From positions 17,835-81,834 of the forward strand of contig JAIESW010000023.1 of the NCBI GenBank assembly GCA_019745565.1: DNA of 64,000 bases, read 5' to 3'. Source of the stretch: Burkholderiales bacterium. GTDB lineage: Bacteria; Pseudomonadota; Gammaproteobacteria; Burkholderiales; Ga0077523. A program made the position numbers and the translations under genes. Below the pieces are notes generated by a model that was not told where the DNA came from, did not search any database, and was given only the letters and a program-made list of their open reading frames with translations. Positions 1 through 64,000 of this stretch are shown in pieces. Each line of letters starts with the position of its first letter. Positions within the stretch are counted from its first letter, which is position 1.

Positions 1-1709
1 TGGATGAAGCCGAGAATGCGTTCCGGAAGGCACTGGAACTGCAGCCGCAGTTTCGCGACGCCAGCATGGCTCTGGCCAACGCGATGCACGCCGCAGGGCG
101 CTACCCTGAAGCGATTGCCGTGCTCGAGGGCATCCTGCGCGACGAACCGGACCATGCGGAAGCGTTGCTCAACGTGGGCGTCGCACTGGCGCAGTTGAAC
201 CGGGCCACGGAGGCGGAACGCTGTCTGCTGCGCGCCGTGGAACTCAAGCCGACGCTGGCCGAAGCCCTCGTATCGCTGTCGAACCTGTACTTCGCGCTGT
301 CGCGTCTCGCGGAGGGCGAAGCCGCCGCGCGCAAGGCCATCGACATCCAGCCGGAGAACGCGGTCGCATGGATGAATCTCGGCACGGTACTGCAACAGCA
401 GGGACTCGTCGCCGAATCCGTGGATGCCACCCGCAAGGTGATCGCCCTCACGCCGCACGACGGCTTCGCCTGGAACAACCTGCTGCTGACGCTGAACTAT
501 CTGCCCGACGTGAGCGCGGAGGAACTGTTTGCCGAGCACCTCGCCTTCGGTGCCGAGTTCGATCCCGATCCGGCCACGGTGCCGCGCTTCGATACGATCG
601 ACCGTCGCCCCGATCGCCCCTTGCGCGTGGGCTATCTGTCCCCCGACTTCCGTGCCCACGTCGTGGCCTTCTTCTTCGAACCCGTGCTCGCCGCCCACGA
701 CCCCAAGCGCGTCGAGACCGTGTGCTACTACAACCACACCATCGTCGACGACACCACCCGCCGCCTGCGCCAACGCGCCCAGCTCTGGCGCGACGTGGCC
801 GCCATGAACGATGCCGAGCTGGTGCGCCTGATGCGCGAGGATCGCCTGGATGTCGTGGTGGATCTGGCCGGCCATACCGCCAAGAGCCGGCTCACCGCGC
901 TCGCCCAGCGGGTGGCGCCGGTACAGATCGCCTGGCTGGGCTATCCCAACACCACCGGTCTTGCGCAGATGGACTGGCGCATCACCGATGCGCGCGCCGA
1001 TCCGCCCGGCGCTGAAGCCCATCACACCGAGCGGCTGCTGCGCCTGCCCGAGGTGTTCCTGTGCTACGAACCGCCACCCGAGGCGCCCGAGATCGCCGAT
1101 CCGCCCAGTGCGAGCGGCGCCCCGATCACCTTCGGGGTGTTCAACAACTTCCCCAAGGTCACCGATGCGATGCTGGCGCTGTGGGCGCGCATTCTGGAAC
1201 GCACGCCGAACTCGCGCCTGTGCATCAAGACCGCTTCGCTCCGTGATGAAGGTGTGTTGCGCCACTTGCGCGCCCGGATGCAGCGTGCCGGCCTGGACCT
1301 CGAGAGGATCGAACTCGCGGGCTTCACCCCGAGCCGTCGCGAGCACCTTGCGGCCGTTGCCAACGTGGACATCGCTTTGGACACGTTTCCTTATCACGGC
1401 ACCACCACGACCTGCGAATCGCTCTGGATGGGAGTCCCGGTGGTCACGCTCGAAGGCGATCGGCATGCGTCGCGAGTCGGGGTCAGCCTGCTCGAACACC
1501 TGGGGTTGGACACCCTGATCGCGCGTTCCCCGGATGAATACGTGTCGATCGCCGTCGCGCTCGCCGCGGACCCGGGTCGCCGTGCTTCCATGCGCGGGAC
1601 CCTGCGTGAGCGCATGCGACACGCCAAGTTGACCGACGTTCCGGGATTCACCAGTCAGCTCGAGGAAGCGTATCGGTCCGCGTTCCGGGATACCACCGAG
1701 AGCCGCTGA
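1..1709 (+). CDS. TPR-repeat protein with C-terminal GT41 (SPINDLY/OGT-like) glycosyltransferase domain; 5' end lies upstream of the window
   Basis: Reading frame is open from base 3 (DEAENAFRKALELQPQF precedes the first Met at 66). TPR-like repeats in the N-terminal half. C-terminal blocks RVGYLSPDF, GHTAKSRL, APVQIAWLGYPNTTG and DTFPYHGTTTTCESLWMGVPVVTL are typical of bacterial SPINDLY-family O-GlcNAc-transferase-like proteins. Confidence 0.8.
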   Translation, partial: DEAENAFRKALELQPQFRDASMALANAMHAAGRYPEAIAVLEGILRDEPDHAEALLNVGVALAQLNRATEAERCLLRAVELKPTLAEALVSLSNLYFALSRLAEGEAAARKAIDIQPENAVAWMNLGTVLQQQGLVAESVDATRKVIALTPHDGFAWNNLLLTLNYLPDVSAEELFAEHLAFGAEFDPDPATVPRFDTIDRRPDRPLRVGYLSPDFRAHVVAFFFEPVLAAHDPKRVETVCYYNHTIVDDTTRRLRQRAQLWRDVAAMNDAELVRLMREDRLDVVVDLAGHTAKSRLTALAQRVAPVQIAWLGYPNTTGLAQMDWRITDARADPPGAEAHHTERLLRLPEVFLCYEPPPEAPEIADPPSASGAPITFGVFNNFPKVTDAMLALWARILERTPNSRLCIKTASLRDEGVLRHLRARMQRAGLDLERIELAGFTPSRREHLAAVANVDIALDTFPYHGTTTTCESLWMGVPVVTLEGDRHASRVGVSLLEHLGLDTLIARSPDEYVSIAVALAADPGRRASMRGTLRERMRHAKLTDVPGFTSQLEEAYRSAFRDTTESR

Positions 1710-1731
1710 CGTTCCGCAGGAGCTATCGAAC

Positions 1732-3522
1732 GTGAACACATCGTTGGCCTCGAGCCGTGTGACCGAGGGAATCGAAGCGCACCGCGCCGGCGACTTCGAA
1801 GCTGCCGCTCGACACTACGAGGCAGCGCTTGCCTTGACGCCAGAGCATGGCGACGCACGCTACCTTCTCGCCCTGGTCGAGATGGCCCGTGCCCGGTTCG
1901 AACAGGCTCGAGATCACATCGCGGTCGCGGTCCGCTCGGATCCGGCCAACGCACACTACCTGTTTGCAGCCGGCGAGATAGCGCGGCACTTCAACGATCG
2001 TGACGAAGCGATCAAGGCGTTCGAAACGGCAATCGCCATCGACGGTTCCAGTGCGGAGCGCTGGGCTCAGCTGGGTGACCTGCATCTCGCGGCGGGCCGG
2101 CCAAAGGCGGCCGAACACCATGCGCTGAGGGCAATCGAGATCGAGCCCCGATTGCAGAATGCATGGCATCTGCTCGGCGAGAGCCTGCGTGCCCAGGCTC
2201 GAAGTGCGGAAGCCGTCGAGGCGTATCGCGAGGCCCTACGCCTCGAGGGCGGCTACGGTCCCGCGGCGGAGAGCCTGCTCATGACCCTCAATTTCTGTGA
2301 TGCGATCGCTCCCCGGGAGGTTGCCGAAGAGCACCGTCGAATCGGAGCTCTCTTCGGTCCGTGGGGTGTTCGTGGAACGCCGGACGCGCCCTGGAGCGTG
2401 GATGACGCACCGCTTGCACGCAAACGCCCGCTGCGAGTCGGCTATGTCTCCGCCGACTTCGGGCAGCACGTGGTGAGCTTCTTCATCGAGCCGGTTCTCG
2501 CGACGCACGATCGCCAGGCCGTGGAAGTGTTCTGCTATTTCGCGGCGCCGCATGACGACCCGCGCTCCGAGACCGTCAAAGGTCACGCCACCCACTGGCG
2601 CAGCCTGGTAGGGCTCGACGACACTTCGGCCGCGGAGCACATTCGCGCCGACCAGCTGGACGTCGCCGTCGACCTGTCCGGCCATACGCGGGGGAACAGG
2701 CTGGGCGTGTTCGCGCGCCGTGTGGCGCCGGTCCAGGTGAGCTGGCTCGGCTATCCGAACACGACGGGCGTGCCTGCGATGGACTACAGGCTCACGGACG
2801 TATGGTGCGACCCGCCCGAGACCACCGATTCATTCCACTCCGAACGCCTGTGGCGACTCGAACCGGGGTTCATCTGCTATCGATCACGCCCCGAGGCTCC
2901 TCCTGTCAACGCACTGCCGGCTCTGACTGCCGGACACATTACGTTCGGATGCTTCAATAGTCCGGCCAAGATCGCCGATACGTGCCTGCGTCTGTGGGCA
3001 AACATCCTGGCGAGTACGCCCGGCTCGCGCCTCCTGCTGAAGGGCAAGGGGTTCGACGAGCCGGATCTTTCTGCCGACCTGCGAAAGCGCTTCCAGGCCT
3101 TGGGGATCGATCCGACACGCGTTGATCTCGACGGCGGTCGCCCGAGCTTCGTCGAGCACCTGTCCTGCTACGGCACGGTGGACATCGCACTCGACACATT
3201 TCCGTACCACGGGACGACCACGACCTGCGAGGCGCTCATGATGGGTGTGCCCGTGGTTTCGCTGGCGGGTCCTGTGCACGCTTCCAGGGTCGGTGCCAGC
3301 CTCCTGACGCGGCTGGGCCGCCGCGAATGGATCGCCGGCACGCCCGACGAGTATGTGGCGATCGCTGCAGCACTCGCGGCGAACCGCGGTCAGTTGACGT
3401 ATTGGCGGTCGGAACTGCGCTGGAAGCTGCAGTCGAGCGCACTCGGCGACGTGGCAACCCTGACACGATCACTTGAGGCCGCGTACCTCGCCATGCTTCG
3501 CCAGACCGCCGCGGGCCGCTGA
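1732..3522 (+). CDS. TPR-repeat / GT41 (SPINDLY/OGT-like) glycosyltransferase, paralog of the upstream gene
   Basis: GTG start 9 nt after AGGAG. Same C-terminal blocks as the upstream gene (RVGYVSADF, GHTRGNRL, APVQVSWLGYPNTTG, DTFPYHGTTTTCEALMMGVPVVSL). N-terminal TPR-like repeats. Confidence 0.8.
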   Translation: MNTSLASSRVTEGIEAHRAGDFEAAARHYEAALALTPEHGDARYLLALVEMARARFEQARDHIAVAVRSDPANAHYLFAAGEIARHFNDRDEAIKAFETAIAIDGSSAERWAQLGDLHLAAGRPKAAEHHALRAIEIEPRLQNAWHLLGESLRAQARSAEAVEAYREALRLEGGYGPAAESLLMTLNFCDAIAPREVAEEHRRIGALFGPWGVRGTPDAPWSVDDAPLARKRPLRVGYVSADFGQHVVSFFIEPVLATHDRQAVEVFCYFAAPHDDPRSETVKGHATHWRSLVGLDDTSAAEHIRADQLDVAVDLSGHTRGNRLGVFARRVAPVQVSWLGYPNTTGVPAMDYRLTDVWCDPPETTDSFHSERLWRLEPGFICYRSRPEAPPVNALPALTAGHITFGCFNSPAKIADTCLRLWANILASTPGSRLLLKGKGFDEPDLSADLRKRFQALGIDPTRVDLDGGRPSFVEHLSCYGTVDIALDTFPYHGTTTTCEALMMGVPVVSLAGPVHASRVGASLLTRLGRREWIAGTPDEYVAIAAALAANRGQLTYWRSELRWKLQSSALGDVATLTRSLEAAYLAMLRQTAAGR

Positions 3523-3555
3523 CCCGCCCATCTACCGACGCCACGCACCGGCCGC

Positions 3556-3588
3556 AAAGAAAAAGGGGCCGAAGCCCCTTTTTCTTGC
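3556..3588. terminator. Bidirectional rho-independent terminator between the GT41 gene and pilin copy 1
   Basis: aaagaaaaaGGGGCcgaaGCCCCtttttcttg: GC stem 3565-3569/3574-3578, 4-nt loop, A-run on one side and T-run on the other. Sits between convergent stops at 3522 and 3620. Confidence 0.8.
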
Positions 3589-4060
3589 CTGCTCCTCGAC
3601 GAGAAGCGAGCGCTTGCGATCAGCCCTTCGGGTAGAACTTGGTCGGGATGGTGCCACCCACCGACCAGCTGTTGCCGGAGGCATTGCAGGTCGACACCCA
3701 GACCACGTTGCTCGCGTTCACTTGCGAGTTGATGTTCTGCAGGGTCGCCGTGATCGTGGCGCCGGCGGTCGTGGCAGCGAAGCTCACGGCCGAAACGTAG
3801 CGGCCCGTGATCGCGGTGGGCAGACCGGCCGTGGCCGCGTCGCTCACACCACCGGCCGAAGAGGCACCACCCAGCGTGCCTTCCGAGCAGGCCTGGCCGG
3901 CAGCAAGACGCGCCGGTTCGGTCAGGCTGGTGGCTTCCTGGATCTTCGCGCGGATCGTGTAGTCCTGATAAGCCGGCAGCGCGATCGCCGCCAGAATGCC
4001 GATGATCGCCACCACGATCATCAGTTCGATCAGGGTAAAGCCTTGCTGAATGCGCTTCAA
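3559..4060. repeat. Direct repeat copy 1 (terminator + pilin gene), period 1188 bp
   Basis: Aligns base for base with 4747-5248. No differences seen over 3559-3970. Five substitutions in the last 90 nt (3971, 4025, 4046, 4052, 4060). Confidence 0.9.
3620..4060 (-). CDS. pilA: Type IVa pilin (major pilin, PilA/PilE-like), copy 1
   Basis: Class III signal peptide [34 protein letters not shown] (Gly-1, Phe+1, Glu+5). TTG start preceded by AGGAG. 146 aa. Confidence 0.93.
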
Positions 4061-4118
4061 ATTCGTCTCCTACGGTTACGTGAGTACAGGATCGAGATTA
4101 CGGGCATACCCGTTCTCA

Positions 4119-4133
4119 TGCACTTTCCGTGCC
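4119..4133 (-). promoter_or_regulatory. Candidate sigma54 (-24/-12) promoter for pilin copy 1
   Basis: Minus strand reads aGGCACggaaagTGCAt. GG and GC are at the consensus spacing of TGGCAC-N5-TTGCA. About 60-70 nt upstream of the TTG start at 4060. Confidence 0.55.
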
Positions 4134-4159
4134 TCAAATCCGCCGGTCTCGAGGCGGGC

Positions 4160-4690
4160 TCACGCCGCCTTCGTCGCGATCAGGTTGACGCTGATCGGCA
4201 CGCCCTTGAAATCGAGTTCGCTGCTGTCGTCGAACAGTCCGAAGGAATCGACCCGTCGAATGCCCACGAAACCGGCGACCTCCAGGAAATCCCTCAGAAA
4301 TTCTTCGTTCAGCCCGACCACGTGGTAGTCGAACGCATCCGTGTGCCCACCGAACATCATGCGCATCACGATGAATCTTTCGGCTTGCGACGTCGATTCC
4401 TTCAACAGGAGCAACTCTGCGAGGGTGTCGAGATCAGGAGCACTGACGTAGAGCACGCCCCCCGGCACCAGAACCCGCAGCCATTCCTTCAGCGCCTGCG
4501 AAATGTCACCGAGATAGTCGAGGTGCTCGATGACGTGAGAGGCGTACACCTCGTGAAAAGTCCCGTCCGGAAATCTCGACAGGTCCTTGCACAACCCGAT
4601 GTGATCCACCCCTGGTCGCGGTACGGCATCGAAGATTTCCCAACCCTCCCGCGTCTCCCACCCACCGATATGCAGTTTGCGCATTGACAA
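4160..4690 (-). CDS. Small class I SAM-dependent methyltransferase (Methyltransf_11-like)
   Basis: 176 aa. KLHIGGW (degenerate motif I), FHEVYASHVIEHL, LRVLVPGGVLYVSAPD. Lower G+C than its neighbours in hand-counted samples. Confidence 0.65.
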   Translation of the reverse strand: MSMRKLHIGGWETREGWEIFDAVPRPGVDHIGLCKDLSRFPDGTFHEVYASHVIEHLDYLGDISQALKEWLRVLVPGGVLYVSAPDLDTLAELLLLKESTSQAERFIVMRMMFGGHTDAFDYHVVGLNEEFLRDFLEVAGFVGIRRVDSFGLFDDSSELDFKGVPISVNLIATKAA

Positions 4691-4743
4691 CGAACCTCAC
4701 GATTCAACGATCGCTCGAGAGTGATCCGTGCGACCTCCAGTAA

Positions 4744-4776
4744 TGCGAAAAAGGGGCCGAAGCCCCTTTTTCTTGC
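4744..4776 (-). terminator. Rho-independent terminator downstream of pilin copy 2 (duplicate of 3556-3588)
   Basis: Same GGGGCcgaaGCCCC hairpin with flanking A/T runs. On the minus strand the stem is followed by tttttcgc. Confidence 0.75.
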
Positions 4777-5248
4777 CTGCTCCTCGACGAGAAGCGAGCG
4801 CTTGCGATCAGCCCTTCGGGTAGAACTTGGTCGGGATGGTGCCACCCACCGACCAGCTGTTGCCGGAGGCATTGCAGGTCGACACCCAGACCACGTTGCT
4901 CGCGTTCACTTGCGAGTTGATGTTCTGCAGGGTCGCCGTGATCGTGGCGCCGGCGGTCGTGGCAGCGAAGCTCACGGCCGAAACGTAGCGGCCCGTGATC
5001 GCGGTGGGCAGACCGGCCGTGGCCGCGTCGCTCACACCACCGGCCGAAGAGGCACCACCCAGCGTGCCTTCCGAGCAGGCCTGGCCGGCAGCAAGACGCG
5101 CCGGTTCGGTCAGGCTGGTGGCTTCCTGGATCTTCGCGCGGATCGTGTAGTCCTGATAGGCCGGCAGCGCGATCGCCGCCAGAATGCCGATGATCGCCAC
5201 CACGATCATCAGCTCGATCAGGGTAAAGCCTTGTTGAATACGCTTCAT
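4747..5248. repeat. Direct repeat copy 2 (terminator + pilin gene)
   Basis: See 3559-4060; offset is exactly 1188 bp. Confidence 0.9.
4808..5248 (-). CDS. pilA: Type IVa pilin, copy 2 (protein identical to copy 1)
   Basis: 146-aa translation identical to 3620-4060. ATG start preceded by AGGAG. Confidence 0.93.
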
Positions 5249-5313
5249 TTATGGGACTCCTAAGGCGGTTGGACGGGTGATACACAGACGGGCGATGTGC
5301 GCCTCCGCTAAAC

Positions 5314-5328
5314 GCAAGCGGTATGCCA
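5314..5328 (-). promoter_or_regulatory. Candidate sigma54 (-24/-12) promoter for pilin copy 2
   Basis: Minus strand reads cacTGGCATaccgcTTGCGttt, which matches TGGCAC-N5-TTGCA with invariant GG/GC at the correct spacing. About 65-80 nt upstream of the ATG at 5248. Confidence 0.6.
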
Positions 5329-5543
5329 GTGGCAAGAGGGCCTCGCAAGGTCTTGGCGCAGGAGACAAATCGGCGGCTAGAGGGGCTCGGGACCCGGTCA
5401 GACCCCGTCCTGTCGCGGATTTTCCGGACGCGCTGCGCAGGGCATTCTCTCGAACCGATAGATTTCCGCGCCGGACCTTGCCGCCCGCTCGGTTTTCACC
5501 TGCGAGCCGGGACGGCACACCCGGCATTTCCTGACGTTTTCCG

Positions 5544-7223
5544 TCAGTCGCCGGAGTAGCCCGGAATGCGGGTCACATCCACCTCGTCGATCTGTTCGCG
5601 ATCGAGAAACTGCTCGGCGTAGCGCAGGTACACGCGCTCGCGCACGAAGATGTCGAACAGATCCGGATCCACGTGCCCGTTCAGCTTGAACTTGCCGAGG
5701 ATGTGCAGCGATTCGGTCAGCGTCTTGCCCTTCTTGTAGGGCCGGTCCTTCGCCGTCAGAGCCTCGAAGATGTCGGCGATGCCCATGATGCGGGCCTGCA
5801 CCGACATCTGATCGCGCGTGAGGCCGCGCGGGTAGCCCTTGCCGTCCATGCGCTCGTGATGGCCGCCGGCGTACTCGGGCACGTTCTTGAGATGCTTCGG
5901 CCAGGGCAGCGCCTCAAGCATCTTGATGGTTACCTCGATGTGATGATTGATGATCTGGCGCTCCTTGGCGGTCAGCGTGCCGGCCCGGATCGTCAGGTTC
6001 TCCAGTTCGTCGTCGGTGAGGAAGTCCACGGTCTCGCCGTGCACGTTGCGCCAGCGGTATTTCTTCGAGATCTCGCGCACGCGCTCCTGGTCCTCGGGCG
6101 GCATCGCTTCGCTGCCGACGTTGCACGCGCGCAGGAAACGGCGGTCCTCGTCGATCTCGCGGATGCGGTCGCGGAACGCCTGTTCGAGCACCGCGCCGTC
6201 ACTGCCGGCGGTGGCGAATCGTGCTGCGCCGCGCAATCGCAGCATCTCGATCTCGGCATCGCGCTTGATGACCTCGAAACGGGTGTCGATGAGCTCGATG
6301 CGGTCAGCGATGGTCTGCAGCTTGGTCGCCTTGTCGACCACGTGCACCGGCGTCGTAACCTTGCCGCAATCGTGCAGCAGGCCGGCGATCTTCAGCTCAT
6401 AGCGGTCGATGTCGTTCATCGCCCAGTCTGCGAGCGGCCCGGCGTTCGTGCCGTGGGTCGCCTCGGCCAGCATCATCGTCAGCACCGGCACGCGGTTGCA
6501 GTGGCCGCCGGTGTAGGGCGACTTGTCGTCGATCGCCTCGTTGATGAGGTTGATGAACGACTCGAACAGGTTTTCCAGCTGGAGGATCAGCAGCCGGTTG
6601 GTGAGGGCCACCGCGGCCTGGGACGCAAGCGACTGCGCGAGCCGCTCGTCGGCCTCGCTGAACGGGACGATCTCGCCGGTGGAACGGTCCTTGGCGTTGA
6701 TCAGCTGCAGCACCCCGATGATCTCGCCTTCGTGGTTCTTCATCGGGACCGTGAGGAACGACTTCGAGCGGTAACCCGTGCGCTGATCGAAGGCCTTGGT
6801 ACCCGAGAAGTCGAAGCCCTCGGCAGTGTAGGCGTCGGCGATGTTGACCGTGCTGTCCTTCAGCACCGAGTAGGCCACCACCATGGACGTGTTCTCGCGA
6901 CCGGTCTCGTCGCGCAGGCGGATCGGCTCGAACGGGATCTTGACACCCGTGGTGCCGCCCATCGCGATGCCGAGCGACTCGGTGCGGATGATCTCGAAGT
7001 TGAGCGTGTTCTGATTGTCGGCATGACGCCGGTAGAGCGTCCCGCCGTCCGCGTTCGTGATCTTCTTGGCAGCGATCAGGATGGTCTCGAGCAGCCGGTC
7101 GAGATCCTTTTCCTTCGAGAGCGCGATCCCGATCTGGTTGAGTTCCTCCAGACGCCGGATGAGATCGCCCGCGCGGACCTGGACGACCTCGGTGCGATCC
7201 TTGGTTTGGACGGGAGGGCTCAT
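5544..7223 (-). CDS. GAF domain-containing HD-GYP phosphodiesterase (predicted c-di-GMP hydrolase)
   Basis: N-terminal GAF (TGYRSKSFLTVPMKNHEGEIIGVLQLINAKD). HD motif GLLHDCGK. HHERMDGKGYPRGL is the HD-GYP signature. Confidence 0.88.
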   Translation of the reverse strand: MSPPVQTKDRTEVVQVRAGDLIRRLEELNQIGIALSKEKDLDRLLETILIAAKKITNADGGTLYRRHADNQNTLNFEIIRTESLGIAMGGTTGVKIPFEPIRLRDETGRENTSMVVAYSVLKDSTVNIADAYTAEGFDFSGTKAFDQRTGYRSKSFLTVPMKNHEGEIIGVLQLINAKDRSTGEIVPFSEADERLAQSLASQAAVALTNRLLILQLENLFESFINLINEAIDDKSPYTGGHCNRVPVLTMMLAEATHGTNAGPLADWAMNDIDRYELKIAGLLHDCGKVTTPVHVVDKATKLQTIADRIELIDTRFEVIKRDAEIEMLRLRGAARFATAGSDGAVLEQAFRDRIREIDEDRRFLRACNVGSEAMPPEDQERVREISKKYRWRNVHGETVDFLTDDELENLTIRAGTLTAKERQIINHHIEVTIKMLEALPWPKHLKNVPEYAGGHHERMDGKGYPRGLTRDQMSVQARIMGIADIFEALTAKDRPYKKGKTLTESLHILGKFKLNGHVDPDLFDIFVRERVYLRYAEQFLDREQIDEVDVTRIPGYSGD

Positions 7224-7253
7224 GAGCGGGAAGGGATCGGGATCTCAGGCGAG

Positions 7254-9659
7254 TTACTTGATACAGACGGCCCGCACCTGCTTCATGTCGGTGATGCCCT
7301 GCAGTACCTTCTCGATGCCGTCCTGCTTGAGTGTGCGCATGTTCTCGGCCAGCGCCGTAGCCACGATCTCGGCGACACGGGCGTGCTCCTGGATATGTTT
7401 CTTGATCGCGTCGGTACCGATCAGCAGTTCGTGCAGACCCACGCGACCCTTGTAGCCGGTGCCGCTGCAGGTATCGCAACCGACCGGGGTGTAGAGGGTG
7501 AACTGGCCCTTGTCGTTGCCGAAGTTCTGCACCCATTCGCGATACACGGCCTCGTAGGAACCCTTGGGGTCCTTCTTCCACGCCTCGGTGTTCTTCAACT
7601 CGACGCAGTATTCCTCGAGGATGCCCTTCAGCTCCTCCTGCGACGGCGTGTGCGCCGCCTTGCACTTGGAGCAGAGGCGCTTCGCGAGACGTTGCGCCAG
7701 CACGCCCAGCAGGGCGTCGGCGAAGTTGAACGGGTCCATCCCCATGTCGAGCAGGCGGATGATCGATTCCGGCGCACTGTTGGTGTGCAGGGTGGCGAAC
7801 ACCAGGTGACCGGTGAGCGAAGCCTCGATGCCGATGGAGGTGGTCTCCTTGTCGCGCATTTCGCCGACCATGATGATGTCCGGGTCGGCTCGCAGGAACG
7901 CCCGCATCGCGCTGGCGAAGTTGAGTCCCGCCTTGGGATTCATCTGCACCTGGCGCAGGCCCTTCTGCGTGATTTCCACCGGGTCCTCGGCGGTCCAGAT
8001 CTTGGTCTCGGGCGTGTTGAGGTAGCCCAGCACGGAGTGCAGCGTGGTGGTCTTGCCCGAACCGGTCGGGCCGCAGACGAAGAACAGGCCGTAGGGCTTC
8101 GAAACCGTTTCCTTGACGTTCTTGAAGTTGCGCGCCGACAGGCCCAGCTTCTCCAGCGGGATGGGTTCGCCCGCCGCCAGGATACGCATGACGATGTCCT
8201 CGACACCGCCCTGCGAAGGCACCGTCGCCACCCGCAGTTCGATGTCGAGCGGGCCGAACTTCTTGAACTTGATCTTGCCGTCCTGCGGCTTGCGCTTCTC
8301 CGAGATGTCGAGGTCGCACATGATCTTCAAGCGCGCCGCGAGGGCGTTGCGGTAGGACGCGGGCACCGAGATGTAGGGCACCAGCGTACCGTCCTTGCGG
8401 AACCGCACCTCGGTCTTGGCCTTACCGGGGAAGGGTTCGATGTGAATGTCGGAAGCGCCCTGGTGATAGGCATCGACGATGATCTTGTTGACGAGCTTCA
8501 CCAGCTCGTTGTCCTGGGCGAGCGAAGCGTCGTCGCTGCCGCCGCCGCCGATGAAATCATCGTCCGATTCGTCGTCGAGCTTGCCGAGCAGTTCGCCGAT
8601 GTCGGCACTGTCCATCTCGATGCCCATGCCACCGCCGCCGCCGCCGAAATACTGGTCCAGCGTCGCCCGGAACTCACGGAGCGTGCTCACGCGATACACC
8701 ACCTTGGCGCGCGGGAACACGTTGCCGACGATGCGCGAGGCCCGCAGGCGCTCGGGATCGGTGGTGAGGACCAGCAGGCCCTCCTTGCTTTCCTCGAGCG
8801 GCACCCAGCCGCCGCTCTCGACGAAGTCGCGCTTCAGGTTCTTCAGGAGGTCCATCGGCCGGATGCGGTCGCCGCGGAACGGCTCGTAGGGCACGCCGAA
8901 GAACGCCGACAGCGCCTCGCCGATGGCCGTGGGCTTAACCTGGAACTCGTCGGTGAGCACCTCCTCGATGTCGAGGCCCTTGCGACGCGCCGAGCGGGTG
9001 GCGAGCTCCATCTCCTCCGCCGACAGCACGGCATTCGTGACGAGCGCGTCGTACTTGCCGCGCAGTACCGTGGTGGACTTCTGGCGCAGCTTGAGCGCAA
9101 TCGCAAGCGTCTCGCTCAAGTTGACGATGCCTTCCTCGGCGAGCGGCCCGAAGTTCTCGCCGTTCTTCGAGTTGATCACCTGCACGATGCCGACCAGTTC
9201 GTTGGTCCCGGCTTCCAGCACCGGGCAGACCAGCATCTGCTTGGTCCGGTAGCCGGTGCGCTTGTCCACTTCCTTCAGGAACTTGAGCTGCGGGCTCAGG
9301 TTGCGCAGCTCGTTCTCGTCGTACACATCGCGGATATTGGCGAGCTTCTTGGTGGACGCGACGAAGCCTGCGATCGACTGGTCGTTGATCGGCAGCTTGA
9401 GATCCTTGAACGAGGTGAGGCCGGTCTTGACCTTGGAGATGATGGCCTGCTTGTCCTCCGCGACCGCGTAGACCGTGAGACGATCGGCATCGAACAGCGA
9501 GCAGATGTCCTGCGATAGCTCGAGCATGATCTCGTCCACGTTGGTCGTGGCATGGATCCTGTTCGTGACGGCCTGGAGCTTGCGCTGGAACTCCAGCTTG
9601 TTGCTCATCTCGGCCAGGTTCTGACTGGCCTGCGGCTTGGCGTCGAGCACCGAACTCAT
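7254..9659 (-). CDS. GspE/PilB-family secretion/pilus ATPase with N-terminal GAF domain
   Basis: 801 aa. N-terminal GAF-like region (TGYRTKQMLVCPV...LVGIVQVINSK). T2SSE_N-like segment. Walker A GPTGSGKTTTL, Asp box DPDIIMVGEMRD, LVFATLHTN, tetracysteine CSKC...CDTC. Confidence 0.9.
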   Translation of the reverse strand: MSSVLDAKPQASQNLAEMSNKLEFQRKLQAVTNRIHATTNVDEIMLELSQDICSLFDADRLTVYAVAEDKQAIISKVKTGLTSFKDLKLPINDQSIAGFVASTKKLANIRDVYDENELRNLSPQLKFLKEVDKRTGYRTKQMLVCPVLEAGTNELVGIVQVINSKNGENFGPLAEEGIVNLSETLAIALKLRQKSTTVLRGKYDALVTNAVLSAEEMELATRSARRKGLDIEEVLTDEFQVKPTAIGEALSAFFGVPYEPFRGDRIRPMDLLKNLKRDFVESGGWVPLEESKEGLLVLTTDPERLRASRIVGNVFPRAKVVYRVSTLREFRATLDQYFGGGGGGMGIEMDSADIGELLGKLDDESDDDFIGGGGSDDASLAQDNELVKLVNKIIVDAYHQGASDIHIEPFPGKAKTEVRFRKDGTLVPYISVPASYRNALAARLKIMCDLDISEKRKPQDGKIKFKKFGPLDIELRVATVPSQGGVEDIVMRILAAGEPIPLEKLGLSARNFKNVKETVSKPYGLFFVCGPTGSGKTTTLHSVLGYLNTPETKIWTAEDPVEITQKGLRQVQMNPKAGLNFASAMRAFLRADPDIIMVGEMRDKETTSIGIEASLTGHLVFATLHTNSAPESIIRLLDMGMDPFNFADALLGVLAQRLAKRLCSKCKAAHTPSQEELKGILEEYCVELKNTEAWKKDPKGSYEAVYREWVQNFGNDKGQFTLYTPVGCDTCSGTGYKGRVGLHELLIGTDAIKKHIQEHARVAEIVATALAENMRTLKQDGIEKVLQGITDMKQVRAVCIK

Positions 9660-9766
9660 GGCATTGCCCTCGGAAGGAAACGCGATTCCGGTCGATGCGG
9701 CGCACGCGGCACGCTCTTCATCCCTCGGAAACCCATTTTAAACCTCGCACTTCGTGAAACCACCAA

Positions 9767-9791
9767 CCGGCCGCGCCCCAGGCGCGACCGG
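9767..9791 (-). terminator. Candidate terminator hairpin downstream of the phosphodiesterase gene
   Basis: ccggccgcgcc-cca-ggcgcgaccgg, an 11-bp GC stem with one mismatch. On the minus strand it is followed by ttggtggttt. Confidence 0.45.
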
Positions 9792-9873
9792 ACCTCAGCC
9801 ACTCCCCAGGATACTTTGAAGGACCCTGCACCCCAGCGTCGCCGGGCGCTGCCCATTCACGGATCCTGGCATC

Positions 9874-10638
9874 TCAGAACTTGAAGACATGCCCGTTCGA
9901 GAGCATGCGTGGGTTGAACGCCCCCGCACACTCTTCGACCTCTGCCATGGTGAGCGCTCCCTCGCCAGGCTTGAGATGGGTGATGAAGATGCGCGCCTGA
10001 CGTTTCAGCTTGGCCAGTTCCTCGGCCAGCATGTCGGGCCAGAGATGCTTCGAAGCGATCGCGAGATCCTTCTCGCCGTTGCTGAAGGCAGTCTCGATGA
10101 TGACGTAGCGCAGGTTCTCGATGCGGTTCACCTCGGCCCAGAGCTCGTCGCAGGCGCCGGTGTCGCCGGTGAACAGGAGGGCCGCGGCGCCGCTGTCGAG
10201 GACGTAGCCCACCGCGGGCACGGTGTGGTTCACCTTGACCGGGGTGATCCTGCGGCCGTTCAGATCCACGGCCTGCCCGGGCGTGACCGGCGCGAAGCGC
10301 AGGAACGGCTTGTCCGTGTCGGGGATGGTGGAGAAATCCGGCCAGATCTTCCAGTTGAAGATGTGGTCACGAATGATCTGCAGGGTCTCGGCCGTGGCAT
10401 GCACCGTGATCGGCTGCGAGCGCATGCCGCCTACGGTATCCACCAGGAACGGCAGCATCGCCAGGTGGTCGAGATGTGAGTGCGTGAGGAAGACGTGGTC
10501 GATCAGCTGCAGCTCGGAGAGCGTGAGATCGCCCACGCCGGTCCCGGCATCGATCAGCACGTCCTGGTCGAGCAGCATGGACGTGGTCCGGAGGTTGCCC
10601 CCGATCCCGCCGCTGCAGCCGAGTACACGGATGAGCAT
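9874..10638 (-). CDS. Class II 3',5'-cyclic-nucleotide phosphodiesterase (metallo-beta-lactamase fold)
   Basis: 254 aa from MLIRVLGCSGG. LTHSHLDHLAML matches the H-x-H-L-D-H class II cAMP-PDE signature. The longer track ORF (to 11625) overlaps the cyclase gene out of frame. Confidence 0.8.
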   Translation of the reverse strand: MLIRVLGCSGGIGGNLRTTSMLLDQDVLIDAGTGVGDLTLSELQLIDHVFLTHSHLDHLAMLPFLVDTVGGMRSQPITVHATAETLQIIRDHIFNWKIWPDFSTIPDTDKPFLRFAPVTPGQAVDLNGRRITPVKVNHTVPAVGYVLDSGAAALLFTGDTGACDELWAEVNRIENLRYVIIETAFSNGEKDLAIASKHLWPDMLAEELAKLKRQARIFITHLKPGEGALTMAEVEECAGAFNPRMLSNGHVFKF

Positions 10639-10640
10639 CG

Positions 10641-12866
10641 CTATTTCGTGTCGAAGTCGAAGACGCCGTCCCAGTTGGGCGGCGGCGGATCGCTGCGGAA
10701 GCGCGCGATCCGCTTGATGAATTCCTTGTACAGCCCGGACTCCGGCTCGGCCTTCTGCAGATTGAGAAGCTGCAGCTCGGCCTTGTCCCAGTCCTGCGCG
10801 CGGTAGAACTTGAGCGCCTGCGCGAAGAGCTTCAGGCGATCCAGCGTTTCCTTGTCGACGCTGCCCTGCAGGCCGATCGGCTCGAAGATCGCGACCGGCT
10901 CGTCCTTGCCCTTGACGCGCACGCGATCGAGTTCGCGCACCACCACATCGGGAGCCGCCTTGCGCGTCTCCTCGCCGATGATCATCGTGACGCCGTACTT
11001 CTTGGTGAGCGATTCGAGCCGCGACGCGAGGTTCACCGCATCGCCCATCACGGTGTAGGCGACGCGCACGGCCGAGCCCATGTTGCCCACGCTCATGCGC
11101 CCGGTGTTGAGACCGATGCCGATGGACAGCGGTCGCCACCCGTTCGCGCGGAACTCGGCGTCGAGCGATTTCAGCGTGATCTGCATCTCGAGGCCGGCCA
11201 GCACGGCGTTGCGCGCGTGATCCTTGTCCTCGATGGGGGCGCCCCAGAAAGCCATGATCGCATCGCCCATGTATTTGTCGATGGTGCCGCGATGGCCATA
11301 GATCACTTCGGTCATGGGGGTGAGATAGGCGTTCATGAGCCGCGACAGCGCTTTCGGGTCGAGTCCTTCGGACAAACTGGTGAAGTCGCGCACATCGGAG
11401 AACAGCACGGTGAGCTCGCGGCTCTCGCCCTCCATGGAAAAGCGCTCCGGATCGCGGCTCATTTCCTCCGCGATTTCGGGCGGCACGTACTGGCCGAAAC
11501 GACTGGTGATCTGGCGCTTGACACGCGTCTCCACGAAGTAGCCGTAGGACATGTTGAGCGCGTACAGCATGACCACCATAAGCAATCCAGATGCCAAAGG
11601 CAGCACCAGATTGCCGCCGTTCCAAATGACCAGGTTACCGGCGACGACGGCTGCCAGCACACCCAGCGTGACCAGCGTCGCCTTGAGCGGGTTCAGGAAC
11701 GGCAGCACCACGGCCATGATGACGCCGGTCACCAGGAGCAGGAACACCTCGGCGCCCAGCACGTAGGGCGGCTTCTGCTTGATCGTCCCGTCGAGCATGC
11801 CGCCGATCAGGTTGGCGTGGATCTCGACCCCGGGGTACAGCGGCCCTGCCGGCGTCGACCGCAAGTCCTGCAGGCCCGGCGCCGTGGTGCCGATGAGAGC
11901 GATCTTGTCCTTGATCTCCTCGGCCGGCACACGGTCGTGCAGCACGTCGGTGGCCGACACGTACTGGAAGCTGTGCTCCGGCCCGCGGTAGGGCACGAGC
12001 GCGTTGGCACCCCGGTCGAGCGGAACCCGCAGGTTGCCCACTTCGAGCCATTCCAGACCGGGGTAATTCTTGGTGAGCAGACCGTCGGCCGGATAGCCCG
12101 GCTTGACCGGCGGCGACCCCATCAACAGGCGCACGATCGCCAGCGCGAGGGGCTCGTAGTACGCACCCTTGTACTCGGCGAGCATCGGCACGCTGCGATG
12201 CACACCGTCGGGATCGGTCCACGGCGTGACGTGACCGGCGCCGGCCGCTGCAGCCTGCAGTTCGGGCAGGTTGCCGCCGTACCCCGGGAACGAGGAAAAG
12301 TCGATGCGCTTGCCGGTGAACGTCCCCGCGGGGAGCACGGGCTTCGGGATCGCGCCGATCGCGATCCCCTCCTTGCCGGTCAGCAGGCTGGAGAAGTAGT
12401 AGCCCAGCACGACGGGCCGCCCTTTGAGCGACTCCGCGAAGATCCGGTCGTATTCGAGCTTCGGCGCGAGGGCTTCCAGCGCACTCCGGTACTGGACGTT
12501 GCCCTTGAGGTCGCCCTCGCCGAACTGGCGCAGCAACTCGAGCGCGGAGCTTTCGTCCCGCTCCGGGAAGAAGACGTCGAAGCCGAGCACGGCGACGTGG
12601 TGCCGCTCAAAGATCTTGTCGACCAGCGCCGCGAGCCGGTCACGCCGCCACGGCCAGCGGCCTTCCTCGGCGAGACTCTTCTCGTCGATGTCGATGATGA
12701 CCACGCGCGGATCCACGGTGCGCGGCATCGTGAGCAGCAGCCGCGCGTCGTAGGCGATGGCCTCGAGCTGATCGATGGCACGCAACCGCGACCAGCCCGC
12801 CGCGTGGGCGAGGAACACCAGCAACACCGCGACGCCCAGCAGGATGCGGATCGCGTGTTTCTTCAA
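10641..12866 (-). CDS. CHASE2 sensor domain-containing class III adenylate/guanylate cyclase
   Basis: TTG start after GGGGAG. N-terminal TM + CHASE2 (EEGRWPWRRD). Multi-TM segment. Cyclase core LTVLFSDVRDFTSLSE, GTIDKYMGDAIMAFWGAP, YTVMGDAVNLASRLE. Confidence 0.9.
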   Translation of the reverse strand: MKKHAIRILLGVAVLLVFLAHAAGWSRLRAIDQLEAIAYDARLLLTMPRTVDPRVVIIDIDEKSLAEEGRWPWRRDRLAALVDKIFERHHVAVLGFDVFFPERDESSALELLRQFGEGDLKGNVQYRSALEALAPKLEYDRIFAESLKGRPVVLGYYFSSLLTGKEGIAIGAIPKPVLPAGTFTGKRIDFSSFPGYGGNLPELQAAAAGAGHVTPWTDPDGVHRSVPMLAEYKGAYYEPLALAIVRLLMGSPPVKPGYPADGLLTKNYPGLEWLEVGNLRVPLDRGANALVPYRGPEHSFQYVSATDVLHDRVPAEEIKDKIALIGTTAPGLQDLRSTPAGPLYPGVEIHANLIGGMLDGTIKQKPPYVLGAEVFLLLVTGVIMAVVLPFLNPLKATLVTLGVLAAVVAGNLVIWNGGNLVLPLASGLLMVVMLYALNMSYGYFVETRVKRQITSRFGQYVPPEIAEEMSRDPERFSMEGESRELTVLFSDVRDFTSLSEGLDPKALSRLMNAYLTPMTEVIYGHRGTIDKYMGDAIMAFWGAPIEDKDHARNAVLAGLEMQITLKSLDAEFRANGWRPLSIGIGLNTGRMSVGNMGSAVRVAYTVMGDAVNLASRLESLTKKYGVTMIIGEETRKAAPDVVVRELDRVRVKGKDEPVAIFEPIGLQGSVDKETLDRLKLFAQALKFYRAQDWDKAELQLLNLQKAEPESGLYKEFIKRIARFRSDPPPPNWDGVFDFDTK

Positions 12867-12926
12867 GGGCTCCCCGTCGTCTCGTCGTGTACGTGCGTCG
12901 GGCGCCGCCAGCGTGCCGCACCGGCC

Positions 12927-12953
12927 GGCGCGCTGGACTGGTCCAGCCGCGCC
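12927..12953. other. GC-rich stem-loop between the FHA gene and the cyclase gene
   Basis: ggcgcgctggac-tg-gtccagccgcgcc, 12-bp arms with a one-base bulge and no following T-tract. Confidence 0.5.
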
Positions 12954-12981
12954 GTCGAAGGGCGGTGCGGTGCGTCCTCGA

Positions 12982-13797
12982 CTACGCGGCCCGGAAGAAG
13001 AACTCCATCTTGACGCCGGCCAGTTCGATCACGTCGTGATCGTTCAACTGATGGGCCTGCGGATCGAGCGCCTTGCCGTTCACCACCGGGAAGCTCGCGC
13101 CTTCCACGTGAGTGATGAAGTAGCCCTGCGGCCGCTTCGCGATCACCGCGACCTGGACACCGGGCTTGCCGAGCGTGGTGAGCGCCTTGGTGAGCGGCAG
13201 TTCCTTGCCCGCGTTCGGTCCGGACAGGATCTGGATGACCCCCTGCTGGCCGCCGGCCGCGACGGGTGCCACCGGCGTGATGGTGGCCGGAGCGACCACC
13301 TGCTGCGCCCTCATCTCCGCCGCCGCCGCCGCAGTCTCGGCAGCCATACCCAGCTGCGGGTTGATCTGCGTGTCGGACAACGCCGTCTTCACGCCGCTGG
13401 TGGTCGTGAGATTGGTCTGCGTGTCGCCGAGCTTCGGCTCCGCAGGCGCCTTGGGCGGGGCGCGCAGCACCATGGTCTTCTCGAAGTCGGCCGCCGTCGT
13501 GGTGCTGGGCGCCTCGTTCACGTACTTCAGCTTGTACTTGCCGATCTCGATCACGTCGCTGTTCTGCAGGAAGTGCTTCTTGATCGGCTGACCGTTCACG
13601 AGGGTCCCGTTGGTACTGCCCAGGTCCTCGAGGAAGGAGTCGTTCAGGATCGTGACGATGGCGGCGTGCTCGCCGCTCACGGCCAGATTGTCGATCGGAA
13701 TGTCGTTGTGCGCCTTCCGACCGATCGTCGTGCGCTCCTTCGTCAGCGTGTACTCCTTCAGCATCACGCCGTCGAGAGTGAGAATCAACTTAGCCAT
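12982..13797 (-). CDS. FHA domain protein (canonical N-terminal FHA plus degenerate C-terminal FHA-like module)
   Basis: Start MAKLILTLDG at 13797. N-terminal TIGRKAHNDIPI...VSGEHAAI...STNGTLVNG. Ala/Thr/Pro-rich linker. C-terminal TLGKPG...VVNGKAL...VIELAGVKMEFF lacks the SxxH motif. Confidence 0.85.
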   Translation of the reverse strand: MAKLILTLDGVMLKEYTLTKERTTIGRKAHNDIPIDNLAVSGEHAAIVTILNDSFLEDLGSTNGTLVNGQPIKKHFLQNSDVIEIGKYKLKYVNEAPSTTTAADFEKTMVLRAPPKAPAEPKLGDTQTNLTTTSGVKTALSDTQINPQLGMAAETAAAAAEMRAQQVVAPATITPVAPVAAGGQQGVIQILSGPNAGKELPLTKALTTLGKPGVQVAVIAKRPQGYFITHVEGASFPVVNGKALDPQAHQLNDHDVIELAGVKMEFFFRAA

Positions 13798-13813
13798 AGC
13801 ACAATCCCCGTAT

Positions 13814-14638
13814 TTACTTGAACCACGACAGGACCTTGCCCAACCACGTTTCCGCCGCCGGAAAATCGCGGTTGACCCTGACCAGAACGACGGACACGTT
13901 GTCCCGTCCACCGTTGTCGTTCGCCATCTGCACCAGTTGATTCGCCGCGAGCGGCAGGTTCGACCCCATCGCATTCAGCGTCAACTCGATGTCCTCGTCC
14001 TCGACCATGTCGTTGAGGCCGTCCGAACACAGCAAGTACAAGTCGCCCGGCCGCGCATCGTAGGTGTGGATTTCGGCCTCCACCTCCGGTTCGATGCCGA
14101 GCGCACGTGTCACCAGATTCTTGTTCTGCGACCGCCGCGCCGCTTCGCGCGTGATCATGCCGCTGTCGATCTGCTCCTGCAGCAGGCTGTGGTCGCGCGT
14201 CACCTGCTCCAGCCGGTCCTCGCGCAGGCGGTACAGCCGCGAGTCGCCGATGTGGGCCACCGACAGGCGATTGTCGCGGAACAGGGCCACCACTAGCGTG
14301 GTGCCCATGCCGGCATACTGGGGTTGGCTGCTCGCCGACTGGTAGATGGATGTGTTCGCCTTCGCGATGATGCCCTTCAGCAGTCGGATCGCCTGCAGAT
14401 CCCCGTCGGCCTGATCGAGCGAGTGCAGGTTGGTCTTGGCGATCGCCTGCCGCATCTCGGAGGTGATCAGCGCCACCGCGATCCCGCTCGCGACTTCACC
14501 GGCATTGTAGCCGCCCATGCCGTCTGCGAGTACCGCGAGTCCGACTTCACCGTCGGAGGAGATTGCATCCTCGTTGTGGGACCGCACCATCCCGGTATGG
14601 GTAGCACTGGCGATTTCGAGGGCCTTGGCCAGATTCAT
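13814..14638 (-). CDS. PP2C-family Ser/Thr protein phosphatase
   Basis: HTGMVRSHNEDA, LADGMGG, LLCSDGL, GGRDNVSVV motifs. 274 aa. Confidence 0.92.
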   Translation of the reverse strand: MNLAKALEIASATHTGMVRSHNEDAISSDGEVGLAVLADGMGGYNAGEVASGIAVALITSEMRQAIAKTNLHSLDQADGDLQAIRLLKGIIAKANTSIYQSASSQPQYAGMGTTLVVALFRDNRLSVAHIGDSRLYRLREDRLEQVTRDHSLLQEQIDSGMITREAARRSQNKNLVTRALGIEPEVEAEIHTYDARPGDLYLLCSDGLNDMVEDEDIELTLNAMGSNLPLAANQLVQMANDNGGRDNVSVVLVRVNRDFPAAETWLGKVLSWFK

Positions 14639-14642
14639 TCGT

Positions 14643-17201
14643 CTAGAGGGAAACGTCGAGGGAAGAGGAGGCGGCCGACACTTCGGCCGCGCACGCGCGC
14701 AGGGCGGCCGCCATCTGCTCGCCGGTGGCGAAGCGGTGCGACTTGTCCTTGGCGAGTGCCTTGTCGATGATGGCCACGAGCGAGTCGGGCAGCGCCGGGT
14801 TGAGCGCGAGAATGTCGGCGGGCGCCTCGTTGGCGATCTTGTACATGAGCTGCGTCATGGTCTCGCCCTGGAACGGCAGACCGCCGCTCGCCAGCTGGTA
14901 GACGGTCACGCCGAGCGAGAAGAGGTCGGACTGTCCGTCGATCTTCTGGCCCGCCAGCTGTTCGGGCGACATGAACGACGGCGTGCCGAGCACCATGCCG
15001 GTCTTGGTCTTGGACGAATCGGTGATGCGCGCGATGCCGAAGTCGGTGACTTTCACCGCGTCGGCCTCCGGGTCGTACATGATGTTCGCGGGCTTGATGT
15101 CGCGATGGACCACGTTCTGGGCATGCGCGTACGAAAGCGCTTCGGCCACCCGCGCCGCGATCGAGAGCATCTTCGGCAGCGGCAGCAGATTGCCCGACTT
15201 GGCGTGGGGTGCCAAGTCCTTGCCCTTGAGGAATTCCATCGCGATGTAGGCGAGATCGTGTTCCTCGCCCGCGTCGAAGATGGTGACGATGTACGGATGA
15301 TTCAGGCGCCCGGCGGTCTCCGCCTCGCGGAAGAAACGCTGCTTCACGTCCTCCAGCTCGTCGGGCTCGAACTCCTGGGACAGCGCCATGGTCTTGATCG
15401 CCACGACGCGGCCGATCTTCGGATCGCGGCCCAGATAGACCACGCCCATGGCGCCCTTGCCGAGTTCCTTCTCCACCTGATAGCGCCCCAGCATCGGCTT
15501 CTCGACCTGGCCGCCCTCGAGGATCAGCGTCGACGCATTGGTACGGCCGCCGGCGGTGCCGAGGATGACGGTTTCGGACATCTGCTTCGCGCGCGAGAGC
15601 TTCTGCTCAAGGTCGCGGAACTTCCGGTTGTGGCCACCCATGTACTCGTATACGGACTGAGCCTTGTTGAACTGGCGCTTGCGTTCGAAATCGAGCGCCA
15701 GGTTGTACAGGTTGTCCATGATGCCGTCATCGAGCGGACACTTGCGGAACTTGTCGAAGGCCATGTCGAGCTGGCCCTGACCCTGGAATGCGAGGCCCAG
15801 CATGCGGTTCGATTCGGCCGACTCGAGGTCGGAGCGCAGCTTGCCGCGTTCCGTGACCAGGAAGCGCTTGGTGGTGAGCGCCAGGTGGCCCACCAGCAGC
15901 AGCACCACCGCACTCATCAGCGGGATCCACATGAGCTGCGTGGTCATCAGCGCGAAATGCGCGGCGATCAGCACCACCATCAGCGCGCCGGTGAGCGCCG
16001 CTGCGAGTCCGGCCTTGAGCCGTGGCAGCAGCAGGGCGAGATACGCGGCGATCAACAGGAACACCGCCAGCGACACCCACGTACCCCACGCGGGCTGCAC
16101 GAAGAAATTCTCGTTGAGGATGCTCGACACCGAGTGCGCGAGCGTCAGCACGGGCGCCATGGCCGCCGAGATCGGCGTCACCTGGGTCGTGCCCACGCCG
16201 GCCGCCGTCGGGCCGATCAGCACGATCTTGTCCTTGTACTTCTCGGCCGGGATCTTGCCCTGCACGACGTCGTAGAACGAATCCACCTGGAACGCGGGCC
16301 GGCCGTCGCGATCCTTGTAGAAGTACGTGAACATCTGCAGGTAGGGATCGGTGCGGATCGCGAGATTGCCCAGCCGGACCCCTTCGCCCAACTGCACCTT
16401 CACGTCCTTCGGCTGCAGGTTGAGGCTGCGCGCCGCGATCATCAACGCGAGCGACGGATAGAAGTTGTCGTAGTAGCGCAGGACCAGCGGCTCGGTGCGG
16501 ATGCTGCCGTCCACGTCGGGCGCCGCGTTGAGGTGTCCGACCGCTGCCGCACCGATGCCGAACGCTTCGAGCGGCACCAGCACACCGACGGTGGAGAGCG
16601 GATACAGGCCGTTGTTGCCGGCACCCACGCGATCCTCGACCCCGGTCAGGTTGTTCTTCAGGACGAACTCGGGCAACGGATGGTCCGGATTGCCGCGCGG
16701 CTCGCCGAGGTTGAACAGCATCGGCATCACCACGGAACCGGCGCCGGAGATGGCGGCGGCGAGCTTGCGATCGGTGTTCAGGTTCTGCTCGGCCTCGCCG
16801 AGGAGCACCTCGATCTGTCCCAGCTGCTGCTGCACCGCGGGCGGTGCGGCCTGGAACGCCTCGATCAGCTTGTCGATGTAGACGAGACCCGGATCCACCT
16901 GGGGCTCGGAGAAGAAGATGGTGGTGCCGATGACCTTCGCCTTCGCCTGGGAAAGCGTTTCGACCATCTTGGCGTGCACGTCGCGCGACCAGGGCCAACG
17001 GCCGATGTTCGCGATGCTCTGATCGTCGATGGCGATGACCGCCACCTTGTCGCTCGGCGCGTGACCGGTGGCCCGCACGCCCATGTCATAGGCCATGCGC
17101 TCGAGGCTCTGCAACAGACTGCCGTTGGCGGCGACCAGCACCACGAGGGCGATCGCCACCGCAACGAACCAATCCGTCTTCCAGAATCCGAGCTTTCCCA
17201 T
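14643..17201 (-). CDS. CHASE2 sensor domain-containing Hanks-type Ser/Thr protein kinase
   Basis: N-terminal TM + CHASE2 (NIGRWPWSRD). TM block. C-terminal kinase: GKGAMGVVY, VAIK, HRDIKPANIM, DFGIAR, GTPSFMSPEQ. Confidence 0.9.
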   Translation of the reverse strand: MGKLGFWKTDWFVAVAIALVVLVAANGSLLQSLERMAYDMGVRATGHAPSDKVAVIAIDDQSIANIGRWPWSRDVHAKMVETLSQAKAKVIGTTIFFSEPQVDPGLVYIDKLIEAFQAAPPAVQQQLGQIEVLLGEAEQNLNTDRKLAAAISGAGSVVMPMLFNLGEPRGNPDHPLPEFVLKNNLTGVEDRVGAGNNGLYPLSTVGVLVPLEAFGIGAAAVGHLNAAPDVDGSIRTEPLVLRYYDNFYPSLALMIAARSLNLQPKDVKVQLGEGVRLGNLAIRTDPYLQMFTYFYKDRDGRPAFQVDSFYDVVQGKIPAEKYKDKIVLIGPTAAGVGTTQVTPISAAMAPVLTLAHSVSSILNENFFVQPAWGTWVSLAVFLLIAAYLALLLPRLKAGLAAALTGALMVVLIAAHFALMTTQLMWIPLMSAVVLLLVGHLALTTKRFLVTERGKLRSDLESAESNRMLGLAFQGQGQLDMAFDKFRKCPLDDGIMDNLYNLALDFERKRQFNKAQSVYEYMGGHNRKFRDLEQKLSRAKQMSETVILGTAGGRTNASTLILEGGQVEKPMLGRYQVEKELGKGAMGVVYLGRDPKIGRVVAIKTMALSQEFEPDELEDVKQRFFREAETAGRLNHPYIVTIFDAGEEHDLAYIAMEFLKGKDLAPHAKSGNLLPLPKMLSIAARVAEALSYAHAQNVVHRDIKPANIMYDPEADAVKVTDFGIARITDSSKTKTGMVLGTPSFMSPEQLAGQKIDGQSDLFSLGVTVYQLASGGLPFQGETMTQLMYKIANEAPADILALNPALPDSLVAIIDKALAKDKSHRFATGEQMAAALRACAAEVSAASSSLDVSL

Positions 17202-17289
17202 CCTCGCGCTTTCTGCCGTATTTTGTTGTGTTCTAAGCAGTTACCGGCGTCATTTAGACATGTTACGACTATTCGCCCTAAAGTCTATG

Positions 17290-17304
17290 ATTTGTTGAAC
17301 AAAT
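17290..17304. promoter_or_regulatory. Perfect 7-1-7 palindrome in the AT-rich leader of the kinase operon (candidate operator)
   Basis: ATTTGTTgAACAAAT. On the minus strand it lies just upstream of a weak sigma70-like TAGACT-N16-TAACAT pair. Confidence 0.35.
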
Positions 17305-17527
17305 AATGCATCGGGGTTCGCTGGGCGAGAAACGATCCGATGGACCGTGAAATCGGGCCGGAGCGTCGGGCACAGGCCGGCATGCACAGGTGTCGCTTGC
17401 TTGCAGTCTTCTGTTTTGATTCGGGAAAGGCCTTCGGGCACGCGGCGATTCGCGGCCGCGACACGGCGTGCCCCGGGAATGCCGAGGCACGTCGCAGGGC
17501 GAGACAAAAGCAATAAGCGTGCAACTG

Positions 17528-17550
17528 GTGCCGCGAGCACTCCGCGGCAC
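17528..17550 (-). terminator. Candidate terminator hairpin downstream of the DUF1330 gene
   Basis: GTGCCGCG-agcactc-CGCGGCAC, a perfect 8-bp stem. A T-rich stretch (cttattgcttttg) follows at a short distance on the minus strand. Confidence 0.4.
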
Positions 17551-17563
17551 GGGTGGACGCCCT

Positions 17564-17851
17564 CTAGAGACCCTCGACCAGGATGACGTTGGTCGCTGCA
17601 GTGCGCTGCCGGATGGCCTTCACCGGTGCGTACTCGTCCGAGTGATACCAGGCGCGCGCCGCCGCCATGCTCTCGAATTCCAGCACGACCAGCCGCTTCG
17701 GTTGGTAGCTGCCTTCCAGCACCTCGAAGCCGCCGCCACGGACGATATACGCGCCACCCGCCCCGGTGATGGTCGGAGCGACCAGCTGGCGATAGGTCTC
17801 GAATCCCATCGGATCGGACACGTCGACGTCGGCGATGAGGTAGGCGGGCAT
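17564..17851 (-). CDS. DUF1330 domain protein
   Basis: 95 aa from MPAYLIADVDVSDPMGFETYR..., with the typical DUF1330 (dimeric alpha-beta barrel) N-terminus and length. Confidence 0.75.
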   Translation of the reverse strand: MPAYLIADVDVSDPMGFETYRQLVAPTITGAGGAYIVRGGGFEVLEGSYQPKRLVVLEFESMAAARAWYHSDEYAPVKAIRQRTAATNVILVEGL

Positions 17852-17914
17852 GGCACGACTCTCGAACGAGGAAGCGGCGATGCTAGCAAGTCGGCGCACC
17901 GGCGCCAACGCGCC

Positions 17915-19129
17915 TCACGCCGGCACGCCGACGAGCTCCCCCTGGGCCGCAAGCCCCAACAGCACGCGCTCGAGGTCGTCGTAGACGACCTCCCAGTCCA
18001 CGCTCTCCGCGGTGACGCGCGCCGCCCGGCCGAGCGTCCGTACGCGTTCGGCACTTGCGGCGAGGCTCGCCGCATGCGCGATGAACTCGGGTTCGGCATC
18101 GGGCCGCGCCAGCAGGCCGGTCGCCTCATGCCGGATGTGCTGACGTGCGGCTGCGTAGTCGTAGGCGACCACCGCGAGGCCGCTCGCCATCGCCTCCAGG
18201 GTGACGTTGCCGAAGGTCTCGGTGAGGCTCGCGAACAGGAACACGTCGCCCGAAGCGTAGTGCCGCGCCAGTTCCTCGCCGATACGCATGCCGGCGAACA
18301 CGTGCTCGGGGAAGCGCCGCTCCAGGCTCGCCCGTTCCGGTCCGTCGCCTACGAACACGAGCTTCACACGCGGGTCCTTGCGGCGCATCGCGTCGAATGC
18401 AGCCAGCACGACGGGCAGGTTCTTCTCGGGCGCGATCCGCCCGACGACCAGCACGACGGTGTCGTCGTCGCCCACACCCCAGAACGCGCGCAGTTCACGG
18501 CTGCGACGGGAAGGCGCGAACAACCGCGTATCCACACCACGGGCGACGACGCGCACGTTGCGGTAGCCGCTAGCGGTGAGCGCATCGCGCATCTCGCCGG
18601 TGGGCACCATCGTGACCAGTGCCTTGTTGTGGAACTTGCGCAGGTAGGCCGAGATGGGCTTGCGCAGCCAGCCGACGCCGTAGTGCCGGCTGTAGCTGTG
18701 AAAATTGGTGTGGAAGTCCGATGCCACCGGAATGCGCAACCGGTGCGCCGCCGAGACCGCCGACCATCCGAGCGGACCTTCGGTCGCCACCTGGACCACG
18801 TCCGGCCGCTTGCGCTGCCACAGCTTGATCAAGCCCTGCCGGGCCGGCAGCCCCATGCGCAGGCTGTCATAGCGCGGAATCGGCAGGCCGGGCTTCAGTA
18901 CCTCCTCGAAATTGTCGCGCGAGACCGCGGCATCGCCCGCTCCCTGGCGCGGCCGGATGAGCTGCACCTGATGGTTGCGGGCCTGCAGCGCGGCGACCAT
19001 GCGGCCGAGCGTCATCGCGACGCCGTTCACCTCCGGCGGATAGGTCTCCGTGACCACGGCCACCCGCAGGCTCGGGCGCTGCACCGGCAGCTGCTGCAAG
19101 AGAAAGGAGGACTCGAGCACGGCGCGCAC
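17915..19129 (-). CDS. Glycosyltransferase family 4 (GT-B, group 1)
   Basis: RVAVVTETYPPEVNGVAMTL N-terminus. C-terminal ...VFLFASLTETFGNVTLEAMASGLAVV (E-x7-E region). Confidence 0.85.
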   Translation of the reverse strand: MRAVLESSFLLQQLPVQRPSLRVAVVTETYPPEVNGVAMTLGRMVAALQARNHQVQLIRPRQGAGDAAVSRDNFEEVLKPGLPIPRYDSLRMGLPARQGLIKLWQRKRPDVVQVATEGPLGWSAVSAAHRLRIPVASDFHTNFHSYSRHYGVGWLRKPISAYLRKFHNKALVTMVPTGEMRDALTASGYRNVRVVARGVDTRLFAPSRRSRELRAFWGVGDDDTVVLVVGRIAPEKNLPVVLAAFDAMRRKDPRVKLVFVGDGPERASLERRFPEHVFAGMRIGEELARHYASGDVFLFASLTETFGNVTLEAMASGLAVVAYDYAAARQHIRHEATGLLARPDAEPEFIAHAASLAASAERVRTLGRAARVTAESVDWEVVYDDLERVLLGLAAQGELVGVPA

Positions 19130-19194
19130 TGTGCCGGCGCTTGTCGAAACCCTGATGACGCCGTCGTGACGGTTGGGTTACGTCGTCCGGGGGC

Positions 19195-19277
19195 CAGGGG
19201 CTAGGGACTAAGGGGCTAGGGAAAAACGGGGAACCTTGAGAAGCCACCACACCCTAGCCCCTAGTCCCTAGCCCCTG
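19195..19277. repeat. Long imperfect inverted repeat built from CTAGGG units
   Basis: Left arm caggggctagggactaaggggctaggg (19195-19221). Right arm ccctagcccctagtccctagcccctg (19252-19277). Complementary except for a one-base indel. 30-nt loop. Confidence 0.85.
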
Positions 19278-19297
19278 CTCTCTGTCTTCCTCGCTCG

Positions 19298-19681
19298 CTA
19301 TCCAAACAGAACCAGCACCCACACGATCACGACATTCACCAGCGACAGCAGCACTGCCGCGCTCCCGATGTCCTTCGCGCGCTTCGCCAGCCGGTGATTC
19401 TCCAGCGATATGCGGTCCACGGTCGCTTCCACGGCCGAGTTGAGCAGCTCCACGATCAGCACCAGCAGTACGCTGCCCGTCAGCAGCGCCTTCCCGATGC
19501 CCGTCGTCGGCATGAACAGGGCGACGGGCAGCAGAACCAGCGCTAGCAGCACTTCCTGGCGGAATGCATCCTCGTGCCGATAGGCCGCGCGGATTCCGTC
19601 GATGGAATAGAACAGCGCATTCCAGACGCGCCGGAGGCCCGTCTTGCCCTTGTGCGGGCTTTCCGGCGGCGTCATGTCCAT
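19298..19681 (-). CDS. dgkA: Diacylglycerol kinase
   Basis: 127 aa, three TM segments. TGLRRVWNALFYSIDGIRAAYRHEDAFRQE and EATVDRIS resemble DgkA. Confidence 0.88.
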   Translation of the reverse strand: MDMTPPESPHKGKTGLRRVWNALFYSIDGIRAAYRHEDAFRQEVLLALVLLPVALFMPTTGIGKALLTGSVLLVLIVELLNSAVEATVDRISLENHRLAKRAKDIGSAAVLLSLVNVVIVWVLVLFG

Positions 19682-19803
19682 GGGCGGGGCTCGCGTGCGT
19701 TCAGAACGCGCGGCATGCTGAGCCCCGTCTGCTACGGTTTGATGTCAGCGCAATGACTGTTGCCGCGAGGGGCCGGCGACCACGGGAAGCCCCGGGGCCC
19801 GCT

Positions 19804-20304
19804 TCAGTTCAATGCGGCCAGCGCTGCATCGTAGTTCGGCTCCTGCGCAATCTCGGGCACGAGTTCCGAGTGCAGGACCTTGTTGTTCTCGTCGAGCACG
19901 ACCACGGCTCGCGCGGTGAGCCCCTTCAGCGGACCGTCGGCGATGTCGACGCCGTACTTCTGGTGGAAATCCTTCGAGCGGAAGGTCGACAGCGTCACGA
20001 CGTTGTTGAGGCCCTCTGCGCCGCAGAAGCGGCCCATCGCGAACGGCAGATCTGCCGCGATCACCAGCACGACGGAATTGTTCATGGTCGAGGCCTTCTC
20101 GTTGAACACGCGCGTCGACTTCTGGCACGTGGGCGTGTCCAGGCTCGGGACGATGTTGAGCACCTTGCGCTTGCCGGCCCATTGGGCCAGGCCGACATCG
20201 CCCAGTTCCTTGGTGGCGAGGTTGAAATCGGGGGCGGCGTCACCGCGCTTCGGCAGGTTGCCGGCTACGGTGATGGGATTGCCTTTGAGGGTGACGGTTG
20301 CCAT
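19804..20304 (-). CDS. tpx: Thiol peroxidase
   Basis: 166 aa. VTLKGNPI...APDF...[14 protein letters not shown]... is the typical Tpx peroxiredoxin pattern. Confidence 0.92.
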
Positions 20305-20385
20305 CGGGAGGTCTCCGGGTGATTGCAGATCGTGAGCAGCGCAGTATGCCGAGCCCGCCGGCAGCCGACAACGCCGCCGGCAGAA

Positions 20386-21249
20386 TCAGGGATGGAAGAG
20401 ATAGATGCGATAGCCCGCGGCGATGATGTCGCCGGTGTCGAGGCGCAGCCGTATCGCTGCCTCGCCGTTGGCCGCAAGTCCGCGGCTGGTGTCGGCGCCG
20501 TCGAGGTACTCCTCGGGAGTGAAAACCTTGCGCGCCGCCACCTGATCGCGCGAGTTGGTGAGCGTGAGTTCCAGCATCGGCCACGCCTGCAGCGTGGTCG
20601 CGCGATTGCGGATGGTTGCGCTCAACACCACCCGCCCTGGGCGGGAAGCGTCGAGCGCCTGCAGATCGGAAGCCTCGATCGACAAGCGGTCCGCGAGCCG
20701 CGGCAACGGCACATCGCAGCCGAGCTGGACGCAGGCCGCTTCGAGCATCGGCCGCGATTCCGGCACCGCGGCCGCGACTTCGGCACGAAAGGTGAACAGG
20801 CCCTGCAGCGCCAGCGTCACCAGCAAGAGCACGGCCGACGCCACCAACAGCAGCGAAGTCCGCTCGGGCTCCCGGGGCGGCGCGATGTCGTGGCGGACCG
20901 GCGGCGGAGCTGCGGGCCGCTCTTCCACGATCGCGCGCGGCGGCTCGTACTCGGCCTCCACCACCAGGTCGGGCTCGCGCGGCAACTGATCGTTGGCCGT
21001 CAGCTCGAGATCGAGCACCTGTTCGGCGGGCTCCTCCAGTCGCGGCGGCAGTCCCTCGGCGACGGCCGGCGCCGGCACCGGTTCCATGGCGAGCGGCTCG
21101 GTGCCGTTGCGCGGGTCGCTGGCCGACAAGGCCACGAAGGCATCGAAGACGTTCTGGCAGACGCCGCAACGCACCTGCCCGCTGGAAGTCTGCAACTGCT
21201 CCAGCGTCACGCGGAACGTGGCTTCGCAGTGGGTGCAGCGCGTGAACAT
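20386..21249 (-). CDS. Zinc-ribbon (MJ0042-type) and DUF3426 domain protein
   Basis: Starts MFTRCTHCEATFRV...VRCGVCQNVFDA. Central TM segment. C-terminal DUF3426-like region. The longer track ORF overlaps prmA out of frame. Confidence 0.75.
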   Translation of the reverse strand: MFTRCTHCEATFRVTLEQLQTSSGQVRCGVCQNVFDAFVALSASDPRNGTEPLAMEPVPAPAVAEGLPPRLEEPAEQVLDLELTANDQLPREPDLVVEAEYEPPRAIVEERPAAPPPVRHDIAPPREPERTSLLLVASAVLLLVTLALQGLFTFRAEVAAAVPESRPMLEAACVQLGCDVPLPRLADRLSIEASDLQALDASRPGRVVLSATIRNRATTLQAWPMLELTLTNSRDQVAARKVFTPEEYLDGADTSRGLAANGEAAIRLRLDTGDIIAAGYRIYLFHP

Positions 21250-21265
21250 CGTCACGGCACGCACC

Positions 21266-22141
21266 TCATCGTTTGATGCCCCACAGGCACACCCAACCCT
21301 CTTCCTCTTCCGCCGGTTGCAGCTCGAGCCAAGGCCGATAGGCCTCGGCGACGAGATCGCGCTGCGCGGACAGAATGCCGGACAAGACCACGGCACCGCC
21401 ACTCCGGGCCAGTCCGCAGATGAGCGGCGCCAGCACGCGCAGCGGGTTGGACAGGATGTTCGCCACGACCACGTCCGCCGGCGGCGGCGCGAAGTCGTCC
21501 GGTTCGAAGAACGTCGCCGCCACGCCGTTGCGCGCCGCGTTGTCGCGACTGGCGACCACCGCCTGCGGATCGATGTCGACACCGGTGACCGGACCGGCGC
21601 CCAGCAGCCTGGCCGCGATCGCGAGCACGCCGGAACCGCAACCGTAGTCGATGACGGAAGCGCCGGCGGCAAGATGACGATCGAGCCATCGCAGACACAG
21701 GCGCGTGGTCGGATGGCTACCGGTGCCGAACGCGAGGCCCGGATCGAGCCGCAGATTGAGCGCTGCCGGATCGACCGGTTCGTGCCACGTGGGCACGATC
21801 CACAGGCGCGGCGTCACCGCAATGGGCTCGAACTGGTCCTGCGTGAGGCGCACCCAGTCCTGCTCCTCGACCGCAGATACCTCCGGATGCGCATCGGGCC
21901 CGAGTACGGCGCGCACGGCGGCATCGACATCCACGTCCGGCGCAAACAGCGCGGTCACGTGGTTGTCGTCCCAGGCCCCGGTCGCATGGCCGCCGGGTTC
22001 GCCGAACAGCGGCCGCTCGTGCGCGAGACCGGCAGCGGCATCGGCCACGTCCACCGACAGGGCCCCCGCCTCCAGCAACGCGTCCGACACGCGTTCCGCG
22101 TCCTCGGCCGGCACCCGGAGCGCTACGCGTTGCCAGGCCAT
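21266..22141 (-). CDS. prmA: Ribosomal protein L11 methyltransferase
   Basis: 291 aa. GLAFGTGSHPTT, VIDYGCGSGVLAI, NIL motifs. Located downstream of accBC as in many proteobacteria. Confidence 0.92.
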   Translation of the reverse strand: MAWQRVALRVPAEDAERVSDALLEAGALSVDVADAAAGLAHERPLFGEPGGHATGAWDDNHVTALFAPDVDVDAAVRAVLGPDAHPEVSAVEEQDWVRLTQDQFEPIAVTPRLWIVPTWHEPVDPAALNLRLDPGLAFGTGSHPTTRLCLRWLDRHLAAGASVIDYGCGSGVLAIAARLLGAGPVTGVDIDPQAVVASRDNAARNGVAATFFEPDDFAPPPADVVVANILSNPLRVLAPLICGLARSGGAVVLSGILSAQRDLVAEAYRPWLELQPAEEEEGWVCLWGIKR

Positions 22142-22156
22142 CGACGTTGCCGCTCC

Positions 22157-23512
22157 TCAGTCGCCCTTCTTCGCCAGGCCGAGCTTGTGCTCGAGGTAGT
22201 GGATGTTGGTGCCGCCGCGGATGAATGCGCTGTCGGTCATGATGTCCTGGTGCAGCGGCAGGTTGGTCTGGATACCTTCGACCACCATCTCCGAGAGCGC
22301 GATGCGCATGCGTGCGATCGCCTGGGCGCGTGTGTCGCCGTAGGCGATGACCTTGCCCACCAGCGAGTCGTAGTAGGGCGGGACGACGTAGTTCACGAAC
22401 GCATGCGAGTCGACGCGGATGCCCGGCCCGCCCGGCGTGTGCCACGAGGTGATGCGGCCCGGCGAGGGCGTGAACTTGTACGGATGCTCGGCGTTGATCC
22501 GGCATTCGATCGCGTGACCGCTGAACTCGATGTCGCGCTGCTTGAACGGCAGCTTCTCGCCCGCGGCCACGCGGATCTGCGTCTGCACGATGTCGATGCC
22601 GGTGATCATCTCGGTGACCGGATGCTCCACCTGGACGCGCGTGTTCATCTCGATGAAATAGAACTCGCCCTTCTCGTACAGGAACTCGAACGTACCCGCA
22701 CCGCGATAGCCGATCTTGCGGCAGGCCTCGGCACAGCGCTCGCCGATGCGGGTGAGTTCGCGCATCGTGAGCCCGGGCGCCGGCGCTTCCTCCACCACCT
22801 TCTGATGCCGCCGCTGCATGGAGCAATCGCGCGAACCGAGGTGCACGGCCGCCTTGTGCTCATCGGCCAGCACCTGGATCTCGATATGGCGCGGGTTCTC
22901 GAGGAACTTCTCCATGTACACGGTCGCGTTGTTGAACGCATTGCGCGCTTCGCTGCGCGTCGTGTTCACCGCATTGAGCAGCGCCGCCTCGGTGTGCACG
23001 ACCCGCATGCCGCGACCGCCGCCGCCGCCGGCCGCCTTGATGATGACCGGGTACCCGATGGACCGCGCGATCTTGATGATCTCCTGCGGCTCATCCGGCA
23101 GGGCCCCGTCCACACCGGGCACCACGGGCACACCCGCTTTCTGCATGGCGAGCTTGGCGCTCACCTTGTCGCCCATCAGCCGGATGGTCTCCGGCCGCGG
23201 CCCGATGAACACGAAGCCGCTCTTCTCCACGCGCTCGGCGAAATCCGCGTTCTCCGACAGGAAGCCGTACCCGGGATGGATGGCCTCGGCATCGGTCACC
23301 TCGGCTGCGCTGATGATCGCCGGCGTATTGAGGTAGCTCAGCGCCGAGGCGGGCGGGCCGATGCAGACCGATTCGTCGGCGAGACGCACGTACTTGGCGT
23401 CGGAGTCCGCTTCGGAATGCACGGCAACGGTCTTGATGCCCATTTCGCGGCAGGCGCGCTGCACGCGCAGCGCGATCTCGCCGCGATTGGCTATGAGGAT
23501 CTTCTCGAACAT
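22157..23512 (-). CDS. accC: Acetyl-CoA carboxylase, biotin carboxylase subunit
   Basis: [18 protein letters not shown]-terminus and ATP-grasp motifs throughout. The start at 23512 is preferred over the upstream ATG at 23530. Confidence 0.95.
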
Positions 23513-23558
23513 GGTTTTCCGGGCAGCCACGAAAGCCTTGAGCGTCAGACGCCGCCGG

Positions 23559-24035
23559 TTACGCGATGATGAACAAGGGTTCGCCGAACTCGACCGGCTG
23601 GCCGTTCTCCACCAGGACCGCCTTGATCGTGCCGCTCTTGTCGGCCTCGATCTCGTTCAGGAGCTTCATCGCTTCGATGATGCAGAGGGTCTCCCCCTCG
23701 GTGACGGTCTGGCCGATCTCGACGAACGGCTTGCCGCCCGGGGTGGATGCCCGGTAGAACGTCCCGACCATCGGCGACTTCACCGTGTGACCCTCCGGAG
23801 CGGCCGGCGCCTCGGCGGCCTTCGGCGCTGCCTCCGCGACCGGCGCCGGCATCGATGCCGCAGCTGCGGCCGCCGGAAGGGTCATGGTCTGCATGGGCGC
23901 GTGCATCATCACCGCGGAACCATTGGCGCCCACGCGGCTGATGCGGACCCGTTCCTCCCCTTCGGTCACTTCCAGTTCGGCGATGCCTGATTTCTCAACC
24001 AGGTCGATCAGCGCTTTGAGCTTCCTCAAATCCAT
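23559..24035 (-). CDS. accB: Acetyl-CoA carboxylase, biotin carboxyl carrier protein
   Basis: C-terminal biotinyl domain with the EAMKL(L)N biotinylation motif ([13 protein letters not shown]). Confidence 0.95.
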
Positions 24036-24038
24036 GGC

Positions 24039-24485
24039 TTATCCCTTCCCCCCCATGTTGAGAGCGTGCTCCAACGCAAGCTCGTACCCCTTGGGACCGA
24101 GCCCGCAGATCAACCCGACCGCCAGATCGGTGAAGTAGGAATGGTGGCGGAAGGGCTCGCGCGCGAAGACATTGGACAGGTGCACTTCGATGAACGGCAC
24201 CTTGACCGCCGCCAACGCGTCCCGCAGGGCGACGCTGGTATGCGTGAACGCCGCGGGATTGATGATGATGAAGTCGACCGGCGCCTCGAAGAGCCGCTGT
24301 ACGCGGCCGATCAGCTCCGCTTCGCTGTTGCTCTGGAACGTTTCCAGCGTCGCGCCGGCGGCGCGCGCCCGTTCTGCCAACCGCCCATCGATGTCGGCCA
24401 ACGTCGTCGTTCCGTAGATGCCCGGTTCGCGGCGACCCAGGAGGTTGAGGTTGGGGCCGTGCAGAACCAGGATGCGCCGGCTCAT
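24039..24485 (-). CDS. aroQ: Type II 3-dehydroquinate dehydratase
   Basis: [21 protein letters not shown] and [17 protein letters not shown] motifs. Confidence 0.95.
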
Positions 24486-24798
24486 CGGGGGTGCCTACGT
24501 GCGGCCGGTCCCTGAGCGTGAGCGGGCCTCGTCAGTGGCGCCGGGCAGCTCCGAGGCACTGACACACCCCTGGGGACAGCGACCGAAGCGAGCGTGGTGG
24601 GGCGTTCCATCAAGCGAGTTTGCCGTGGATCGGCGCAGTTTGTCCAGCTTTCGGCTCAGCTTCTGCGCTAGATCACGCGCCTGACAGCTTGAAATCCAAG
24701 GCTCGGCATTCCGGACAAATACGCAGCACCGGTTTCGGCGGGAACCCCTCAAAAAGCCGCCAGATCGGCGAACAAGCCGGCAGTTGCTCGCTTGTTGT

Positions 24799-25326
24799 CT
24801 AGAAAAGGGCCTTGAGAATGGGCTCCAGGCTGGCCTCGGAAGTGGCTCCGAGGATCGTGTGGACGACTTTTCCCGACCGGTCGACCACCACGGTGAAAGG
24901 CAGGGCACCCAGTTCGTTCCCGAGCGAACGCGACATCTCGACGGCGTCCAGCTCCCCCACCAGTACCGGATAGTTGATGCCGACTTCGCGTATGTACGGC
25001 ACCACTTTGTCCTTCTCGTCGATGGCGATGCCGACGAACTGAAGCCCCTGGTCCTTCAGGCGTTCCTGCATCCGGATGAACTCCGGGATCTCCTTGCGGC
25101 ACGGGGCACACCATGTCGCCCAGAAATTCACCACCAGGACCTTTCCCTTCCAGGTGCCGAGCGGCTGCTTGCCGCCATCGATGCTTTCGAGCGGGGTCTC
25201 GAGCAGGCCGGCGGGCGTGACCACCACCGGGCCGCGATTGAGCGGATGCAGGGCCAGCCCCGCCGCGAGCGCTGCCAACGCCACCGCAATGAACAGAAAG
25301 ATCTTGGTACCACGCTTCATCGACAC
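24799..25326 (-). CDS. TlpA/ResA-like membrane-anchored thioredoxin-fold thiol:disulfide oxidoreductase
   Basis: N-terminal TM anchor. VVNFWATWCAPCRKEIP with a CxxC active site. Confidence 0.85.
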   Translation of the reverse strand: MSMKRGTKIFLFIAVALAALAAGLALHPLNRGPVVVTPAGLLETPLESIDGGKQPLGTWKGKVLVVNFWATWCAPCRKEIPEFIRMQERLKDQGLQFVGIAIDEKDKVVPYIREVGINYPVLVGELDAVEMSRSLGNELGALPFTVVVDRSGKVVHTILGATSEASLEPILKALF

Positions 25327-25333
25327 TCCAGGT

Positions 25334-25834
25334 TCAGGGGGTTTTCTCGGGTCTCACGCCGCCGAGGGAATCGATGAGCGAGCCGCTGCCGGCCGGTTCG
25401 GCTGCGCCGATGCCAGGGCCGAGGACCAACTGCTGCTGCTGCGGCGTGTAGCAGACCCCGGCATCGGCGCAGCCCTGCGATCGGGCGGTCAGGGTGAAGC
25501 GCTCGGTCCCTGCGGGCAGCTTGACCGGAACCCGTATCACCACCGGCCCCCGGTAGATCTCGACCCGGCCGAAGAACTCGTCCTCGTGGACGGCGGCCTT
25601 CGGCGTGCGCGGCACGCCGAGCGCCACCGCCGCCGGCTCGGTCGCGAACTTGAGTTTGTCGCGATACAGGTAGTAGCCGGGGGCGATGTCGTACCTGACC
25701 ACGATCTCGTTGCGACTCACGAGCTGGGCGCTCAGGCGAAAGGCCTGCTGAGGTGTCAGCAGATCGCCCTGTCCCGCCCAGGTCGCAGGAGCGCAGCCCA
25801 GCGCGATGCCGAGCAGAAGCCGTTGCAAGCTCAT
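25334..25834 (-). CDS. Stand-alone DsbD N-terminal (alpha) domain protein
   Basis: Signal peptide. DIAPGYYLYRDKLKF. Active-site pair in SQGCADAGVCYTP. Stops after 166 aa with no TM beta domain. Confidence 0.75.
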   Translation of the reverse strand: MSLQRLLLGIALGCAPATWAGQGDLLTPQQAFRLSAQLVSRNEIVVRYDIAPGYYLYRDKLKFATEPAAVALGVPRTPKAAVHEDEFFGRVEIYRGPVVIRVPVKLPAGTERFTLTARSQGCADAGVCYTPQQQQLVLGPGIGAAEPAGSGSLIDSLGGVRPEKTP

Positions 25835-25850
25835 GGAAACCCTCGATCGA

Positions 25851-26180
25851 TCAGCGCGCCGGCGCCACGGAATCGCGTACCCAGTCGAGATAGCCGGCCA
25901 GCCCGGCCATCACGGGAATCGCTACGATCTCGGGCACCTCGTAGGGATGAAGAGCGCGCAGTTCGCGCTCGAGATCAGGGTAGCGGCTGCGGGTGGTCTT
26001 GATCACCAGGGGCGTCTCGTCGGCGGATTCGACTGCACCCTGCCAGCGGTAGACCGACCGGCACCCCGCAAGGATGTTGACGCACGCCGCGGTTCGCGAC
26101 TCGATCAACGTCCGTGCAAGATTCTCCGCCCGCGCCGCATCCGGCATCGTCGTGAACACCATCAACACGTCGTCCGTCAT
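25851..26180 (-). CDS. cutA: Divalent-cation tolerance protein CutA
   Basis: 109 aa. VFTTMPD...AACVNI...SVYRWQG... is the CutA1 fold signature. Confidence 0.88.
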   Translation of the reverse strand: MTDDVLMVFTTMPDAARAENLARTLIESRTAACVNILAGCRSVYRWQGAVESADETPLVIKTTRSRYPDLERELRALHPYEVPEIVAIPVMAGLAGYLDWVRDSVAPAR

Positions 26181-26354
26181 GGTTGAAGGCCGCGCTTCTC
26201 ACCCGCCACCCGGGATACGCCCTCGAAGGTGTGCCCCGCCCGTATCGGGCGCGGCCCGACCGCGGCCGGTGACGTCTCGGCCCGCTCCGATCTCAACGCA
26301 AAAGCGGCCCGGCCTCTGGCGAGAGCGCCGCAGGCCCATCGGGAGGCCATCATC

Positions 26355-27230
26355 TCAGCGCGCCGTTTCCAGGCTCGCCAGGGCGTCGGCCACGGTCGGA
26401 TACTTGAGTCGCACGCGCAGCTCGCGCTTCAAGCGCCCGTTGGCCATCCGCCGCGATTCGCGCATGAACGACAGCAGGTTCTCCGGCACCACGTTCTGCG
26501 CCTCGCGAAAAGTGACCCGCGGCGGCGGCGGCAATCCGAACCGCTCGGCCACCAGGTCGAAGTACTCACCCATGCGCATGCCCGAATCGTCGTTGGCGTT
26601 GTAGGCGCGACCGGCCCGGCCGCGGGACAGCGCCGCGATCACGATGCGGGCGAGGTCGTCCGCATGGATGTGATTGGTATAGGGATCGTCCTCGCTGACA
26701 AGCGCGGGCGTACCCGAGGCGAGCCGCTCGAGCGGCAGACGGTTCGCCGCATAGATGCCCGGCACCCGCAGGATCACGACCGAGACGCCGTTCGCCCGGC
26801 CCCAGGCCCGCAACTGTCGTTCGGCGTCCGCACGGCGACGGGCGCGCGCATTGCCCGGCCGCAGCCGCCGGGTTTCGGTCACCCATTCGCCGCGGCAATC
26901 GCCATAGACGCCGCTGGTACTGATGTACACCAGACGCTGTGGTAACCTCCCGCCCTTCCCGAGCGCCCGGATGAGATTCGCGGTGCGCGTGTCGCGATCG
27001 CCGGTCGCGGGCGGCGGCGCCAGATGGACCACGTCGTGGGCGAGACCCCCCAGACGGTCGAGGCTTTCCGGAATGTCGAGATCGCCCGGAACCGCCACCA
27101 GACCGTGCGAGCGCAGCAGCGTGTGCTTGTCCTGCGTGTGCATCAGGGCGTAGATGCGATAGCGCCCCGCCAGGGCCGGCGCCATGCGCAAGCCGACGTC
27201 GCCGCACCCCACGATCAGCAGTCTTCTCAT
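26355..27230 (-). CDS. NAD(P)-dependent epimerase/dehydratase-family (extended SDR) protein
   Basis: N-terminal Rossmann motif LLIVGCGDVG. 291 aa. Specific substrate unknown. Confidence 0.7.
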   Translation of the reverse strand: MRRLLIVGCGDVGLRMAPALAGRYRIYALMHTQDKHTLLRSHGLVAVPGDLDIPESLDRLGGLAHDVVHLAPPPATGDRDTRTANLIRALGKGGRLPQRLVYISTSGVYGDCRGEWVTETRRLRPGNARARRRADAERQLRAWGRANGVSVVILRVPGIYAANRLPLERLASGTPALVSEDDPYTNHIHADDLARIVIAALSRGRAGRAYNANDDSGMRMGEYFDLVAERFGLPPPPRVTFREAQNVVPENLLSFMRESRRMANGRLKRELRVRLKYPTVADALASLETAR

Positions 27231-27258
27231 GCCTCAATTCTAGATTAACCGTCTCAAG

Positions 27259-28287
27259 ATGGCCTTCCACGTCACGATCGAGAAGACCGGCCACGCGTTC
27301 GACGCGGCCGACGGCGAAACAGTTCTCGCGGCCGCTCAGGCGGCCGGCATCACCCTCCCCTACGGTTGCCGCAACGGCGCGTGCGGCGCCTGCAAGGGCA
27401 AAATCGTCGAAGGCAAGGTGGACTACGGCTCGCACCAGCCGTGGACGCTGACCGACTTCGACAAGTCCCAGGGCTACGCACTCTTCTGCTGTGCCAAGCC
27501 CCTGACCGATCTCGTGATCGACGCCCGCGAAATCGCGGGCGTGGGAGACATCCAGGTGCGGAAGCTCCCGTGCCGCGTGATGAGCATAGAGAAGCCCGCC
27601 GCCGACGTCGCCGTGCTCCGCCTCAAGCTCCCCGCCAATGAGCGCCTGCAGTTTCTCGCCGGGCAGTACCTCGAGATGTTACTGAAGGACGGCAAACGCC
27701 GTGCGTACTCCATGGCGAACCCACCGCATGAGACCGATCACATCGAACTGCACGTGCGCCGCATGCCCGGCGGTGCCTTCACCGAACCCGTCTTCACCAC
27801 GCTGAAGGAGAAGGACATCCTGCGCTTCGAAGGGCCCATGGGTACCTTCTTCCTGCGCGAGGATTCCGACAAGCCGATGGTGCTGCTCGCGAGCGGCACC
27901 GGCTTCGCTCCGATCAAGGCAATCCTCGAGCATGCGTTCCACGAAGGCACGACGCGCCAGATGGTCCTGTACTGGGGCGGCCGCCGTCCCGCGGACATCT
28001 ACCTGGCATCGCTGTGCGAGCAATGGCAGCGCGAGCACGAGAACTTCAGCTTCATCCCCGTGGTGTCGGACGCGCTGCCGGAAGACGGCTGGACCGGGCG
28101 CGACGGTTTCGTGCATCGGGCCGTGATGCAGGATTTCCCCGACCTGTCGGGCCATCAGGTGTACGCGTGCGGCGCGCCGATCGTGGTGGACTCGGCGCAC
28201 AAGGACTTCACGAGCCAGTGCGGACTGCCGGACGAGGAGTTCTACTCGGACAGCTTCACGGCTTCGGTGGATGGCGTGGCGCGCTGA
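27259..28287 (+). CDS. [2Fe-2S] ferredoxin-FAD/NAD(P) oxidoreductase (CDP-6-deoxy-delta-3,4-glucoseen reductase-like)
   Basis: N-terminal plant-type ferredoxin cysteines CRNGACGACKGK...C. RAYSMAN FAD-binding motif. LLASGTGFAPI NAD(P) motif. Confidence 0.85.
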   Translation: MAFHVTIEKTGHAFDAADGETVLAAAQAAGITLPYGCRNGACGACKGKIVEGKVDYGSHQPWTLTDFDKSQGYALFCCAKPLTDLVIDAREIAGVGDIQVRKLPCRVMSIEKPAADVAVLRLKLPANERLQFLAGQYLEMLLKDGKRRAYSMANPPHETDHIELHVRRMPGGAFTEPVFTTLKEKDILRFEGPMGTFFLREDSDKPMVLLASGTGFAPIKAILEHAFHEGTTRQMVLYWGGRRPADIYLASLCEQWQREHENFSFIPVVSDALPEDGWTGRDGFVHRAVMQDFPDLSGHQVYACGAPIVVDSAHKDFTSQCGLPDEEFYSDSFTASVDGVAR

Positions 28288-28305
28288 AAGGCGAACCGCA
28301 TTCGG

Positions 28306-28386
28306 CACGAAGGACACTAAGGCGCACGAAGGAAGGCGAACTCGAACCTTCGTGGCTTTTCCTTCGTGTCCTTCGCGTCCTTCGTG
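28306..28386. repeat. REP-like structured intergenic element built from CACGAAGG / CCTTCGTG units (copy A)
   Basis: Two forward units (28306, 28325) and four reverse units (28347, 28361, 28370, 28379) form nested hairpins. The inner stem cacgaagg-N14-ccttcgtg is followed by gctttt. Lies between convergent stops at 28287 and 28404. Confidence 0.8.
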
Positions 28387-28403
28387 TTGAAAGACTTTCC
28401 GAA

Positions 28404-31202
28404 CTACCCGCTATTCCTCAACCCCGCCGCGATCCCGTTGATCGTGAGCAGGATCGCCCGTTTCACCCGATCGTCGGTTTCCCCCGCCCGCCAGCGCCGC
28501 AGCAGTTCCACCTGCAGATGGTTGAGAGGATCGATGTACGGTGAACGGTTGCGGAAACTCCGCGCGAGTCCGCTGTTCGACTCCAGCAGTTCGCTCTGAC
28601 CGGTGATCGAGAACAGCGCCTGCACCGTTCGATCCCATTCGCCCTGGATGCGCGCGAAGATCTCGGCGCGCAGCGTTTCGTCCGGCACCAGTTCCGCATA
28701 GCGCGAGGCCACGCTCATGTCGCTCTTGCCGAGCACCATGTCCATGTTGGACAGCAGCGCCCGGAAGAACGGCCATTCGCGCACCATGCGGGCGAGCAAT
28801 TCCTTGGCGGATTCGCCGCGCTCGGCTATCAGCGCTGCCACCGCGGTGCCGAACCCGTACCACCCGGGCAGCATGATGCGGGCGAGCGACCACGAGAACA
28901 CCCACGGTATGGCGCGCAGATCCTCGATGCGGTCGGACTTCTTGCGTGACGCGGGCCGGCTGCCGATGTTCATCTCGGCGATTTCCGTGATCGGCGTGGC
29001 CGAGCGGAAGAACTGCACGAAGCCGGGCGTTTCGTAGACGAGGTTGCGGTAAGCCGCGTAGGCGGTGGCGCTCATCTGCTCCAGCACCGCATGCCATTCG
29101 GGCTGACCGCCGCTGGCGCCACGGCTGCCCAGCAGCGTCGCCTCGAACGTCGCGGCCACCAGCGTTTCCAGGTTGCGCCGGCCGATCTCGGGCTCCGAGT
29201 ACTTCGACGCGATCACTTCGCCCTGCTCGGTGATGCGGATCTGGCCCGCCACCGATCCCGGCGGCTGCGCGAGGATGGCCTGGTAGCTCGGACCACCGCC
29301 ACGGCCCACGGTGCCGCCGCGGCCATGGAACAGCCGCAAGCCCACACCGTGTTTCGCGAACACGTCGACGAGCGCGAGCTCGGCCTTGTACAGTTCCCAA
29401 TTCGACGTGAGAAAGCCGCCGTCCTTGTTGCTGTCGGAGTACCCGAGCATCACCTCCTGCACGTTGCCACGGCTCGCGAGCAGCTTGCGGTAGTAGGGCA
29501 CGGAAAAAAGATCGTCCATGATCGGACCGCACCCGCGCAGGTCGGCGATGGTCTCGAACAGCGGGATGATGTTGACGTGCAGCTTCGCATCCAGCGCCGG
29601 CTCGAGCATGCCGGCCTCCTTGGCGAGCAGCGCCACCTCCAGGACGTCACTCACGCTGCCGGCGTTGGAGATGATGTAGTTCGGGAGCGCCCTGCGACCG
29701 TACCGCTGCTGCATCTCGGCGGCGGTGTCGAGCACGGCGAGTTCCCGTTGCGAGTCCTCGCTGTAGCGGAGATACGGCGAGCGCAACAGCCGCGGGATCT
29801 CCAGCTCCGCCACCAGCCAGCGGCGGCGCTCCTCTTCGTCGATGCTCGCGTAGCCGCCGCGCCGCGCGCCGAGGCGGAACAGTTCCGCCACCACCTGCTC
29901 GTGGATGCCGCTGTGCTGGCGCATGTCGAGCGGCGTCAGATGGAAGCCGAAGATGGAGGCCGCATGCATCAGGCTGCGCAGGCGCCCTGCCGCCACGCGG
30001 GCCGATCCGTTCTGCTGCAGCGATTCCGACAGCACGCGCAGATCGGCGATGAAAGCCTCGACATCCGGGTAGGGCTTCGACTCGCCCACCGCACGCCGGT
30101 CGGGCGAATGGTGGTCCAATGCGATGGAAGTCGCGGCGAGCTTGCTGTAGATGCCGATCAGCGCCCGGCGATAGGGTTCGTCGCGCCGGTGACCGGACGC
30201 ATCCGGTGCCGCGTCGGCCATGGCCGCCAGTGCCGGACTGATCGTGACCACACGCAACGATTGCGACAGTTCGCTGCCGAGCGTGTGCACCTCGCTCAAA
30301 TACCAGTCCATGGCGAGCGAGCTCTGCCGCATCAGTGCATGCCGCATCACGTCGGCGGTGACGAACGGATTGCCGTCGCGATCGCCGCCGATCCAGCTCC
30401 CCAACCTCAGGAACGGAGCCGCCGACAACGTCGTGCCGGGCCAGCGCGCGGCGACCTGCTCCTCCACCTGCGCATACAGCTTGGGCAGCTGCGACAGGAA
30501 CGTGTAGCGATAGTAGGACAGCCCGTTCTCGATCTCGTCGGCCACGGTCAGCTTGAGTTCGCGCAGCACGCGGGTCTGCCACAGCGTCAGCACGAGGCAG
30601 CGCAGCGATTCCTCGTTGGCGGCGCGTTCGTCCGCCGTGAGTTGCAGCCGGTCGCGGTCGGTGAGCAGTCGCGCGATCTCGAGCTGGCAATCGAGGATGC
30701 TCTTGCGCTGCACCTCGGTCGGATGCGCCGTCAGCACCGGGGAGATGAGAGCGCGCCCGAAGAACGCGGCCACCTGCGGCCCCTCGATGCCGGCGGCCAG
30801 CGCCCGATCGAGCGCCAGTGCGAGCGAACCCTCGGCAGGCGGCCCCCCCTCGAGCTGCTGCGCTCGGTGCCGTCGGTTCTGGTGCTGATCCTCGGCGATG
30901 TTCGCGAGCAGCGAGAAATAGCTGAACGCACGGATCACGGCTGTCACGCGACCGGGGTCCAGCAGATCCAGCGTGGCCTCGAGCTCGCTCTTGGCCTGTT
31001 CGTCGCGATCGCGGCGGAACCGGATCGCGGTCTGGCGGATGCGCTCGATCAGCTCGAACGCGTCATCGCCCTCCTGCTCGCGCAGAGTGATGCCGAGCAT
31101 CCGGCCGAGCAGCCGGATGTCCTCCTTCAACGGCAACTCCGGGTCCTGCACGACTTCGGCTTGGGTGTTGGCGTTCATGCCCGCGTCCTCGGGTGGAAAC
31201 AT
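28404..31202 (-). CDS. ppc: Phosphoenolpyruvate carboxylase
   Basis: Full-length Ppc homology, including VLTAHPTEVQRK, GYSDSNKDGG, FHGRGGTVGRGGGP and C-terminal INGIAAGLRNSG. The start is either the ATG at 31202 (directly after the hemY TGA) or the ATG at 31178. Confidence 0.95.
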   Translation of the reverse strand: MFPPEDAGMNANTQAEVVQDPELPLKEDIRLLGRMLGITLREQEGDDAFELIERIRQTAIRFRRDRDEQAKSELEATLDLLDPGRVTAVIRAFSYFSLLANIAEDQHQNRRHRAQQLEGGPPAEGSLALALDRALAAGIEGPQVAAFFGRALISPVLTAHPTEVQRKSILDCQLEIARLLTDRDRLQLTADERAANEESLRCLVLTLWQTRVLRELKLTVADEIENGLSYYRYTFLSQLPKLYAQVEEQVAARWPGTTLSAAPFLRLGSWIGGDRDGNPFVTADVMRHALMRQSSLAMDWYLSEVHTLGSELSQSLRVVTISPALAAMADAAPDASGHRRDEPYRRALIGIYSKLAATSIALDHHSPDRRAVGESKPYPDVEAFIADLRVLSESLQQNGSARVAAGRLRSLMHAASIFGFHLTPLDMRQHSGIHEQVVAELFRLGARRGGYASIDEEERRRWLVAELEIPRLLRSPYLRYSEDSQRELAVLDTAAEMQQRYGRRALPNYIISNAGSVSDVLEVALLAKEAGMLEPALDAKLHVNIIPLFETIADLRGCGPIMDDLFSVPYYRKLLASRGNVQEVMLGYSDSNKDGGFLTSNWELYKAELALVDVFAKHGVGLRLFHGRGGTVGRGGGPSYQAILAQPPGSVAGQIRITEQGEVIASKYSEPEIGRRNLETLVAATFEATLLGSRGASGGQPEWHAVLEQMSATAYAAYRNLVYETPGFVQFFRSATPITEIAEMNIGSRPASRKKSDRIEDLRAIPWVFSWSLARIMLPGWYGFGTAVAALIAERGESAKELLARMVREWPFFRALLSNMDMVLGKSDMSVASRYAELVPDETLRAEIFARIQGEWDRTVQALFSITGQSELLESNSGLARSFRNRSPYIDPLNHLQVELLRRWRAGETDDRVKRAILLTINGIAAGLRNSG

Positions 31203-32411
31203 TCAAAGGGGTGTCCTCCGACGACCTCCCGAGACGGTGCGCAGCTGCTCGAGTACCAGATCGAGTGCGGCCCGTCGGTGTTGTCCGGCTTCTTCTTCGC
31301 GGCCGGTGAGTTCCGATAGCTGAGCGAGTTCGAGATGGGCGGTGTGCGACGGCTCCACCCCGATGCTCGCTTCGAAATAACTGCGCGCCTTGCCCCACAG
31401 TCCCGCCTGGGCACACAGCCGGCCCAGCGCGATCAGCAAGGTCGCGTCGCGCGGATGCGCCGGCAGCCAGCGTTCCGCCTTCTGGATCTGATCGCGCGTG
31501 TCGTCGGCGGGACAATCCGGGTACAGCGCCACCAGCTGCGTATCCCACTGCTCTTCGAGAGCCGCCTCGATGACCTGGTGCGCCTCGCCGCACGACCCCA
31601 CGGTCGCGAAACACTCCGCCGCAGTCCGCGCCACCAGCGGGTCGAGCTTGAGATCGGACGGCAACCGTTCCCACGCATCGCGGAACTGCTTCGCATTGAT
31701 CGCCTTGCGCTTCAAGCCTTCCGCCGTCGCGGTGCGGCGCAGCTGCGATGCCACGACCGGATCCAGCACGCCCTTGGCCGCAAGCTTCGGCAGCAGCTCG
31801 AGCACCCGGTCCCAGTTCTTCGACATCTGGTGCGCCTTCAGCTCGAGGCGCAGCGCCGCCGTGTGACCGCCGCGCAGGCGCTCCAGCACCGCGAGACCAT
31901 CGTGGTGGCGCCGTTCGTCCAGCAGCAGTTCGGCCTGGGTGATGTGATGCAGATACTCCTCCGACGTGGCAGCCGATTCGACCCGCGCCAGGTAGGCATC
32001 GCGGGCTTCGAACGCGCGCATCTCGTGCGCAGCACGGGCTGCGATCACCGCCGACAACGCCGGCTCTTCGCCGGAGTCGAGCGCCGTCGCCGCCGACTTC
32101 TGTGCCCGGCCGAAGCGCCCCTCGAAGTACGCCCGCAAGGCGTCCTTGAACGCCACCCGCCCCGCGTCGTTGCGGCGCCGCGCGCGGAACCGGCGTGCTT
32201 CCTCGGGCAGGGCGACCGCGAGGAACAACCCGCGGAGGAGGAAATAGGCCAGCACGAAGGCGGCCGCGATCGCCATCACGGCGAGATTGAGCGAAAGCTC
32301 GATCCTCGTGGTGGGCAGCGCGATCAGGACATAACCGGTGTTGTAGCGCGCCGCGAGCACCACGCCGACGGCGACTGCGAAGAGGGCAAGAATCCAGACG
32401 AGCGCGCGCAT
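31203..32411 (-). CDS. hemY: Heme biosynthesis-associated TPR protein HemY
   Basis: Two N-terminal TM segments, then TPR-like repeats. Sits downstream of hemX as in other proteobacteria. Confidence 0.85.
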   Translation of the reverse strand: MRALVWILALFAVAVGVVLAARYNTGYVLIALPTTRIELSLNLAVMAIAAAFVLAYFLLRGLFLAVALPEEARRFRARRRNDAGRVAFKDALRAYFEGRFGRAQKSAATALDSGEEPALSAVIAARAAHEMRAFEARDAYLARVESAATSEEYLHHITQAELLLDERRHHDGLAVLERLRGGHTAALRLELKAHQMSKNWDRVLELLPKLAAKGVLDPVVASQLRRTATAEGLKRKAINAKQFRDAWERLPSDLKLDPLVARTAAECFATVGSCGEAHQVIEAALEEQWDTQLVALYPDCPADDTRDQIQKAERWLPAHPRDATLLIALGRLCAQAGLWGKARSYFEASIGVEPSHTAHLELAQLSELTGREEEAGQHRRAALDLVLEQLRTVSGGRRRTPL

Positions 32412-32417
32412 GCGCGG

Positions 32418-33452
32418 CTACTTGCGCACGAAGCGCGGCGAGCGCACGGCTTCGAGGCTGTCGGCGAGATCGGGCAGCTTGAGCGCCAGATCGGTCTCAC
32501 CCAGCTGCTTCAGGGTCGCCCCCGCGATCGCCACGGACTTGGACTTGCCGTCGAAGTACTGACCGAGCCACTTGGACGCGGTCTTGAGATCGGCGCGAAA
32601 CGTCGCCTCGTCGCGCGCCAGCAGCGCGAGGCGCGCCGACAGCAGCTTCAACTTGAGGTTCTCGCGCAGGAAGTACGCCTGCTCGGGCGCGAGCAGGGGC
32701 ACCTCGGGACTGGCCACGACGCGCACCCGCAGCAGATCCTTGAGGTCGCGCCAGTACTCGCTGGAGAGTCGCGACCAGAATCCGCCTTCGGCCATCGGTG
32801 TTCGCACCGGCGGTTCGTCGGGCCTGCCGTCCGCCGCGAGCGGCAGCGAGTCCACCGCCGCCACGAGGTTGTCGAGCTTGAGGGTGAGGCCCGGCACGTC
32901 GACCGCAGGCAGCGCCTTCAGGCGATCGATGTCGGCGTTGATCACCTTGCGCAGCGGGATCAGGCTCGGGCGATCGGCACGCGCGAGCCGCTTGTCGGCC
33001 GCTTCCAGGGCGATTAGGGCGGCGCGCACGTTGCCGGCGAGCTGCAGTTGCTGGGCCGCCGTGGTGAGGATGCCTTCCACCTCCGCCAGCACCCACTCGT
33101 CGCGATTGCGTGCGAGTTCCTGATAGAGCGCCTCCAGCGCGATGCGCTGGCTCTGGGTCTCCATCAGCCGCGCTTCGAGCATGCCCATCCGGCTTTCCAC
33201 GTCGCGCAGCGTGTTGCGCACCTGATCGGCAGTGAGCCGCGCGTCGCGACCGGTCTGATCGAGATCGCTCACCCGCTTCGCGAGATCGCCCTGCAGCTGC
33301 GAAGCTTCGCGCCGCGCTTCGCCCCATTGCCACAGCGCGATTGCGAGAGCGACCACAGCGATCACCGTAGGTACGTTGAGATGCCGGAGCAGACGCTGCC
33401 TGGCGGACGAGATCGCCGCCGGCGGAAGGGGCTGCGGGAGTTGTTCGCTCAT
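32418..33452 (-). CDS. hemX: HemX protein (uroporphyrinogen-III methyltransferase-like, membrane-anchored)
   Basis: Start MSEQLPQPL at 33452 overlaps the hemD stop (ATGA). Single TM then coiled-coil region. Position is between hemD and hemY. Confidence 0.8.
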   Translation of the reverse strand: MSEQLPQPLPPAAISSARQRLLRHLNVPTVIAVVALAIALWQWGEARREASQLQGDLAKRVSDLDQTGRDARLTADQVRNTLRDVESRMGMLEARLMETQSQRIALEALYQELARNRDEWVLAEVEGILTTAAQQLQLAGNVRAALIALEAADKRLARADRPSLIPLRKVINADIDRLKALPAVDVPGLTLKLDNLVAAVDSLPLAADGRPDEPPVRTPMAEGGFWSRLSSEYWRDLKDLLRVRVVASPEVPLLAPEQAYFLRENLKLKLLSARLALLARDEATFRADLKTASKWLGQYFDGKSKSVAIAGATLKQLGETDLALKLPDLADSLEAVRSPRFVRK

Positions 33453-34240
33453 GATCCGGCTGCCACCAGCCCGACACCGAGAAGCGCGATCAGCGCCGAC
33501 ACCATGGCGGCGTCGCCGCTCGCGCAAACGTGAACCGCCACCGCGCCACGATCCCTTGCCGCCTGTGCGATCCGCTCGTGCGGAACCACGTGCGGGAGTC
33601 GCGCGAGCGCCACCGCATCGGCGGCAAGCATCTCATACAGATTGCGGACACCTTCCGCACTCGTCGCCGTCACCGCGGCGATGGAACCACCGGCGATGCG
33701 GGCATGAACCGGCGCAACGGGAATCTCGGGGCGAACGCGTTCGTAGCAGGGCACCACGTCCACGACTGCACCGCGGCCGGCGAGTTCCGCGGCCAGCAGG
33801 TCGCGCCCGCCGACCCCGGTGAAGATGGCGACGCGGCGGCCCGACATGTCCCGCAGGGCTGCGGTGGCGAGCAGCGCTTCGCTGTCGGCACCCTGCGCCG
33901 GCACGATGACGTCGACGGCGCCGGCCGCGCGCAGCGCCGATGCCGTGCCTTCGCCCACGGCTGCCAGCCGGGTCCGAGGGGACAAGCCGCCCGCCGCGGC
34001 GAGCCGGGGCCACGCCTTCATCACGGCGTTGGCGCTCGCGAAGACGGCAAGATCGAACTCGGCACGATTCGCGACGGCGCGCTGCAGCGGTTGCGGATCG
34101 GACGCGTCGCGAATCGCGATGGTCGGGAACAATACGGGCTCGCCGCCATGGCTGCGGATCAGTTGCGCGAGCGCATCGGCCTGATGCTGGGGTCGGGTCA
34201 CGAGAACGGCCCGACCGGCGAGTTCGGCGCCGGCAGCCAT
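33449..34240 (-). CDS. hemD: Uroporphyrinogen-III synthase
   Basis: GRAVLVTRPQHQADALAQLIRSHGGEPVLFPTIAI N-terminus. 263 aa. Located downstream of hemC. Confidence 0.88.
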   Translation of the reverse strand: MAAGAELAGRAVLVTRPQHQADALAQLIRSHGGEPVLFPTIAIRDASDPQPLQRAVANRAEFDLAVFASANAVMKAWPRLAAAGGLSPRTRLAAVGEGTASALRAAGAVDVIVPAQGADSEALLATAALRDMSGRRVAIFTGVGGRDLLAAELAGRGAVVDVVPCYERVRPEIPVAPVHARIAGGSIAAVTATSAEGVRNLYEMLAADAVALARLPHVVPHERIAQAARDRGAVAVHVCASGDAAMVSALIALLGVGLVAAGS

Positions 34241-35188
34241 TCAGGCCACACCCTCGAGAGCGCTCAGGATCTCGCGGGCCCCCGCGGCCGCGAGCCGGTC
34301 GGCGATCTCCTGGCCGAGCGGTTCCGCGCCTTCGGGCACATGGGCCGCCTCGCCGGTCGCCCGGGCCATGCGCGACCCGTCGGGGCTCGCGACGAACCCG
34401 CGCATGGAGGCGCGCCCGTCGGCGATCGTGGCGAACGCGCCGAGCGGTACCGTGCAATTGCCCCCCAGGCTGCGACTCACGGCACGTTCGGCTCGAACGC
34501 ACCATGCCGTGTCCGCGTGGTTCAGCGTCTGCAGCAACCCCACCAGATCGGCGCGATCCGCCCGACACTCGATGCCGATTGCACCCTGACCCACGGCCGG
34601 GATGCTTTCCTCGGGCGTCAGCAGGCCCGCGATGCGCGCCTCCAGGCCGAGCCGCTTCAGTCCGGCGGCAGCCAGGATCACGGCGTCGTACTGCCCCTCG
34701 TCCAGCTTGCGCAGGCGAGTCTGCACGTTGCCGCGCAGGGATTCGATGCGAAGTTGCGGAAACCGCGCGCGGATCTGGCTTTCGCGGCGTTGGCTCGAGG
34801 TGCCCACGACCGCGCCGGGCGGCAGTTCGCTCAAGCCGCGATGGCGGTTCGAGACGAACGCGTCGCGCGGGTCCTCGCGCTCACCGATGGCGGCGATGAC
34901 GAAACCGGGCGGCAGGTTCACCGGCACGTCCTTCATCGAATGCACGGCGATGTCGGCCCGGCCGTGCAGCAGGGCGTCCTCGAGTTCCTTCACGAAGAGC
35001 CCCTTGCCGCCGATCTTGGCAAGCGAGGTGCCGAGCTTGCGGTCGCCTTCCGTCGTCATTCCCAGCAGTTCCACCTGCAGGCCGGGGTGCGCCCGGGCGA
35101 GGCGCGCGCGGATGTGCTCAGCCTGCCAGAGCGCGAGGGCGCTCTCGCGCGTGGCGATGACGATGCGATCGGGGGTGACGGCAGGCAC
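34241..35188 (-). CDS. hemC: Hydroxymethylbilane synthase (porphobilinogen deaminase)
   Basis: GTG start at 35188, 7 nt after AGGAG ([25 protein letters not shown]). [10 protein letters not shown] motif. The longer track ORF lacks an RBS and adds a non-homologous N-terminus. Confidence 0.93.
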
Positions 35189-35338
35189 GGTCGAACTCCT
35201 ACGACGACAACGGAATTCTAACAGTCGGGGTGTGCCGTCGCGGGGTGGACCTGTCAAAGCCGAACCACGGAGGCGGCACGGAGAAGAACTTGCCGGGTTT
35301 CCCCCTGCCCCCGGCGTTCTCCGTGGCAAAGACGGCTT

Positions 35339-36106
35339 CTAGAGCAGGCTTTTCCCGAACTCGCGCACCACGTGAGCTTGCCGACGCGACACGGGCAGCT
35401 TCTCGTCGATGCCCTTCAGCACGGCCACCCAGCCACCCTCGCCATCTTCCGCCGCCTTCTCGAAACCGGCCAGGTGTGCTTTCGCGACCAGACAGCTGCG
35501 ATGGATGCGCACGAACGCGCTCGCGAACTCCTGTTCGAGGCGCGACAGCGATTCCTCCAGCAGCAGTTCGCGCTCGCGCGTGCGGATCGATACGTACTTG
35601 AGCTCGGCCCGCAGATAGACGATGTCCGGCACCGGCACGAGGATCACGCGCCCGCGCTCCTGCACCGAGAGATGGGTGCGGGCTTCCGGTGCCAGTTCCT
35701 TCAGCACGTCCAGCCGCAACGGCGTGAGCGCGCGCGCGCGGCTGATGGCATCGAACAGCCGTCGCAGCCGGATGGGCTTCAGCAGGTAGTCCACCGCGTG
35801 CAACTCGAAGGCCTTCACGGCGTACGCGTCGAACGCGGTGGTGAAGATGATCCTGGGCGGCTCCGGCAGCTTCTGCAGATGCTGCGCAGCCTCGAGCCCG
35901 TCCATCTCGGGCATGCGGATGTCGAGCAGCACCACGTCCGCCTCGCGTTCCTGCAGCAACTCGATCAGCTCGCGGCCGTTCGCGGCCTCGCCAACCAGTT
36001 CGATCGGCAGCGTCGCAGCGCAGTCCTGCAGCAGGTCGCGCATGCGGCTGCGCGCCGGCACTTCGTCATCCGTAATGACCACGCGCAGCGCCTGCGGGTG
36101 GCTCAC
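35339..36106 (-). CDS. algR: LytTR-family response regulator (AlgR-like)
   Basis: GTG start overlaps the kinase stop (GTGA). REC domain (VVITDDE...DVVLLDIRMPEMDG...LLKP) plus C-terminal LytTR domain. Position between fimS and hemC as in Pseudomonas aeruginosa. Confidence 0.85.
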   Translation of the reverse strand: MSHPQALRVVITDDEVPARSRMRDLLQDCAATLPIELVGEAANGRELIELLQEREADVVLLDIRMPEMDGLEAAQHLQKLPEPPRIIFTTAFDAYAVKAFELHAVDYLLKPIRLRRLFDAISRARALTPLRLDVLKELAPEARTHLSVQERGRVILVPVPDIVYLRAELKYVSIRTRERELLLEESLSRLEQEFASAFVRIHRSCLVAKAHLAGFEKAAEDGEGGWVAVLKGIDEKLPVSRRQAHVVREFGKSLL

Positions 36107-37131
36107 GGCTGCTCTCCCGGCGTCTTCTCGTTCACGTAAGGCACACGGATGTGTACGACATAGGTATTGTCCTCCACCCGCGACTCCAGTCGACCCTCCG
36201 CGTCGAAATGCAGGGCGAGGCGCTCGCGGATGTTGCCGAGCGCCATCTTGTTGCCGGCGTGATGTCGGCCCTCCTTGCGATAGGGGTTGCGCAGCACGAT
36301 GTGCACCTCGCCGCGGATCTGATAGATGTTGATGCTCACCACGCCGGGGTCGGGCGAGGGTTCGATGCCGTGGTAGACGGCGTTCTCGAGCAGCGGCTGC
36401 AGCACCAGCGGCGGCACCATCGCGTCGCGCGGCATGTTGTCCACGTGCCACTCGATGCGCAACCGGTCGCCGAGACGCAACTGCTCCAGATCGAGGTACT
36501 GACGGCACAACTGCACCTCGTCGGCGAGCGGCGCCAGATCGCGGTTGTCGGCCATCAGCACGCGGAACAGGTCGGCCATGTCCTCGAGCGCGGCTTCGGC
36601 ACGCTTCGGCTCGGCGCGCACCAGCGACAGCACGGCATTGATGCTGTTGAACAGGAAGTGCGGCCGGATGCGGGCCTGCAGCGCCTGCAATCGGGCTTCG
36701 GTCAGCGCCGGCGAGAGGGCACGGCTGCGCAGGAAGAAATAGAAGAGCACCAGCGCCGTCGCGATCCAGGCGATGAAAAGCGGCCGGTCGAGGGGACCGG
36801 GCTCGACGTCCAGGATGTCCGCGCCCACCCGATGCGCGAGGACCGTGATGCCGGTCACGATCGCGAACACCGCAGCCACGCCCCACCGGTAGTCGAAGCG
36901 CTGCAGCCAGGGGCTCGTCACGCTGAGCGCCACCAGGCACAGCACCAGCGTAGGCTGTACCCGCAGGGATGCGATGGAGAAGTCCTCCACGACCTTGCGC
37001 CACTCGTCGGTGCGCAGCACCACCGCGACGAACGACAGGAACGTCACGATGAGGAGGATCCGCAGCCACACCCCGAGATTGAGGAAGTCGGGCAGACGGT
37101 CCGGGTACCGGTTCTGATTTATACTCGCCAT
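36103..37131 (-). CDS. fimS: LytS-type sensor histidine kinase (FimS/AlgZ-like)
   Basis: Start MASINQNRYP at 37131 after GGAAGG. Four or so TM segments. RPHFLFNSINAVLSLV (His_kinase). LQPLLENAVYHGI (HATPase). Confidence 0.8.
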   Translation of the reverse strand: MASINQNRYPDRLPDFLNLGVWLRILLIVTFLSFVAVVLRTDEWRKVVEDFSIASLRVQPTLVLCLVALSVTSPWLQRFDYRWGVAAVFAIVTGITVLAHRVGADILDVEPGPLDRPLFIAWIATALVLFYFFLRSRALSPALTEARLQALQARIRPHFLFNSINAVLSLVRAEPKRAEAALEDMADLFRVLMADNRDLAPLADEVQLCRQYLDLEQLRLGDRLRIEWHVDNMPRDAMVPPLVLQPLLENAVYHGIEPSPDPGVVSINIYQIRGEVHIVLRNPYRKEGRHHAGNKMALGNIRERLALHFDAEGRLESRVEDNTYVVHIRVPYVNEKTPGEQP

Positions 37132-37241
37132 CCTTCCGAAGTCCAGACTTGGCGCGGGTTTCCGAGGACTGCCGCGGTCGCCGCGAGGGCCCGCGCGCGT
37201 GAGTCCTGCCGGCAGCGCGCATGCGCGCATCATGATCACCG

Positions 37242-38666
37242 ATGAATTCTGAGCAAGGCCCCCACGGCCCGCAACCCGCCCCCGCCGCCGGCACCTGGTC
37301 CGGCCGTTTCACTGAAGCCGTGGACGAGCGCGTCAAACGCTTTACGGCATCGGTGGGCTTCGACTGCAGGCTGGCGCGGTACGACATCGAGGGTTCGCTC
37401 GCACACGCACGCATGCTTCGTGCCGTCGGCGTCCTGTCGGCACAGGATCTGGCCGACATCGAACGCGGCCTCGCCCGAATCGGGGCCGACATCGAGGCCG
37501 GGCGGTTCGTCTGGTCGATCGACCTCGAGGACGTGCACCTCAACATCGAAAGACGCCTGACCGAGCTGGTGGGCGACGCCGGCAAGCGCCTGCACACCGG
37601 CCGCTCGCGCAACGACCAGGTCGCCACCGACATCCGCCTGTATCTGCGCGCGGCCATCGACGACTGCATCGCGCTGGTCCGCGACCTGCAGCGGGCACTG
37701 GTCGACCTGGCCGAGCAGCATGCCGACACGATCATGCCCGGCTTCACCCATCTGCAGGTGGCGCAGCCGGTCACGTTCGGCCATCACCTCATGGCCTACT
37801 ACGAGATGCTCGCCCGCGACGCCGGGCGGCTGCGCGATGCGCGCGTGCGCGTCAACCGTCTTCCCCTCGGCGCCGCGGCCCTGGCCGGCACCAGCTATCC
37901 CATCGACCGCGAGCAGGTGGCGCGCACGCTCGGCTTCGATGGCATCTGCGCCAATTCGCTGGACGCGGTGTCCGATCGCGACTTCGCGATCGAGTTCTGC
38001 GCCGCCGCCGCGCTCGTGATGACGCACCTGTCGCGCCTCGCCGAGGAGCTGATCCTCTGGATGAGTCCGCGCTTCGGATTCATCGACATCGCCGACCGCT
38101 TCTGCACCGGCTCGTCGATCATGCCGCAGAAGAAGAACCCGGACGTGCCGGAACTGGTGCGCGGCAAGACGGGCCGGGTGAACGGCCATCTGGTGGCACT
38201 GCTCACGCTGATGAAGTCGCAGCCGCTCGCGTACAACAAGGACAACCAGGAAGACAAGGAACCGCTGTTCGACACCGTCGACACGCTCACCGATGCGCTC
38301 GCGATCTTCGCGGCGATGATGCGCGGCATCACGGTGAACGCCGCCGCCATGCGCGCCGCCGCGCTCCAGGGCTTCTCCACGGCCACCGACCTCGCGGACT
38401 ATCTGGTGAAGCGCGGCCTGCCGTTTCGCGAAGCCCACGAAGCCGTGGCCCGCGCCGTGCGCCATGCCGCCGATGCCGGCGTCGATCTGGCGGAACTGCC
38501 GCTCGACACGCTGCGCCAGTTCTCGTCGCTCGTCAGCGAGGACGTCTACGCGGTGCTCACCCTGGAGGGGTCGATCGCCAGCCGATCCCATCCCGGAGGG
38601 ACGGCACCGGCCCAGGTGCGCGCCGCGATCGCTGTCGCGCGCGCCGCGCTGCACCAGCCGGCGTGA
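37242..38666 (+). CDS. argH: Argininosuccinate lyase
   Basis: WSGRF..., [28 protein letters not shown] signature. Confidence 0.96.
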
Positions 38667-39436
38667 GCCTGGCGCTGCCGGCGCTGTTCTCCCTCGAGGG
38701 TCGCGTGGCCCTCGTCACCGGCGGCAACTCGGGTCTCGGCAAGGCCATCGCGCTGGCCCTGGCCGAGGCCGGCGCCAACGTGGTCCTGCTGGCACGTGAC
38801 CGCGCCCGGCTCGAGGAGACCGCCCGGGACATCGAAGCACTCGGTCGCGGCGTTGCCTGGTTCGACTGCGACCTGGCCGACCGCAGCACATTGAGCGACG
38901 CCGCCGTGCGCGCGGCGAAGCCCTTCGGCGCGCCGGACATCCTGGTCAACGCCGCCGGCGTCAACCGGCGGCCACCGCTGTCGCAACTCACCCTGGACGA
39001 CTGGGACGTCACGCTGCGCCTCAATCTGGACACCCCGCATTTCCTCGCCCAGGCGCTGGTGCCGGCGATGATCGCGCGCGGCTGGGGCCGCATCATCAAC
39101 CTCGCTTCGCTGCAGTCGATCCGCTCGTTCAACAACAGCGGTGCGTATGGCGTATCGAAGGCCGGCCTGGCGCAGTTGACGCGGGTCCAGGCCGAAGCCT
39201 GGTCGGGCCAGGGCATCAACAGCAACGCCATCGCCCCCGGCTTCTTCCGCACGCCGCTCACGCGCGCGGTCTTCGACGATCCGCAGAAGGCTGCGGCACT
39301 GGCCGCCCGTACGATGATCGGGCGCAACGGCGAGTTGGACGACGTCCGGGGTCTGGCGGTGTTCCTGGCATCGCGCGCTTCCGACTACATCACGGGACAG
39401 GTGATCTTCCTCGACGGCGGTTTCTCCGCCGGCTGA
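38663..39436 (+). CDS. Short-chain dehydrogenase/reductase (classical SDR)
   Basis: GTG start overlaps the argH stop (GTGA). [18 protein letters not shown] catalytic motif. Confidence 0.85.
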
Positions 39437-39541
39437 GCCCCGTTTCGCGTTGCCCGAATCGCGCCGGACTGCTAGATTCGGCGTCCCTCGCGGGCCAGTC
39501 GCACGACTTCCGCGACAACGATTCGAAATGAGGGAGGAGCC

Positions 39542-40888
39542 ATGAAGATCGGGACCGTTCTGCGCGGCTGCGTAGCCATCACCGCCGCGCTCGGGATCAG
39601 CCTGGCGGCGCAGGCCCAGGACAAGAAGACCAGCATCAAGGTCGGCTTCGTGACCTTCCTGTCCGGCCCGGCGGCCGGACCGTTCGGCGTGCCGGCGAAG
39701 GTGGCCGCCGAAGCCATCGTCGAATCGCTCAACGCCGGCAAGGCTCCGCCGCCCTACCAGACCAAGGGCATCGGCGGCCTGCCGATCGAGATGGTCATCA
39801 TCGACGAGGCCGGCGGCGCCACCAAGCAGGTGAGCGAGTACCGCACCCTCGTGCAGCGTCAGGACGTCGACGTGGTGATCGGCTACATCGGCAGCGGCGA
39901 CTGCCTCGCCGTGGCGCCGGTGGCCGAGGAGCTGAAGAAGCTCACCGTCCTGCTCGACTGCGGCACCCCGCGCGTCTTCGAGGACGCCTCCTACAAGTAC
40001 GTCTTCCGGACCCGCCCGCACGCGACCATGGACGCGGTGGCCGCCACGATGTATCTGCTGGACAACCGTCCCGCCGTCAAACGTGTCTCCGGGATCAACC
40101 AGAACTACGCCTACGGCCAGGATTCCTGGAACGACTTCGAGGCCACCATCAAGACCCTGAAGCCGGCGGTGGAGATCATCTCCTCGCAGATGCCCAAGTT
40201 CGGCGCCGGCCAGTACGGCGCGGAGATCTCGGCGCTGATCTCGTCGGCTCCGGACGTCATCCATTCGAGCCTGTGGGGCGGCGATCTCGAGGCATTCATG
40301 CTGCAGGCCCAGCCGCGCGACCTGTTCAAGTCCTCCCAGCTGGTGCTGGTCGCGGGCGAACCCTACCTGCACCGCCTGCCCGGCAAGATCCCCGACGGCA
40401 CCATCGTCGGTGCGCGCGGCACCAACGGCGTGTTCGCGCCGGACTCGCCCTTCAAGCGCTGGCTGGTGGAGATCTACAAGGCCAAGGCCAACCTCGATCC
40501 CAACTACCCTGCCTACAGCACTGCCCAGGCCTTCCTCGGCCTCAAGGCGGCGTACGAAAAGGCGATGCGCGACAAGATCAGCTCGGCGATCCCCATGGGG
40601 GCGGCCAAGAACGTGAAGGAAGAGATGGAGAAGGCCTACTCGCCGCCGAACCAGGAGGAGATCATCGCCGCCTTCGAGAAGCTCACCTTCGACAGCCCGT
40701 CGGGCAAGGTGAAGATGACCCTGGGCAAGGGCCATCAGGCGGTGATGGGCACGGCCTACGGCACCACGCGCTTCGAGAACGGCGTGGTGAAGGTGGGCAA
40801 CATCAAGTACTACGACGCGGAGCGTGTCACGCCACCGGAGGGTGTCACCTCGCTCGACTGGATCAAGTCGGGCTTCAAGCGACCCTGA
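39542..40888 (+). CDS. ABC transporter periplasmic substrate-binding protein (Leu/Ile/Val-binding protein superfamily)
   Basis: Signal peptide MKIGTVLRGCVAITAALGISLAAQA. 448 aa. Followed by LivHMGF-type genes. Confidence 0.8.
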   Translation: MKIGTVLRGCVAITAALGISLAAQAQDKKTSIKVGFVTFLSGPAAGPFGVPAKVAAEAIVESLNAGKAPPPYQTKGIGGLPIEMVIIDEAGGATKQVSEYRTLVQRQDVDVVIGYIGSGDCLAVAPVAEELKKLTVLLDCGTPRVFEDASYKYVFRTRPHATMDAVAATMYLLDNRPAVKRVSGINQNYAYGQDSWNDFEATIKTLKPAVEIISSQMPKFGAGQYGAEISALISSAPDVIHSSLWGGDLEAFMLQAQPRDLFKSSQLVLVAGEPYLHRLPGKIPDGTIVGARGTNGVFAPDSPFKRWLVEIYKAKANLDPNYPAYSTAQAFLGLKAAYEKAMRDKISSAIPMGAAKNVKEEMEKAYSPPNQEEIIAAFEKLTFDSPSGKVKMTLGKGHQAVMGTAYGTTRFENGVVKVGNIKYYDAERVTPPEGVTSLDWIKSGFKRP

Positions 40889-40916
40889 CCCGCGCCACAC
40901 CAGCACTGCCGCACCC

Positions 40917-41828
40917 ATGAACCAGCTGTTCGCCGTCCTGATCGACGGCATCGTCTACGCGTCCTGGTTGTTCATCATCGCGGTGGGGCTCACGCTCATC
41001 TACGGCGTGATGAAGATCCTCAACATCGCGCACGGCAGTCTGTACGCGCTCGGCGCGTTCACCGCCGTGTCGTTCTGCAGCGCGTGGTTCAACCACAACT
41101 ACGCGGCCGCCGGCAGCTTCGCGATGCTCGCCGCGGCTGCGGTCGTAGTCGGGCTGATCTTCGGCCCGCTGATTGAACGTGGGCTGCTGCGCTTCATGTA
41201 CGGCAAGGACGAGGTGGTGCTGGTGCTGGTCACGTACGCGCTGTTCCTGATCCTCGAGGACGTGATCAAGCTGGTGTGGGGCGTGGATCCGCTACTGGTG
41301 CAGGGGCCGAACGGCGAAACGCCCTACTCGGTGCTGGGCAACTTCGAGGCGAGCGGACTCAGCTATCCCTACTACAACCTGGTGCTGGTCGGCGTGGCGG
41401 TGGCCACCGGCGCCGCACTCACCTGGGTGCTCACCCGCACCCGCAACGGCAAGCTGCTGATCGCCGTCATCCACGACCGCGAGATGAGCGCCGCCATGGG
41501 CATCGACGTGGGTCGCACCTACTTCGTCACGTTCACCGTCGGTGCGATGCTCGCGGCCGTCGGCGGGGCGCTGACCGCGCCGACCGTGTCGGTGGTGACC
41601 GGCATGGGCGCCGAGGTGATCGTGATGGCCTTCGCCGTGGTGGTGATCGGCGGCCTCGGCAGCCTGCCCGGCGCCGCGCTGGGCGCGTTCATCGTGGGCA
41701 TGGTGCGGGCAGCGTCGATCCACTACAAGCCGGAACTGGAGCTCTTCAGCGTCTATCTCGTGATGGCCGTCGTCCTGATCGTGCGGCCCAAGGGGCTGTT
41801 CAGCGGCGCCGAGGTGCGCAAGATATGA
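40917..41828 (+). CDS. Branched-chain amino acid-type ABC transporter permease (LivH family)
   Basis: Start MNQLFAVLIDGIVYASWLF. Polytopic membrane protein. GVMKILNIAHGSLYALGAF is typical of LivH. Confidence 0.85.
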   Translation: MNQLFAVLIDGIVYASWLFIIAVGLTLIYGVMKILNIAHGSLYALGAFTAVSFCSAWFNHNYAAAGSFAMLAAAAVVVGLIFGPLIERGLLRFMYGKDEVVLVLVTYALFLILEDVIKLVWGVDPLLVQGPNGETPYSVLGNFEASGLSYPYYNLVLVGVAVATGAALTWVLTRTRNGKLLIAVIHDREMSAAMGIDVGRTYFVTFTVGAMLAAVGGALTAPTVSVVTGMGAEVIVMAFAVVVIGGLGSLPGAALGAFIVGMVRAASIHYKPELELFSVYLVMAVVLIVRPKGLFSGAEVRKI

Positions 41829-42760
41829 AGCTCGACCGCACGTCCATCGCGATCGTCGTGATCACGGTGGCACTGCTGGCGGCCGCCCCGGCGCTGCCGC
41901 GGTGGGCCATGTCGCTCCTCAACGTATCGCTCTGCTACGGCACGGTGGTGCTCGGCATGATGCTGCTGATGCGCACCGGCCTGGTGTCGTTCGGGCACGG
42001 CCTCTACTACTGCCTCGGCGCGTATGCCGCCGGCACGGTGGACCAGATGTTGAAGATCCCCGACATGGCGCTCATGGTGCTCGCCGGTGCCGCCGCCACC
42101 GGGATCGTCGCCGCCATCCTCGGCCTTCTGCTGGCGCGCTATCGCGACATCTTCTTCGCGATGCTGTCGCTCGCGTTCTCCATGATCCTGTACGGACTGC
42201 TGGTGAAGTCCTCCGCACTCGGCTCCACCGACGGCTTCAACATCTCCGCCAAGAGCATCTTCGGCATCGCGGTGGTGGACAACGCCCATCGCTACGCGAC
42301 GTTCGGCATCACGGTGGTGCTCACCATGCTGTCCGCCTTCCTGCTGAACCGCTATCTGCGCTCGCATCGTGGGCGGCTCGCCGAAGCCATCCGCGACAAC
42401 GAACTGCGTGTCGAATACATGGGGGCCTCGGTGCGCACCACCATCCACCTGCATTACGTGATCTCGGCCGTGCTGGCCGGCATCGGCGGCGCGCTGATGG
42501 CGATCAACATCGGCCACATCGACCCCGAGATGACGTACTGGCCGCAATCAGGCGAGTTCGTGTTCATCGCCATCCTCTCCGGCACCGGCAACGTGTTCGC
42601 CCCGATCGGTGGCGCGCTGGTGTTCGAGACCATCCGCAGCTTCGCCTACGAATACTCGCCCAACACCTGGCAGATGGTGCTGGGCATCACGATGCTGATC
42701 GTGATGATCTTCCTGCCGGGCGGCCTCTGGTCACTCCTGCAGCGCCGCAAGCCGGCCTAG
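41825..42760 (+). CDS. Branched-chain amino acid-type ABC transporter permease (LivM family)
   Basis: ATG overlaps the upstream stop (ATGA). Polytopic. GLVSFGHGLYYCLGAY motif. Confidence 0.85.
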   Translation: MKLDRTSIAIVVITVALLAAAPALPRWAMSLLNVSLCYGTVVLGMMLLMRTGLVSFGHGLYYCLGAYAAGTVDQMLKIPDMALMVLAGAAATGIVAAILGLLLARYRDIFFAMLSLAFSMILYGLLVKSSALGSTDGFNISAKSIFGIAVVDNAHRYATFGITVVLTMLSAFLLNRYLRSHRGRLAEAIRDNELRVEYMGASVRTTIHLHYVISAVLAGIGGALMAINIGHIDPEMTYWPQSGEFVFIAILSGTGNVFAPIGGALVFETIRSFAYEYSPNTWQMVLGITMLIVMIFLPGGLWSLLQRRKPA

Positions 42761-42775
42761 GACCGCCGTCGAACC

Positions 42776-43528
42776 ATGGCCACCATCCTCCATGCCAAGG
42801 GCTTGAACAAGAGCTTCGGCGCCGTCACCGCGGCGAACGACATCAACGTCGCCGTCGAGCAGGATTCCGTCGTCGGCTTGATCGGCTCCAATGGCGCCGG
42901 CAAGACCACGTTCATCAACATGGTCACCGGATATCTCAAGCCCACCACCGGCTCGATCCATTTCGAGGGGCGCGACATCACGTCGCTCAAGCCGCGCCAG
43001 ATCACCCAACTCGGCATCTGCCGCTCGTTCCAGATTCCGCAGCTCTACAACACCATGACGGTGGCCGAGAACCTGATGGTGGGCGTGGGCATCGTCGCTT
43101 CCTCCGGGGCCCGCTGGGCCAAGTCGAACCGCCTCGACGTCGCGCCGGAGCAGGCGGTGGAGGCGATGCTCGAACAATTCGGCCTCGGCGACTATCGCAA
43201 CCGGCAATCGGGCCTGCTGCCCGAGGGCACGCGCAAGCTGCTCGACATCGCCATGGCCATGGTGGTGCGCCCGCGCATCCTGCTGCTCGACGAGCCTACC
43301 AGCGGCGTGTCGGCCGACGAGAAGTTCGTCCTGATGGACCGCGTGATGGCGGCGGTGCGCGAAGGCAAGGTCACGGTGCTGTTCGTCGAGCACGACATGG
43401 AGGTGGTGGAGCGCTACACCCATCGCATCCTCGCCTTCTACGAAGGCCGCATCATCGCCGACGGCGAACCGGCCAAGGTGCTCGACGACGTCGAGGTGCG
43501 CAAGTACGTCATCGGTGAGGCGCACTAG
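42776..43528 (+). CDS. ABC transporter ATP-binding protein (LivG family)
   Basis: Walker A GSNGAGKTT, signature LPEGTRKLLD, Walker B ILLLDEP. Confidence 0.9.
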   Translation: MATILHAKGLNKSFGAVTAANDINVAVEQDSVVGLIGSNGAGKTTFINMVTGYLKPTTGSIHFEGRDITSLKPRQITQLGICRSFQIPQLYNTMTVAENLMVGVGIVASSGARWAKSNRLDVAPEQAVEAMLEQFGLGDYRNRQSGLLPEGTRKLLDIAMAMVVRPRILLLDEPTSGVSADEKFVLMDRVMAAVREGKVTVLFVEHDMEVVERYTHRILAFYEGRIIADGEPAKVLDDVEVRKYVIGEAH

Positions 43529-43572
43529 GATGAAACCGCCCTCACGCTCCCGCTGGTAAGAACGGTACCGAC

Positions 43573-44217
43573 ATGCTCGACATCGCGAAGCTCGACGTCT
43601 CCATCGGTTCGGTCGCGATCCTGCGCGGCGTCGACATGGCGGTCGGCGACCGGCAGTTCGTCGGGCTGATCGGCCGCAACGGCGCCGGCAAGACCACGCT
43701 CATGCGCGCCATCATGGGCATCCTGCCTGCAAAGGCCGGCAGCATCCGCTACCTCGGCAATTCGCTCGAGAAGACGCCAACCCACAAGCGAGCCCGCGGC
43801 GGCATCGGCTACATGCCGGAGGACCGCCGCCTGGTGCCGGCATTGACCGTCGAAGAGAACGTGTTGATTCCGGCGTGGGCCGGCGGCGGGGCCGACCAGA
43901 CCGCCCGTCTGGAACGCGTGTACCGCATGATCCCGGAGGTGGAGACCTTCCGGGCCCGCAAGGGGCTGCAGCTGTCCGGTGGCCAGCAGAAGCTGGTGGC
44001 ACTGGCGCGTGCACTGATGTCCGGCACCAAGCTACTGCTGCTCGACGAACCCTTCGAAGGCGTCGCACCGGTCCTGGCAAGGCGTCTGGCCGAAGTGATC
44101 GCTGGCCTCAAGGACGAGGGTCTGTCCATCATCCTGACCGAGTCGGACCTGTCGCACTCGCGCGATATGCTCGATCGCGTGTATCGCATCGACCGCGGAG
44201 CCGTCAGCGCAGCCTAG
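43573..44217 (+). CDS. ABC transporter ATP-binding protein (LivF family)
   Basis: Walker A GRNGAGKTT, LSGGQQK signature, LLLLDEP. Confidence 0.9.
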   Translation: MLDIAKLDVSIGSVAILRGVDMAVGDRQFVGLIGRNGAGKTTLMRAIMGILPAKAGSIRYLGNSLEKTPTHKRARGGIGYMPEDRRLVPALTVEENVLIPAWAGGGADQTARLERVYRMIPEVETFRARKGLQLSGGQQKLVALARALMSGTKLLLLDEPFEGVAPVLARRLAEVIAGLKDEGLSIILTESDLSHSRDMLDRVYRIDRGAVSAA

Positions 44218-44292
44218 CAGTCCGCAGTACCCTACGCGGAGGCGTTGCGCGGGCGTCAAGTACGACCCCGCGACGCCGTAAAAAGGGTTCTG

Positions 44293-47200
44293 ATGAATTC
44301 GTCGAATACCGCGGCGGCCGCCCGCCAGCCCTGGCGGTTCGGGTCGATCATCCTGGCGCTGGCGCTGCTCACCGGCGGCGCCGCGTGCGCCTACGGATTC
44401 TTCGCGTGGAGCACCGTCGCGCGGGAGGAATCGCAGCGGCTGGAGAATCTGGCCCGCGTCGCCGGCCGCGCGGCAACCCTGTTCTACAGCCAGTTCGGCA
44501 TCGCGCTCGGCGATCTCGGTGACGAACTGGCCGACGAGCCGGGGACTCCGTCGCACCGCCGCCTGCAGCACATGCTCGACCGGACGCGCTCGTACGCGCC
44601 GACCCTGCGCCTGATCGGCGTCCTCGGTCCGGACGGCGAATTGCTGAGCGCATCGTCCGAACTGCCGGGCAAGCTCGATCCGGCGGAACTGGCGTTTCCC
44701 ACCGCGGAGAATCTGCACACGGTACGAACCCGCTATGGGCTCGAAGTCGGGCGGCCGGTGCAGTCCGCTCATTTCGGCCAGTGGATGATTCCGTTGCGCC
44801 ACGTGATCCGCCATCCGTCCGGCAAAGTGCGCCTCACCTTGTTCGCGCTGGCCGCGTTCGACGACCAGGCCACGGTCTTCGGCGATCTGGCGGTACCGGG
44901 CGATTGGGTGATCGGCATCCTGCGCAACGACCGCTACTTCCAGGGGCGCTGGCCCGCGAGTGCCAACCCGGTGGACGTCTATGCGCGCCCCTTCACCGGC
45001 CCCATCGAGCGGTGGCTCGTGGCGAACCCGGATCGCGCGAGCGGCTACTTCGTGGGCGAGAGCCCGATCACCGGAGAAAAGCGGCTGCTCGCGGTCCACC
45101 GCCTGGAAAATCAGCCGATGACGCTGTTCCTCTCGGCACCGTACGGCATGCTCTGGTCGCGCTGGTTCGCCGCCGTCCACGTGCCGTTCCTGCTGTTCCT
45201 GTTTCTCGCGACCGGCACGCTGTGGATGGGTCGACGCATGGCGGCGCAGCAGGCACTGTGGTCGCGCGAGGTGCAACAGCGTCAGTCGCGCCTCGAGCTG
45301 CTGCACCGGATCGCGACCGAGATCGCCGGCGGAACGCCGGTGGTCCAGGTGATCCGGCGCACGCTCACGGCGCTCGCCGAACGCTATCCGGAGTTACGCG
45401 CGTGCTATTCGACGCTCGACAACGATGGACGACTGGAGGTGCGCGACAGCGTTCAGCCCCCGCACATCGACGATATCACCGGTCTCGTGCTGGACTACGG
45501 CACCGACCCCGAGTATCTCGCGCGGCTGCGCCGTGGCGAGGTGTGCACCCGCGAGCACTGGGGCTCGGACGAGATCCGGACCGGAACGGCGGCGCGACGC
45601 GCGTTGCCGGTGCGCGCCTCGCTCGAGGTCTCGGTGGCGGCGCCGGGCGGATTGATCGGCCTGCTGTGCCTCGACGCCGCAAGGCCGCACGACTGGACCG
45701 ACGACGAACGCGCGACGCTGCGCGAAGTGAGCGCGCAACTGGGCCTCGCGCTCAACGAAGCGCATTCCGAGGCGCTGCGCGCGGAAGCCTCGGCCCTGCT
45801 CGCGCAGCGCGAGGAATTCTTCCGGCGCCTCGCGGAGATCTCGTCCGACTGGTTCTGGGAACAGGACGAACAGTTCCGGTTCAAGAACCGTCCCGAGTAT
45901 CCGGACGACCCGAGCGGCGTGCACCCGTCGGGCCGCCGCTACGTGGGCAAGGCGCGCTGGGAACTGCCCGACACGCACGCCGACCCCGAGCGGATGGAAC
46001 AGCACCGCCAGACGCTTCTGCGTCACGAGCCGTTCCGCGATTTCGAGCTCGAGCGCACCATGGGCGACGGCAGCGTCCGCTACCTCGCCGTGAGCGGTCT
46101 GCCGGTGTTCGACAAGGACGGCAACTTCGCCGGCTACCAGGGCATCGGCTGCGACATCACCGAACGCAAGCGCGCCGAGCTGGCATTGCGGCAAAGCGAG
46201 GAGACCTTCGCCGCGGTCTTCCGCAGTGCGTGGGACGGCTTGTTCCTGATGGACACCGACACCGGCGAGATCCTCGACTGCAATCCGCGCGCGGTGAGCC
46301 TGTTCGAAGCGCGCGACAAGACCGAACTGATCGGCAAGGCCGGCAACGACCTGTTCCGCCGCCCGCTGGCACGGGCGGTGATCGCCGCCGCGCTCACGCA
46401 GCTCGAGCGCGGCGAACCCTGGCACCGCGAGGACGAACTCGTCACCTTGAAGGACAACGCCTTCTGGGCCGACATCTCGGGCGCGAAGCTCTACCGCCCC
46501 GGTCGCGCCACCACGCTGCTGCGCGTCGCCGACATCAGCGAACGGCGGCGCGCCCAGGACGCGCTGGAAGCGAGCGAAGCGATGCTGGGTGCGGTGTACA
46601 ACAGCTCGCGCGATGCACTGTTGGTAGGCGATATCGTCAGCGGCACCGTATTCGACTGCAATCGGCGGGCGCTCGAGATGTTCGAAGCCACGGCCAAACG
46701 CCAGATCGTCGACAGGCCGGGGCACACGCTGCTGCGCCATCCGCTCTCGCGCACCCTGCTCGCAGACCGCCTCACACGCATGGAGCACGGCGCGATCCTG
46801 CGCGAAGACATGGTGTTCCGCACCCGCACCGGCAAGACGTTCTGGGGCGAGATGGTCGCGGCAAAGCTGGAGCTGCCCGGACGCAGCGCCTACCTGGTGC
46901 GCGTCGCCGACATCAGCGAGCGCAAGCAGGCCGAGGCGCAGTTGAAGGCGAGCGAGCAGCGCTTCCGCGATCTCTCCGAGCTTTCCTCCGACTGGTTCTG
47001 GGAACAGGGTCCCGACCTGCGGTTCATCGCTTTCGCGGAGGGCCGGCGCGACGCCGGCGGCCACCACGAGGACGAACTGCTCGGCTTCCTGCGCTGGGAG
47101 CTGCCGTTCATCACCGATCGCGACGATCCCAAGTGGCTCGAGCATCGTCGCGCACTGGAGGCGAGGGAACCGTTCACCGACTTCGTCTTCGCCATCACGA

Positions 47201-48636
47201 GCCCGACCGGACCGCGCTGGGTTTCGATCAGCGGCAAGCCGCTGTTCGACGATCGCGGCACGTTCCTGGGCTACCGCGGCACCGGCAAGGACATCACCGA
47301 GCGGCGCAACACCGAGGAACGGATCCGCTACCTGGCCCAGCACGACGAGCTGACCGGGCTCGCCAACCGAGCCTCGCTGCAGACCGCGCTCGCGCGCGCG
47401 ATCGAGCAGGCGCGACGCTACAGCCGCCGCGTCGCCGTGTTCTTCATCGACCTCGATCGCTTCAAGATCATCAACGACACGCTCGGCCACGATGCCGGCG
47501 ACGCGGTGCTGAAGACCGTGTCGACGCGCTTGCGCGAGAGCCTGCGCGGCTCCGACGTGATCGCCCGCCAGGGCGGCGACGAGTTCGTGGTGCTGGTGGA
47601 GGAGTTCGCCTCCGAAACCGATCTGGCGGGCGTGGCGCGCAAGATCCTCGAGACCTTCGCGCAACCGCTGCATCTCGCCGGTCAGGAGTTCACGGTGACC
47701 GCGAGCATCGGCATCGGCACCTATCCCGACGACGGCCGCGACGTGCAGGCCCTGCTGAAGGCGGCCGACATCGCGATGTATCGCGCGAAGGAATCCGGCA
47801 AGAACAACTTCCAGTTCTACTCGCCGCAGATGAACTCGCATTCCTTCGAGCGCCTGGCGCTGGAGGCAGCGCTGAAGCGCGCGCTCGAGCGCGGGGAACT
47901 GCTGCTGCACTACCAGCCGAAGCTCGAACTGGCGAGCGGCCGCATCACCGGCCTCGAAGCGTTGATCCGCTGGGAGCATCCGGACATGGGCCTGGTCTCG
48001 CCGCTGCGCTTCATCCCCATTGCCGAGGAAACCGGCCTGATCGCGCCCATCGGCGCCTGGGTGCTGGGAGAGGCCTGCCGGCAGGTGAAGGCCTGGGACG
48101 AGGCGGGGCTCGGCAAGTTCGCCATCGCCGTCAACGTCTCCGGCCGCCAGTTCCTGCAGGGCGCGTTGCTCGAGGAAGTGCTGGCCGCGCTCAACTCCAC
48201 CGGACTCGAACCGAACCTGCTCGAACTCGAGTTGACGGAGAGCACCGTCATGCAGAACCCCGAACGCGCCGCCGGCGTGCTGTCGGAGCTCGCGCAGCTC
48301 GGCGTTTCGCTCGCCATCGACGACTTCGGCACCGGCTACTCGTCGCTCGCGTACCTCAAGCGCTTCCCGGTGAGCACGCTCAAGATCGACCGCTCGTTCG
48401 TCATGGACCTGCCGGACGATCCCGACGACGCCGCGATCACCCGCGCCGTCATCGCCCTGGCGCGCAGCCTCAAGCTCACCGTGGTCGCCGAGGGTGTGGA
48501 AACGCCGCGCCAGCTCGATTTCCTGTCGGCCCACGGCTGCGATTTGGTGCAGGGCTTCTTCGTCGCGAAGCCCATGCCCGCGGATATGTTCGAGCGCTTC
48601 GTGCTGGAACGATCGAGTCTCCCGGCGAGCGTGTAA
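44293..48636 (+). CDS. Multi-domain sensor: periplasmic sensor-TM-GAF-4xPAS-GGDEF-EAL
   Basis: ATG at 44293 preferred over TTG at 44245. Two TM segments bracket a ~260-aa periplasmic domain. GAF. PAS modules (SDWFWEQ twice, DCN(P/R)RA twice). GGDEF with RGSD I-site. EAL with [23 protein letters not shown]. Confidence 0.9.
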
Positions 48637-48697
48637 ACTCCGGCGCTTTCCTCCCGTCGCTTCCGAAGTCGCGACACGCTGCGACTGCCCGCACGCC

Positions 48698-49867
48698 ATG
48701 ACCGATTCGAACCGTTCCGCCGGGTTCGCAACCCGCGCCATCCACGCAGGGCAGGCACCCGACCCCATCACGGGCGCGGTGATGACGCCGATCTACGCCA
48801 CGTCGACCTACAAGCAGCATTCGCCCGGCGTGCACACCGGCTTCGAGTACGCGCGCACCCACAATCCGACCCGCTTCGCGCTGGAGCGCTGCATCGCGGA
48901 TCTCGAAGGCGGCCACGCCGGTTTCGCGTTCGCATCCGGTCTCGCCGCGAGCGGCACCGTGCTGGAACTGCTCGATGCCGGCAGCCACATGGTCGCGATC
49001 GACGATCTGTACGGCGGCAGCTGGCGCCTGTTCGAACGCGTGCGCCGCCGCTCCATGGGTCTCGACACGACCTTCGTGAACCCGGACGACGCCGACGCCA
49101 TCGCCCGTGCGATCCGTCCCGAGACGAAGATGATCTGGGTCGAAACGCCGTCCAATCCGCTGCTGAAGGTCACCGACCTCGCTGCGGTGGCGGCGCTCGG
49201 CAAGGCGCGCGGCATCCTCACCGTGTGCGACAACACTTTCGCCTCGCCCTACGTGCAGCAGCCGCTGACGCTCGGCTTCGACGTCGTGGTGCACTCGGTG
49301 ACGAAGTACATCAACGGTCACTCGGACATGATCGGGGGCCTGGTACTGATCCGCGACAACGCCGAGTTGAACGAGAAACTGTCGTTCATGCAGAACGCCG
49401 TCGGCTCCATCCAGGACCCGTTCTCGAGTTTCCTCGCGCTGCGTGGGGTGAAGACGCTGCCGCTGCGCATGGAGCGCCACTGCGGCAACGCGCTGGCGCT
49501 GGCGGGCTGGCTCGCCCGACACCCGAAGGTCGGGCAGGTGTTCTATCCCGGCCTCGCGGCCCATCCCCAGCATGCGCTGGCAAAGCGCCAGATGCGCGGC
49601 TTCGGCGGCATGGTATCGATCAATCTCAAGGGCGGCATGGAGGAGACGCGCCGCTTCCTCGAGCACTGCGAACTTTTCACGCTCGCCGAGAGTCTGGGCG
49701 GTGTGGAAAGCCTGATCAGCCATCCCGCCACCATGAGTCACGGCTCCCTGCCGCCCGAGCGGCGGCGCGCGCTCGGCATCGGCGACAACCTGGTGCGGCT
49801 GTCGGTGGGCATCGAGGACGAAGACGATCTTCGCCACGATCTCGAGCGCGCGCTCGGCGCGATCTGA
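48698..49867 (+). CDS. PLP-dependent transsulfuration enzyme (cystathionine gamma-synthase/beta-lyase/gamma-lyase family)
   Basis: ATRAIHAGQ...TPIYATSTY; HSVTKYINGHSD with the PLP lysine. 389 aa. Confidence 0.88.
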   Translation: MTDSNRSAGFATRAIHAGQAPDPITGAVMTPIYATSTYKQHSPGVHTGFEYARTHNPTRFALERCIADLEGGHAGFAFASGLAASGTVLELLDAGSHMVAIDDLYGGSWRLFERVRRRSMGLDTTFVNPDDADAIARAIRPETKMIWVETPSNPLLKVTDLAAVAALGKARGILTVCDNTFASPYVQQPLTLGFDVVVHSVTKYINGHSDMIGGLVLIRDNAELNEKLSFMQNAVGSIQDPFSSFLALRGVKTLPLRMERHCGNALALAGWLARHPKVGQVFYPGLAAHPQHALAKRQMRGFGGMVSINLKGGMEETRRFLEHCELFTLAESLGGVESLISHPATMSHGSLPPERRRALGIGDNLVRLSVGIEDEDDLRHDLERALGAI

Positions 49868-49882
49868 GATGACGCCCGTCCG

Positions 49883-50455
49883 ATGGCCCGCGGCCTTTCC
49901 CCCCGGGAGGGCCGGCCCGCTGGCAGGCTTGAAGTCGGGCGCGTGAAGAACCTCGCATCGCTCAGCCGACCGCGCCTGCTCTTCGCCGCGGCCTTCCTGG
50001 CGGTGGTCGGGCTGCTCGGCTACGGGCTGTGGCTGCAGCATGCGCTGCACCTCGAACCTTGCCCGATGTGCATCCTGCAGCGCTATGCCTTCGCCCTGGT
50101 CGGCGCGGTCGCCCTGGTGGCAGCCCTGCACAACCCCGGCGCTCTCGGGGTGAGAATCTACGCCGGGCTCCTGATCGTGGCGGCCCTGGCCGGCGGCGGC
50201 GTAGCCGCCCGCCAGACGTGGCTGCAGCACAACCCGCCGAAACTGGCCGATTGCGGGCCGGGACTCGAGTTCATGGTGGAATCCTTCCCGCTGTCGGAAG
50301 CCCTCCCGATGATCTTCCGCGGCTCCGGCGACTGCTCTAAGGTGGACTGGACCTTCCTCGGTCTGTCCATTGCGGAGTGGGCGCTCGCCTGCTTCATTGG
50401 GCTCGTCCTGCTGGGGATCCTCCTGCTGATCCGGGCGCGCACTACGCCACGCTGA
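49883..50455 (+). CDS. dsbB: Disulfide bond formation protein DsbB
   Basis: Four TM segments, CPMC in the first periplasmic loop and a second Cys pair (DCGPG...GDCSK). The true start may be the GTG at 49943. Confidence 0.85.
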   Translation: MARGLSPREGRPAGRLEVGRVKNLASLSRPRLLFAAAFLAVVGLLGYGLWLQHALHLEPCPMCILQRYAFALVGAVALVAALHNPGALGVRIYAGLLIVAALAGGGVAARQTWLQHNPPKLADCGPGLEFMVESFPLSEALPMIFRGSGDCSKVDWTFLGLSIAEWALACFIGLVLLGILLLIRARTTPR

Positions 50456-50503
50456 GGCACCCGTCAGCGCCCGGCGCCTCAACCCTGGAGGGCTGGCGCC
50501 GAT

Positions 50504-53254
50504 ATGGGTTCGATGATGAACCCCCCTGCGCCCAGGATCGGGCGACCCGCCAGTTCGATCGCCTTCGCGTTCGGTTTCCTCGCGGCGGCGCTGCTGGTGT
50601 TCGCCCTGTTCTACGGGGTGTATGCGTGGAACTCGGTCTACGGCGAGAAGATGGCGGAGATCCGGAACCTCACGGATCTCGCGGCACGCTCGTCGAACAT
50701 GTTCTTCCGTCGCTATGGTCAGGTGCTGCCGATGCTCGGCCAGGACCTCATGGACGAGAGCCCGACGGCGCGACCGGCGGCCGCCCGTGCCCTGCTCGTG
50801 CGCTACCAGAAGGCGCAGCCGGAGCTGGCGCGCATCAACGTCTTCGACGTGAACGCGAACCTGGTGGCGTCGTCGGGTTCGGTGGACCCATCGGCGCTCT
50901 CGCGGTTCCGCGTCGATCCCGCATTCAGCGAGAGCTTCAACGACGCTCTCCGGCGCGACGGACTCGTGATCGGGCGGGTCATGTACGGAGTCTTCGTGCA
51001 GGACTGGATCATCCCGCTGCGCCTGCGGGTCCTCGACCCTCGCACCGGCCGCACCGCGTTCGTCGTGTCCGCCGTGGTGCGCCTCGACAATCAGCAGGCG
51101 CTCTGGCGCGGCCTGCGACTGCCGCCGCAGGCGGCCATCGGTCTGGTGCGCAACGACGGCTTTCCGCTTTCACGCCTGCCGTTGCCCGCGAACCCCACGG
51201 AGTTCTACGCGACGCCGGGACCGTCGGCAGTCTGGCGGTACATGTCCGAGCACGGCTTCCCCGACGCCGGTGAGGTCGACGGCGTCGGCGGCGTCGACCA
51301 TCTGCCGCGGGTCACCACGTTCCAGCGCCTGGCCGACTATCCGGTTGCCGCGTACCTCACGGTGCCGCGTGCCGCCTTCTGGACGGCCTGGCGCGAACGG
51401 GTGCAGGTGCCGTTCGCACTGTTCGCGCTGTCGCTCGCAGGCCTCGTGTTCGCGGCAGCGTGGACGGCCAGGCAGCAGGCGGCGCGCGAGCGCGAGCGCG
51501 ACGCCTCCGAGGCGGCCCTGCGCAGCGGCGCCGCGGAACTGAAGCGCCAGACGGCGCTGCTCGCGCAGACGCAGCACGCAGCGCACATCGGCGGCTGGGA
51601 ACTGGACCTGTCCAACAACCAGCTGTACTGGACCGAAGAGACCTATCGCATCCTCGAAGTCGTGCCGACCGAGTTCAAGCCCACCTTCGAGCAGGCGATC
51701 GAGTTCTACACACCGGAAAGCCGCGGCGCCATCCGTGCGGCGGTGGAAACCGCGACGCGGATCGGCGACCCGTGGGATCTGGAGCTCGAACTGGTGACGG
51801 CACACGGCCGGCGCATCTGGGCGCGCACCACCGGCACCGCCGAACTCGGTGCCAACGGCATGCCGGTACGGCTGTCGGGCTCCTTCCAGGACGTGACCGA
51901 CCGCCGGCGCTCGGACGAACGCATCCGCCGCCTCGCCCACTACGACGATCTGACCGGACTCGCGAACCGCAACCTGTTCGGCTACCACCTGTCGCGTGCA
52001 CTGTCCCACGCCGATCGGTACGGCAAACGGTTCTCGCTGCTGTTCATCGACCTCGACCGCTTCAAGATCATCAACGACTCGCTCGGGCACGACGTCGGCG
52101 ATTCGGTCCTGAAGGTCATCGGTCGCCGCCTGAGCGATGCGGTGCGCGCCGCCGATCTGGTGGCCCGCTTCGGCGGTGACGAGTTCGTCGTGATCGCCGA
52201 GGAGGTCGGCACGAACGAAGACTCGGCCGAGATCGCGCGCAAGCTGCTCGGGAAGATCGAGGAACCGGTGTTCGCCCAGGGCCAGGAGTTCATCCTGACG
52301 GCGAGCATCGGCATCGCGACCTTCCCCGACGACGGCCGCGACATGCAGACCCTGGTGAAGCACGCCGACATCGCGATGTACCGTGCCAAGGAACGGGGCA
52401 AGAATACGTTCGAGTTCTACACGTCGAGCAACGACGGCGTGAACGTGGACCGGCTGTCGCTCGAGTCGCGCTTGAAGCGCGCCGTGAACGACATGAGCCA
52501 GTTCGTGCTGCACTACCAGCCGAAGATCTCGGTGGCCCACGGCACCATCACCGGCGTCGAGGCGCTGGTGCGCTGGGTGTCGCCCGACCGCGGGATGGTG
52601 CCGCCCTCCGAATTCATCCCGCTCGCCGAGGAAACCGGACTGATCGGCGCCATCGGCGAGTGGGTGCTGGAATCCGCGAGCCGTCAGTCGCTCGCGTGGC
52701 GCGCAGCGGGACTCCCGCCGGTGCGCATCGCGGTCAACATCTCCGCCCGGCAGCTCTACGCCGACCACTTCGTCACGCAGGTCCACAAGATCCTCGCGGA
52801 CACCGGCGTGGACCCGGGCCTGATCGAGCTCGAGATCACCGAGAGCGTGATGATGCAGGACGTCCAGCAGATGGCGGAGCGCCTCGCCGAGATGAAGCAG
52901 CTCGGACTGCACATCGCCATCGACGACTTCGGCACCGGCTACTCCTCGCTCTCGTACTTGAAGCGCCTGCCGATCGACAGCCTCAAGGTGGACCGCTCGT
53001 TCGTTCAGGACGTGCTGGCGGACGCGGATGACGCCACCATCACGCGGGCGGTGATCGCGCTCGCGCACAGCCTCAGACTGGAAGTGGTAGCCGAGGGCGT
53101 GGAAACCGAGGCGCAGCTCGAGTTCCTGCGCGGCCTCGGATGCGATCACATTCAGGGCTACCTGTTCAGCAAGCCGCTGCCGGCCGACGAGGTGGCGGAG
53201 CTGCTGCGCCGCGGGGCCCGACTCATCCTTCCCGCGGTACGCGACGCGGCCTGA
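50504..53254 (+). CDS. Sensor diguanylate cyclase/phosphodiesterase (periplasmic sensor-TM-PAS-GGDEF-EAL)
   Basis: FGGDEF with RAAD I-site five residues upstream. [24 protein letters not shown]-terminal sensor is homologous to those of 44293-48636 and 53323-56070. Confidence 0.9.
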   Translation: MGSMMNPPAPRIGRPASSIAFAFGFLAAALLVFALFYGVYAWNSVYGEKMAEIRNLTDLAARSSNMFFRRYGQVLPMLGQDLMDESPTARPAAARALLVRYQKAQPELARINVFDVNANLVASSGSVDPSALSRFRVDPAFSESFNDALRRDGLVIGRVMYGVFVQDWIIPLRLRVLDPRTGRTAFVVSAVVRLDNQQALWRGLRLPPQAAIGLVRNDGFPLSRLPLPANPTEFYATPGPSAVWRYMSEHGFPDAGEVDGVGGVDHLPRVTTFQRLADYPVAAYLTVPRAAFWTAWRERVQVPFALFALSLAGLVFAAAWTARQQAARERERDASEAALRSGAAELKRQTALLAQTQHAAHIGGWELDLSNNQLYWTEETYRILEVVPTEFKPTFEQAIEFYTPESRGAIRAAVETATRIGDPWDLELELVTAHGRRIWARTTGTAELGANGMPVRLSGSFQDVTDRRRSDERIRRLAHYDDLTGLANRNLFGYHLSRALSHADRYGKRFSLLFIDLDRFKIINDSLGHDVGDSVLKVIGRRLSDAVRAADLVARFGGDEFVVIAEEVGTNEDSAEIARKLLGKIEEPVFAQGQEFILTASIGIATFPDDGRDMQTLVKHADIAMYRAKERGKNTFEFYTSSNDGVNVDRLSLESRLKRAVNDMSQFVLHYQPKISVAHGTITGVEALVRWVSPDRGMVPPSEFIPLAEETGLIGAIGEWVLESASRQSLAWRAAGLPPVRIAVNISARQLYADHFVTQVHKILADTGVDPGLIELEITESVMMQDVQQMAERLAEMKQLGLHIAIDDFGTGYSSLSYLKRLPIDSLKVDRSFVQDVLADADDATITRAVIALAHSLRLEVVAEGVETEAQLEFLRGLGCDHIQGYLFSKPLPADEVAELLRRGARLILPAVRDAA

Positions 53255-53322
53255 TCCTCGAGCCTCCCATCCGGCCGCGATCCCGGCGACAACCATCCCA
53301 TGCGCACGGCATCCCGATTCCC

Positions 53323-56070
53323 GTGACACCCCTGCAGACGACACCCGAGCGTTCCACAGCGTCGCGATCCACGCGGCGCCTCGTCGCGAGCTTCGCGAGC
53401 ATCGCGATGCTGGTGATGGCGCTCTGGGTCGTATCCGGGGTCTACACGTGGCGCACCGTGAAGACGGAGCAGGCCGGGCAGCTCGCCAACCTGGTCGATC
53501 TGGCGGCCCGGTCGTGCGACGTGTTCTTCCGCCGCTACGCGGAACAGCTGCCGACGCTCGCGGTCGATGTACGGACCGAAGGTGGTCTCCGGAATCCGGC
53601 CGGGGTGCACAAGGTGCTCTCCCGGTTCCACAAGCAGGCGTCGGAACTGGCCGCGGTCAACGTGCTGTCGCCGGACGGACACGTGATGGTCTCGACCTTC
53701 ACCGACGATCGGATCGTCGCGGCCAACCCGATGACCAACCCCACCTTCCGCGAGGAATTCGAGCGTGCTCTGGCCGTCGACGGCGTGTCCGTGGGTCGGC
53801 CGTTCTATGGCCTCATCCTCGGGGAGTGGGTGATGAGCATGCGCCTGCGGGAAGTGGGCGAGGACGGCAAGGTTCTCCACGTGATTTCGGCGGTGCTGCG
53901 CCTCGCGGACCAGCAGGCGCTGTGGCGCGGCGTGTCCCTGCCCGAAGGGGCGGTGATCGGCCTGCTGCGCGACGACGGCTACCTGCAGAGCCGCCTGCCG
54001 CTCACGCCCGAGCCGTCGAAGGCGTATGGCGAGCGCCACATCAGCTACCTCACCGAACTCCTGGAGCGCGACGGCTATCCGGAAGCCGGCATCGCGGAGG
54101 GCACGAGCGGGATCGCACGCAACTACCGTCTGCTCGCGTTCCGGCGCCTGCAGTCGCAACCCATGACGGCGTACCTCACCGTGCCGATCGACGTGGTCTG
54201 GACCGCCTGGCGCCAGCGCGTGCAGGTTCCGTTCGTGCTGTTCGCGCTGCTGCTGAGCGGTGTGACCTTTGCGGGCATATGGAGCGTGCGCAGCCAGCGC
54301 CATGAGACCGGCCGCCGCGACGCGGCCGAAGCGATCCTGCTCAATCGGGAGGCGGAGTTGCAGCGCCAGACGGTGCTGCTGGAGGCCACCCAGCGAGCCG
54401 CCGGCGTCGGCGGTTGGGAGATCGACATCGCGTCCGGTCACCTGTACTGGACTGCCGAGATGTACCGCATCCATGAAATCGCGCCGGAGGACTACGTCCC
54501 TTCGCTCGACACCGCGCTCGAGTTTTTCGCACCGGAAGCGCGCGCGACGATCCGCGACGCGTTCGAGTCGTCACTCAGCGAAGGCAAGTCCTGGGACGTC
54601 GAACTGGAGCTGATCACCGCCAAGGGGCGGCGCATCTGGACGCGGGCCACCGGGGCAGCCCGAATGGGCACCCGCGGCAGTCCGGTGAAGGCATCGGGCT
54701 CGCTGCAGGACATCAGCAGCCGGCGCGAGGCCGAGGAACGCATCCGGCGCATGGCGCACTACGACGAGCTCACCGGGCTCGCGAACCGGGCGCTGTTCAC
54801 GGCCCAGCTGGTCCACGCCATCTCGCGCGCGGAGCGCTGGGGCAAGCGGCTCGCCGTGCTCTTCATCGATCTCGATCGCTTCAAGAACATCAACGACAGC
54901 CTGGGCCACGACGTCGGCGACGAGGTGCTGCACGAGATCGGGCGGCGTCTGGTCGGCACCATGCGCGCCGCGGACCTGGTCGCCCGGCTCGGCGGCGACG
55001 AATTCGTGATCCTGATCGAGGAACTGGAGAACCCGGACCGGCTCACGGAACTGTGCCGCAAACTGCTGCGCACCATCGAGCAGCCGATCGCCGTGGCGAA
55101 GCGCGAGTTCCTGCTCTCCGCGAGCATCGGCATCGCGACCTACCCCGCCGACGGGCTCGATGCCCAGACGCTGCTCAAGCACGCGGACATCGCGATGTAC
55201 CGCGCGAAGGAAGGCGGCAAGAACACGTTCGAGTTCTTCTCCTCGCAACCGTACGTGCCGGCGATCGACGTGCTGTCCCTCGAAGCGCGCCTGCGGCGCG
55301 CGGTGATGGAGCTGCGCCAGTTCGTGCTGCACTACCAGCCGCAGGTGTCGGTCGCCGACGGCCGCATCACCGGCGTGGAAGCTCTCGTGCGCTGGTCGAC
55401 CCCGGAAGGCCTCGTGCCGCCGGGCGAGTTCATCGCGCTCGCCGAGGAGACAGGACTCATCGGCACACTCGGTTCATGGGTGCTGGGCAGCGCCTGCGCG
55501 CAGGCTCATGCGTGGCGCAAGCGCGGACTGCCGCGGCTGCGCATGGCCGTCAATCTGTCGGCGCGCCAGTTCTACGGCGCCCATCTGGTGGACGAGATGC
55601 GCGAAGTGATCCAGGTGACCGGCATCGATCCCCAGTGCCTCGAGATCGAGATCACCGAGAGCGTGATGATGAAGAACATCGAGCACGTCGCGAAACAGCT
55701 GAAGAGCCTCAAGGACATCGGCGTCGGCATCGCCGTGGACGATTTCGGCACCGGCTACTCGTCGCTCGCTTATCTGAAGCGGTTGCCCATCGACTGCCTC
55801 AAGATCGACCGCTCGTTCGTCCGCGACGTACCGCACGACCATGACGACGCCGAGATCGCCCGTGCGGTCGTCGCGCTCGCGCACAGCCTGCGGCTCAAGG
55901 TGGTCGCCGAAGGCGTGGAGACGCAGGCGCAACTCGAGTTCCTCGCCGCGCTCGGTTGCGACGAGATCCAGGGCTATCTGTTCAGCCATCCGCGGGTCGC
56001 GGTGGACATCGAAGACTTCTTGCGGCGCGACGTGCGCCTCGGAACCATGCCAGTGCGCGCTTCGGCCTGA
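53323..56070 (+). CDS. Sensor diguanylate cyclase/phosphodiesterase, tandem paralog of the preceding gene
   Basis: The first canonical in-frame start after the upstream stop is GTG at 53323. Same architecture: LGGDEF with [27 protein letters not shown]. Confidence 0.88.
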   Translation: MTPLQTTPERSTASRSTRRLVASFASIAMLVMALWVVSGVYTWRTVKTEQAGQLANLVDLAARSCDVFFRRYAEQLPTLAVDVRTEGGLRNPAGVHKVLSRFHKQASELAAVNVLSPDGHVMVSTFTDDRIVAANPMTNPTFREEFERALAVDGVSVGRPFYGLILGEWVMSMRLREVGEDGKVLHVISAVLRLADQQALWRGVSLPEGAVIGLLRDDGYLQSRLPLTPEPSKAYGERHISYLTELLERDGYPEAGIAEGTSGIARNYRLLAFRRLQSQPMTAYLTVPIDVVWTAWRQRVQVPFVLFALLLSGVTFAGIWSVRSQRHETGRRDAAEAILLNREAELQRQTVLLEATQRAAGVGGWEIDIASGHLYWTAEMYRIHEIAPEDYVPSLDTALEFFAPEARATIRDAFESSLSEGKSWDVELELITAKGRRIWTRATGAARMGTRGSPVKASGSLQDISSRREAEERIRRMAHYDELTGLANRALFTAQLVHAISRAERWGKRLAVLFIDLDRFKNINDSLGHDVGDEVLHEIGRRLVGTMRAADLVARLGGDEFVILIEELENPDRLTELCRKLLRTIEQPIAVAKREFLLSASIGIATYPADGLDAQTLLKHADIAMYRAKEGGKNTFEFFSSQPYVPAIDVLSLEARLRRAVMELRQFVLHYQPQVSVADGRITGVEALVRWSTPEGLVPPGEFIALAEETGLIGTLGSWVLGSACAQAHAWRKRGLPRLRMAVNLSARQFYGAHLVDEMREVIQVTGIDPQCLEIEITESVMMKNIEHVAKQLKSLKDIGVGIAVDDFGTGYSSLAYLKRLPIDCLKIDRSFVRDVPHDHDDAEIARAVVALAHSLRLKVVAEGVETQAQLEFLAALGCDEIQGYLFSHPRVAVDIEDFLRRDVRLGTMPVRASA

Positions 56071-56118
56071 TGTCGCGGCGGGCCGGCCGTGTGACGCCGA
56101 CCCTGCAGGAGCGACGGC

Positions 56119-57309
56119 CTACTTGTTGTCCGCCGGTTTCACGGCGACTGGCTTGGCTTCGGCAGGCTTCGCCTCGGCCGGCTTGGCGGGCGGCGGCGCA
56201 CCCGGAGGCTGCTGCGGATTCACCTTGGCACCATCAGTCAATCCGGCGGGCGGGCTCACCACCACCGTGACACCCTCGTCGAGGCCGCTCGCGATGCGCA
56301 GCACCTTGCCGTCGGTGCTCGCCATGGTGATCGGCACCAAGTGCGCCTTGTTCTCGCCGTCGATGGTCGCGACCCAGGTCTTCTTGTCGCGGTTGATCAG
56401 CGCACCGGCCGGCACTTCGATGTAGCTGGTGGCGGGAATCAACAACGAAACGTTCACGAAACTACCCGCGACGAAGATGCCGGCCTTGTTGTCGAACTCG
56501 ACCTCGGTGCGCAGCGTACGGGTCCGCGCGTCGAGCTCGCCGGAAACCCGGGTCACCTTCGCCGCCACCTTGCGGTCCGGCACGGCGGCGTCGACCACTT
56601 CCGCGTCGAGGCCCGGTTTCGCATACGGCGCATCGGCCTGTTCGACGTACACCGTGACCTTGAGACGCGACGTATCGGCCACCGTGACCAGCGGCAACGC
56701 CGCCGTCTGGTTGCTGGCGGCGTTCGTGACCAGCGCCCCGGGATCGGCGAACCGCCCCGTCACCACGCCGGCGAACGGCGCCCGGATGGTGCGGTAGCTC
56801 GCGAGCGTCCTGATCTCGTTGATCTGGGATTCCGCGACGCGCACTTCGGTCTTGGCGTTGTCCAGCGTCTGCTGCGAGAAGAAGCCCTGCTTCGCGAGAT
56901 CCTCAGTGCGGCGCGCGATCTCGCGCTTGTTCTCGAGCGATGCCGTGATGGTGGCGATCTGGGCGTCGAGTTCGGGCGACTGGATCTCGGCGATGACCTG
57001 GCCGGTGGTCACCCGGTCACCCACGTCGACGTTGATGCGAGTGAGGTAGCCGCCCACCTTGCTGTAGAGCGTGGTGGACTTCACCGGCAGCACCTCGCCC
57101 ACCAGCGTCAGTCGGCGGATGTTCGGCCCGCGCTGCGACTTGGCGATCGTCACGTTCGGGCCGGCGGCGAGCTGCGCCGTCTTGGTCTTCGCCTCAGCCG
57201 CCTCCTTGCCTTCGCGGCCCTTCAGGAAGTACCACCAGGCGCCGGTGGCCACCGCGATCAGGACGATGCCGATCACGTAGAACACACCGAAGGAACGATT
57301 GCCCCGCAT
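56119..57309 (-). CDS. RND efflux periplasmic adaptor (membrane fusion protein, HlyD family)
   Basis: N-terminal TM anchor, coiled-coil hairpin and beta-barrel segments. C-terminal PAKPAEAKPAEAKPVAVKPA low-complexity tail. Confidence 0.88.
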   Translation of the reverse strand: MRGNRSFGVFYVIGIVLIAVATGAWWYFLKGREGKEAAEAKTKTAQLAAGPNVTIAKSQRGPNIRRLTLVGEVLPVKSTTLYSKVGGYLTRINVDVGDRVTTGQVIAEIQSPELDAQIATITASLENKREIARRTEDLAKQGFFSQQTLDNAKTEVRVAESQINEIRTLASYRTIRAPFAGVVTGRFADPGALVTNAASNQTAALPLVTVADTSRLKVTVYVEQADAPYAKPGLDAEVVDAAVPDRKVAAKVTRVSGELDARTRTLRTEVEFDNKAGIFVAGSFVNVSLLIPATSYIEVPAGALINRDKKTWVATIDGENKAHLVPITMASTDGKVLRIASGLDEGVTVVVSPPAGLTDGAKVNPQQPPGAPPPAKPAEAKPAEAKPVAVKPADNK

Positions 57310-57318
57310 CGTGATCTC

Positions 57319-60300
57319 CTAGACTGCGCCGACGCCCTGCGACTCGCGCTCGAAGCGGGCGTCGAGTTCGTGCAGGGTCGGCATCTTCCTGCGCATGAAG
57401 GTATACACGACCGGCACCACGAACAGCGTGGAGACGGTCGCCAGTATCAGGCCGCCGATCACGGCGATGCCGAGCGGCGCGTTCTGCTCGCCGGCCTCGC
57501 CCAGGCCGAGCGCCATGGGGATCATGCCGATGATCATTGCGAGTGCCGTCATCAGCACCGGGCGCAGCCGGGTGCGGCCGGCCTCGATAGCGGCGTCGAT
57601 CACGTCCACGTCCGGGTTGGCGACGCGGTAGTCGTTGGCGAAGCTCACGATCAGGATCGAGTTCGACACGCCGATACCCACCGCCATGATCGCCCCCATC
57701 AGCGACATGACGTTCACCGAAGTCCCGGTCAACGTGAGCATCCACAGGATGCCGATGAGCGCGCCCGGCACCGCCATCATGATGATGAACGGGTCGCTCC
57801 AGGACTGGAACAGCACGACCAACAGGGCATAGACCAGGATCACCGCCAGCACCAGGCCGAGCAGCAGGCTCTTGAACGAGGATTGCATGACGTCGTACTG
57901 GCCGCGGGTGATGATCTTCGTCGTCTTCGGGAAATCCTTCTCGGAAGTGATCTCGGCGATGCGCTTCTCGATGTCGCGCACGGTGCTGCCCAGGTCGCGA
58001 TCGTCGAGGTTGGCGGCGATGTCGATCACCCGCTGCACGGTGTAGTGCGACACCGACTGGTAGCTCGACTCCTGCTTCACCGTCGCGACGTTACCGAGCG
58101 AGATGACCGGCGCTCCGCGCTCGGCGGTCAGGACCCGCGCGCCGTTGGGCTGGAGGACCGGCGCGGTGACCGGCGACACCGGCGTGCTCATCAGCTGATC
58201 CACCGTCGACAGCCGCTCGGGCGGCGTCTGCACCGACACGGTGTAGTTCACGCCGTTGGGATTGAGGAAGTAGGAGGGGCTGATGATCGCGCTCGACGAC
58301 AGCGAGACCAGGGCGCTCGTGGCGATGTCGCGCTGGGTCAGCCCGAGCCGCGCGGCGCGCATGCGGTCCACGTCCACCTTGAGGGACGGATAGTTCAGCA
58401 CCTGCATCTGGCGGACGTCGGCCGTGCCGACGGTTTCCTCGATCGCCCGCTTCACTCTCGCGGCGTAGACCTGCGCGCGCTCGAAGTTGGAGTCCTGCAC
58501 CTGGATGTCGATGGGCGCGGGCAGGCCGAAGTTGAGCACCTGGGTCACGATGTCCGCGTTCTGGAAGTAGAACTCGGAGCCGGGATACTTGGGCGGCAGC
58601 ACCTTGCGGATCTCGCGCATGTAGTGCTCCACCGGCTTGTGCGGCTTCTTGAGAAGGATCAGGATCTCCGCGTCCATGCCGCTGATGTTGTCGGTGGGCA
58701 CCAGGGCCAGGTTGAAGAACAGCGGCACCCCGACCATGTCGTTGATGCGATCCAGCTCGGCTTCGGGAATGAGGCGCCGGATCTCGTCGTTGATCTCGAG
58801 CACGTACTTCTCGGTCTCCTCGATGCGCGTGCCGATGGGCGCCCGGAAGTGCAGCTTCATGATGCCGACGTCGGGCGTGGGGAAGAAATCGGTGCCCACC
58901 ACCTTCACGAGGGCCATGCTGACGCCGCCGAACGCGACGACCACGAGCATCATGAAGACGCGGTGGTGCATCACCATCGTGAGGATGCCGCCGTAGAAAT
59001 TCGTCAGCCTCCCGAGCAGCCATTCGCGCGCGTCATTGAACCGGGCCCCGAAGGATCGTCTGCCGCCCGGTGCGTGCTCGCCGTGATGCTCCCCTTCCAG
59101 CAGGAAGCGCGACAGCATCGGCACCAGCGTGAACGAAAGCACGTAGGAAGCGAGCAGCGAGAACACCACCGCGAGCGCGAGCGGCGTGAATAGGAACTTC
59201 GAGGCGCCGTACAGAAACGACACCGGGAAGAACACGATGCAGATGGCGAGCGTGGCCATGGTGCGCGGCAGGGCCACTTCGCGCGAGCCCTCGATGATCG
59301 CCACGGTGAGCGGCTGCCCGAGCGCCCGGTGCCGATGGATGTTCTCCACCGCCACGGTGGCGTCGTCCACCAGGATGCCGGTGGCGAGCGCGAGACCGCC
59401 GAGCGTCATGAGGTTGATCGTGTTGCCCGTCAGGTACAGGCAGATCACCCCGGCGAACATGGCACACGGAATCGACGTGATCACGACGATGGTGTTGCGC
59501 CAGCTGCCGAGGAACAGCAGGATCATGAGCGACACCAGGGCCGAGGCGATGACGGCTTCGCTCGCCACGTTGATGATGGCGGCTTTCACGAACTTCGACT
59601 GGTCGAAGTCGAGCGAGATGTCCATGCCCTCGGGCGCGCCGGCGCGGATATCCTCGAGGGCGTTGCGCACCCCGGCCACCACGTCCAGGCTGGACGCGTC
59701 CGCGTGCTTGAGGATCGTGAGGTAGGTGGCGCGTCGTCCGTCGACGTGGACGATGTTGCTCTGGACCGTGAAACCGTCCTCCACTCGCGCGACGTCGCCG
59801 ATGGTAACCGGCACGCCGCCCTGCACCTTGAGCGGCATCTTGTTGAAGTCGTCCACGGTCGCCGGGCTGGAGTTCATCAGCACGTTGTAGTCGAACGTGC
59901 CGATGCGCGCGGTACCCGAGGGAATGAGCAGGTTGGACGTCTGGATGGCGTTCACCACGTCGTTCGGCGACACGCCCTTCGCCGTCATCAGCGTCGGGTT
60001 CAGATCCACGGAGATCTGGCGCAGGCGGCCGCCGAACGGCGCCGGCGTCTGCAGGCCCGGGATGGTGAACAGCCTCACGCGGACGAAGTTGAACGCGTGG
60101 TCGAACATGCGCCCTTCCGGCAGCGTCTTGCTGGAGAAGGTCATGTTGACGATGGGTACGGTCGCCGGGTTGTAGGTGATGATCACCGGCGGCGAGATGC
60201 CCGGCGGCAGGATGCGCAGCACCGTGCCGTTGATCGCGTTGATCTGCGCGATAGCTGCGCCGATGTCCATGCCCGGATGGAAGAAGACCTTCACCAGGCC

Positions 60301-60570
60301 GATGCCGGGGATGCAGTTCGACTCGATGCGCTCGATGCCACTCACCGTGGTGGAGTAGGCGCGCTCCGAGATGATCACCACCCGGCGCTCCATCTCCTCG
60401 GCCGACAGGCCGGCGTACTGCCAGCCTACGAAGACCACCGGGATGTCGATCTTCGGGAAGAAGTCGACGATCATGCGCGTCGTCGCGAGCACGCCCAGCA
60501 ACAGGACGAGCAGCGACAGCACCGCCACGGTATACGGCCGGCGCAGCGCCAGCCGTACCAATTCCATCAT
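57319..60570 (-). CDS. RND efflux transporter permease (AcrB/AcrD/AcrF family)
   Basis: 1083 aa, 12-TM/two-large-loop organisation. N-terminus MELVRLALRRPYTVAVLSLLVLLLG is typical. Confidence 0.92.
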   Translation of the reverse strand: MMELVRLALRRPYTVAVLSLLVLLLGVLATTRMIVDFFPKIDIPVVFVGWQYAGLSAEEMERRVVIISERAYSTTVSGIERIESNCIPGIGLVKVFFHPGMDIGAAIAQINAINGTVLRILPPGISPPVIITYNPATVPIVNMTFSSKTLPEGRMFDHAFNFVRVRLFTIPGLQTPAPFGGRLRQISVDLNPTLMTAKGVSPNDVVNAIQTSNLLIPSGTARIGTFDYNVLMNSSPATVDDFNKMPLKVQGGVPVTIGDVARVEDGFTVQSNIVHVDGRRATYLTILKHADASSLDVVAGVRNALEDIRAGAPEGMDISLDFDQSKFVKAAIINVASEAVIASALVSLMILLFLGSWRNTIVVITSIPCAMFAGVICLYLTGNTINLMTLGGLALATGILVDDATVAVENIHRHRALGQPLTVAIIEGSREVALPRTMATLAICIVFFPVSFLYGASKFLFTPLALAVVFSLLASYVLSFTLVPMLSRFLLEGEHHGEHAPGGRRSFGARFNDAREWLLGRLTNFYGGILTMVMHHRVFMMLVVVAFGGVSMALVKVVGTDFFPTPDVGIMKLHFRAPIGTRIEETEKYVLEINDEIRRLIPEAELDRINDMVGVPLFFNLALVPTDNISGMDAEILILLKKPHKPVEHYMREIRKVLPPKYPGSEFYFQNADIVTQVLNFGLPAPIDIQVQDSNFERAQVYAARVKRAIEETVGTADVRQMQVLNYPSLKVDVDRMRAARLGLTQRDIATSALVSLSSSAIISPSYFLNPNGVNYTVSVQTPPERLSTVDQLMSTPVSPVTAPVLQPNGARVLTAERGAPVISLGNVATVKQESSYQSVSHYTVQRVIDIAANLDDRDLGSTVRDIEKRIAEITSEKDFPKTTKIITRGQYDVMQSSFKSLLLGLVLAVILVYALLVVLFQSWSDPFIIMMAVPGALIGILWMLTLTGTSVNVMSLMGAIMAVGIGVSNSILIVSFANDYRVANPDVDVIDAAIEAGRTRLRPVLMTALAMIIGMIPMALGLGEAGEQNAPLGIAVIGGLILATVSTLFVVPVVYTFMRRKMPTLHELDARFERESQGVGAV

Positions 60571-60737
60571 CTAGTTGAGCCCCTTGCTCTGACCGCCCCG
60601 AACGGGCCGCGCGCGCACCCAGCCGCGGCATTTCGATGGAATGGCGCCCCCCGCGGCGACCACTCGAGTGGTCTTGTTCCGGACGTCAATGATAGCCCCG
60701 GAGGGCGCGCGATCGAACGACACGGCGCAGAAAGCGA

Positions 60738-60762
60738 GCGGGCCGGCTTCGAGCCGGCCCGC
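60738..60762 (-). terminator. Rho-independent terminator downstream of grxD
   Basis: gcgggccggct-tcg-agccggcccgc, a perfect 11-bp stem. On the minus strand it is followed by tcgctttctgc. Confidence 0.6.
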
Positions 60763-60781
60763 AGCGTAGAACCAGTCGCGG

Positions 60782-61090
60782 TCACTTGGCGAAGAGCTTC
60801 TGCAACTCTCCGCTCTGATACATCTCGCGCATGATGTCGGCACCGCCGACGAATTCACCTTTCACGTAGAGCTGGGGAATGGTGGGCCAGCTCGAGAACT
60901 CCTTGATGCCCTGGCGCACCTCGTCGTCCTCCAGGACGTTGACGGTGGCCACTTCCTCGACGCCGCAGGCCTCGAGGATCTGCACCGCGGCGGCAGAGAA
61001 GCCGCACATCGGTGCGTCCGGCGTGCCCTTCATGTACAGCACGATCGAATTGTCGGTGACCTGCTTGCGGATGCGTTCCTGCGTATCCAT
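60782..61090 (-). CDS. grxD: Monothiol glutaredoxin (Grx4 family)
   Basis: Start [11 protein letters not shown] at 61090. CGFS active site. [16 protein letters not shown]. Confidence 0.93.
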
Positions 61091-61243
61091 GGGTACGGCT
61101 CCTCGGAGGGGTCTGGGGCGGGTTCCGGGCCCGCGCGCCAAGTGGATGTCAATATTATCCGGTCGGCCGGCCGGGCAACAACCACGTCGGCCGTAGGGCC
61201 GAGATGGGGGCTGGCTGGCCGAAAGTCAAAGAAAAGCTTGAAA

Positions 61244-61326
61244 CACGAAGCACACGAAGGGAGCACGAAGGAAAGACCCTGAGGACATCCCTTCGCGCTC
61301 CCTTCGTGTGCTTCGCGTCCTTCGTG
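61244..61326. repeat. REP-like CACGAAGG / CCTTCGTG-unit hairpin element (copy B)
   Basis: Three forward units (61244, 61253, 61264) and four reverse units (61290, 61301, 61310, 61319). The 27-nt 3' end ccttcgtgtgcttcgcgtccttcgtgt differs at one base from 28361-28387. Confidence 0.8.
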
Positions 61327-61349
61327 TCGGCGGTTGCCTGCATCGCCCC

Positions 61350-62228
61350 TCAAGTCGAGACGGGAACCGCAAGCTGCCCCACCACCACTCGCGCACGCCC
61401 CGCCAGATCGTCGATGCCCTGCCGATCCGTGAAGCCGGCCTCCCGGAACAGCTCGAGGACCGCATCGCGTTGATCGAAACCGTGCTCCACCATCAGCACT
61501 CCACCGGGCTCGAGGTGATCGGAGGCCCGCGCCACGATATGCCGCAGATCCGCGAGCCCGTCGCTGCCGGCCACCAAGGCGCTCACCGGCTCATGCCCCA
61601 GGTCCGCCAGATGCGGATCACCGGTCGCCACGTAGGGCGGGTTCGCGACGATGCAGTCGAACCGCTGGCCGCTCACGGCCTCGAACCAGTGGGAACGCAG
61701 GAAGCGCACGTTGCCGGCCCCCAACCGCTCGGCGTTGAGCATCGCCACCCGCAGCGCCTCCGGGCTCGCATCGAGGGCCGTGACCTGGGCGCGCAACCGC
61801 TCCAGCGCCACGGTGATCGCGATGCAGCCGCTGCCGGTGCCGAGATCGAGCACGGTGGCCTCACGGTGCGGCGGCAGGCGACCGAGCGCGCACGTCACCA
61901 GCACTTCGGTATCCGGCCTCGGGATCAGCACGTCCGGCGTCACGACGAACACGCGATCGTGAAACGGTTGCTCCCCGAGCACGTACGCGAGCGGCTCGCC
62001 CGCAGCCAGGCGCGCCACATCGCCCGCATACGCATCAAGGTCGAACATCGCCGCGGGATCCCGTTCGCGCGCGATGCGCGCTGCGGGACTCAGCCGCAAC
62101 CTCGCCTCCCCCAACCGCTGGACCGCTCGCAAGGTCTCCGCGAACTCGCCACCGGCGGCCGCCACCACCCGATGCGCGTCGCCGCGCAACCGGTCGCCCA
62201 GCGTCGTCACCGCCGCCGCGGTGCTCAT
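61350..62228 (-). CDS. prmC: Release-factor glutamine N5-methyltransferase
   Basis: VLDLGTGSGCIAI, IVANPPYV (NPPY). Located downstream of prfA. Confidence 0.93.
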   Translation of the reverse strand: MSTAAAVTTLGDRLRGDAHRVVAAAGGEFAETLRAVQRLGEARLRLSPAARIARERDPAAMFDLDAYAGDVARLAAGEPLAYVLGEQPFHDRVFVVTPDVLIPRPDTEVLVTCALGRLPPHREATVLDLGTGSGCIAITVALERLRAQVTALDASPEALRVAMLNAERLGAGNVRFLRSHWFEAVSGQRFDCIVANPPYVATGDPHLADLGHEPVSALVAGSDGLADLRHIVARASDHLEPGGVLMVEHGFDQRDAVLELFREAGFTDRQGIDDLAGRARVVVGQLAVPVST

Positions 62229-62229
62229 C

Positions 62230-63312
62230 TCACATTTCCTCGGCGAGTGCCGCGAGCTGTTCGGCCTGGTGCTCGGCCACCAGCGCGCCGGTCAGTTCAT
62301 CCAGGTCGCCGTCCATGATCGCGTCGATCTTGTAGAGCGTGAGGTTGATGCGATGGTCGGTGACCCGGCCCTGCGGAAAGTTGTAGGTGCGGATGCGCTC
62401 GGATCGGTCGCCCGATCCCACCAGCGACTTGCGCGTCGCCGCGGTCTTCGCCGCCTGCTCGCGCAGCTGGGTGTCGCGGATCCGCGCGGCCAGCACCGCC
62501 AATGCCTGGGCCTTGTTCTTGTGCTGCGAGCGATCGTCCTGGCACTCGACCACGATGCCGGTCGGCAGATGCGTCACGCGCACGGCGGAATCGGTCTTGT
62601 TGATGTGCTGACCGCCGGCACCGGATGCGCGGAACGTGTCGATGCGGATCTCCGCCGGGTTGATCACGACGTCGCTCACCTCGTCCGCCTCGGGCAGCAC
62701 GGCCACCGTGCATGCGGACGTATGGATGCGCCCCTGGGTCTCGGTGACCGGCACCCGCTGCACGCGATGCGCGCCGGATTCGAACTTGAGCTTCGAATAC
62801 GCTCCCTGTCCGACAACCTTCGCGATGATCTCGCGATAGCCGCCGATCTCGGAAGCGCTGTGCGAGATCACTTCGACCTTCCAGCCGTTGCGCTCGGCAT
62901 AGCGCGAATACATGCGGTACAGATCGCCCGCGAACAGCGCGGACTCGTCGCCGCCGGTGCCGGCTCGGACCTCGAGAAACAGATTGCGTTCGTCGTTGGG
63001 GTCCTTGGGCAGGAGCTCCCGCTGCAGTTCGGCCTCGAGGCGCGTCAGCTTCTCGCGCGCGCTGCGGATCTCGCCTTCCGCGAAGTCGCGCATCTCGGGG
63101 TCCTGCGTCATCTCCTGTGCGGTGTCGAGGTCGTGCCGGCCCTGTTCGTGCTCCTGGTAGAGCGCCACGACCGGTTCGATCTCGGCATGCTCGCGCGTGA
63201 GTCGCCGATAGGCATCCATGTCCGCCGTCGCACCCTCGGAGGCGAGCAGGCGATTGATCTCCTCGAGCCGCGCGGACAGCTGCGCGAGCTTGGCCCGGAT
63301 GCTGGGTTTCAT
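62230..63312 (-). CDS. prfA: Peptide chain release factor 1
   Basis: PxT-type RF1 with GGQ motif ([11 protein letters not shown]). 360 aa. Confidence 0.96.
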
Positions 63313-64000
63313 TCCTCGCGGGGGAAGGAATACAACCGCGACAGCAGCAGGACCAGGCGGTCGCGCTCTTCGGTGTCGGCTTCGTGCAGGGCGGCGGTGG
63401 GCGCGTGCAGGAACTTGTTGGTGATGCCGTGCGAGAGTGCCTCGAGGACCGCCGCCGGATCATCACCGCGGGCCAGGGCCTTGGCCGCACGTTCCATCTC
63501 GTGCCGGCGCAGCCGCTCGGCATGGTCGCGCAGCGCCCGGATGGTCGGTACGCTCTTGCGGGTCTGCAGCCATTGCATGAAATCGTTCACGCCTTCGGTG
63601 ATGATCGCCTCGGCCTGGGTCACGGCCGACCGGCGGTTGTCGAGCCCTTCCTGCACGACGCGCCCGAGGTCGTCGACGGTGTAGAGGAAGACATCACCCA
63701 GATTGCCCACTTCCGGTTCCACGTCGCGCGGGACCGCGAGATCCACGATGAGGATCGGCCGATGCCGCCGCGCCTTGAGGGCCCGCTCGATGAGTCCCTT
63801 GCCGAGTATCGGCAGGGGACTTGCCGTACAGGAAACGATGATGTCGTGATGGGCGATGTGTTCCGGCAGATCGGACAAGGCGACGGCGCGCGCCGAGAAG
63901 CGCGATGCCAGTTCCGCCGCGCGATCGGTGGTGCGGTTGGCGAACGTCACGGCGCGCGGCTTGCGGGCGCAGAAGTGGGTCGCGCAGAGCTCGATCATCT
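63309..64000 (-). CDS. hemA: Glutamyl-tRNA reductase, 3' portion (N-terminus lies beyond the window end)
   Basis: C-terminal NADPH-binding and dimerisation regions (ANRT...[10 protein letters not shown]). Stop overlaps the prfA start (ATGA). ORF is open to the window edge. Confidence 0.9.

Follow-up and report, generated by a model that had tools for sequence, protein, structure and literature searches.

The seven-gene cluster and the adjoining pilin locus

The window, a 64,000-nucleotide stretch of DNA from a Burkholderiales bacterium, carries at positions 5544-17201 seven minus-strand genes, separated by gaps of 4, 16, 115, 2, 214, and 30 nt. Gene limits were taken from the open reading frame (ORF) listing of the window, and domains were assigned with Pfam and NCBIfam. 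They bore out the gene order, gaps, and main domains that an earlier note on this DNA had described. The enzymes of the cluster all present intact catalytic residues. All the features below lie on the minus strand.

The first gene (14643-17201) encodes a receptor Ser/Thr kinase of 852 aa, with an extracytoplasmic CHASE2 domain (residues 17-385; Pfam, 2e-55), a transmembrane region, and a C-terminal Hanks kinase (574-827; Pkinase, 7e-55) that keeps K603, D701, N706, and D720 in every orthologue (40/40). It is followed after 4 nt by a PP2C-type Ser/Thr phosphatase of the Stp1/IreP family (13814-14638; 274 aa), which scores 250.6 bits against NCBIfam NF033484 (cut-off 230), and then by an FHA protein (12982-13797; 271 aa from an internal ATG). 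The N-terminal FHA domain of the latter is canonical (GR...SGEH...TNG; Pfam, 5e-21, residues 23-86) and is joined by a linker rich in Thr, Ala, and Pro to a conserved C-terminal domain that is FHA-like. Profile-profile comparison with hhalign related this second domain to the first (probability 87%, E 4e-6), but it is divergent, falls below the Pfam threshold, and lacks the SxxH phosphothreonine-binding loop. Thus, calling the protein a dual-FHA one was an overstatement.

The fourth gene (10641-12866) encodes a receptor class III nucleotidyl cyclase of 741 aa (TTG start), with CHASE2 (13-382), a transmembrane region, and a catalytic domain (482-657; Pfam Guanylate_cyc). D491, K531, D535, T605, N612, and R616 are the same in every orthologue (52/52); they comprise the adenylyl-type (purine) pair Lys531/Thr605, both metal-binding Asp, and the Asn/Arg pair. 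The CHASE2 domains of kinase and cyclase are 27% identical, and are paralogues rather than the twins they had been taken for. Only 2 nt separate the cyclase from a phosphodiesterase (PDE) of the metallo-beta-lactamase fold (9874-10638; 254 aa; Lactamase_B_2, 70 bits). Its assignment to the class II cNMP type is backed by an HxHLDH motif, with H53xH55xD57H58 found in the 54/54 orthologues that have a residue at these positions, and by a PDEase_II match (37.1 bits vs. a gathering score of 23.7), and it rests on remote similarity, the best solved relative being yeast PDE1 (4OJV, E 6e-5). One PDE orthologue also matches PF23023 (Apyc1).

The 214-nt spacer between the PDE and the ATPase genes contains the hairpin claimed by the note: a GC-rich stem of 11 bp with a 3-nt loop (9767-9791), read from the sequence and present in the minimum free energy fold. 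It is possibly a weak terminator or attenuator, and the spacer overall was not more stable than its shuffles (z -0.33). The presence of hairpin and spacer between these genes indicates that the cluster is probably organized in at least two transcription units. At the same position, 29/74 related loci carry an extra CAP-type gene with cNMP_binding and Rhodanese domains. In the neighbourhood comparison, this gene was absent from the window and from its nearest relatives (L001-L006), which keep the rest of the cluster. The cyclase residues, the PDE, and the extra cNMP_binding gene point to a cyclic mononucleotide as the currency of the cluster.

The sixth gene (7254-9659) encodes a PilB/PilF-like assembly ATPase of 801 aa (Pfam GAF, MshEN, and T2SSE). 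It combines a cNMP-type GAF domain (about residues 41-189, nt 9093-9539), an MshEN-like N1 domain whose c-di-GMP motif is degenerate, and a core with Walker A and B motifs and four Cys; K536, E600, and the four Cys are invariant in 77/77 sequences. After 30 nt comes a GAF-HD-GYP phosphodiesterase (5544-7223; 559 aa; Pfam GAF and HD/HD_5) with the architecture of PmGH (4MCW, 5e-28). Its motif is HHERMDGKGYP, there is an insertion of ~90 aa within the HD-GYP domain, and each residue of HD and HHExxDGxGYP is kept in 64-66 of the 66 sequences aligned.

Downstream lies a type IVa major-pilin-like gene (4808-5248; Pfam N_methyl and Pilin), ended by a GGGGC-TTCG-GCCCC-T5 terminator (4748-4766) read from the sequence. 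A sigma54-type promoter element, TGGCATACCGCTTGC (5314-5328), sits 66 nt upstream of its start. This element alone is not significant; its conservation is what upholds the proposed promoter, since 34/61 pilin genes of related loci have TGGCA[CT]-N5-TTGC in the 200 nt before their start (background 0.006 per 200 nt). The pilin locus is duplicated, as had been noted: a second copy (3620-4060; TTG start) encodes an identical protein within a 502-nt repeat with five differing positions, and a weaker GG-N10-GC element for this copy can be read at 4119-4134. Between the copies is a small SAM-methyltransferase-like gene (4160-4690; Pfam Methyltransf_11), which L001-L003 and L164 also carry behind their pilin gene.

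The GAF domains as putative cyclic nucleotide receptors

In the PDB, the best sequence match of the ATPase GAF was the tandem cAMP-GAFs of CyaB2 (E 8e-25), followed by PDE2A, PDE6, PDE5, and PDE10; the HD-GYP GAF matched PDE5 GAF-A, CyaB2, and PDE2A. With the AF2 models of both (pLDDT 82 and 79), Foldseek retrieved cNMP-binding GAFs, Lcd1-cAMP, and PmGH. By sequence and predicted fold, almost all the nearest relatives of both domains bind cAMP or cGMP (CyaB2, PDE2A/5/10, Lcd1), which places the two in the cNMP-binding GAF group, with a cyclic nucleotide as the putative ligand.

We aligned the ATPase GAF in 51 sequences, the window protein and 50 representatives of 50%-identity clusters. S95, G98 (with I96/A97 between them), D132, and T139 align with cGMP contacts of PDE2A GAF-B and make up many of the most conserved sites, phosphate- and ribose-contact positions among them; Q160 and T62, also aligned with PDE2A contacts, were conserved less strongly. 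The base-contacting F438/D439 of PDE2A, in contrast, are replaced by K78/T79.

The ATPase seems to have changed its input. Under a relaxed definition (PMC5013675), the MshEN c-di-GMP motif was absent from the window ATPase and from its close homologues (0/120 and 0/119). None of the 50 GAF-bearing representatives had it, vs. 34/100 representatives without GAF (Fisher p 1.5e-7). The ATPase has lost the c-di-GMP motif, and as GAF and motif are mutually exclusive, the comparison suggests that the GAF domain is the regulatory input.

GAF ligands are not reliably readable from sequence, and the cluster could be a cAMP system in which the GAF domains are not receptors, but bind another ligand or dimerise, with cAMP read by other proteins, such as the cNMP_binding-rhodanese protein of relatives or a Crp/Vfr-type regulator encoded at another site of the genome. 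A dedicated cNMP_binding protein encoded exactly between PDE and ATPase in 29/74 related loci would suit such a system, as would the non-conserved base contacts. In the literature, moreover, the GAF of PmGH, the top structural match, has no known ligand, and GAFs bind many ligands, such as GDP in DcpA. We consider this unlikely, because the window and its nearest relatives do without the cNMP_binding gene and keep everything else, the phosphate and ribose contacts are among the best conserved GAF sites, the closest relatives are almost all cAMP- or cGMP-binding, and the exclusion of the c-di-GMP motif suggests a regulatory GAF.

Conservation of the cluster across genomes

Neighbourhoods were compared in the 80 best species-level loci from betaproteobacterial species genomes, with denominators that vary by gene; these syntenic loci all belong to one class, and shared ancestry contributes to their conservation. 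The HD-GYP gene followed the ATPase gene in 68/72 loci and the PDE gene preceded it in 68/74, PP2C and FHA genes were found in 54/62, and the least constant members were the cyclase (52/68) and the kinase (35/54). The full seven-gene set was present in 30/50, and no further gene family was conserved around the cluster. The commonest downstream neighbour was a pilin gene, within 1.5 kb after the HD-GYP gene in 34/60 loci. In dozens of species the locus is a stable part of the core genome with housekeeping flanks, and order and strand are retained down to 65% ATPase identity in several families. The neighbourhood search, a test set by the earlier note, thus found the order recurring across betaproteobacterial families; so wide a recurrence, over dozens of species, is far more than chance would produce.

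The expected co-localisation in distant genomes was found in part. In a few metagenomic lineages, where ATPase identity is no higher than 37-48%, the GAF-ATPase gene has as its neighbour a CHASE2 cyclase gene (L100, L102, L103) or an HD-GYP gene (L087, L126, L142, L151; 4 kb off in L156), whereas the full layout was seen only in Betaproteobacteria among the samples examined. The GAF-ATPase is encoded alone in Nitrospira, where its gene adjoins two PilZ genes, and in ~70/80 other metagenomic loci; therefore, the ligand source there is not local.

These data could also be read as adjacent but separate modules (the kinase/PP2C/FHA trio, cyclase/PDE, ATPase/HD-GYP, and pilin), kept together mainly by betaproteobacterial descent and exchanging no direct signal. 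The loss of kinase and cyclase, with housekeeping genes upstream in the reduced loci, would fit, together with the hairpin and gap before the ATPase gene, the pilin's own sigma54 promoter, and the solitary ATPase of other lineages. Against the constant order and strand, however, and the gaps of 2-30 nt between genes of differing function, we find this quite improbable. Even in the rearranged loci (L050, L064, L080), cyclase, HD-GYP, and PDE genes lie divergently beside the ATPase; cyclase or HD-GYP independently adjoins it in distant lineages; and two cNMP-type GAFs are encoded next to a cNMP synthase/hydrolase pair.

It is still less probable that the ATPase powers another PilB/GspE-dependent machine (type II secretion, a competence or MSHA-like fibre, or other export) and adjoins the pilin incidentally. 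Its NCBIfam scores are under the trusted cut-offs (PilB 494 vs. 676, GspE 444 vs. 630), a long insertion separates its two CxxC pairs, no PilC, PilD, or PilM-Q genes were found near it in the neighbourhoods examined, and the pilin follows in no more than 34/60 loci. However, its core is nearest PilF and PilB, ahead of GspE, PilB is the highest of the NCBIfam scores, the commonest gene downstream encodes a type IVa pilin and has a conserved sigma54 promoter, and PilZ genes accompany the ATPase gene in Nitrospira. A Pycsar-like anti-phage system made up of the cyclase, PDE, and cNMP-binding genes, with the kinase as a defence kinase, is highly improbable, since the PADLOC matches (cyclase to PycC, 112 bits; kinase to PD-T4-6; cNMP domain to PycTIR, weak) span generic catalytic domains and matched no defence system as a set, and, despite the Apyc1 match of a PDE orthologue, TIR or transmembrane effectors are absent, the cyclase has purine residues and a CHASE2 receptor domain, and the core-genome setting is unlike that of defence islands.

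A proposed cyclic nucleotide route to the pilus motor

Altogether, the cluster suggests a link from a membrane-receptor cAMP cyclase, a cAMP PDE, and the kinase/phosphatase/FHA trio to a pilus ATPase and a c-di-GMP hydrolase. The reading that we favour, at roughly even odds, is a conserved betaproteobacterial cluster that puts a type IV pilus assembly motor and c-di-GMP turnover under direct control of a cyclic mononucleotide, most likely cAMP, with a Ser/Thr-phosphorylation branch attached. The earlier interpretation, an integrated cNMP-to-pilus system, is supported in part: its genomic prediction holds and the idea of cNMP-type GAF readers is strengthened, but the inconstant kinase and cyclase and the often solitary ATPase weaken it.

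In the proposed mechanism, the CHASE2 domain of the cyclase would sense an envelope or extracellular cue and cAMP would be made, to be cleared by the co-translated class II-type PDE. Binding of cAMP to the N-terminal GAF of the ATPase would alter motor activity or docking, and thereby how pili are assembled from the product of the sigma54-driven pilin gene just downstream. Binding to the GAF of the HD-GYP enzyme would switch on c-di-GMP hydrolysis, as in Tlr0485. The second CHASE2 receptor, the Hanks kinase, would provide with PP2C and FHA a reversible phospho-Thr input. Judging from the analogous PpkA/PppA/Fha1 of type VI secretion, this input would probably act at the output end. The identity of the ligand, its binding and coupling to the outputs, the direction of its effect, the target of phosphorylation, and the role of the ATPase in driving pilus assembly are all inferred; the arrangement suggests that cAMP may act directly on the pilus motor.

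The earlier note knew of no characterised cNMP-GAF gate on such an ATPase coupled to an HD-GYP. That stands for the ATPase, as our literature search brought up no publication that describes a PilB-type ATPase gated by a GAF domain, and only the arm with the GAF-ATPase and the cluster as a whole look uncharacterised. For the other output, cAMP-binding GAFs are known from the literature on a GGDEF protein (Lcd1) and on Tlr0485, a cAMP-activated GAF-HD-GYP. The step from cAMP through GAF to HD-GYP has thus already been characterised in Tlr0485.

The GAF-bearing ATPase and its predicted nucleotide pocket

Within the cluster of seven minus-strand genes (5544-17201), the GAF-MshEN-T2SSE protein (7254-9659, minus strand, 801 aa; Pfam/NCBIfam), hereafter the window ATPase, is a member of the T2SSE superfamily (Pfam T2SSE, 3e-116). 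K536 of GPTGSGKT, the Walker B residue E600, and the cysteines C663/C666/C728/C731 were invariant in 77/77 orthologues. The best-scoring NCBIfam model was the PilB equivalog TIGR02538, at 493.9 bits and below its cut-off of 675.65; GspE TIGR02533 also stayed below its cut-off (443.7 vs. 630.25 bits). The ATPase core was closest to solved PilF and PilB (E ~1e-104), then to GspE, with PilT far. No other PilB-like ATPase gene was found in the 64-kb window, and no platform, prepilin-peptidase, or secretin genes (PilC, PilD, PilM-Q) were found in the window or in the 10-kb flanks of related loci.

V. cholerae MshE, M. xanthus PilB, and T. thermophilus PilF bind c-di-GMP through their MshEN domain, for which a receptor motif and a relaxed search form were described (PMC5013675). 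We used the relaxed form, with an M. xanthus PilB fragment as a positive control that matched. It found no match in the window ATPase, in 120 betaproteobacterial homologues, or in 119 Nitrospira homologues. An alignment of the window ATPase to PilF and M. xanthus PilB kept the register and showed the Arg, Gly, Gly, and Gln to be replaced in both half-sites. We also searched representatives of 50%-identity clusters and took the best 150, of which 50 presented a homologous GAF, with 33-59% identity to the window ATPase. The relaxed motif was seen in none of these 50 GAF-bearing representatives vs. 34 of the 100 without this GAF (Fisher p = 1.5e-7). In this sample of 150 representatives, the GAF and the predicted c-di-GMP site are alternatives.

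When compared to PDB sequences, the N-terminus of the window ATPase best matched the cAMP-binding tandem GAFs of Anabaena CyaB2 (1YKD, E 8e-25), followed by PDE2A GAF-B, PDE6, PDE5, PDE10A, and Lcd1. For the GAF-HD-GYP protein encoded next (5544-7223, minus strand, 559 aa; Pfam/NCBIfam), the best match was PmGH, which is also a GAF-HD-GYP (E 5e-28), and its GAF matched PDE5 GAF-A, CyaB2, and PDE2A. AlphaFold2 models of the ATPase and HD-GYP GAFs presented mean pLDDT values of 81.6 and 78.8, and Foldseek searches with both models retrieved PmGH, CyaB2, PDE2A, PDE10A GAF-B, PDE5A, PDE6C, and cAMP-bound Lcd1. By their closest relatives, both GAFs belong to the cNMP-binding type (PDE2/5/6/10, CyaB1/2, Lcd1).

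To describe the pocket, we take the cGMP contacts of PDE2A GAF-B to be S424, F438, D439, I458, A459, Y481, D485, T488, T492, and E512; all ten letters fit the 1MC0 chain with an offset of 206. The phosphate/ribose positions were kept in the window ATPase, with S424 corresponding to T62, I458/A459 to I96/A97, D485 to D132, T488 to T135, T492 to T139, and E512 to Q160. The base contacts F438, D439, and Y481 were not kept and correspond to K78, T79, and L128. When the window ATPase was aligned to 50 diverse representatives, S95, G98, A101, D132, and T139 of the predicted pocket were at least 80% conserved, and so were N163 and F170 of the NKFDE-like motif. This high conservation argues that the pocket is under selection and is consistent with a nucleotide ligand. 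Since the base-specifying residues differ from those of known cNMP GAFs, base specificity (cAMP vs. cGMP) is not readable from the sequence.

The signalling genes and the pilin locus

The G+C content of the window is ~66%, and thus long spurious antisense ORFs are common, such as 5673-9518 on the plus strand; we told real genes from spurious ones by third-position GC. In the ORF listing, and with Pfam and NCBIfam, the cluster begins with a CHASE2-Ser/Thr kinase (14643-17201, 852 aa) and continues on the minus strand with a PP2C phosphatase (13814-14638, 274 aa), an FHA protein (12982-13797, 271 aa), a CHASE2-class III cyclase (10641-12866, 741 aa), and a metallo-beta-lactamase-fold phosphodiesterase (9874-10638, 254 aa), before the ATPase and GAF-HD-GYP genes. 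An earlier note, made from the sequence alone, had read these genes as a candidate integrated system in which cNMP and phospho-Thr signals act on a pilus-type ATPase and an HD-GYP protein. Its seven consecutive genes with short gaps were found exactly as described (4, 16, 115, 2, 214, and 30 nt), and every domain it had assigned was recovered by Pfam and NCBIfam, with qualifications for the second FHA, the CHASE2 pair, and the class of the phosphodiesterase. Gene calls in the Pfam-annotated relative L164 agreed with those of the window. In databases, these proteins bear generic names ('ATPase, T2SS/T4P/T4SS family', 'GAF domain-containing protein').

The hairpin of the earlier note was also located, as an 11-bp GC-rich stem at 9767-9791, inside the 214-nt spacer. 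The overall folding stability of this spacer equalled that of shuffles, and we make no structured-RNA claim. An Rfam scan of the whole window retrieved no family at threshold, and thus no riboswitch or known RNA in the spacers. A promoter/terminator consensus scan of 3400-17800 gave counts that were not above shuffles, and it also missed the obvious pilin terminators. Upstream of the cluster, GT4 glycosyltransferase and diacylglycerol kinase genes lie at 17915-19681, between a DUF1330 and a redoxin gene; they are missing from the corresponding place in L164, and the cluster has thus been remodelled at its upstream border.

The catalytic residues of the kinase (Lys K603, HRD Asp D701, Asn N706, DFG Asp D720) were present in 40/40 orthologues, and the phosphatase scored 250.6 bits with the Stp1-family model NF033484, above the cut-off of 230. 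Together they are a Hanks-type Ser/Thr kinase/phosphatase pair. The FHA protein had been called a dual FHA, which holds for its N-terminal domain (Pfam 5e-21): this one is canonical, and its GR, SGEH, and TNG motifs (G26-R27, S41-G-E-H44, T62-N63-G64) were invariant or nearly so in 16 orthologues. The C-terminal domain is FHA-like. It is strongly conserved among orthologues and homologous to FHA (hhalign probability 87%, E 4e-6), with the SxxH-bearing segment deleted and a Pfam score of 19.5 vs. a threshold of 33.2; nothing meaningful was found among solved structures, and its FHA homology comes only from profile-profile comparison. The two CHASE2 domains, named twins in the same note, are 27% identical, and we do not keep that term.

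In the cyclase, D491 and D535 (metals), K531 and T605 (substrate), N612, and R616 were invariant in 52/52 orthologues. Lys and Thr at the substrate positions are the signature of class IIIb adenylyl cyclases; thus, the product predicted from the sequence is cAMP. The phosphodiesterase displayed HSHLDH in 54/54 orthologues with a residue at these positions. It matched Pfam PDEase_II with 37.1 bits (gathering score 23.7), covering profile positions 81-144 of 340 only, and its best solved relative was yeast PDE1 (E 6e-5). In NCBIfam, RNase Z models outscored the others for this protein, all below cut-off. The class II cNMP phosphodiesterase of the earlier note is retained as a putative, remote member of the class, recognised over a partial stretch.

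For the HD-GYP protein (Pfam HD_5 7e-42), H284/D285 and HHERMDGKGYP at 455-465 were conserved in 64-66 of the 66 aligned sequences per position, and the best solved relatives were PmGH and V-cGAP3. It has the motifs of a c-di-GMP phosphodiesterase, with c-di-GMP or cGAMP as candidate substrate. Between Pfam HD (240-319) and HD_5 (406-522) there is a gap of ~90 residues (~320-405), and insertions inside GAF-linked HD-GYP domains are already described, including that of Leptospira LIC_11189. A few homologues (P0398, P0399, and P0405) reach 722-736 aa and might include an additional domain at the N-terminus.

Downstream of the cluster, the minus strand encodes a type IVa pilin (copy 1, 4808-5248; Pfam N_methyl and Pilin), a small methyltransferase (4160-4690), and a second pilin (copy 2, 3620-4060), whose protein is identical to that of copy 1. 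The duplication (3559-4060 and 4747-5248) spans 502 nt; its 5 mismatches all fall within the initial 90 nt of the gene. It includes the terminator that follows each pilin gene, a GGGGC-TTCG-GCCCC hairpin with T5 (4748-4766 and 3560-3578, minus strand). The regions upstream of the two copies differ. L164 has one pilin and the methyltransferase gene; thus, either the duplication or a gene conversion seems to have happened recently. The sigma54-type pilin genes of the earlier note gained support from the comparative count, on which we base the claim rather than on a single-sequence search: in related loci, 34/61 pilin starts had TGGCA[CT]-N5-TTGC in the 200 nt preceding them, vs. a background of 0.006 per 200 nt, and mostly 60-86 nt before the start codon. 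In the window, the GG-N10-GC-type element upstream of copy 1 is TGGCATACCGCTTGC (5314-5328, minus strand), and as a single-sequence match it is not significant.

Two paralogous TPR + GT41 (O-GlcNAc-transferase-like) genes, 43% identical (66-1709 and 1732-3522, plus strand), run towards the pilin locus. In the relatives L164, L002, and L003, members of this family also lie next to the pilin, and these genes are candidates for pilin glycosylation.

Distribution of the cluster and of the GAF-ATPase

We scanned one genome per species, obtained >80 matches, and analysed the best 80 loci. All of them were betaproteobacterial and covered the ATPase including its GAF. They belonged to Gallionella, Sideroxydans, Sulfuricella, Nitrosomonas, and Rhodocyclaceae, among others, and also to Propionivibrio, Methyloversatilis, Chitinimonas, Noviherbaspirillum, and Usitatibacteraceae. 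Among the matches listed, 'Betaproteobacteria bacterium Ga0077523' was the nearest, with 96% identity.

The window proteins were compared with these 80 loci by tblastn, counting only loci with enough flank. The HD-GYP gene followed the ATPase gene in 68/72 loci, and the phosphodiesterase gene preceded it in 68/74. PP2C and FHA were each present in 54/62 loci, the cyclase in 52/68, and the kinase in 35/54; the complete seven-gene set was found in 30/50. Gene order and strand were kept in nearly all betaproteobacterial loci. Recurrence of this neighbourhood in other genomes, which the earlier note had proposed to check, is thus confirmed across betaproteobacterial species. Several genomes kept PP2C-FHA-phosphodiesterase-(cNMP-binding)-ATPase-HD-GYP, with kinase and cyclase missing and housekeeping genes upstream. 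In three loci (L050, L064, and L080), cyclase, HD-GYP, and phosphodiesterase were inverted yet still abutted the ATPase gene. Clustering of all ORFs in the loci retrieved no further conserved family except a cNMP_binding + Rhodanese gene and the pilin, which lay within 1.5 kb after the HD-GYP gene in 34/60 loci.

The predicted GAF-ATPase architecture itself is broad and not confined to the betaproteobacterial cluster. Nitrospira is one lineage that carries it, 95-98% conserved within the genus, and there the gene has two PilZ genes and proS as neighbours. The remaining six cluster genes were all absent from the Nitrospira neighbourhood; thus, the GAF-ATPase family does not share the seven-gene layout throughout. 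The small PilZ-domain genes lie at 12490-13395 in the Nitrospira loci L081/L082 and at 4110-4900 in L083, which hints that c-di-GMP input could arrive there via separate PilZ proteins.

In 80 metagenomic loci from further lineages (37-48% identity), the GAF-ATPase gene was mostly solitary among unrelated housekeeping genes. A full-length CHASE2 cyclase adjoined it in L100, L102, and L103, and L143 had a CHASE2 fragment at the contig end. An HD-GYP gene adjoined it in L087 (57% identical over the full length), L126, L142, and L151, and lay 4 kb away in L156. Since most of these loci were solitary and the links few, co-localisation in distant lineages holds for sporadic pairs only, and the seven-gene layout is a betaproteobacterial feature. 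One metagenomic contig (L120, 3874-9600) carried two full GAF-ATPase genes in tandem, with a GAF fragment upstream.

Interpretation and relation to known systems

The GAF-bearing PilB-like family is large: it spans at least 50 clusters at the 50% identity level, with members in Betaproteobacteria and in Nitrospira. Our tentative reading, to which we give somewhat less than an even chance, is that this motor family swapped the MshEN motif for a cNMP GAF, that cAMP or another cNMP would act directly and post-translationally on what would be a pilus extension ATPase, and that in Betaproteobacteria the motor would belong to a self-contained circuit. This circuit would link the motor to a receptor cyclase with its phosphodiesterase, to a c-di-GMP hydrolase activated by cAMP, and to a branch of receptor kinase, PP2C, and FHA protein, and three signalling chemistries would converge on one envelope machine. 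The interpretation of the earlier note passes its main computational test, conserved co-localisation, and we infer the ligands and the coupling. It is independently supported by the type of GAF and the conservation of its pocket, by the adenylyl-type residues of the cyclase, by the additional cNMP-binding gene, and by the lost c-di-GMP motif.

It is possible that independent modules were kept together by descent. Such loose coupling is favoured by the hairpin, by the pilin having its own promoter, by the variable presence of kinase and cyclase, and by ATPase genes that stand alone in other lineages. The cNMP could also be read by a protein other than the GAFs, and the CAP-type cNMP-binding gene product in relatives offers such a reader. 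This gene (cNMP_binding + Rhodanese by Pfam, ~350 aa) lies between the phosphodiesterase and ATPase genes in 29/74 loci (among them L010 at 8743-9825, L019 at 8757-9824, L016, L013, L017, L041, L062, and L072), and neither the window nor its nearest relatives carry it. Its presence in relatives shows that a cNMP is read at this locus. An anti-phage role of the Pycsar kind is unlikely and was rejected, since PADLOC gave generic domain-level hits only and there was no effector that joins a cNMP-binding domain to TIR or transmembrane helices.

If a cNMP does gate the motor directly, second messengers would control pili by a third route, through a cAMP/cGMP-type sensor built into the motor, and this would explain how surface or envelope cues are coupled to pilus extension within seconds in bacteria without a c-di-GMP-binding PilB. 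The GAF-ATPase family is abundant in iron oxidisers (Gallionella, Sideroxydans), nitrifiers (Nitrosomonas, Nitrospira), and wastewater Rhodocyclaceae, environmentally important groups for which attachment and the formation of flocs or biofilms are relevant. The cluster would also provide a compact, linked writer/eraser/reader set for cAMP/c-di-GMP cross-talk and Ser/Thr-kinase input. Should the GAFs bind no cNMP, what is left is a conserved but ordinary signalling neighbourhood. Our literature search, with most subscription journals outside its coverage, found no description of a GAF-bearing PilB/GspE-type ATPase or of this cluster.

Among known systems, the cluster would be a variant of the second-messenger-gated pilus assembly ATPase kind. 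Type IV pili are known to respond to cAMP through transcription (Vfr) and to c-di-GMP through the motor or its partners (MshE, PilB, FimX-PilZ). The window ATPase shares with MshE, PilB, and PilF the ATPase family, the N1 (T2SSE_N) fold, and, by prediction, the sensing of a second messenger by the N-terminal extension of the motor. It differs in that both 24-residue c-di-GMP motifs are degenerate, a cNMP-type GAF is added in front, and the predicted ligand is a cyclic mononucleotide instead of c-di-GMP.

In P. aeruginosa, pilus biogenesis is governed by cAMP, whose level depends on a membrane cyclase and on a phosphodiesterase dedicated to it (CyaB/CpdA/Vfr, Pil-Chp), and cAMP acts on transcription through Vfr. 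The cluster has a similar pair of membrane cyclase and putative cNMP phosphodiesterase. However, the cyclase sensor is CHASE2 rather than the MASE2 of CyaB, the phosphodiesterase is class II-like rather than class III as CpdA, and, with a domain of the motor itself as the predicted receptor, cAMP would act post-translationally. The CHASE2-transmembrane-class III cyclases CyaD1/CyaD2/CyaK of S. meliloti respond to an external cue and are read by a Crp-like regulator. Our cyclase resembles them in its CHASE2-transmembrane-cyclase architecture, whereas its predicted reader is a GAF protein.

The arm from cAMP to GAF-HD-GYP has been described before: PmGH represents a recognised GAF-HD-GYP family, and activation by cAMP through the GAF is established for Tlr0485. 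The window protein shares with PmGH and Tlr0485 the GAF-HD-GYP architecture and intact HD and HHExxDGxGYP motifs. It is distinguished by the ~90-aa insertion, which resembles that of LIC_11189 and other GAF-linked HD-GYPs, and by being encoded directly after a GAF-ATPase, near the presumed cAMP source. Other cNMP-controlled enzymes of c-di-GMP turnover are Lcd1, a cAMP-GAF diguanylate cyclase, and Bd1971, a cNMP-activated EAL enzyme. The I-A-G and D...TG..T phosphate/ribose segments are kept as in the GAFs of CyaB1/CyaB2, PDE2A/5/6/10, and Lcd1, whereas the outputs here are a secretion-type ATPase and an HD-GYP.

Finally, the threonine phosphorylation pathway of type VI secretion (PpkA/PppA/Fha1) pairs a Hanks-type receptor kinase with a PP2C phosphatase and adds an FHA protein. 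Here, too, kinase, PP2C, and FHA are encoded together next to the ATPase of an envelope-spanning machine. The machine and the kinase sensor (CHASE2) are different, and the FHA protein of the cluster has a second, degenerate FHA-like domain.

Follow-up and report, generated by a model that had tools for sequence, protein, structure and literature searches.

A GAF-bearing PilB/GspE-type ATPase within a conserved row of predicted cyclic-nucleotide signalling genes in a Burkholderiales bacterium

The gene row and its ATPase

The 64-kb stretch of Burkholderiales DNA analysed here (the window) carries, on one strand, genes for a CHASE2 Ser/Thr kinase, a PP2C-type phosphatase, an FHA protein, a CHASE2 cyclase, an MBL-fold phosphodiesterase, a secretion-type ATPase and a GAF-HD-GYP protein, followed by pilin genes (Table 1). 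The ATPase ORF (GC3 = 0.90) encodes a GAF domain, an MshEN domain and a complete PilB/GspE-type ATPase. An earlier, sequence-only reading had described a full secretion-ATPase core preceded by a T2SSE_N-like segment and, before that, by about 190 GAF-like residues, and each of these parts was recovered: Pfam places T2SSE at residues 381-795 (388.5 bits), MshEN (PF05157, formerly T2SSE_N) at 254-342 (37.4 bits; cut-off 23.1) and GAF at 41-189. The Gly/Asp-rich linker, which had been placed between the GAF domain and the T2SSE_N-like segment, actually lies between MshEN and the N2 domain (339-383); of its 45 residues, 13 are Gly and 10 are Asp, and it is the least conserved segment of the protein.

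Table 1. Features of the ATPase gene and its neighbours, with positions counted from the first nucleotide of the window
Feature	Position	Strand	Basis
Type IVa pilin copy 2, 3.2 kb from ATPase gene, TTG start	3620..4060	(-)	Pfam N_methyl, Pilin
Small SAM-methyltransferase-like gene between pilins	4160..4690	(-)	Pfam Methyltransf_11
Type IVa pilin copy 1, 146 aa, 2.0 kb from ATPase gene	4808..5248	(-)	Pfam N_methyl, Pilin on identical copy
Putative sigma-54-type -24/-12 element TGGCATACCGCTTGC, upstream of pilin copy 1	5313..5328	(-)	Pattern match
GAF-HD-GYP phosphodiesterase, 559 aa, 30 bp downstream of ATPase gene	5544..7223	(-)	Pfam GAF, HD, HD_5 (143 bits)
GAF-MshEN-T2SSE ATPase, 801 aa	7254..9659	(-)	ORF call, Pfam, NCBIfam, homologues
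ATPase N2 and C-terminal domains, residues 384-801	7257..8510	(-)	Pfam T2SSE, invariant motifs, PDB matches
Gly/Asp-rich disordered linker, residues 339-383, MshEN to N2	8511..8645	(-)	pLDDT < 50, composition
MshEN (N1) domain, residues 204-338, c-di-GMP motif lost	8646..9050	(-)	Pfam, AlphaFold model, motif pattern search
GAF domain, residues 11-193	9081..9629	(-)	phmmer, AlphaFold, Foldseek, family conservation
MBL-fold class-II-like cyclic-nucleotide phosphodiesterase, predicted, 254 aa	9874..10638	(-)	Pfam Lactamase_B_2, PDEase_II
CHASE2 + class III cyclase, 741 aa, predicted adenylate (class IIIb)	10641..12866	(-)	Pfam, conserved residues
FHA-domain protein, 271 aa from MAKLIL start	12982..13797	(-)	Pfam FHA (74.5 bits); orthologue 264 aa
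PP2C-type Ser/Thr phosphatase	13814..14638	(-)	Pfam
CHASE2 + Ser/Thr protein kinase, 852 aa	14643..17201	(-)	Pfam

Two AlphaFold models were built. The full-length model, based on 26 close homologues, has a mean pLDDT of 50 and an unusable core, and the model of residues 1-345 has a mean pLDDT of 82.8. In the latter, the GAF part reaches a pLDDT of about 65-93 per 10-residue block, and a hinge (194-203 by the domain borders, of low confidence at 194-199) joins it to MshEN, which is modelled as a four-helix bundle plus an alpha/beta subdomain (pLDDT 82-95). A rigid continuous helix running from GAF to MshEN (172-210) appeared only in the poor full-length model and was not reproduced by the N-terminal one, so we do not retain it.

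Several of the neighbouring genes encode proteins whose predicted activities concern cyclic nucleotides. The cyclase has the metal-binding residues D491 and D535 along with the substrate residues K531 (36/36) and T605 (35/35) and the transition-state residues N612 and R616, all kept in 35-36 of 36 orthologues. The Lys/Thr pair is reportedly a class IIIb adenylate signature, and we predict that the protein is an adenylate cyclase of this class. The MBL-fold protein scores above the cut-off of the PDEase_II model, though over 61 residues only (36.7 vs 23.7 bits), and far below that of NCBIfam NF041851 (40.7 vs 400); it retains HxHxDH in 45/45 sequences, and its best PDB match is yeast PDE1 (4ojv, E 6e-5). 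The HD-GYP protein, in which HD and HHExxDGxGYP are invariant (39/39), resembles Tlr0485 of Thermosynechococcus, which is activated by cAMP, and PmGH of Persephonella in joining a GAF domain to an intact HD-GYP domain. It differs from both in its neighbours, which include a GAF-ATPase, a cyclase and a phosphodiesterase. The Arg shared by the CyaB2 and ATPase GAFs is missing from its own GAF, which has Gly-Gly-Thr where the ATPase has Arg-Leu-Thr, and the two window GAFs share a 38-residue local match only. They may therefore read different ligands.

Both pilin genes that the sequence-only reading had placed about 2 kb downstream of the ATPase gene are present, and they encode the same 146-aa protein. 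A 295-bp gap lies ahead of copy 1, and upstream of this copy is an element (TGGCATACCGCTTGC) resembling the -24/-12 consensus of sigma-54; the pilin genes probably have a sigma-54 promoter of their own. The methyltransferase-like gene that follows the pilin is kept in relatives. An AlgZ/AlgR-like pair also lies within the window.

ATPase core and MshEN domain

The core is the most conserved part of the protein (mean top-residue frequency 0.90). All of the motifs that had been read from the sequence were located, and each is invariant in 26 homologues: Walker A (GPTGSGKT, 530-537), DPDIIMVGEMRD (592-603; Asp box/Walker B), LVFATLHTN (619-627; His box) and the tetracysteine Cys663/666/728/731. 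The tetracysteine spacing of 61 residues is unusually long; in distant GAF homologues it is 40-43. Together with the Pfam T2SSE score given above, the catalytic motifs, including the catalytic Glu, place the protein in the PilT/VirB11-like superfamily (PF00437).

Among PDB sequences, PilB and PilF match the core best (359 and 357 bits), followed by GspE (322) and PilT (116). The PilB equivalog TIGR02538 is the best-scoring NCBIfam model, yet its 493.9 bits, in two stretches, fall below the cut-off of 675.65, as do the scores for the GspE equivalog TIGR02533 (443.7 vs 630.25) and the PilT/PilU model TIGR01420 (171.3 vs 319.1). Unlike retraction ATPases, the protein has an N1 (MshEN) domain. Its ten nearest canonical-length relatives score 362-559 on the PilB model and are all under both the PilB and GspE cut-offs; therefore, the whole clade falls outside curated PilB. 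Comparison with MshE is limited, as the PDB has no full-length MshE and NCBIfam has no MshE model. A neighbor-joining tree of 147 ATPase cores is star-like, and the GAF-bearing clusters are not cleanly monophyletic. Of the 150 nearest clusters at 50% identity, about one in five carries GAF. It is a single domain in the window's clade and occurs in tandem in Nitrospinota homologues. Near relatives of the window protein carry extra MshEN copies or DUF4388, DUF6982, PilZ or REC domains.

The N1 region matches the N-domains of PilF and PilB in the PDB, not EpsE N1, and gave no match to the MshE N-domain there. The MshEN c-di-GMP motif was searched with strict and relaxed patterns (PMC5013675) and was found in none of 42 locus proteins, 120 close homologues and 31 GAF-bearing cluster representatives. 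Where the motif has R-L-G, there is K-Y/F-D, and the motif is kept in 0/162 of the locus proteins and close homologues taken together. Among the cluster relatives, 39/119 without GAF have at least one copy compared to 0/31 with GAF (Fisher p = 4e-5, not corrected for phylogeny).

The overall layout of MshEN (N1), N2 and a C-terminal ATPase with tetracysteine is shared with Vibrio cholerae MshE, Myxococcus xanthus PilB and Clostridium perfringens PilB2. In those proteins the N-terminal region of an extension ATPase is the direct target of a nucleotide second messenger, and we predict the same for the window ATPase. Unlike them, it has lost both 24-residue c-di-GMP motifs, carries a GAF domain in front, lies outside any msh/pil machinery cluster and does not reach the PilB equivalog cut-off. 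Thermus thermophilus PilF and other extended PilB-like ATPases likewise carry a long regulatory extension N-terminal to the motor. In T. thermophilus PilF the extension consists of three MshEN-type domains that bind c-di-GMP, whereas in the window ATPase it is a GAF.

The GAF domain and its predicted ligand

The Pfam GAF score is marginal (24.9 bits vs a cut-off of 22.4), but the sequence and AlphaFold/Foldseek comparisons of the N-terminal region give strong evidence for a GAF domain. In phmmer searches of PDB sequences, residues 1-204 match the Anabaena CyaB2 tandem GAF best (93.8 bits, E 1.2e-25), then PDE2A (47.9 bits), PmGH, PDE6C, PDE5A, PDE10A and Lcd1, whose GAF is a cAMP binder. The top 50 Foldseek matches of the 1-345 model are GAF structures (PmGH, CyaB2, PDE2A/5A/10A/6C and Lcd1), the top ones at probability 1.00. 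These results support the prediction of an N-terminal GAF domain belonging to the type that binds cyclic nucleotides.

In CyaB2 GAF-B, cAMP is contacted by Arg291, Thr293, Ile308, Asp356 and Asn359 (PMC4411481). These align with R60, T62, V77, D132 and T135 of the ATPase, with Thr replacing Asn at T135, and the full predicted cNMP (cAMP) pocket comprises R60, T62, V77, A97-G98, D132, T135, T139 and Q160. The pocket residues, the five aligned positions among them, are invariant or nearly so in 42 family members and across phyla. From Betaproteobacteria to Desulfobacterota, R60, T62 and D132 never vary, while T135 shows conservation of at least 90%. In CyaB2 an Arg and a Thr read adenine, and the ATPase GAF keeps both; the R60 position is Ile, not Arg, in PDE2A, which binds cGMP. 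In the region of the NKFDE motif, which is described for 'most' cNMP GAFs (PMC4411481), the ATPase keeps N163, K165 (28/42) and F170 and has A174-E175-E176 at the D-E position.

The ligand specificity of GAF domains is hard to infer from sequence, and CyaB2 GAF-B on its own accepts cGMP as well as cAMP (PMC4411481). From the three candidates named earlier, cAMP, cGMP and c-di-GMP, we favor cAMP as the likelier ligand of the ATPase GAF; the other two appear less likely because the cyclase has the Lys/Thr adenylate signature, the GAF keeps the adenine-reading Arg and Thr, and the MshEN motif is absent.

The fold, the closest sequences and the CyaB2 GAF-B contact residues are all shared with the GAFs of Anabaena CyaB1/CyaB2 and mammalian PDE2/5/6/10, as is a C-terminal GAF helix directed toward the effector. 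Unlike in those proteins, the effector is a hexameric secretion-type ATPase rather than a cyclase or phosphodiesterase, and the window's clade has a single GAF and a low-confidence hinge instead of a rigid helix.

Gene neighborhoods and readings of the locus

To place the ATPase in context, relatives' loci were examined with 10-kb flanks. The GAF-ATPase family ranges over Betaproteobacteria, Nitrospinota and Desulfobacterota. Among 30 well-covered loci, 26 have the MBL phosphodiesterase and HD-GYP genes and 22 have the cyclase; the four loci without the first two are that of Undibacterium nitidum and three from distant phyla. Both genes adjoin the ATPase in 26/26 well-covered betaproteobacterial loci that retain any module gene. 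Seven betaproteobacterial loci lack a cyclase beside the ATPase, as do U. nitidum and each of the three loci from distant phyla. In more than 20 species the row is found in one fixed setting of housekeeping genes (dgkA, prmA, accBC), and a 91%-identical orthologue lies on a complete MAG chromosome (OZ257154.1). In a cultured Undibacterium (63% identity) the module genes are still linked after rearrangement, with no pilin nearby, and the Nitrospinota and Desulfobacterota homologues are orphans amid housekeeping genes. A same-strand pilin ORF lies downstream of the ATPase in 24/24 eligible loci of the window's clade.

The absence of machinery genes nearby is a family-wide trait of the GAF-ATPase loci examined. 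Pfam searches of every sizeable ORF in the 64 kb found no T2SSF platform (PilC/GspF), prepilin peptidase, secretin or PilMNOP, and the window has no gsp genes. The sequence-only reading was thus right that machinery partners are missing, but it overlooked the cyclic-nucleotide and Ser/Thr-phosphorylation signalling row around the gene. No PilC/PilD-type genes were seen in seven annotated loci, including that of U. nitidum, where a look for machinery genes turned up an amidohydrolase, a TonB receptor and otherwise just unknown ORFs. Likewise, no pilin, cyclase, platform or peptidase was seen in the three distant-phylum loci (precomputed Pfam) or in the hand-annotated Undibacterium locus.

A GAF sensor on the motor, together with a conserved row that includes predicted cAMP-making and cAMP-destroying enzymes, suggests that cAMP switches the motor directly. 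The earlier proposal was ligand-gated filament assembly; its first half has become far more plausible because a cyclase, a cyclic-nucleotide phosphodiesterase and a GAF-HD-GYP protein adjoin the ATPase in conserved synteny, while filament assembly as the output is far less secure, since the protein misses both the PilB and the GspE equivalog cut-offs and is tied to pili solely by lying beside pilin genes that probably have a promoter of their own. Our main reading, to which we give a probability of about 0.45, is that the protein is a cAMP-gated, accessory PilB/MshE-like hexameric motor that works for a type IV pilus machine whose genes lie elsewhere. The domain layout, the intact catalytic and pocket residues, the lost c-di-GMP motif and the conserved synteny are observed; what the GAF binds, which way regulation runs and that a pilus is the output are inferred. 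Weighing against this reading, some loci have no cyclase beside the ATPase, the PilB equivalog score is too low, no PilC/PilD-type gene was seen in the window or in the seven annotated loci, the pilin probably has its own promoter, and the Undibacterium module has no pilin nearby. A periplasmic cue would act on the membrane CHASE2 adenylate cyclase to raise cAMP, which the MBL-type phosphodiesterase would remove. The two GAF-bearing receivers would be the ATPase and the HD-GYP phosphodiesterase, presumably co-transcribed. Having no platform protein of its own, the ATPase would most likely dock on a type IVa pilus machine from another locus and drive assembly of the pilin encoded just downstream, and the HD-GYP protein would simultaneously lower c-di-GMP. 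The upstream CHASE2 kinase, PP2C and FHA protein may provide a parallel phosphorylation input; a conserved phospho-Thr site for the FHA protein was sought in the ATPase hinge and N-terminus, where the residues are variable. GAF input may also take the place of the MshEN c-di-GMP site used by relatives. The fuller version of this idea, a messenger swap in which, within one clade of PilB/MshE-like ATPases, a cAMP-binding GAF replaced that site on an accessory, machine-less motor that, with the HD-GYP protein, couples a periplasmic CHASE2 signal to pilus extension and a fall in c-di-GMP, is tentative, and we regard it as possible but doubtful.

The predicted control of a type IV pilus by cAMP from a class III cyclase recalls the Pil-Chp/CyaB/Vfr system of Pseudomonas aeruginosa. 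In that system cAMP works via a transcription factor, Vfr, whereas a sensor built into the ATPase would exert its control directly, at the post-translational level. Full-text searches found no GAF-fused PilB/GspE in the literature, and a 2024 review of PilB control gives c-di-GMP as the sole ATPase-binding messenger, with cAMP as a transcriptional signal only. If the messenger-swap version is true, no earlier case would be known in which cAMP targets a type IV filament ATPase itself and not its transcription. Direct cAMP gating of such motors would be a control mode not yet described, and it bears on the motor-level switching of pilus extension. An ATPase fused to a GAF, with a cyclase and a phosphodiesterase of its own nearby, would offer a compact, testable case, and the HD-GYP partner a case of cAMP-to-c-di-GMP cross-talk. 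Because cultured Undibacterium strains carry the GAF-ATPase, genetics and biochemistry are feasible. The window organism is a drinking-water and freshwater biofilm bacterium, and pili and biofilm switching are ecologically relevant in that setting.

The orphan state of the ATPase in every lineage examined also fits a cNMP-gated signalling ATPase that moves no filament, its hexamer serving as a nucleotide-dependent switch or scaffold, for example for HD-GYP or polysaccharide output. No platform, peptidase or secretin gene was seen in the window or in the Undibacterium, Nitrospinota and Desulfobacterota loci; coupling to the HD-GYP gene is tight (30-bp gap, adjacent in 26/30 loci); a PilB with a signalling role has been published (PMC5544727); and M. 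xanthus PilB acts in exopolysaccharide regulation. The motor itself argues otherwise, as its catalytic and Zn-binding motifs are all invariant and its core is the most conserved region, and the clade's 24/24 downstream pilin genes point the same way. We also know of no PilB-like ATPase that works without a filament machine. We consider this reading unlikely, but one to be taken seriously.

It is rather unlikely that the GAF binds no cyclic nucleotide and is instead a dimerization or structural module, or a sensor of another small molecule, with the cyclase serving other targets. GAF domains do bind many different ligands (PMC4411481), PmGH, the structurally closest GAF, has no known ligand, the NKFDE motif is only partly kept, and distant homologues have no cyclase nearby. 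However, every sequence match with E < 1e-5 is a cNMP-binding GAF or PmGH, and the base- and phosphate-contact positions are invariant in more than 40 species from several phyla, which is not expected for a purely structural role. The predicted enzymes of cAMP synthesis and degradation are, moreover, syntenic.

The ATPase could also be an ordinary type IVa extension ATPase, a PilB orthologue that acquired a GAF, in a genome with pilC and pilD elsewhere and no second PilB. PilB is both the best NCBIfam model and the best PDB family, major pilin genes adjoin the ATPase, and the AlgZ/AlgR-like pair points to a genome that has a type IVa pilus system. Given that the protein and its ten nearest canonical-length relatives fail the PilB equivalog (494 vs 676 for the window protein) and that other phyla have orphans of this architecture, we find this improbable.

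A type II secretion ATPase (GspE) serving a system encoded elsewhere is highly improbable: its 444 bits on TIGR02533 and the EpsE structures among the PDB matches are outweighed by a score under the 630 cut-off and lower than that of the PilB model, an N1 like those of PilF/PilB and not EpsE, and neighbors that are pilin rather than pseudopilin genes in a window free of gsp genes. Finally, a Pycsar-type anti-phage cyclic-nucleotide defence system is scarcely credible, since the PADLOC matches of the cyclase (PycC models, 112 bits) and kinase (PD-T4-6 models) are generic to the class III cyclase and Ser/Thr kinase folds, PADLOC gives nothing meaningful for the ATPase, HD-GYP, MBL and FHA proteins despite a precomputed Apyc1-family match (Anti-Pycsar_Apyc1) in an MBL orthologue, the cyclase is a CHASE2 membrane sensor, and the fixed housekeeping context is unlike a mobile defence island.

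ATPase architecture and the GAF ligand pocket

Codon usage in the ATPase ORF is that of a genuine gene (GC3 of 0.90), and Pfam divides its product into a GAF domain (residues 41-189; 24.9 bits, cut-off 22.4), an MshEN domain, formerly T2SSE_N (residues 254-342; 37.4 bits), and a T2SSE domain (residues 381-795; 388.5 bits). An earlier sequence-only reading had already placed a T2SSE_N-like segment ahead of the core, and every core motif that it listed is present and invariant across 26 homologues. One detail needs correction: the Gly/Asp-rich stretch (residues 339-383; 13 Gly and 10 Asp), which it put between the GAF and the T2SSE_N-like segment, lies between MshEN and the N2 domain of the ATPase. 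A spacing of 61 residues separates the two zinc-site CxxC pairs in 120/120 close homologues, versus 40-43 residues in distant GAF-bearing homologues, and we therefore recognize a clade-specific insertion of ~20 residues in the zinc domain of the window's clade.

While the Pfam GAF score is marginal, the remaining evidence for the domain is not. A phmmer search of residues 1-204 against all PDB sequences matched GAF domains only, with the cAMP-binding tandem GAF of Anabaena CyaB2 far in front (93.8 bits, E 1e-25), followed by PDE2A GAF-B, the GAF-HD-GYP protein PmGH, PDE6C, PDE5A, PDE10A GAF-B, and the cAMP-bound Lcd1 GAF. An initial model of the whole protein, built on a shallow alignment, was of poor quality (mean pLDDT 50). 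The second, of residues 1-345 and with distant homologues in the alignment, reached a mean pLDDT of 82.8: it has a GAF of six strands and flanking helices (residues 11-193), a low-confidence hinge at about residues 194-199, and an MshEN fold of two subdomains (residues 204-338). Foldseek returned the same GAF set from the PDB with probability 1.00, so that homology search, model, and structural comparison all bear out the GAF-like N-terminus of the sequence-only reading.

In CyaB2 GAF-B, Arg291 contacts adenine N1 of cAMP, Thr293 contacts N6/N7, Ile308 stacks, and Asp356 and Asn359 reach N3 via water (PMC4411481). By HMMER alignment, with numbering checked by script, these positions are R60, T62, V77, D132, and T135 of the window protein. 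Across 42 family members taken from species-level genomes, with identities of 58-96%, R60, T62, A97, G98, D132, T135, G136, Q160, N163, and F170 do not vary and T139 is kept in 41; R60, T62, D132, T139, Q160, and N163 are still invariant once Desulfobacterota-type homologues, ~30% identical in the GAF region, join the alignment. In the cGMP-binding PDE2A GAF-B, the R60 position is occupied by Ile and the Q160 position, where both CyaB2 GAFs have Gln, by Glu, which favours cAMP. Because an isolated GAF can bind cAMP and cGMP alike (PMC4411481), cAMP specificity stays a prediction. Altogether, the ATPase GAF probably binds a cyclic nucleotide, and the balance tips towards that ligand being cAMP made by the adjacent cyclase.

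The gene row and its conservation

The sequence-only reading overlooked a same-strand row running from a kinase through an HD-GYP gene and including the ATPase (see table). From the kinase to pilin copy 1, the intergenic gaps are 4, 13, 115, 2, 214, 30, and 295 bp, the last being that between HD-GYP and pilin.

Features of the window, with the gene row in transcription order
Feature	Window positions	Strand	Remark
CHASE2 + Ser/Thr kinase	14643-17201	minus	first in transcription order
PP2C	13814-14638	minus	
FHA protein	12982-13797	minus	
CHASE2 + class III cyclase	10641-12866	minus	
MBL-fold protein	9874-10638	minus	PDEase_II match
GAF-MshEN-T2SSE ATPase	7254-9659	minus	801 residues
Zinc-site CxxC pairs of ATPase	7467-7673		residues 663-731
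GAF-HD-GYP protein	5544-7223	minus	directly after ATPase
Predicted sigma-54 -24/-12 element	5313-5328	minus	
Pilin copy 1	4808-5248	minus	
Small methyltransferase	4160-4690	minus	between pilin copies
Pilin copy 2	3620-4060	minus	
Duplicated pilin segments	3559-4050, 4747-5240		
TPR + GT41 glycosyltransferases	66-1709, 1732-3522	plus	
LytS-type histidine kinase	36103-37239	minus	
REC-LytTR regulator	35339-36106	minus	pair with LytS, 35339-37239
Three PAS-GGDEF-EAL genes	44245-56070	plus	1463, 916, and 976 aa

Judged by their active-site residues, the cyclase, MBL, and HD-GYP partners look catalytically intact. The cyclase keeps both metal Asp, Asn612, and Arg616, with Lys531 in 36/36 and Thr605 in 35/35 sequences; in the Linder-Schultz classification, this Lys and Thr reportedly mark class IIIb adenylate cyclases. 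The MBL protein has HxHxDH in 45/45, and its closest solved relative, by a weak match, is the class II cNMP phosphodiesterase PDE1 of yeast. HD and HHExxDGxGYP are present in 39/39 HD-GYP proteins. The HD-GYP protein also carries an ~85-residue insertion (residues ~320-405) between its HD (240-319) and HD_5 (406-522) matches; a similar insertion was recently described in GAF-associated HD-GYP proteins (PMC12943098).

A survey with the N-terminal 380 residues, scanning one genome per species, yielded 48 loci. Nearly all belong to Burkholderiales or further Betaproteobacteria without cultured members, with nine cultured Undibacterium species and a Thauera MAG in addition. In the 30 loci with at least 7 kb of upstream and 2.5 kb of downstream sequence, the MBL gene and HD-GYP were each found near the ATPase in 26, the cyclase in 22, PP2C and FHA in 18, and the kinase in about 12-14. 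None of these neighbours occurs in four of the 30, namely U. nitidum and three loci of other phyla. The Undibacterium ATPase is only 63% identical and its gene order is rearranged, with cyclase, HD-GYP, and MBL genes upstream on the opposite strand; all four genes are still together amid housekeeping genes. Linkage that outlasts rearrangement argues for shared function.

Seven betaproteobacterial loci (L012, L013, L014, L018, L020, L029, and L047) keep PP2C-FHA-MBL-ATPase-HD-GYP and lack the CHASE2 cyclase and CHASE2 kinase; in L012, 1.35 kb at the expected cyclase place contains no long ORF. The U. nitidum locus (L042, 428-7252) has the GAF-ATPase without any module gene; ahead of it stand five ORFs in a row (243-703 aa), none of which Pfam matches.

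Place of the ATPase among pilus and secretion motors

The ATPase scored below the cut-offs of the NCBIfam models for PilB (TIGR02538; 494 bits, cut-off 676), GspE (TIGR02533; 444 bits, cut-off 630), and the PilT family (TIGR01420; 171 bits, cut-off 319), and it lies outside curated PilB and GspE. Against solved structures, its core is closest to PilB of M. xanthus (359 bits), PilF of Thermus (357 bits), and PilB of Geobacter (335 bits), with EpsE/GspE next (322 and 314 bits) and PilT far lower (116 bits). An exhaustive HMMER search with residues 200-801 against 1.84 billion cluster representatives found 50,317 relatives. Most of the 150 nearest span 720-1000 aa, their N-termini being longer by 190-430 residues: 31 of these clusters have a GAF of the same type, in some cases tandem, and 62 further scanned clusters have extra MshEN copies, DUF4388 (8), DUF6982 (5), PilZ (2), or REC (2). 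Ten relatives of canonical length all fell below the PilB and GspE cut-offs. The scores and N-terminal variety therefore place the ATPase in a large, little-studied PilB/MshE-like clade with interchangeable sensor domains; a coarse neighbour-joining tree of the cores is star-like and does not resolve the number of GAF gains.

The c-di-GMP site of MshEN comprises two 24-residue motifs, published with a relaxed search pattern (PMC5013675). Neither the strict nor the relaxed form matched any of 42 locus proteins, 120 close homologues, or 31 GAF-bearing representatives. At the start of the first motif, the family has K-Y/F-D in place of R-L-G (K202 and D204 near-invariant), and the MshEN fragment alone gave no MshE N-domain match in the PDB. 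At least one motif copy occurs in 39/119 non-GAF representatives (Fisher p = 4e-5, uncorrected for shared ancestry); thus, GAF and c-di-GMP site look like alternatives in this clade.

A profile built on distant GAF-bearing representatives retrieved 120 more proteins, all named just "GspE/PulE family protein" or alike. Their sources are Nitrospinota (tandem-GAF homologues of 940-1000 aa, e.g., Candidatus Nitronauta litoralis), Desulfobacterales, and, with lengths of 767-772 aa, Thermodesulfobacteriota and other "Deltaproteobacteria." In three distant-phylum genomes, the gene sits amid housekeeping genes (gyrA/B, topA, dprA, uvrB, mutS), and the 10 kb around it contain neither a cyclase nor a pilin or platform gene. 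A Pfam scan of every sizeable ORF in the window likewise found no PilC/GspF platform, prepilin peptidase, secretin, or PilMNOP, in agreement with the sequence-only reading. Given the lack of partners near the distant homologues, the orphan state is a property of the whole family, and the cAMP module and the linkage to pilins are additions made in Betaproteobacteria. In two Desulfobacterota-type loci, the orphan ATPase gene directly follows a small hydrophobic ORF of 75-85 aa (L052 9714-9941; L053 9729-9986); the two are homologous (27% identity, E 2e-10) and may represent a conserved small membrane partner.

The architecture as such is already in databases, where automated pipelines label a part of the family "PilB-like protein / GAF domain-containing protein"; in the literature searched, we found no paper describing or testing a GAF-fused PilB-type ATPase. 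A review of PilB control from 2024 names no messenger other than c-di-GMP as acting on the ATPase and has cAMP working solely via Vfr-dependent transcription. Second-messenger control of a pilus-type ATPase is known, and what we rate as new here is a different sensor and a different messenger.

Pilin linkage, proposed mechanism, and alternatives

The two downstream pilin genes, correctly spotted from sequence, lie 2.0 and 3.2 kb from the ATPase and encode one identical 146-aa type IVa pilin. In a scan for the class III signal-peptide motif, 24/36 eligible loci had a pilin-type ORF on the same strand no more than 6 kb downstream. These 24 are all from the window's own clade (24/24 within it), and the scan found no such ORF over that distance in eight Undibacterium isolates, one related groundwater MAG (L031), or three distant-phylum loci. 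A predicted sigma-54 element (TGGCATACCGCTTGC; TGGCAT-N5-TTGC, a good match) lies ~65 nt upstream of the ATG of pilin copy 1, inside the 295-bp gap. Pilin copy 1 is therefore probably a separate transcription unit, and the element suggests PilR/RpoN-type pilin control apart from the ATPase operon. The link between ATPase and pili is real yet circumstantial.

The pilin copies arose in a tandem duplication of a near-identical ~500-bp segment (412 bp exact) that spans the gene and ~60 bp downstream of it; copy 2 has a TTG start and an upstream region unlike that of copy 1. Relatives have one to three pilin genes at this place (three in the complete MAG chromosome OZ257154.1, L005, whose ATPase orthologue is 91% identical; two in L006). 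Two genes for TPR + GT41 (OGT/FlmG-like) glycosyltransferases run convergently towards the pilins, and glycosyltransferase and methyltransferase genes also come after the pilin in a number of relatives (L001, L005, L006, L008, L009, L020, and L041). The GT41 enzymes and the small methyltransferase are candidate pilin-modification enzymes.

To the following main reading as a whole, we give a probability of roughly 0.45: CHASE2 would sense a periplasmic cue and the cyclase would raise cAMP, which the MBL enzyme would reset. Binding of cAMP to the GAF would alter, in either direction, the activity or assembly of the ATPase, which would serve a type IVa pilus machine whose genes lie elsewhere, extending the pilin encoded downstream. 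The co-transcribed GAF-HD-GYP protein would lower c-di-GMP in parallel, and the CHASE2 kinase, PP2C, and FHA protein would add a phosphorylation branch. The data show the domain anatomy, the preserved catalytic and pocket residues, the loss of the c-di-GMP motif, and the synteny; ligand, direction of control, and pilus output are inferred. For the pilus as output, we see even odds. Since this compact module is widespread and also occurs in Undibacterium strains in culture, the prediction can be tested directly.

A cNMP-gated signalling ATPase without filament output would agree with the orphan status, but it clashes with the perfectly conserved motor and the pilin linkage, and we consider it unlikely. 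That the GAF binds another ligand, or none, is a rather more doubtful proposition beside its conserved CyaB2-type pocket. The ATPase could also be the lineage's sole PilB, with the GAF merely gained; the equivalog scores and clade composition weaken this account, leaving it improbable. Assignment as GspE, whose structures follow those of PilB in score, is very improbable. A Pycsar-like defence system is scarcely credible, since the PADLOC matches go no further than generic folds of cyclase and kinase, and the housekeeping surroundings of the row are constant.

Sequence near-identical to window 5200-10700 was present in none of the RNA runs searched and does occur in drinking-water, freshwater, and biofilm metagenomes. 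Elsewhere in the window, the LytS/LytTR pair sits between argH and hemC-hemD-hemX-hemY, which we take to be the same gene order as argH-algZ/fimS-algR-hemC of Pseudomonas, where the AlgZ/FimS-AlgR pair controls minor-pilin genes. Three large PAS-GGDEF-EAL genes in a row, the 916- and 976-aa products of which share a PAS_3-GGDEF-EAL architecture, make this a c-di-GMP-rich neighbourhood.
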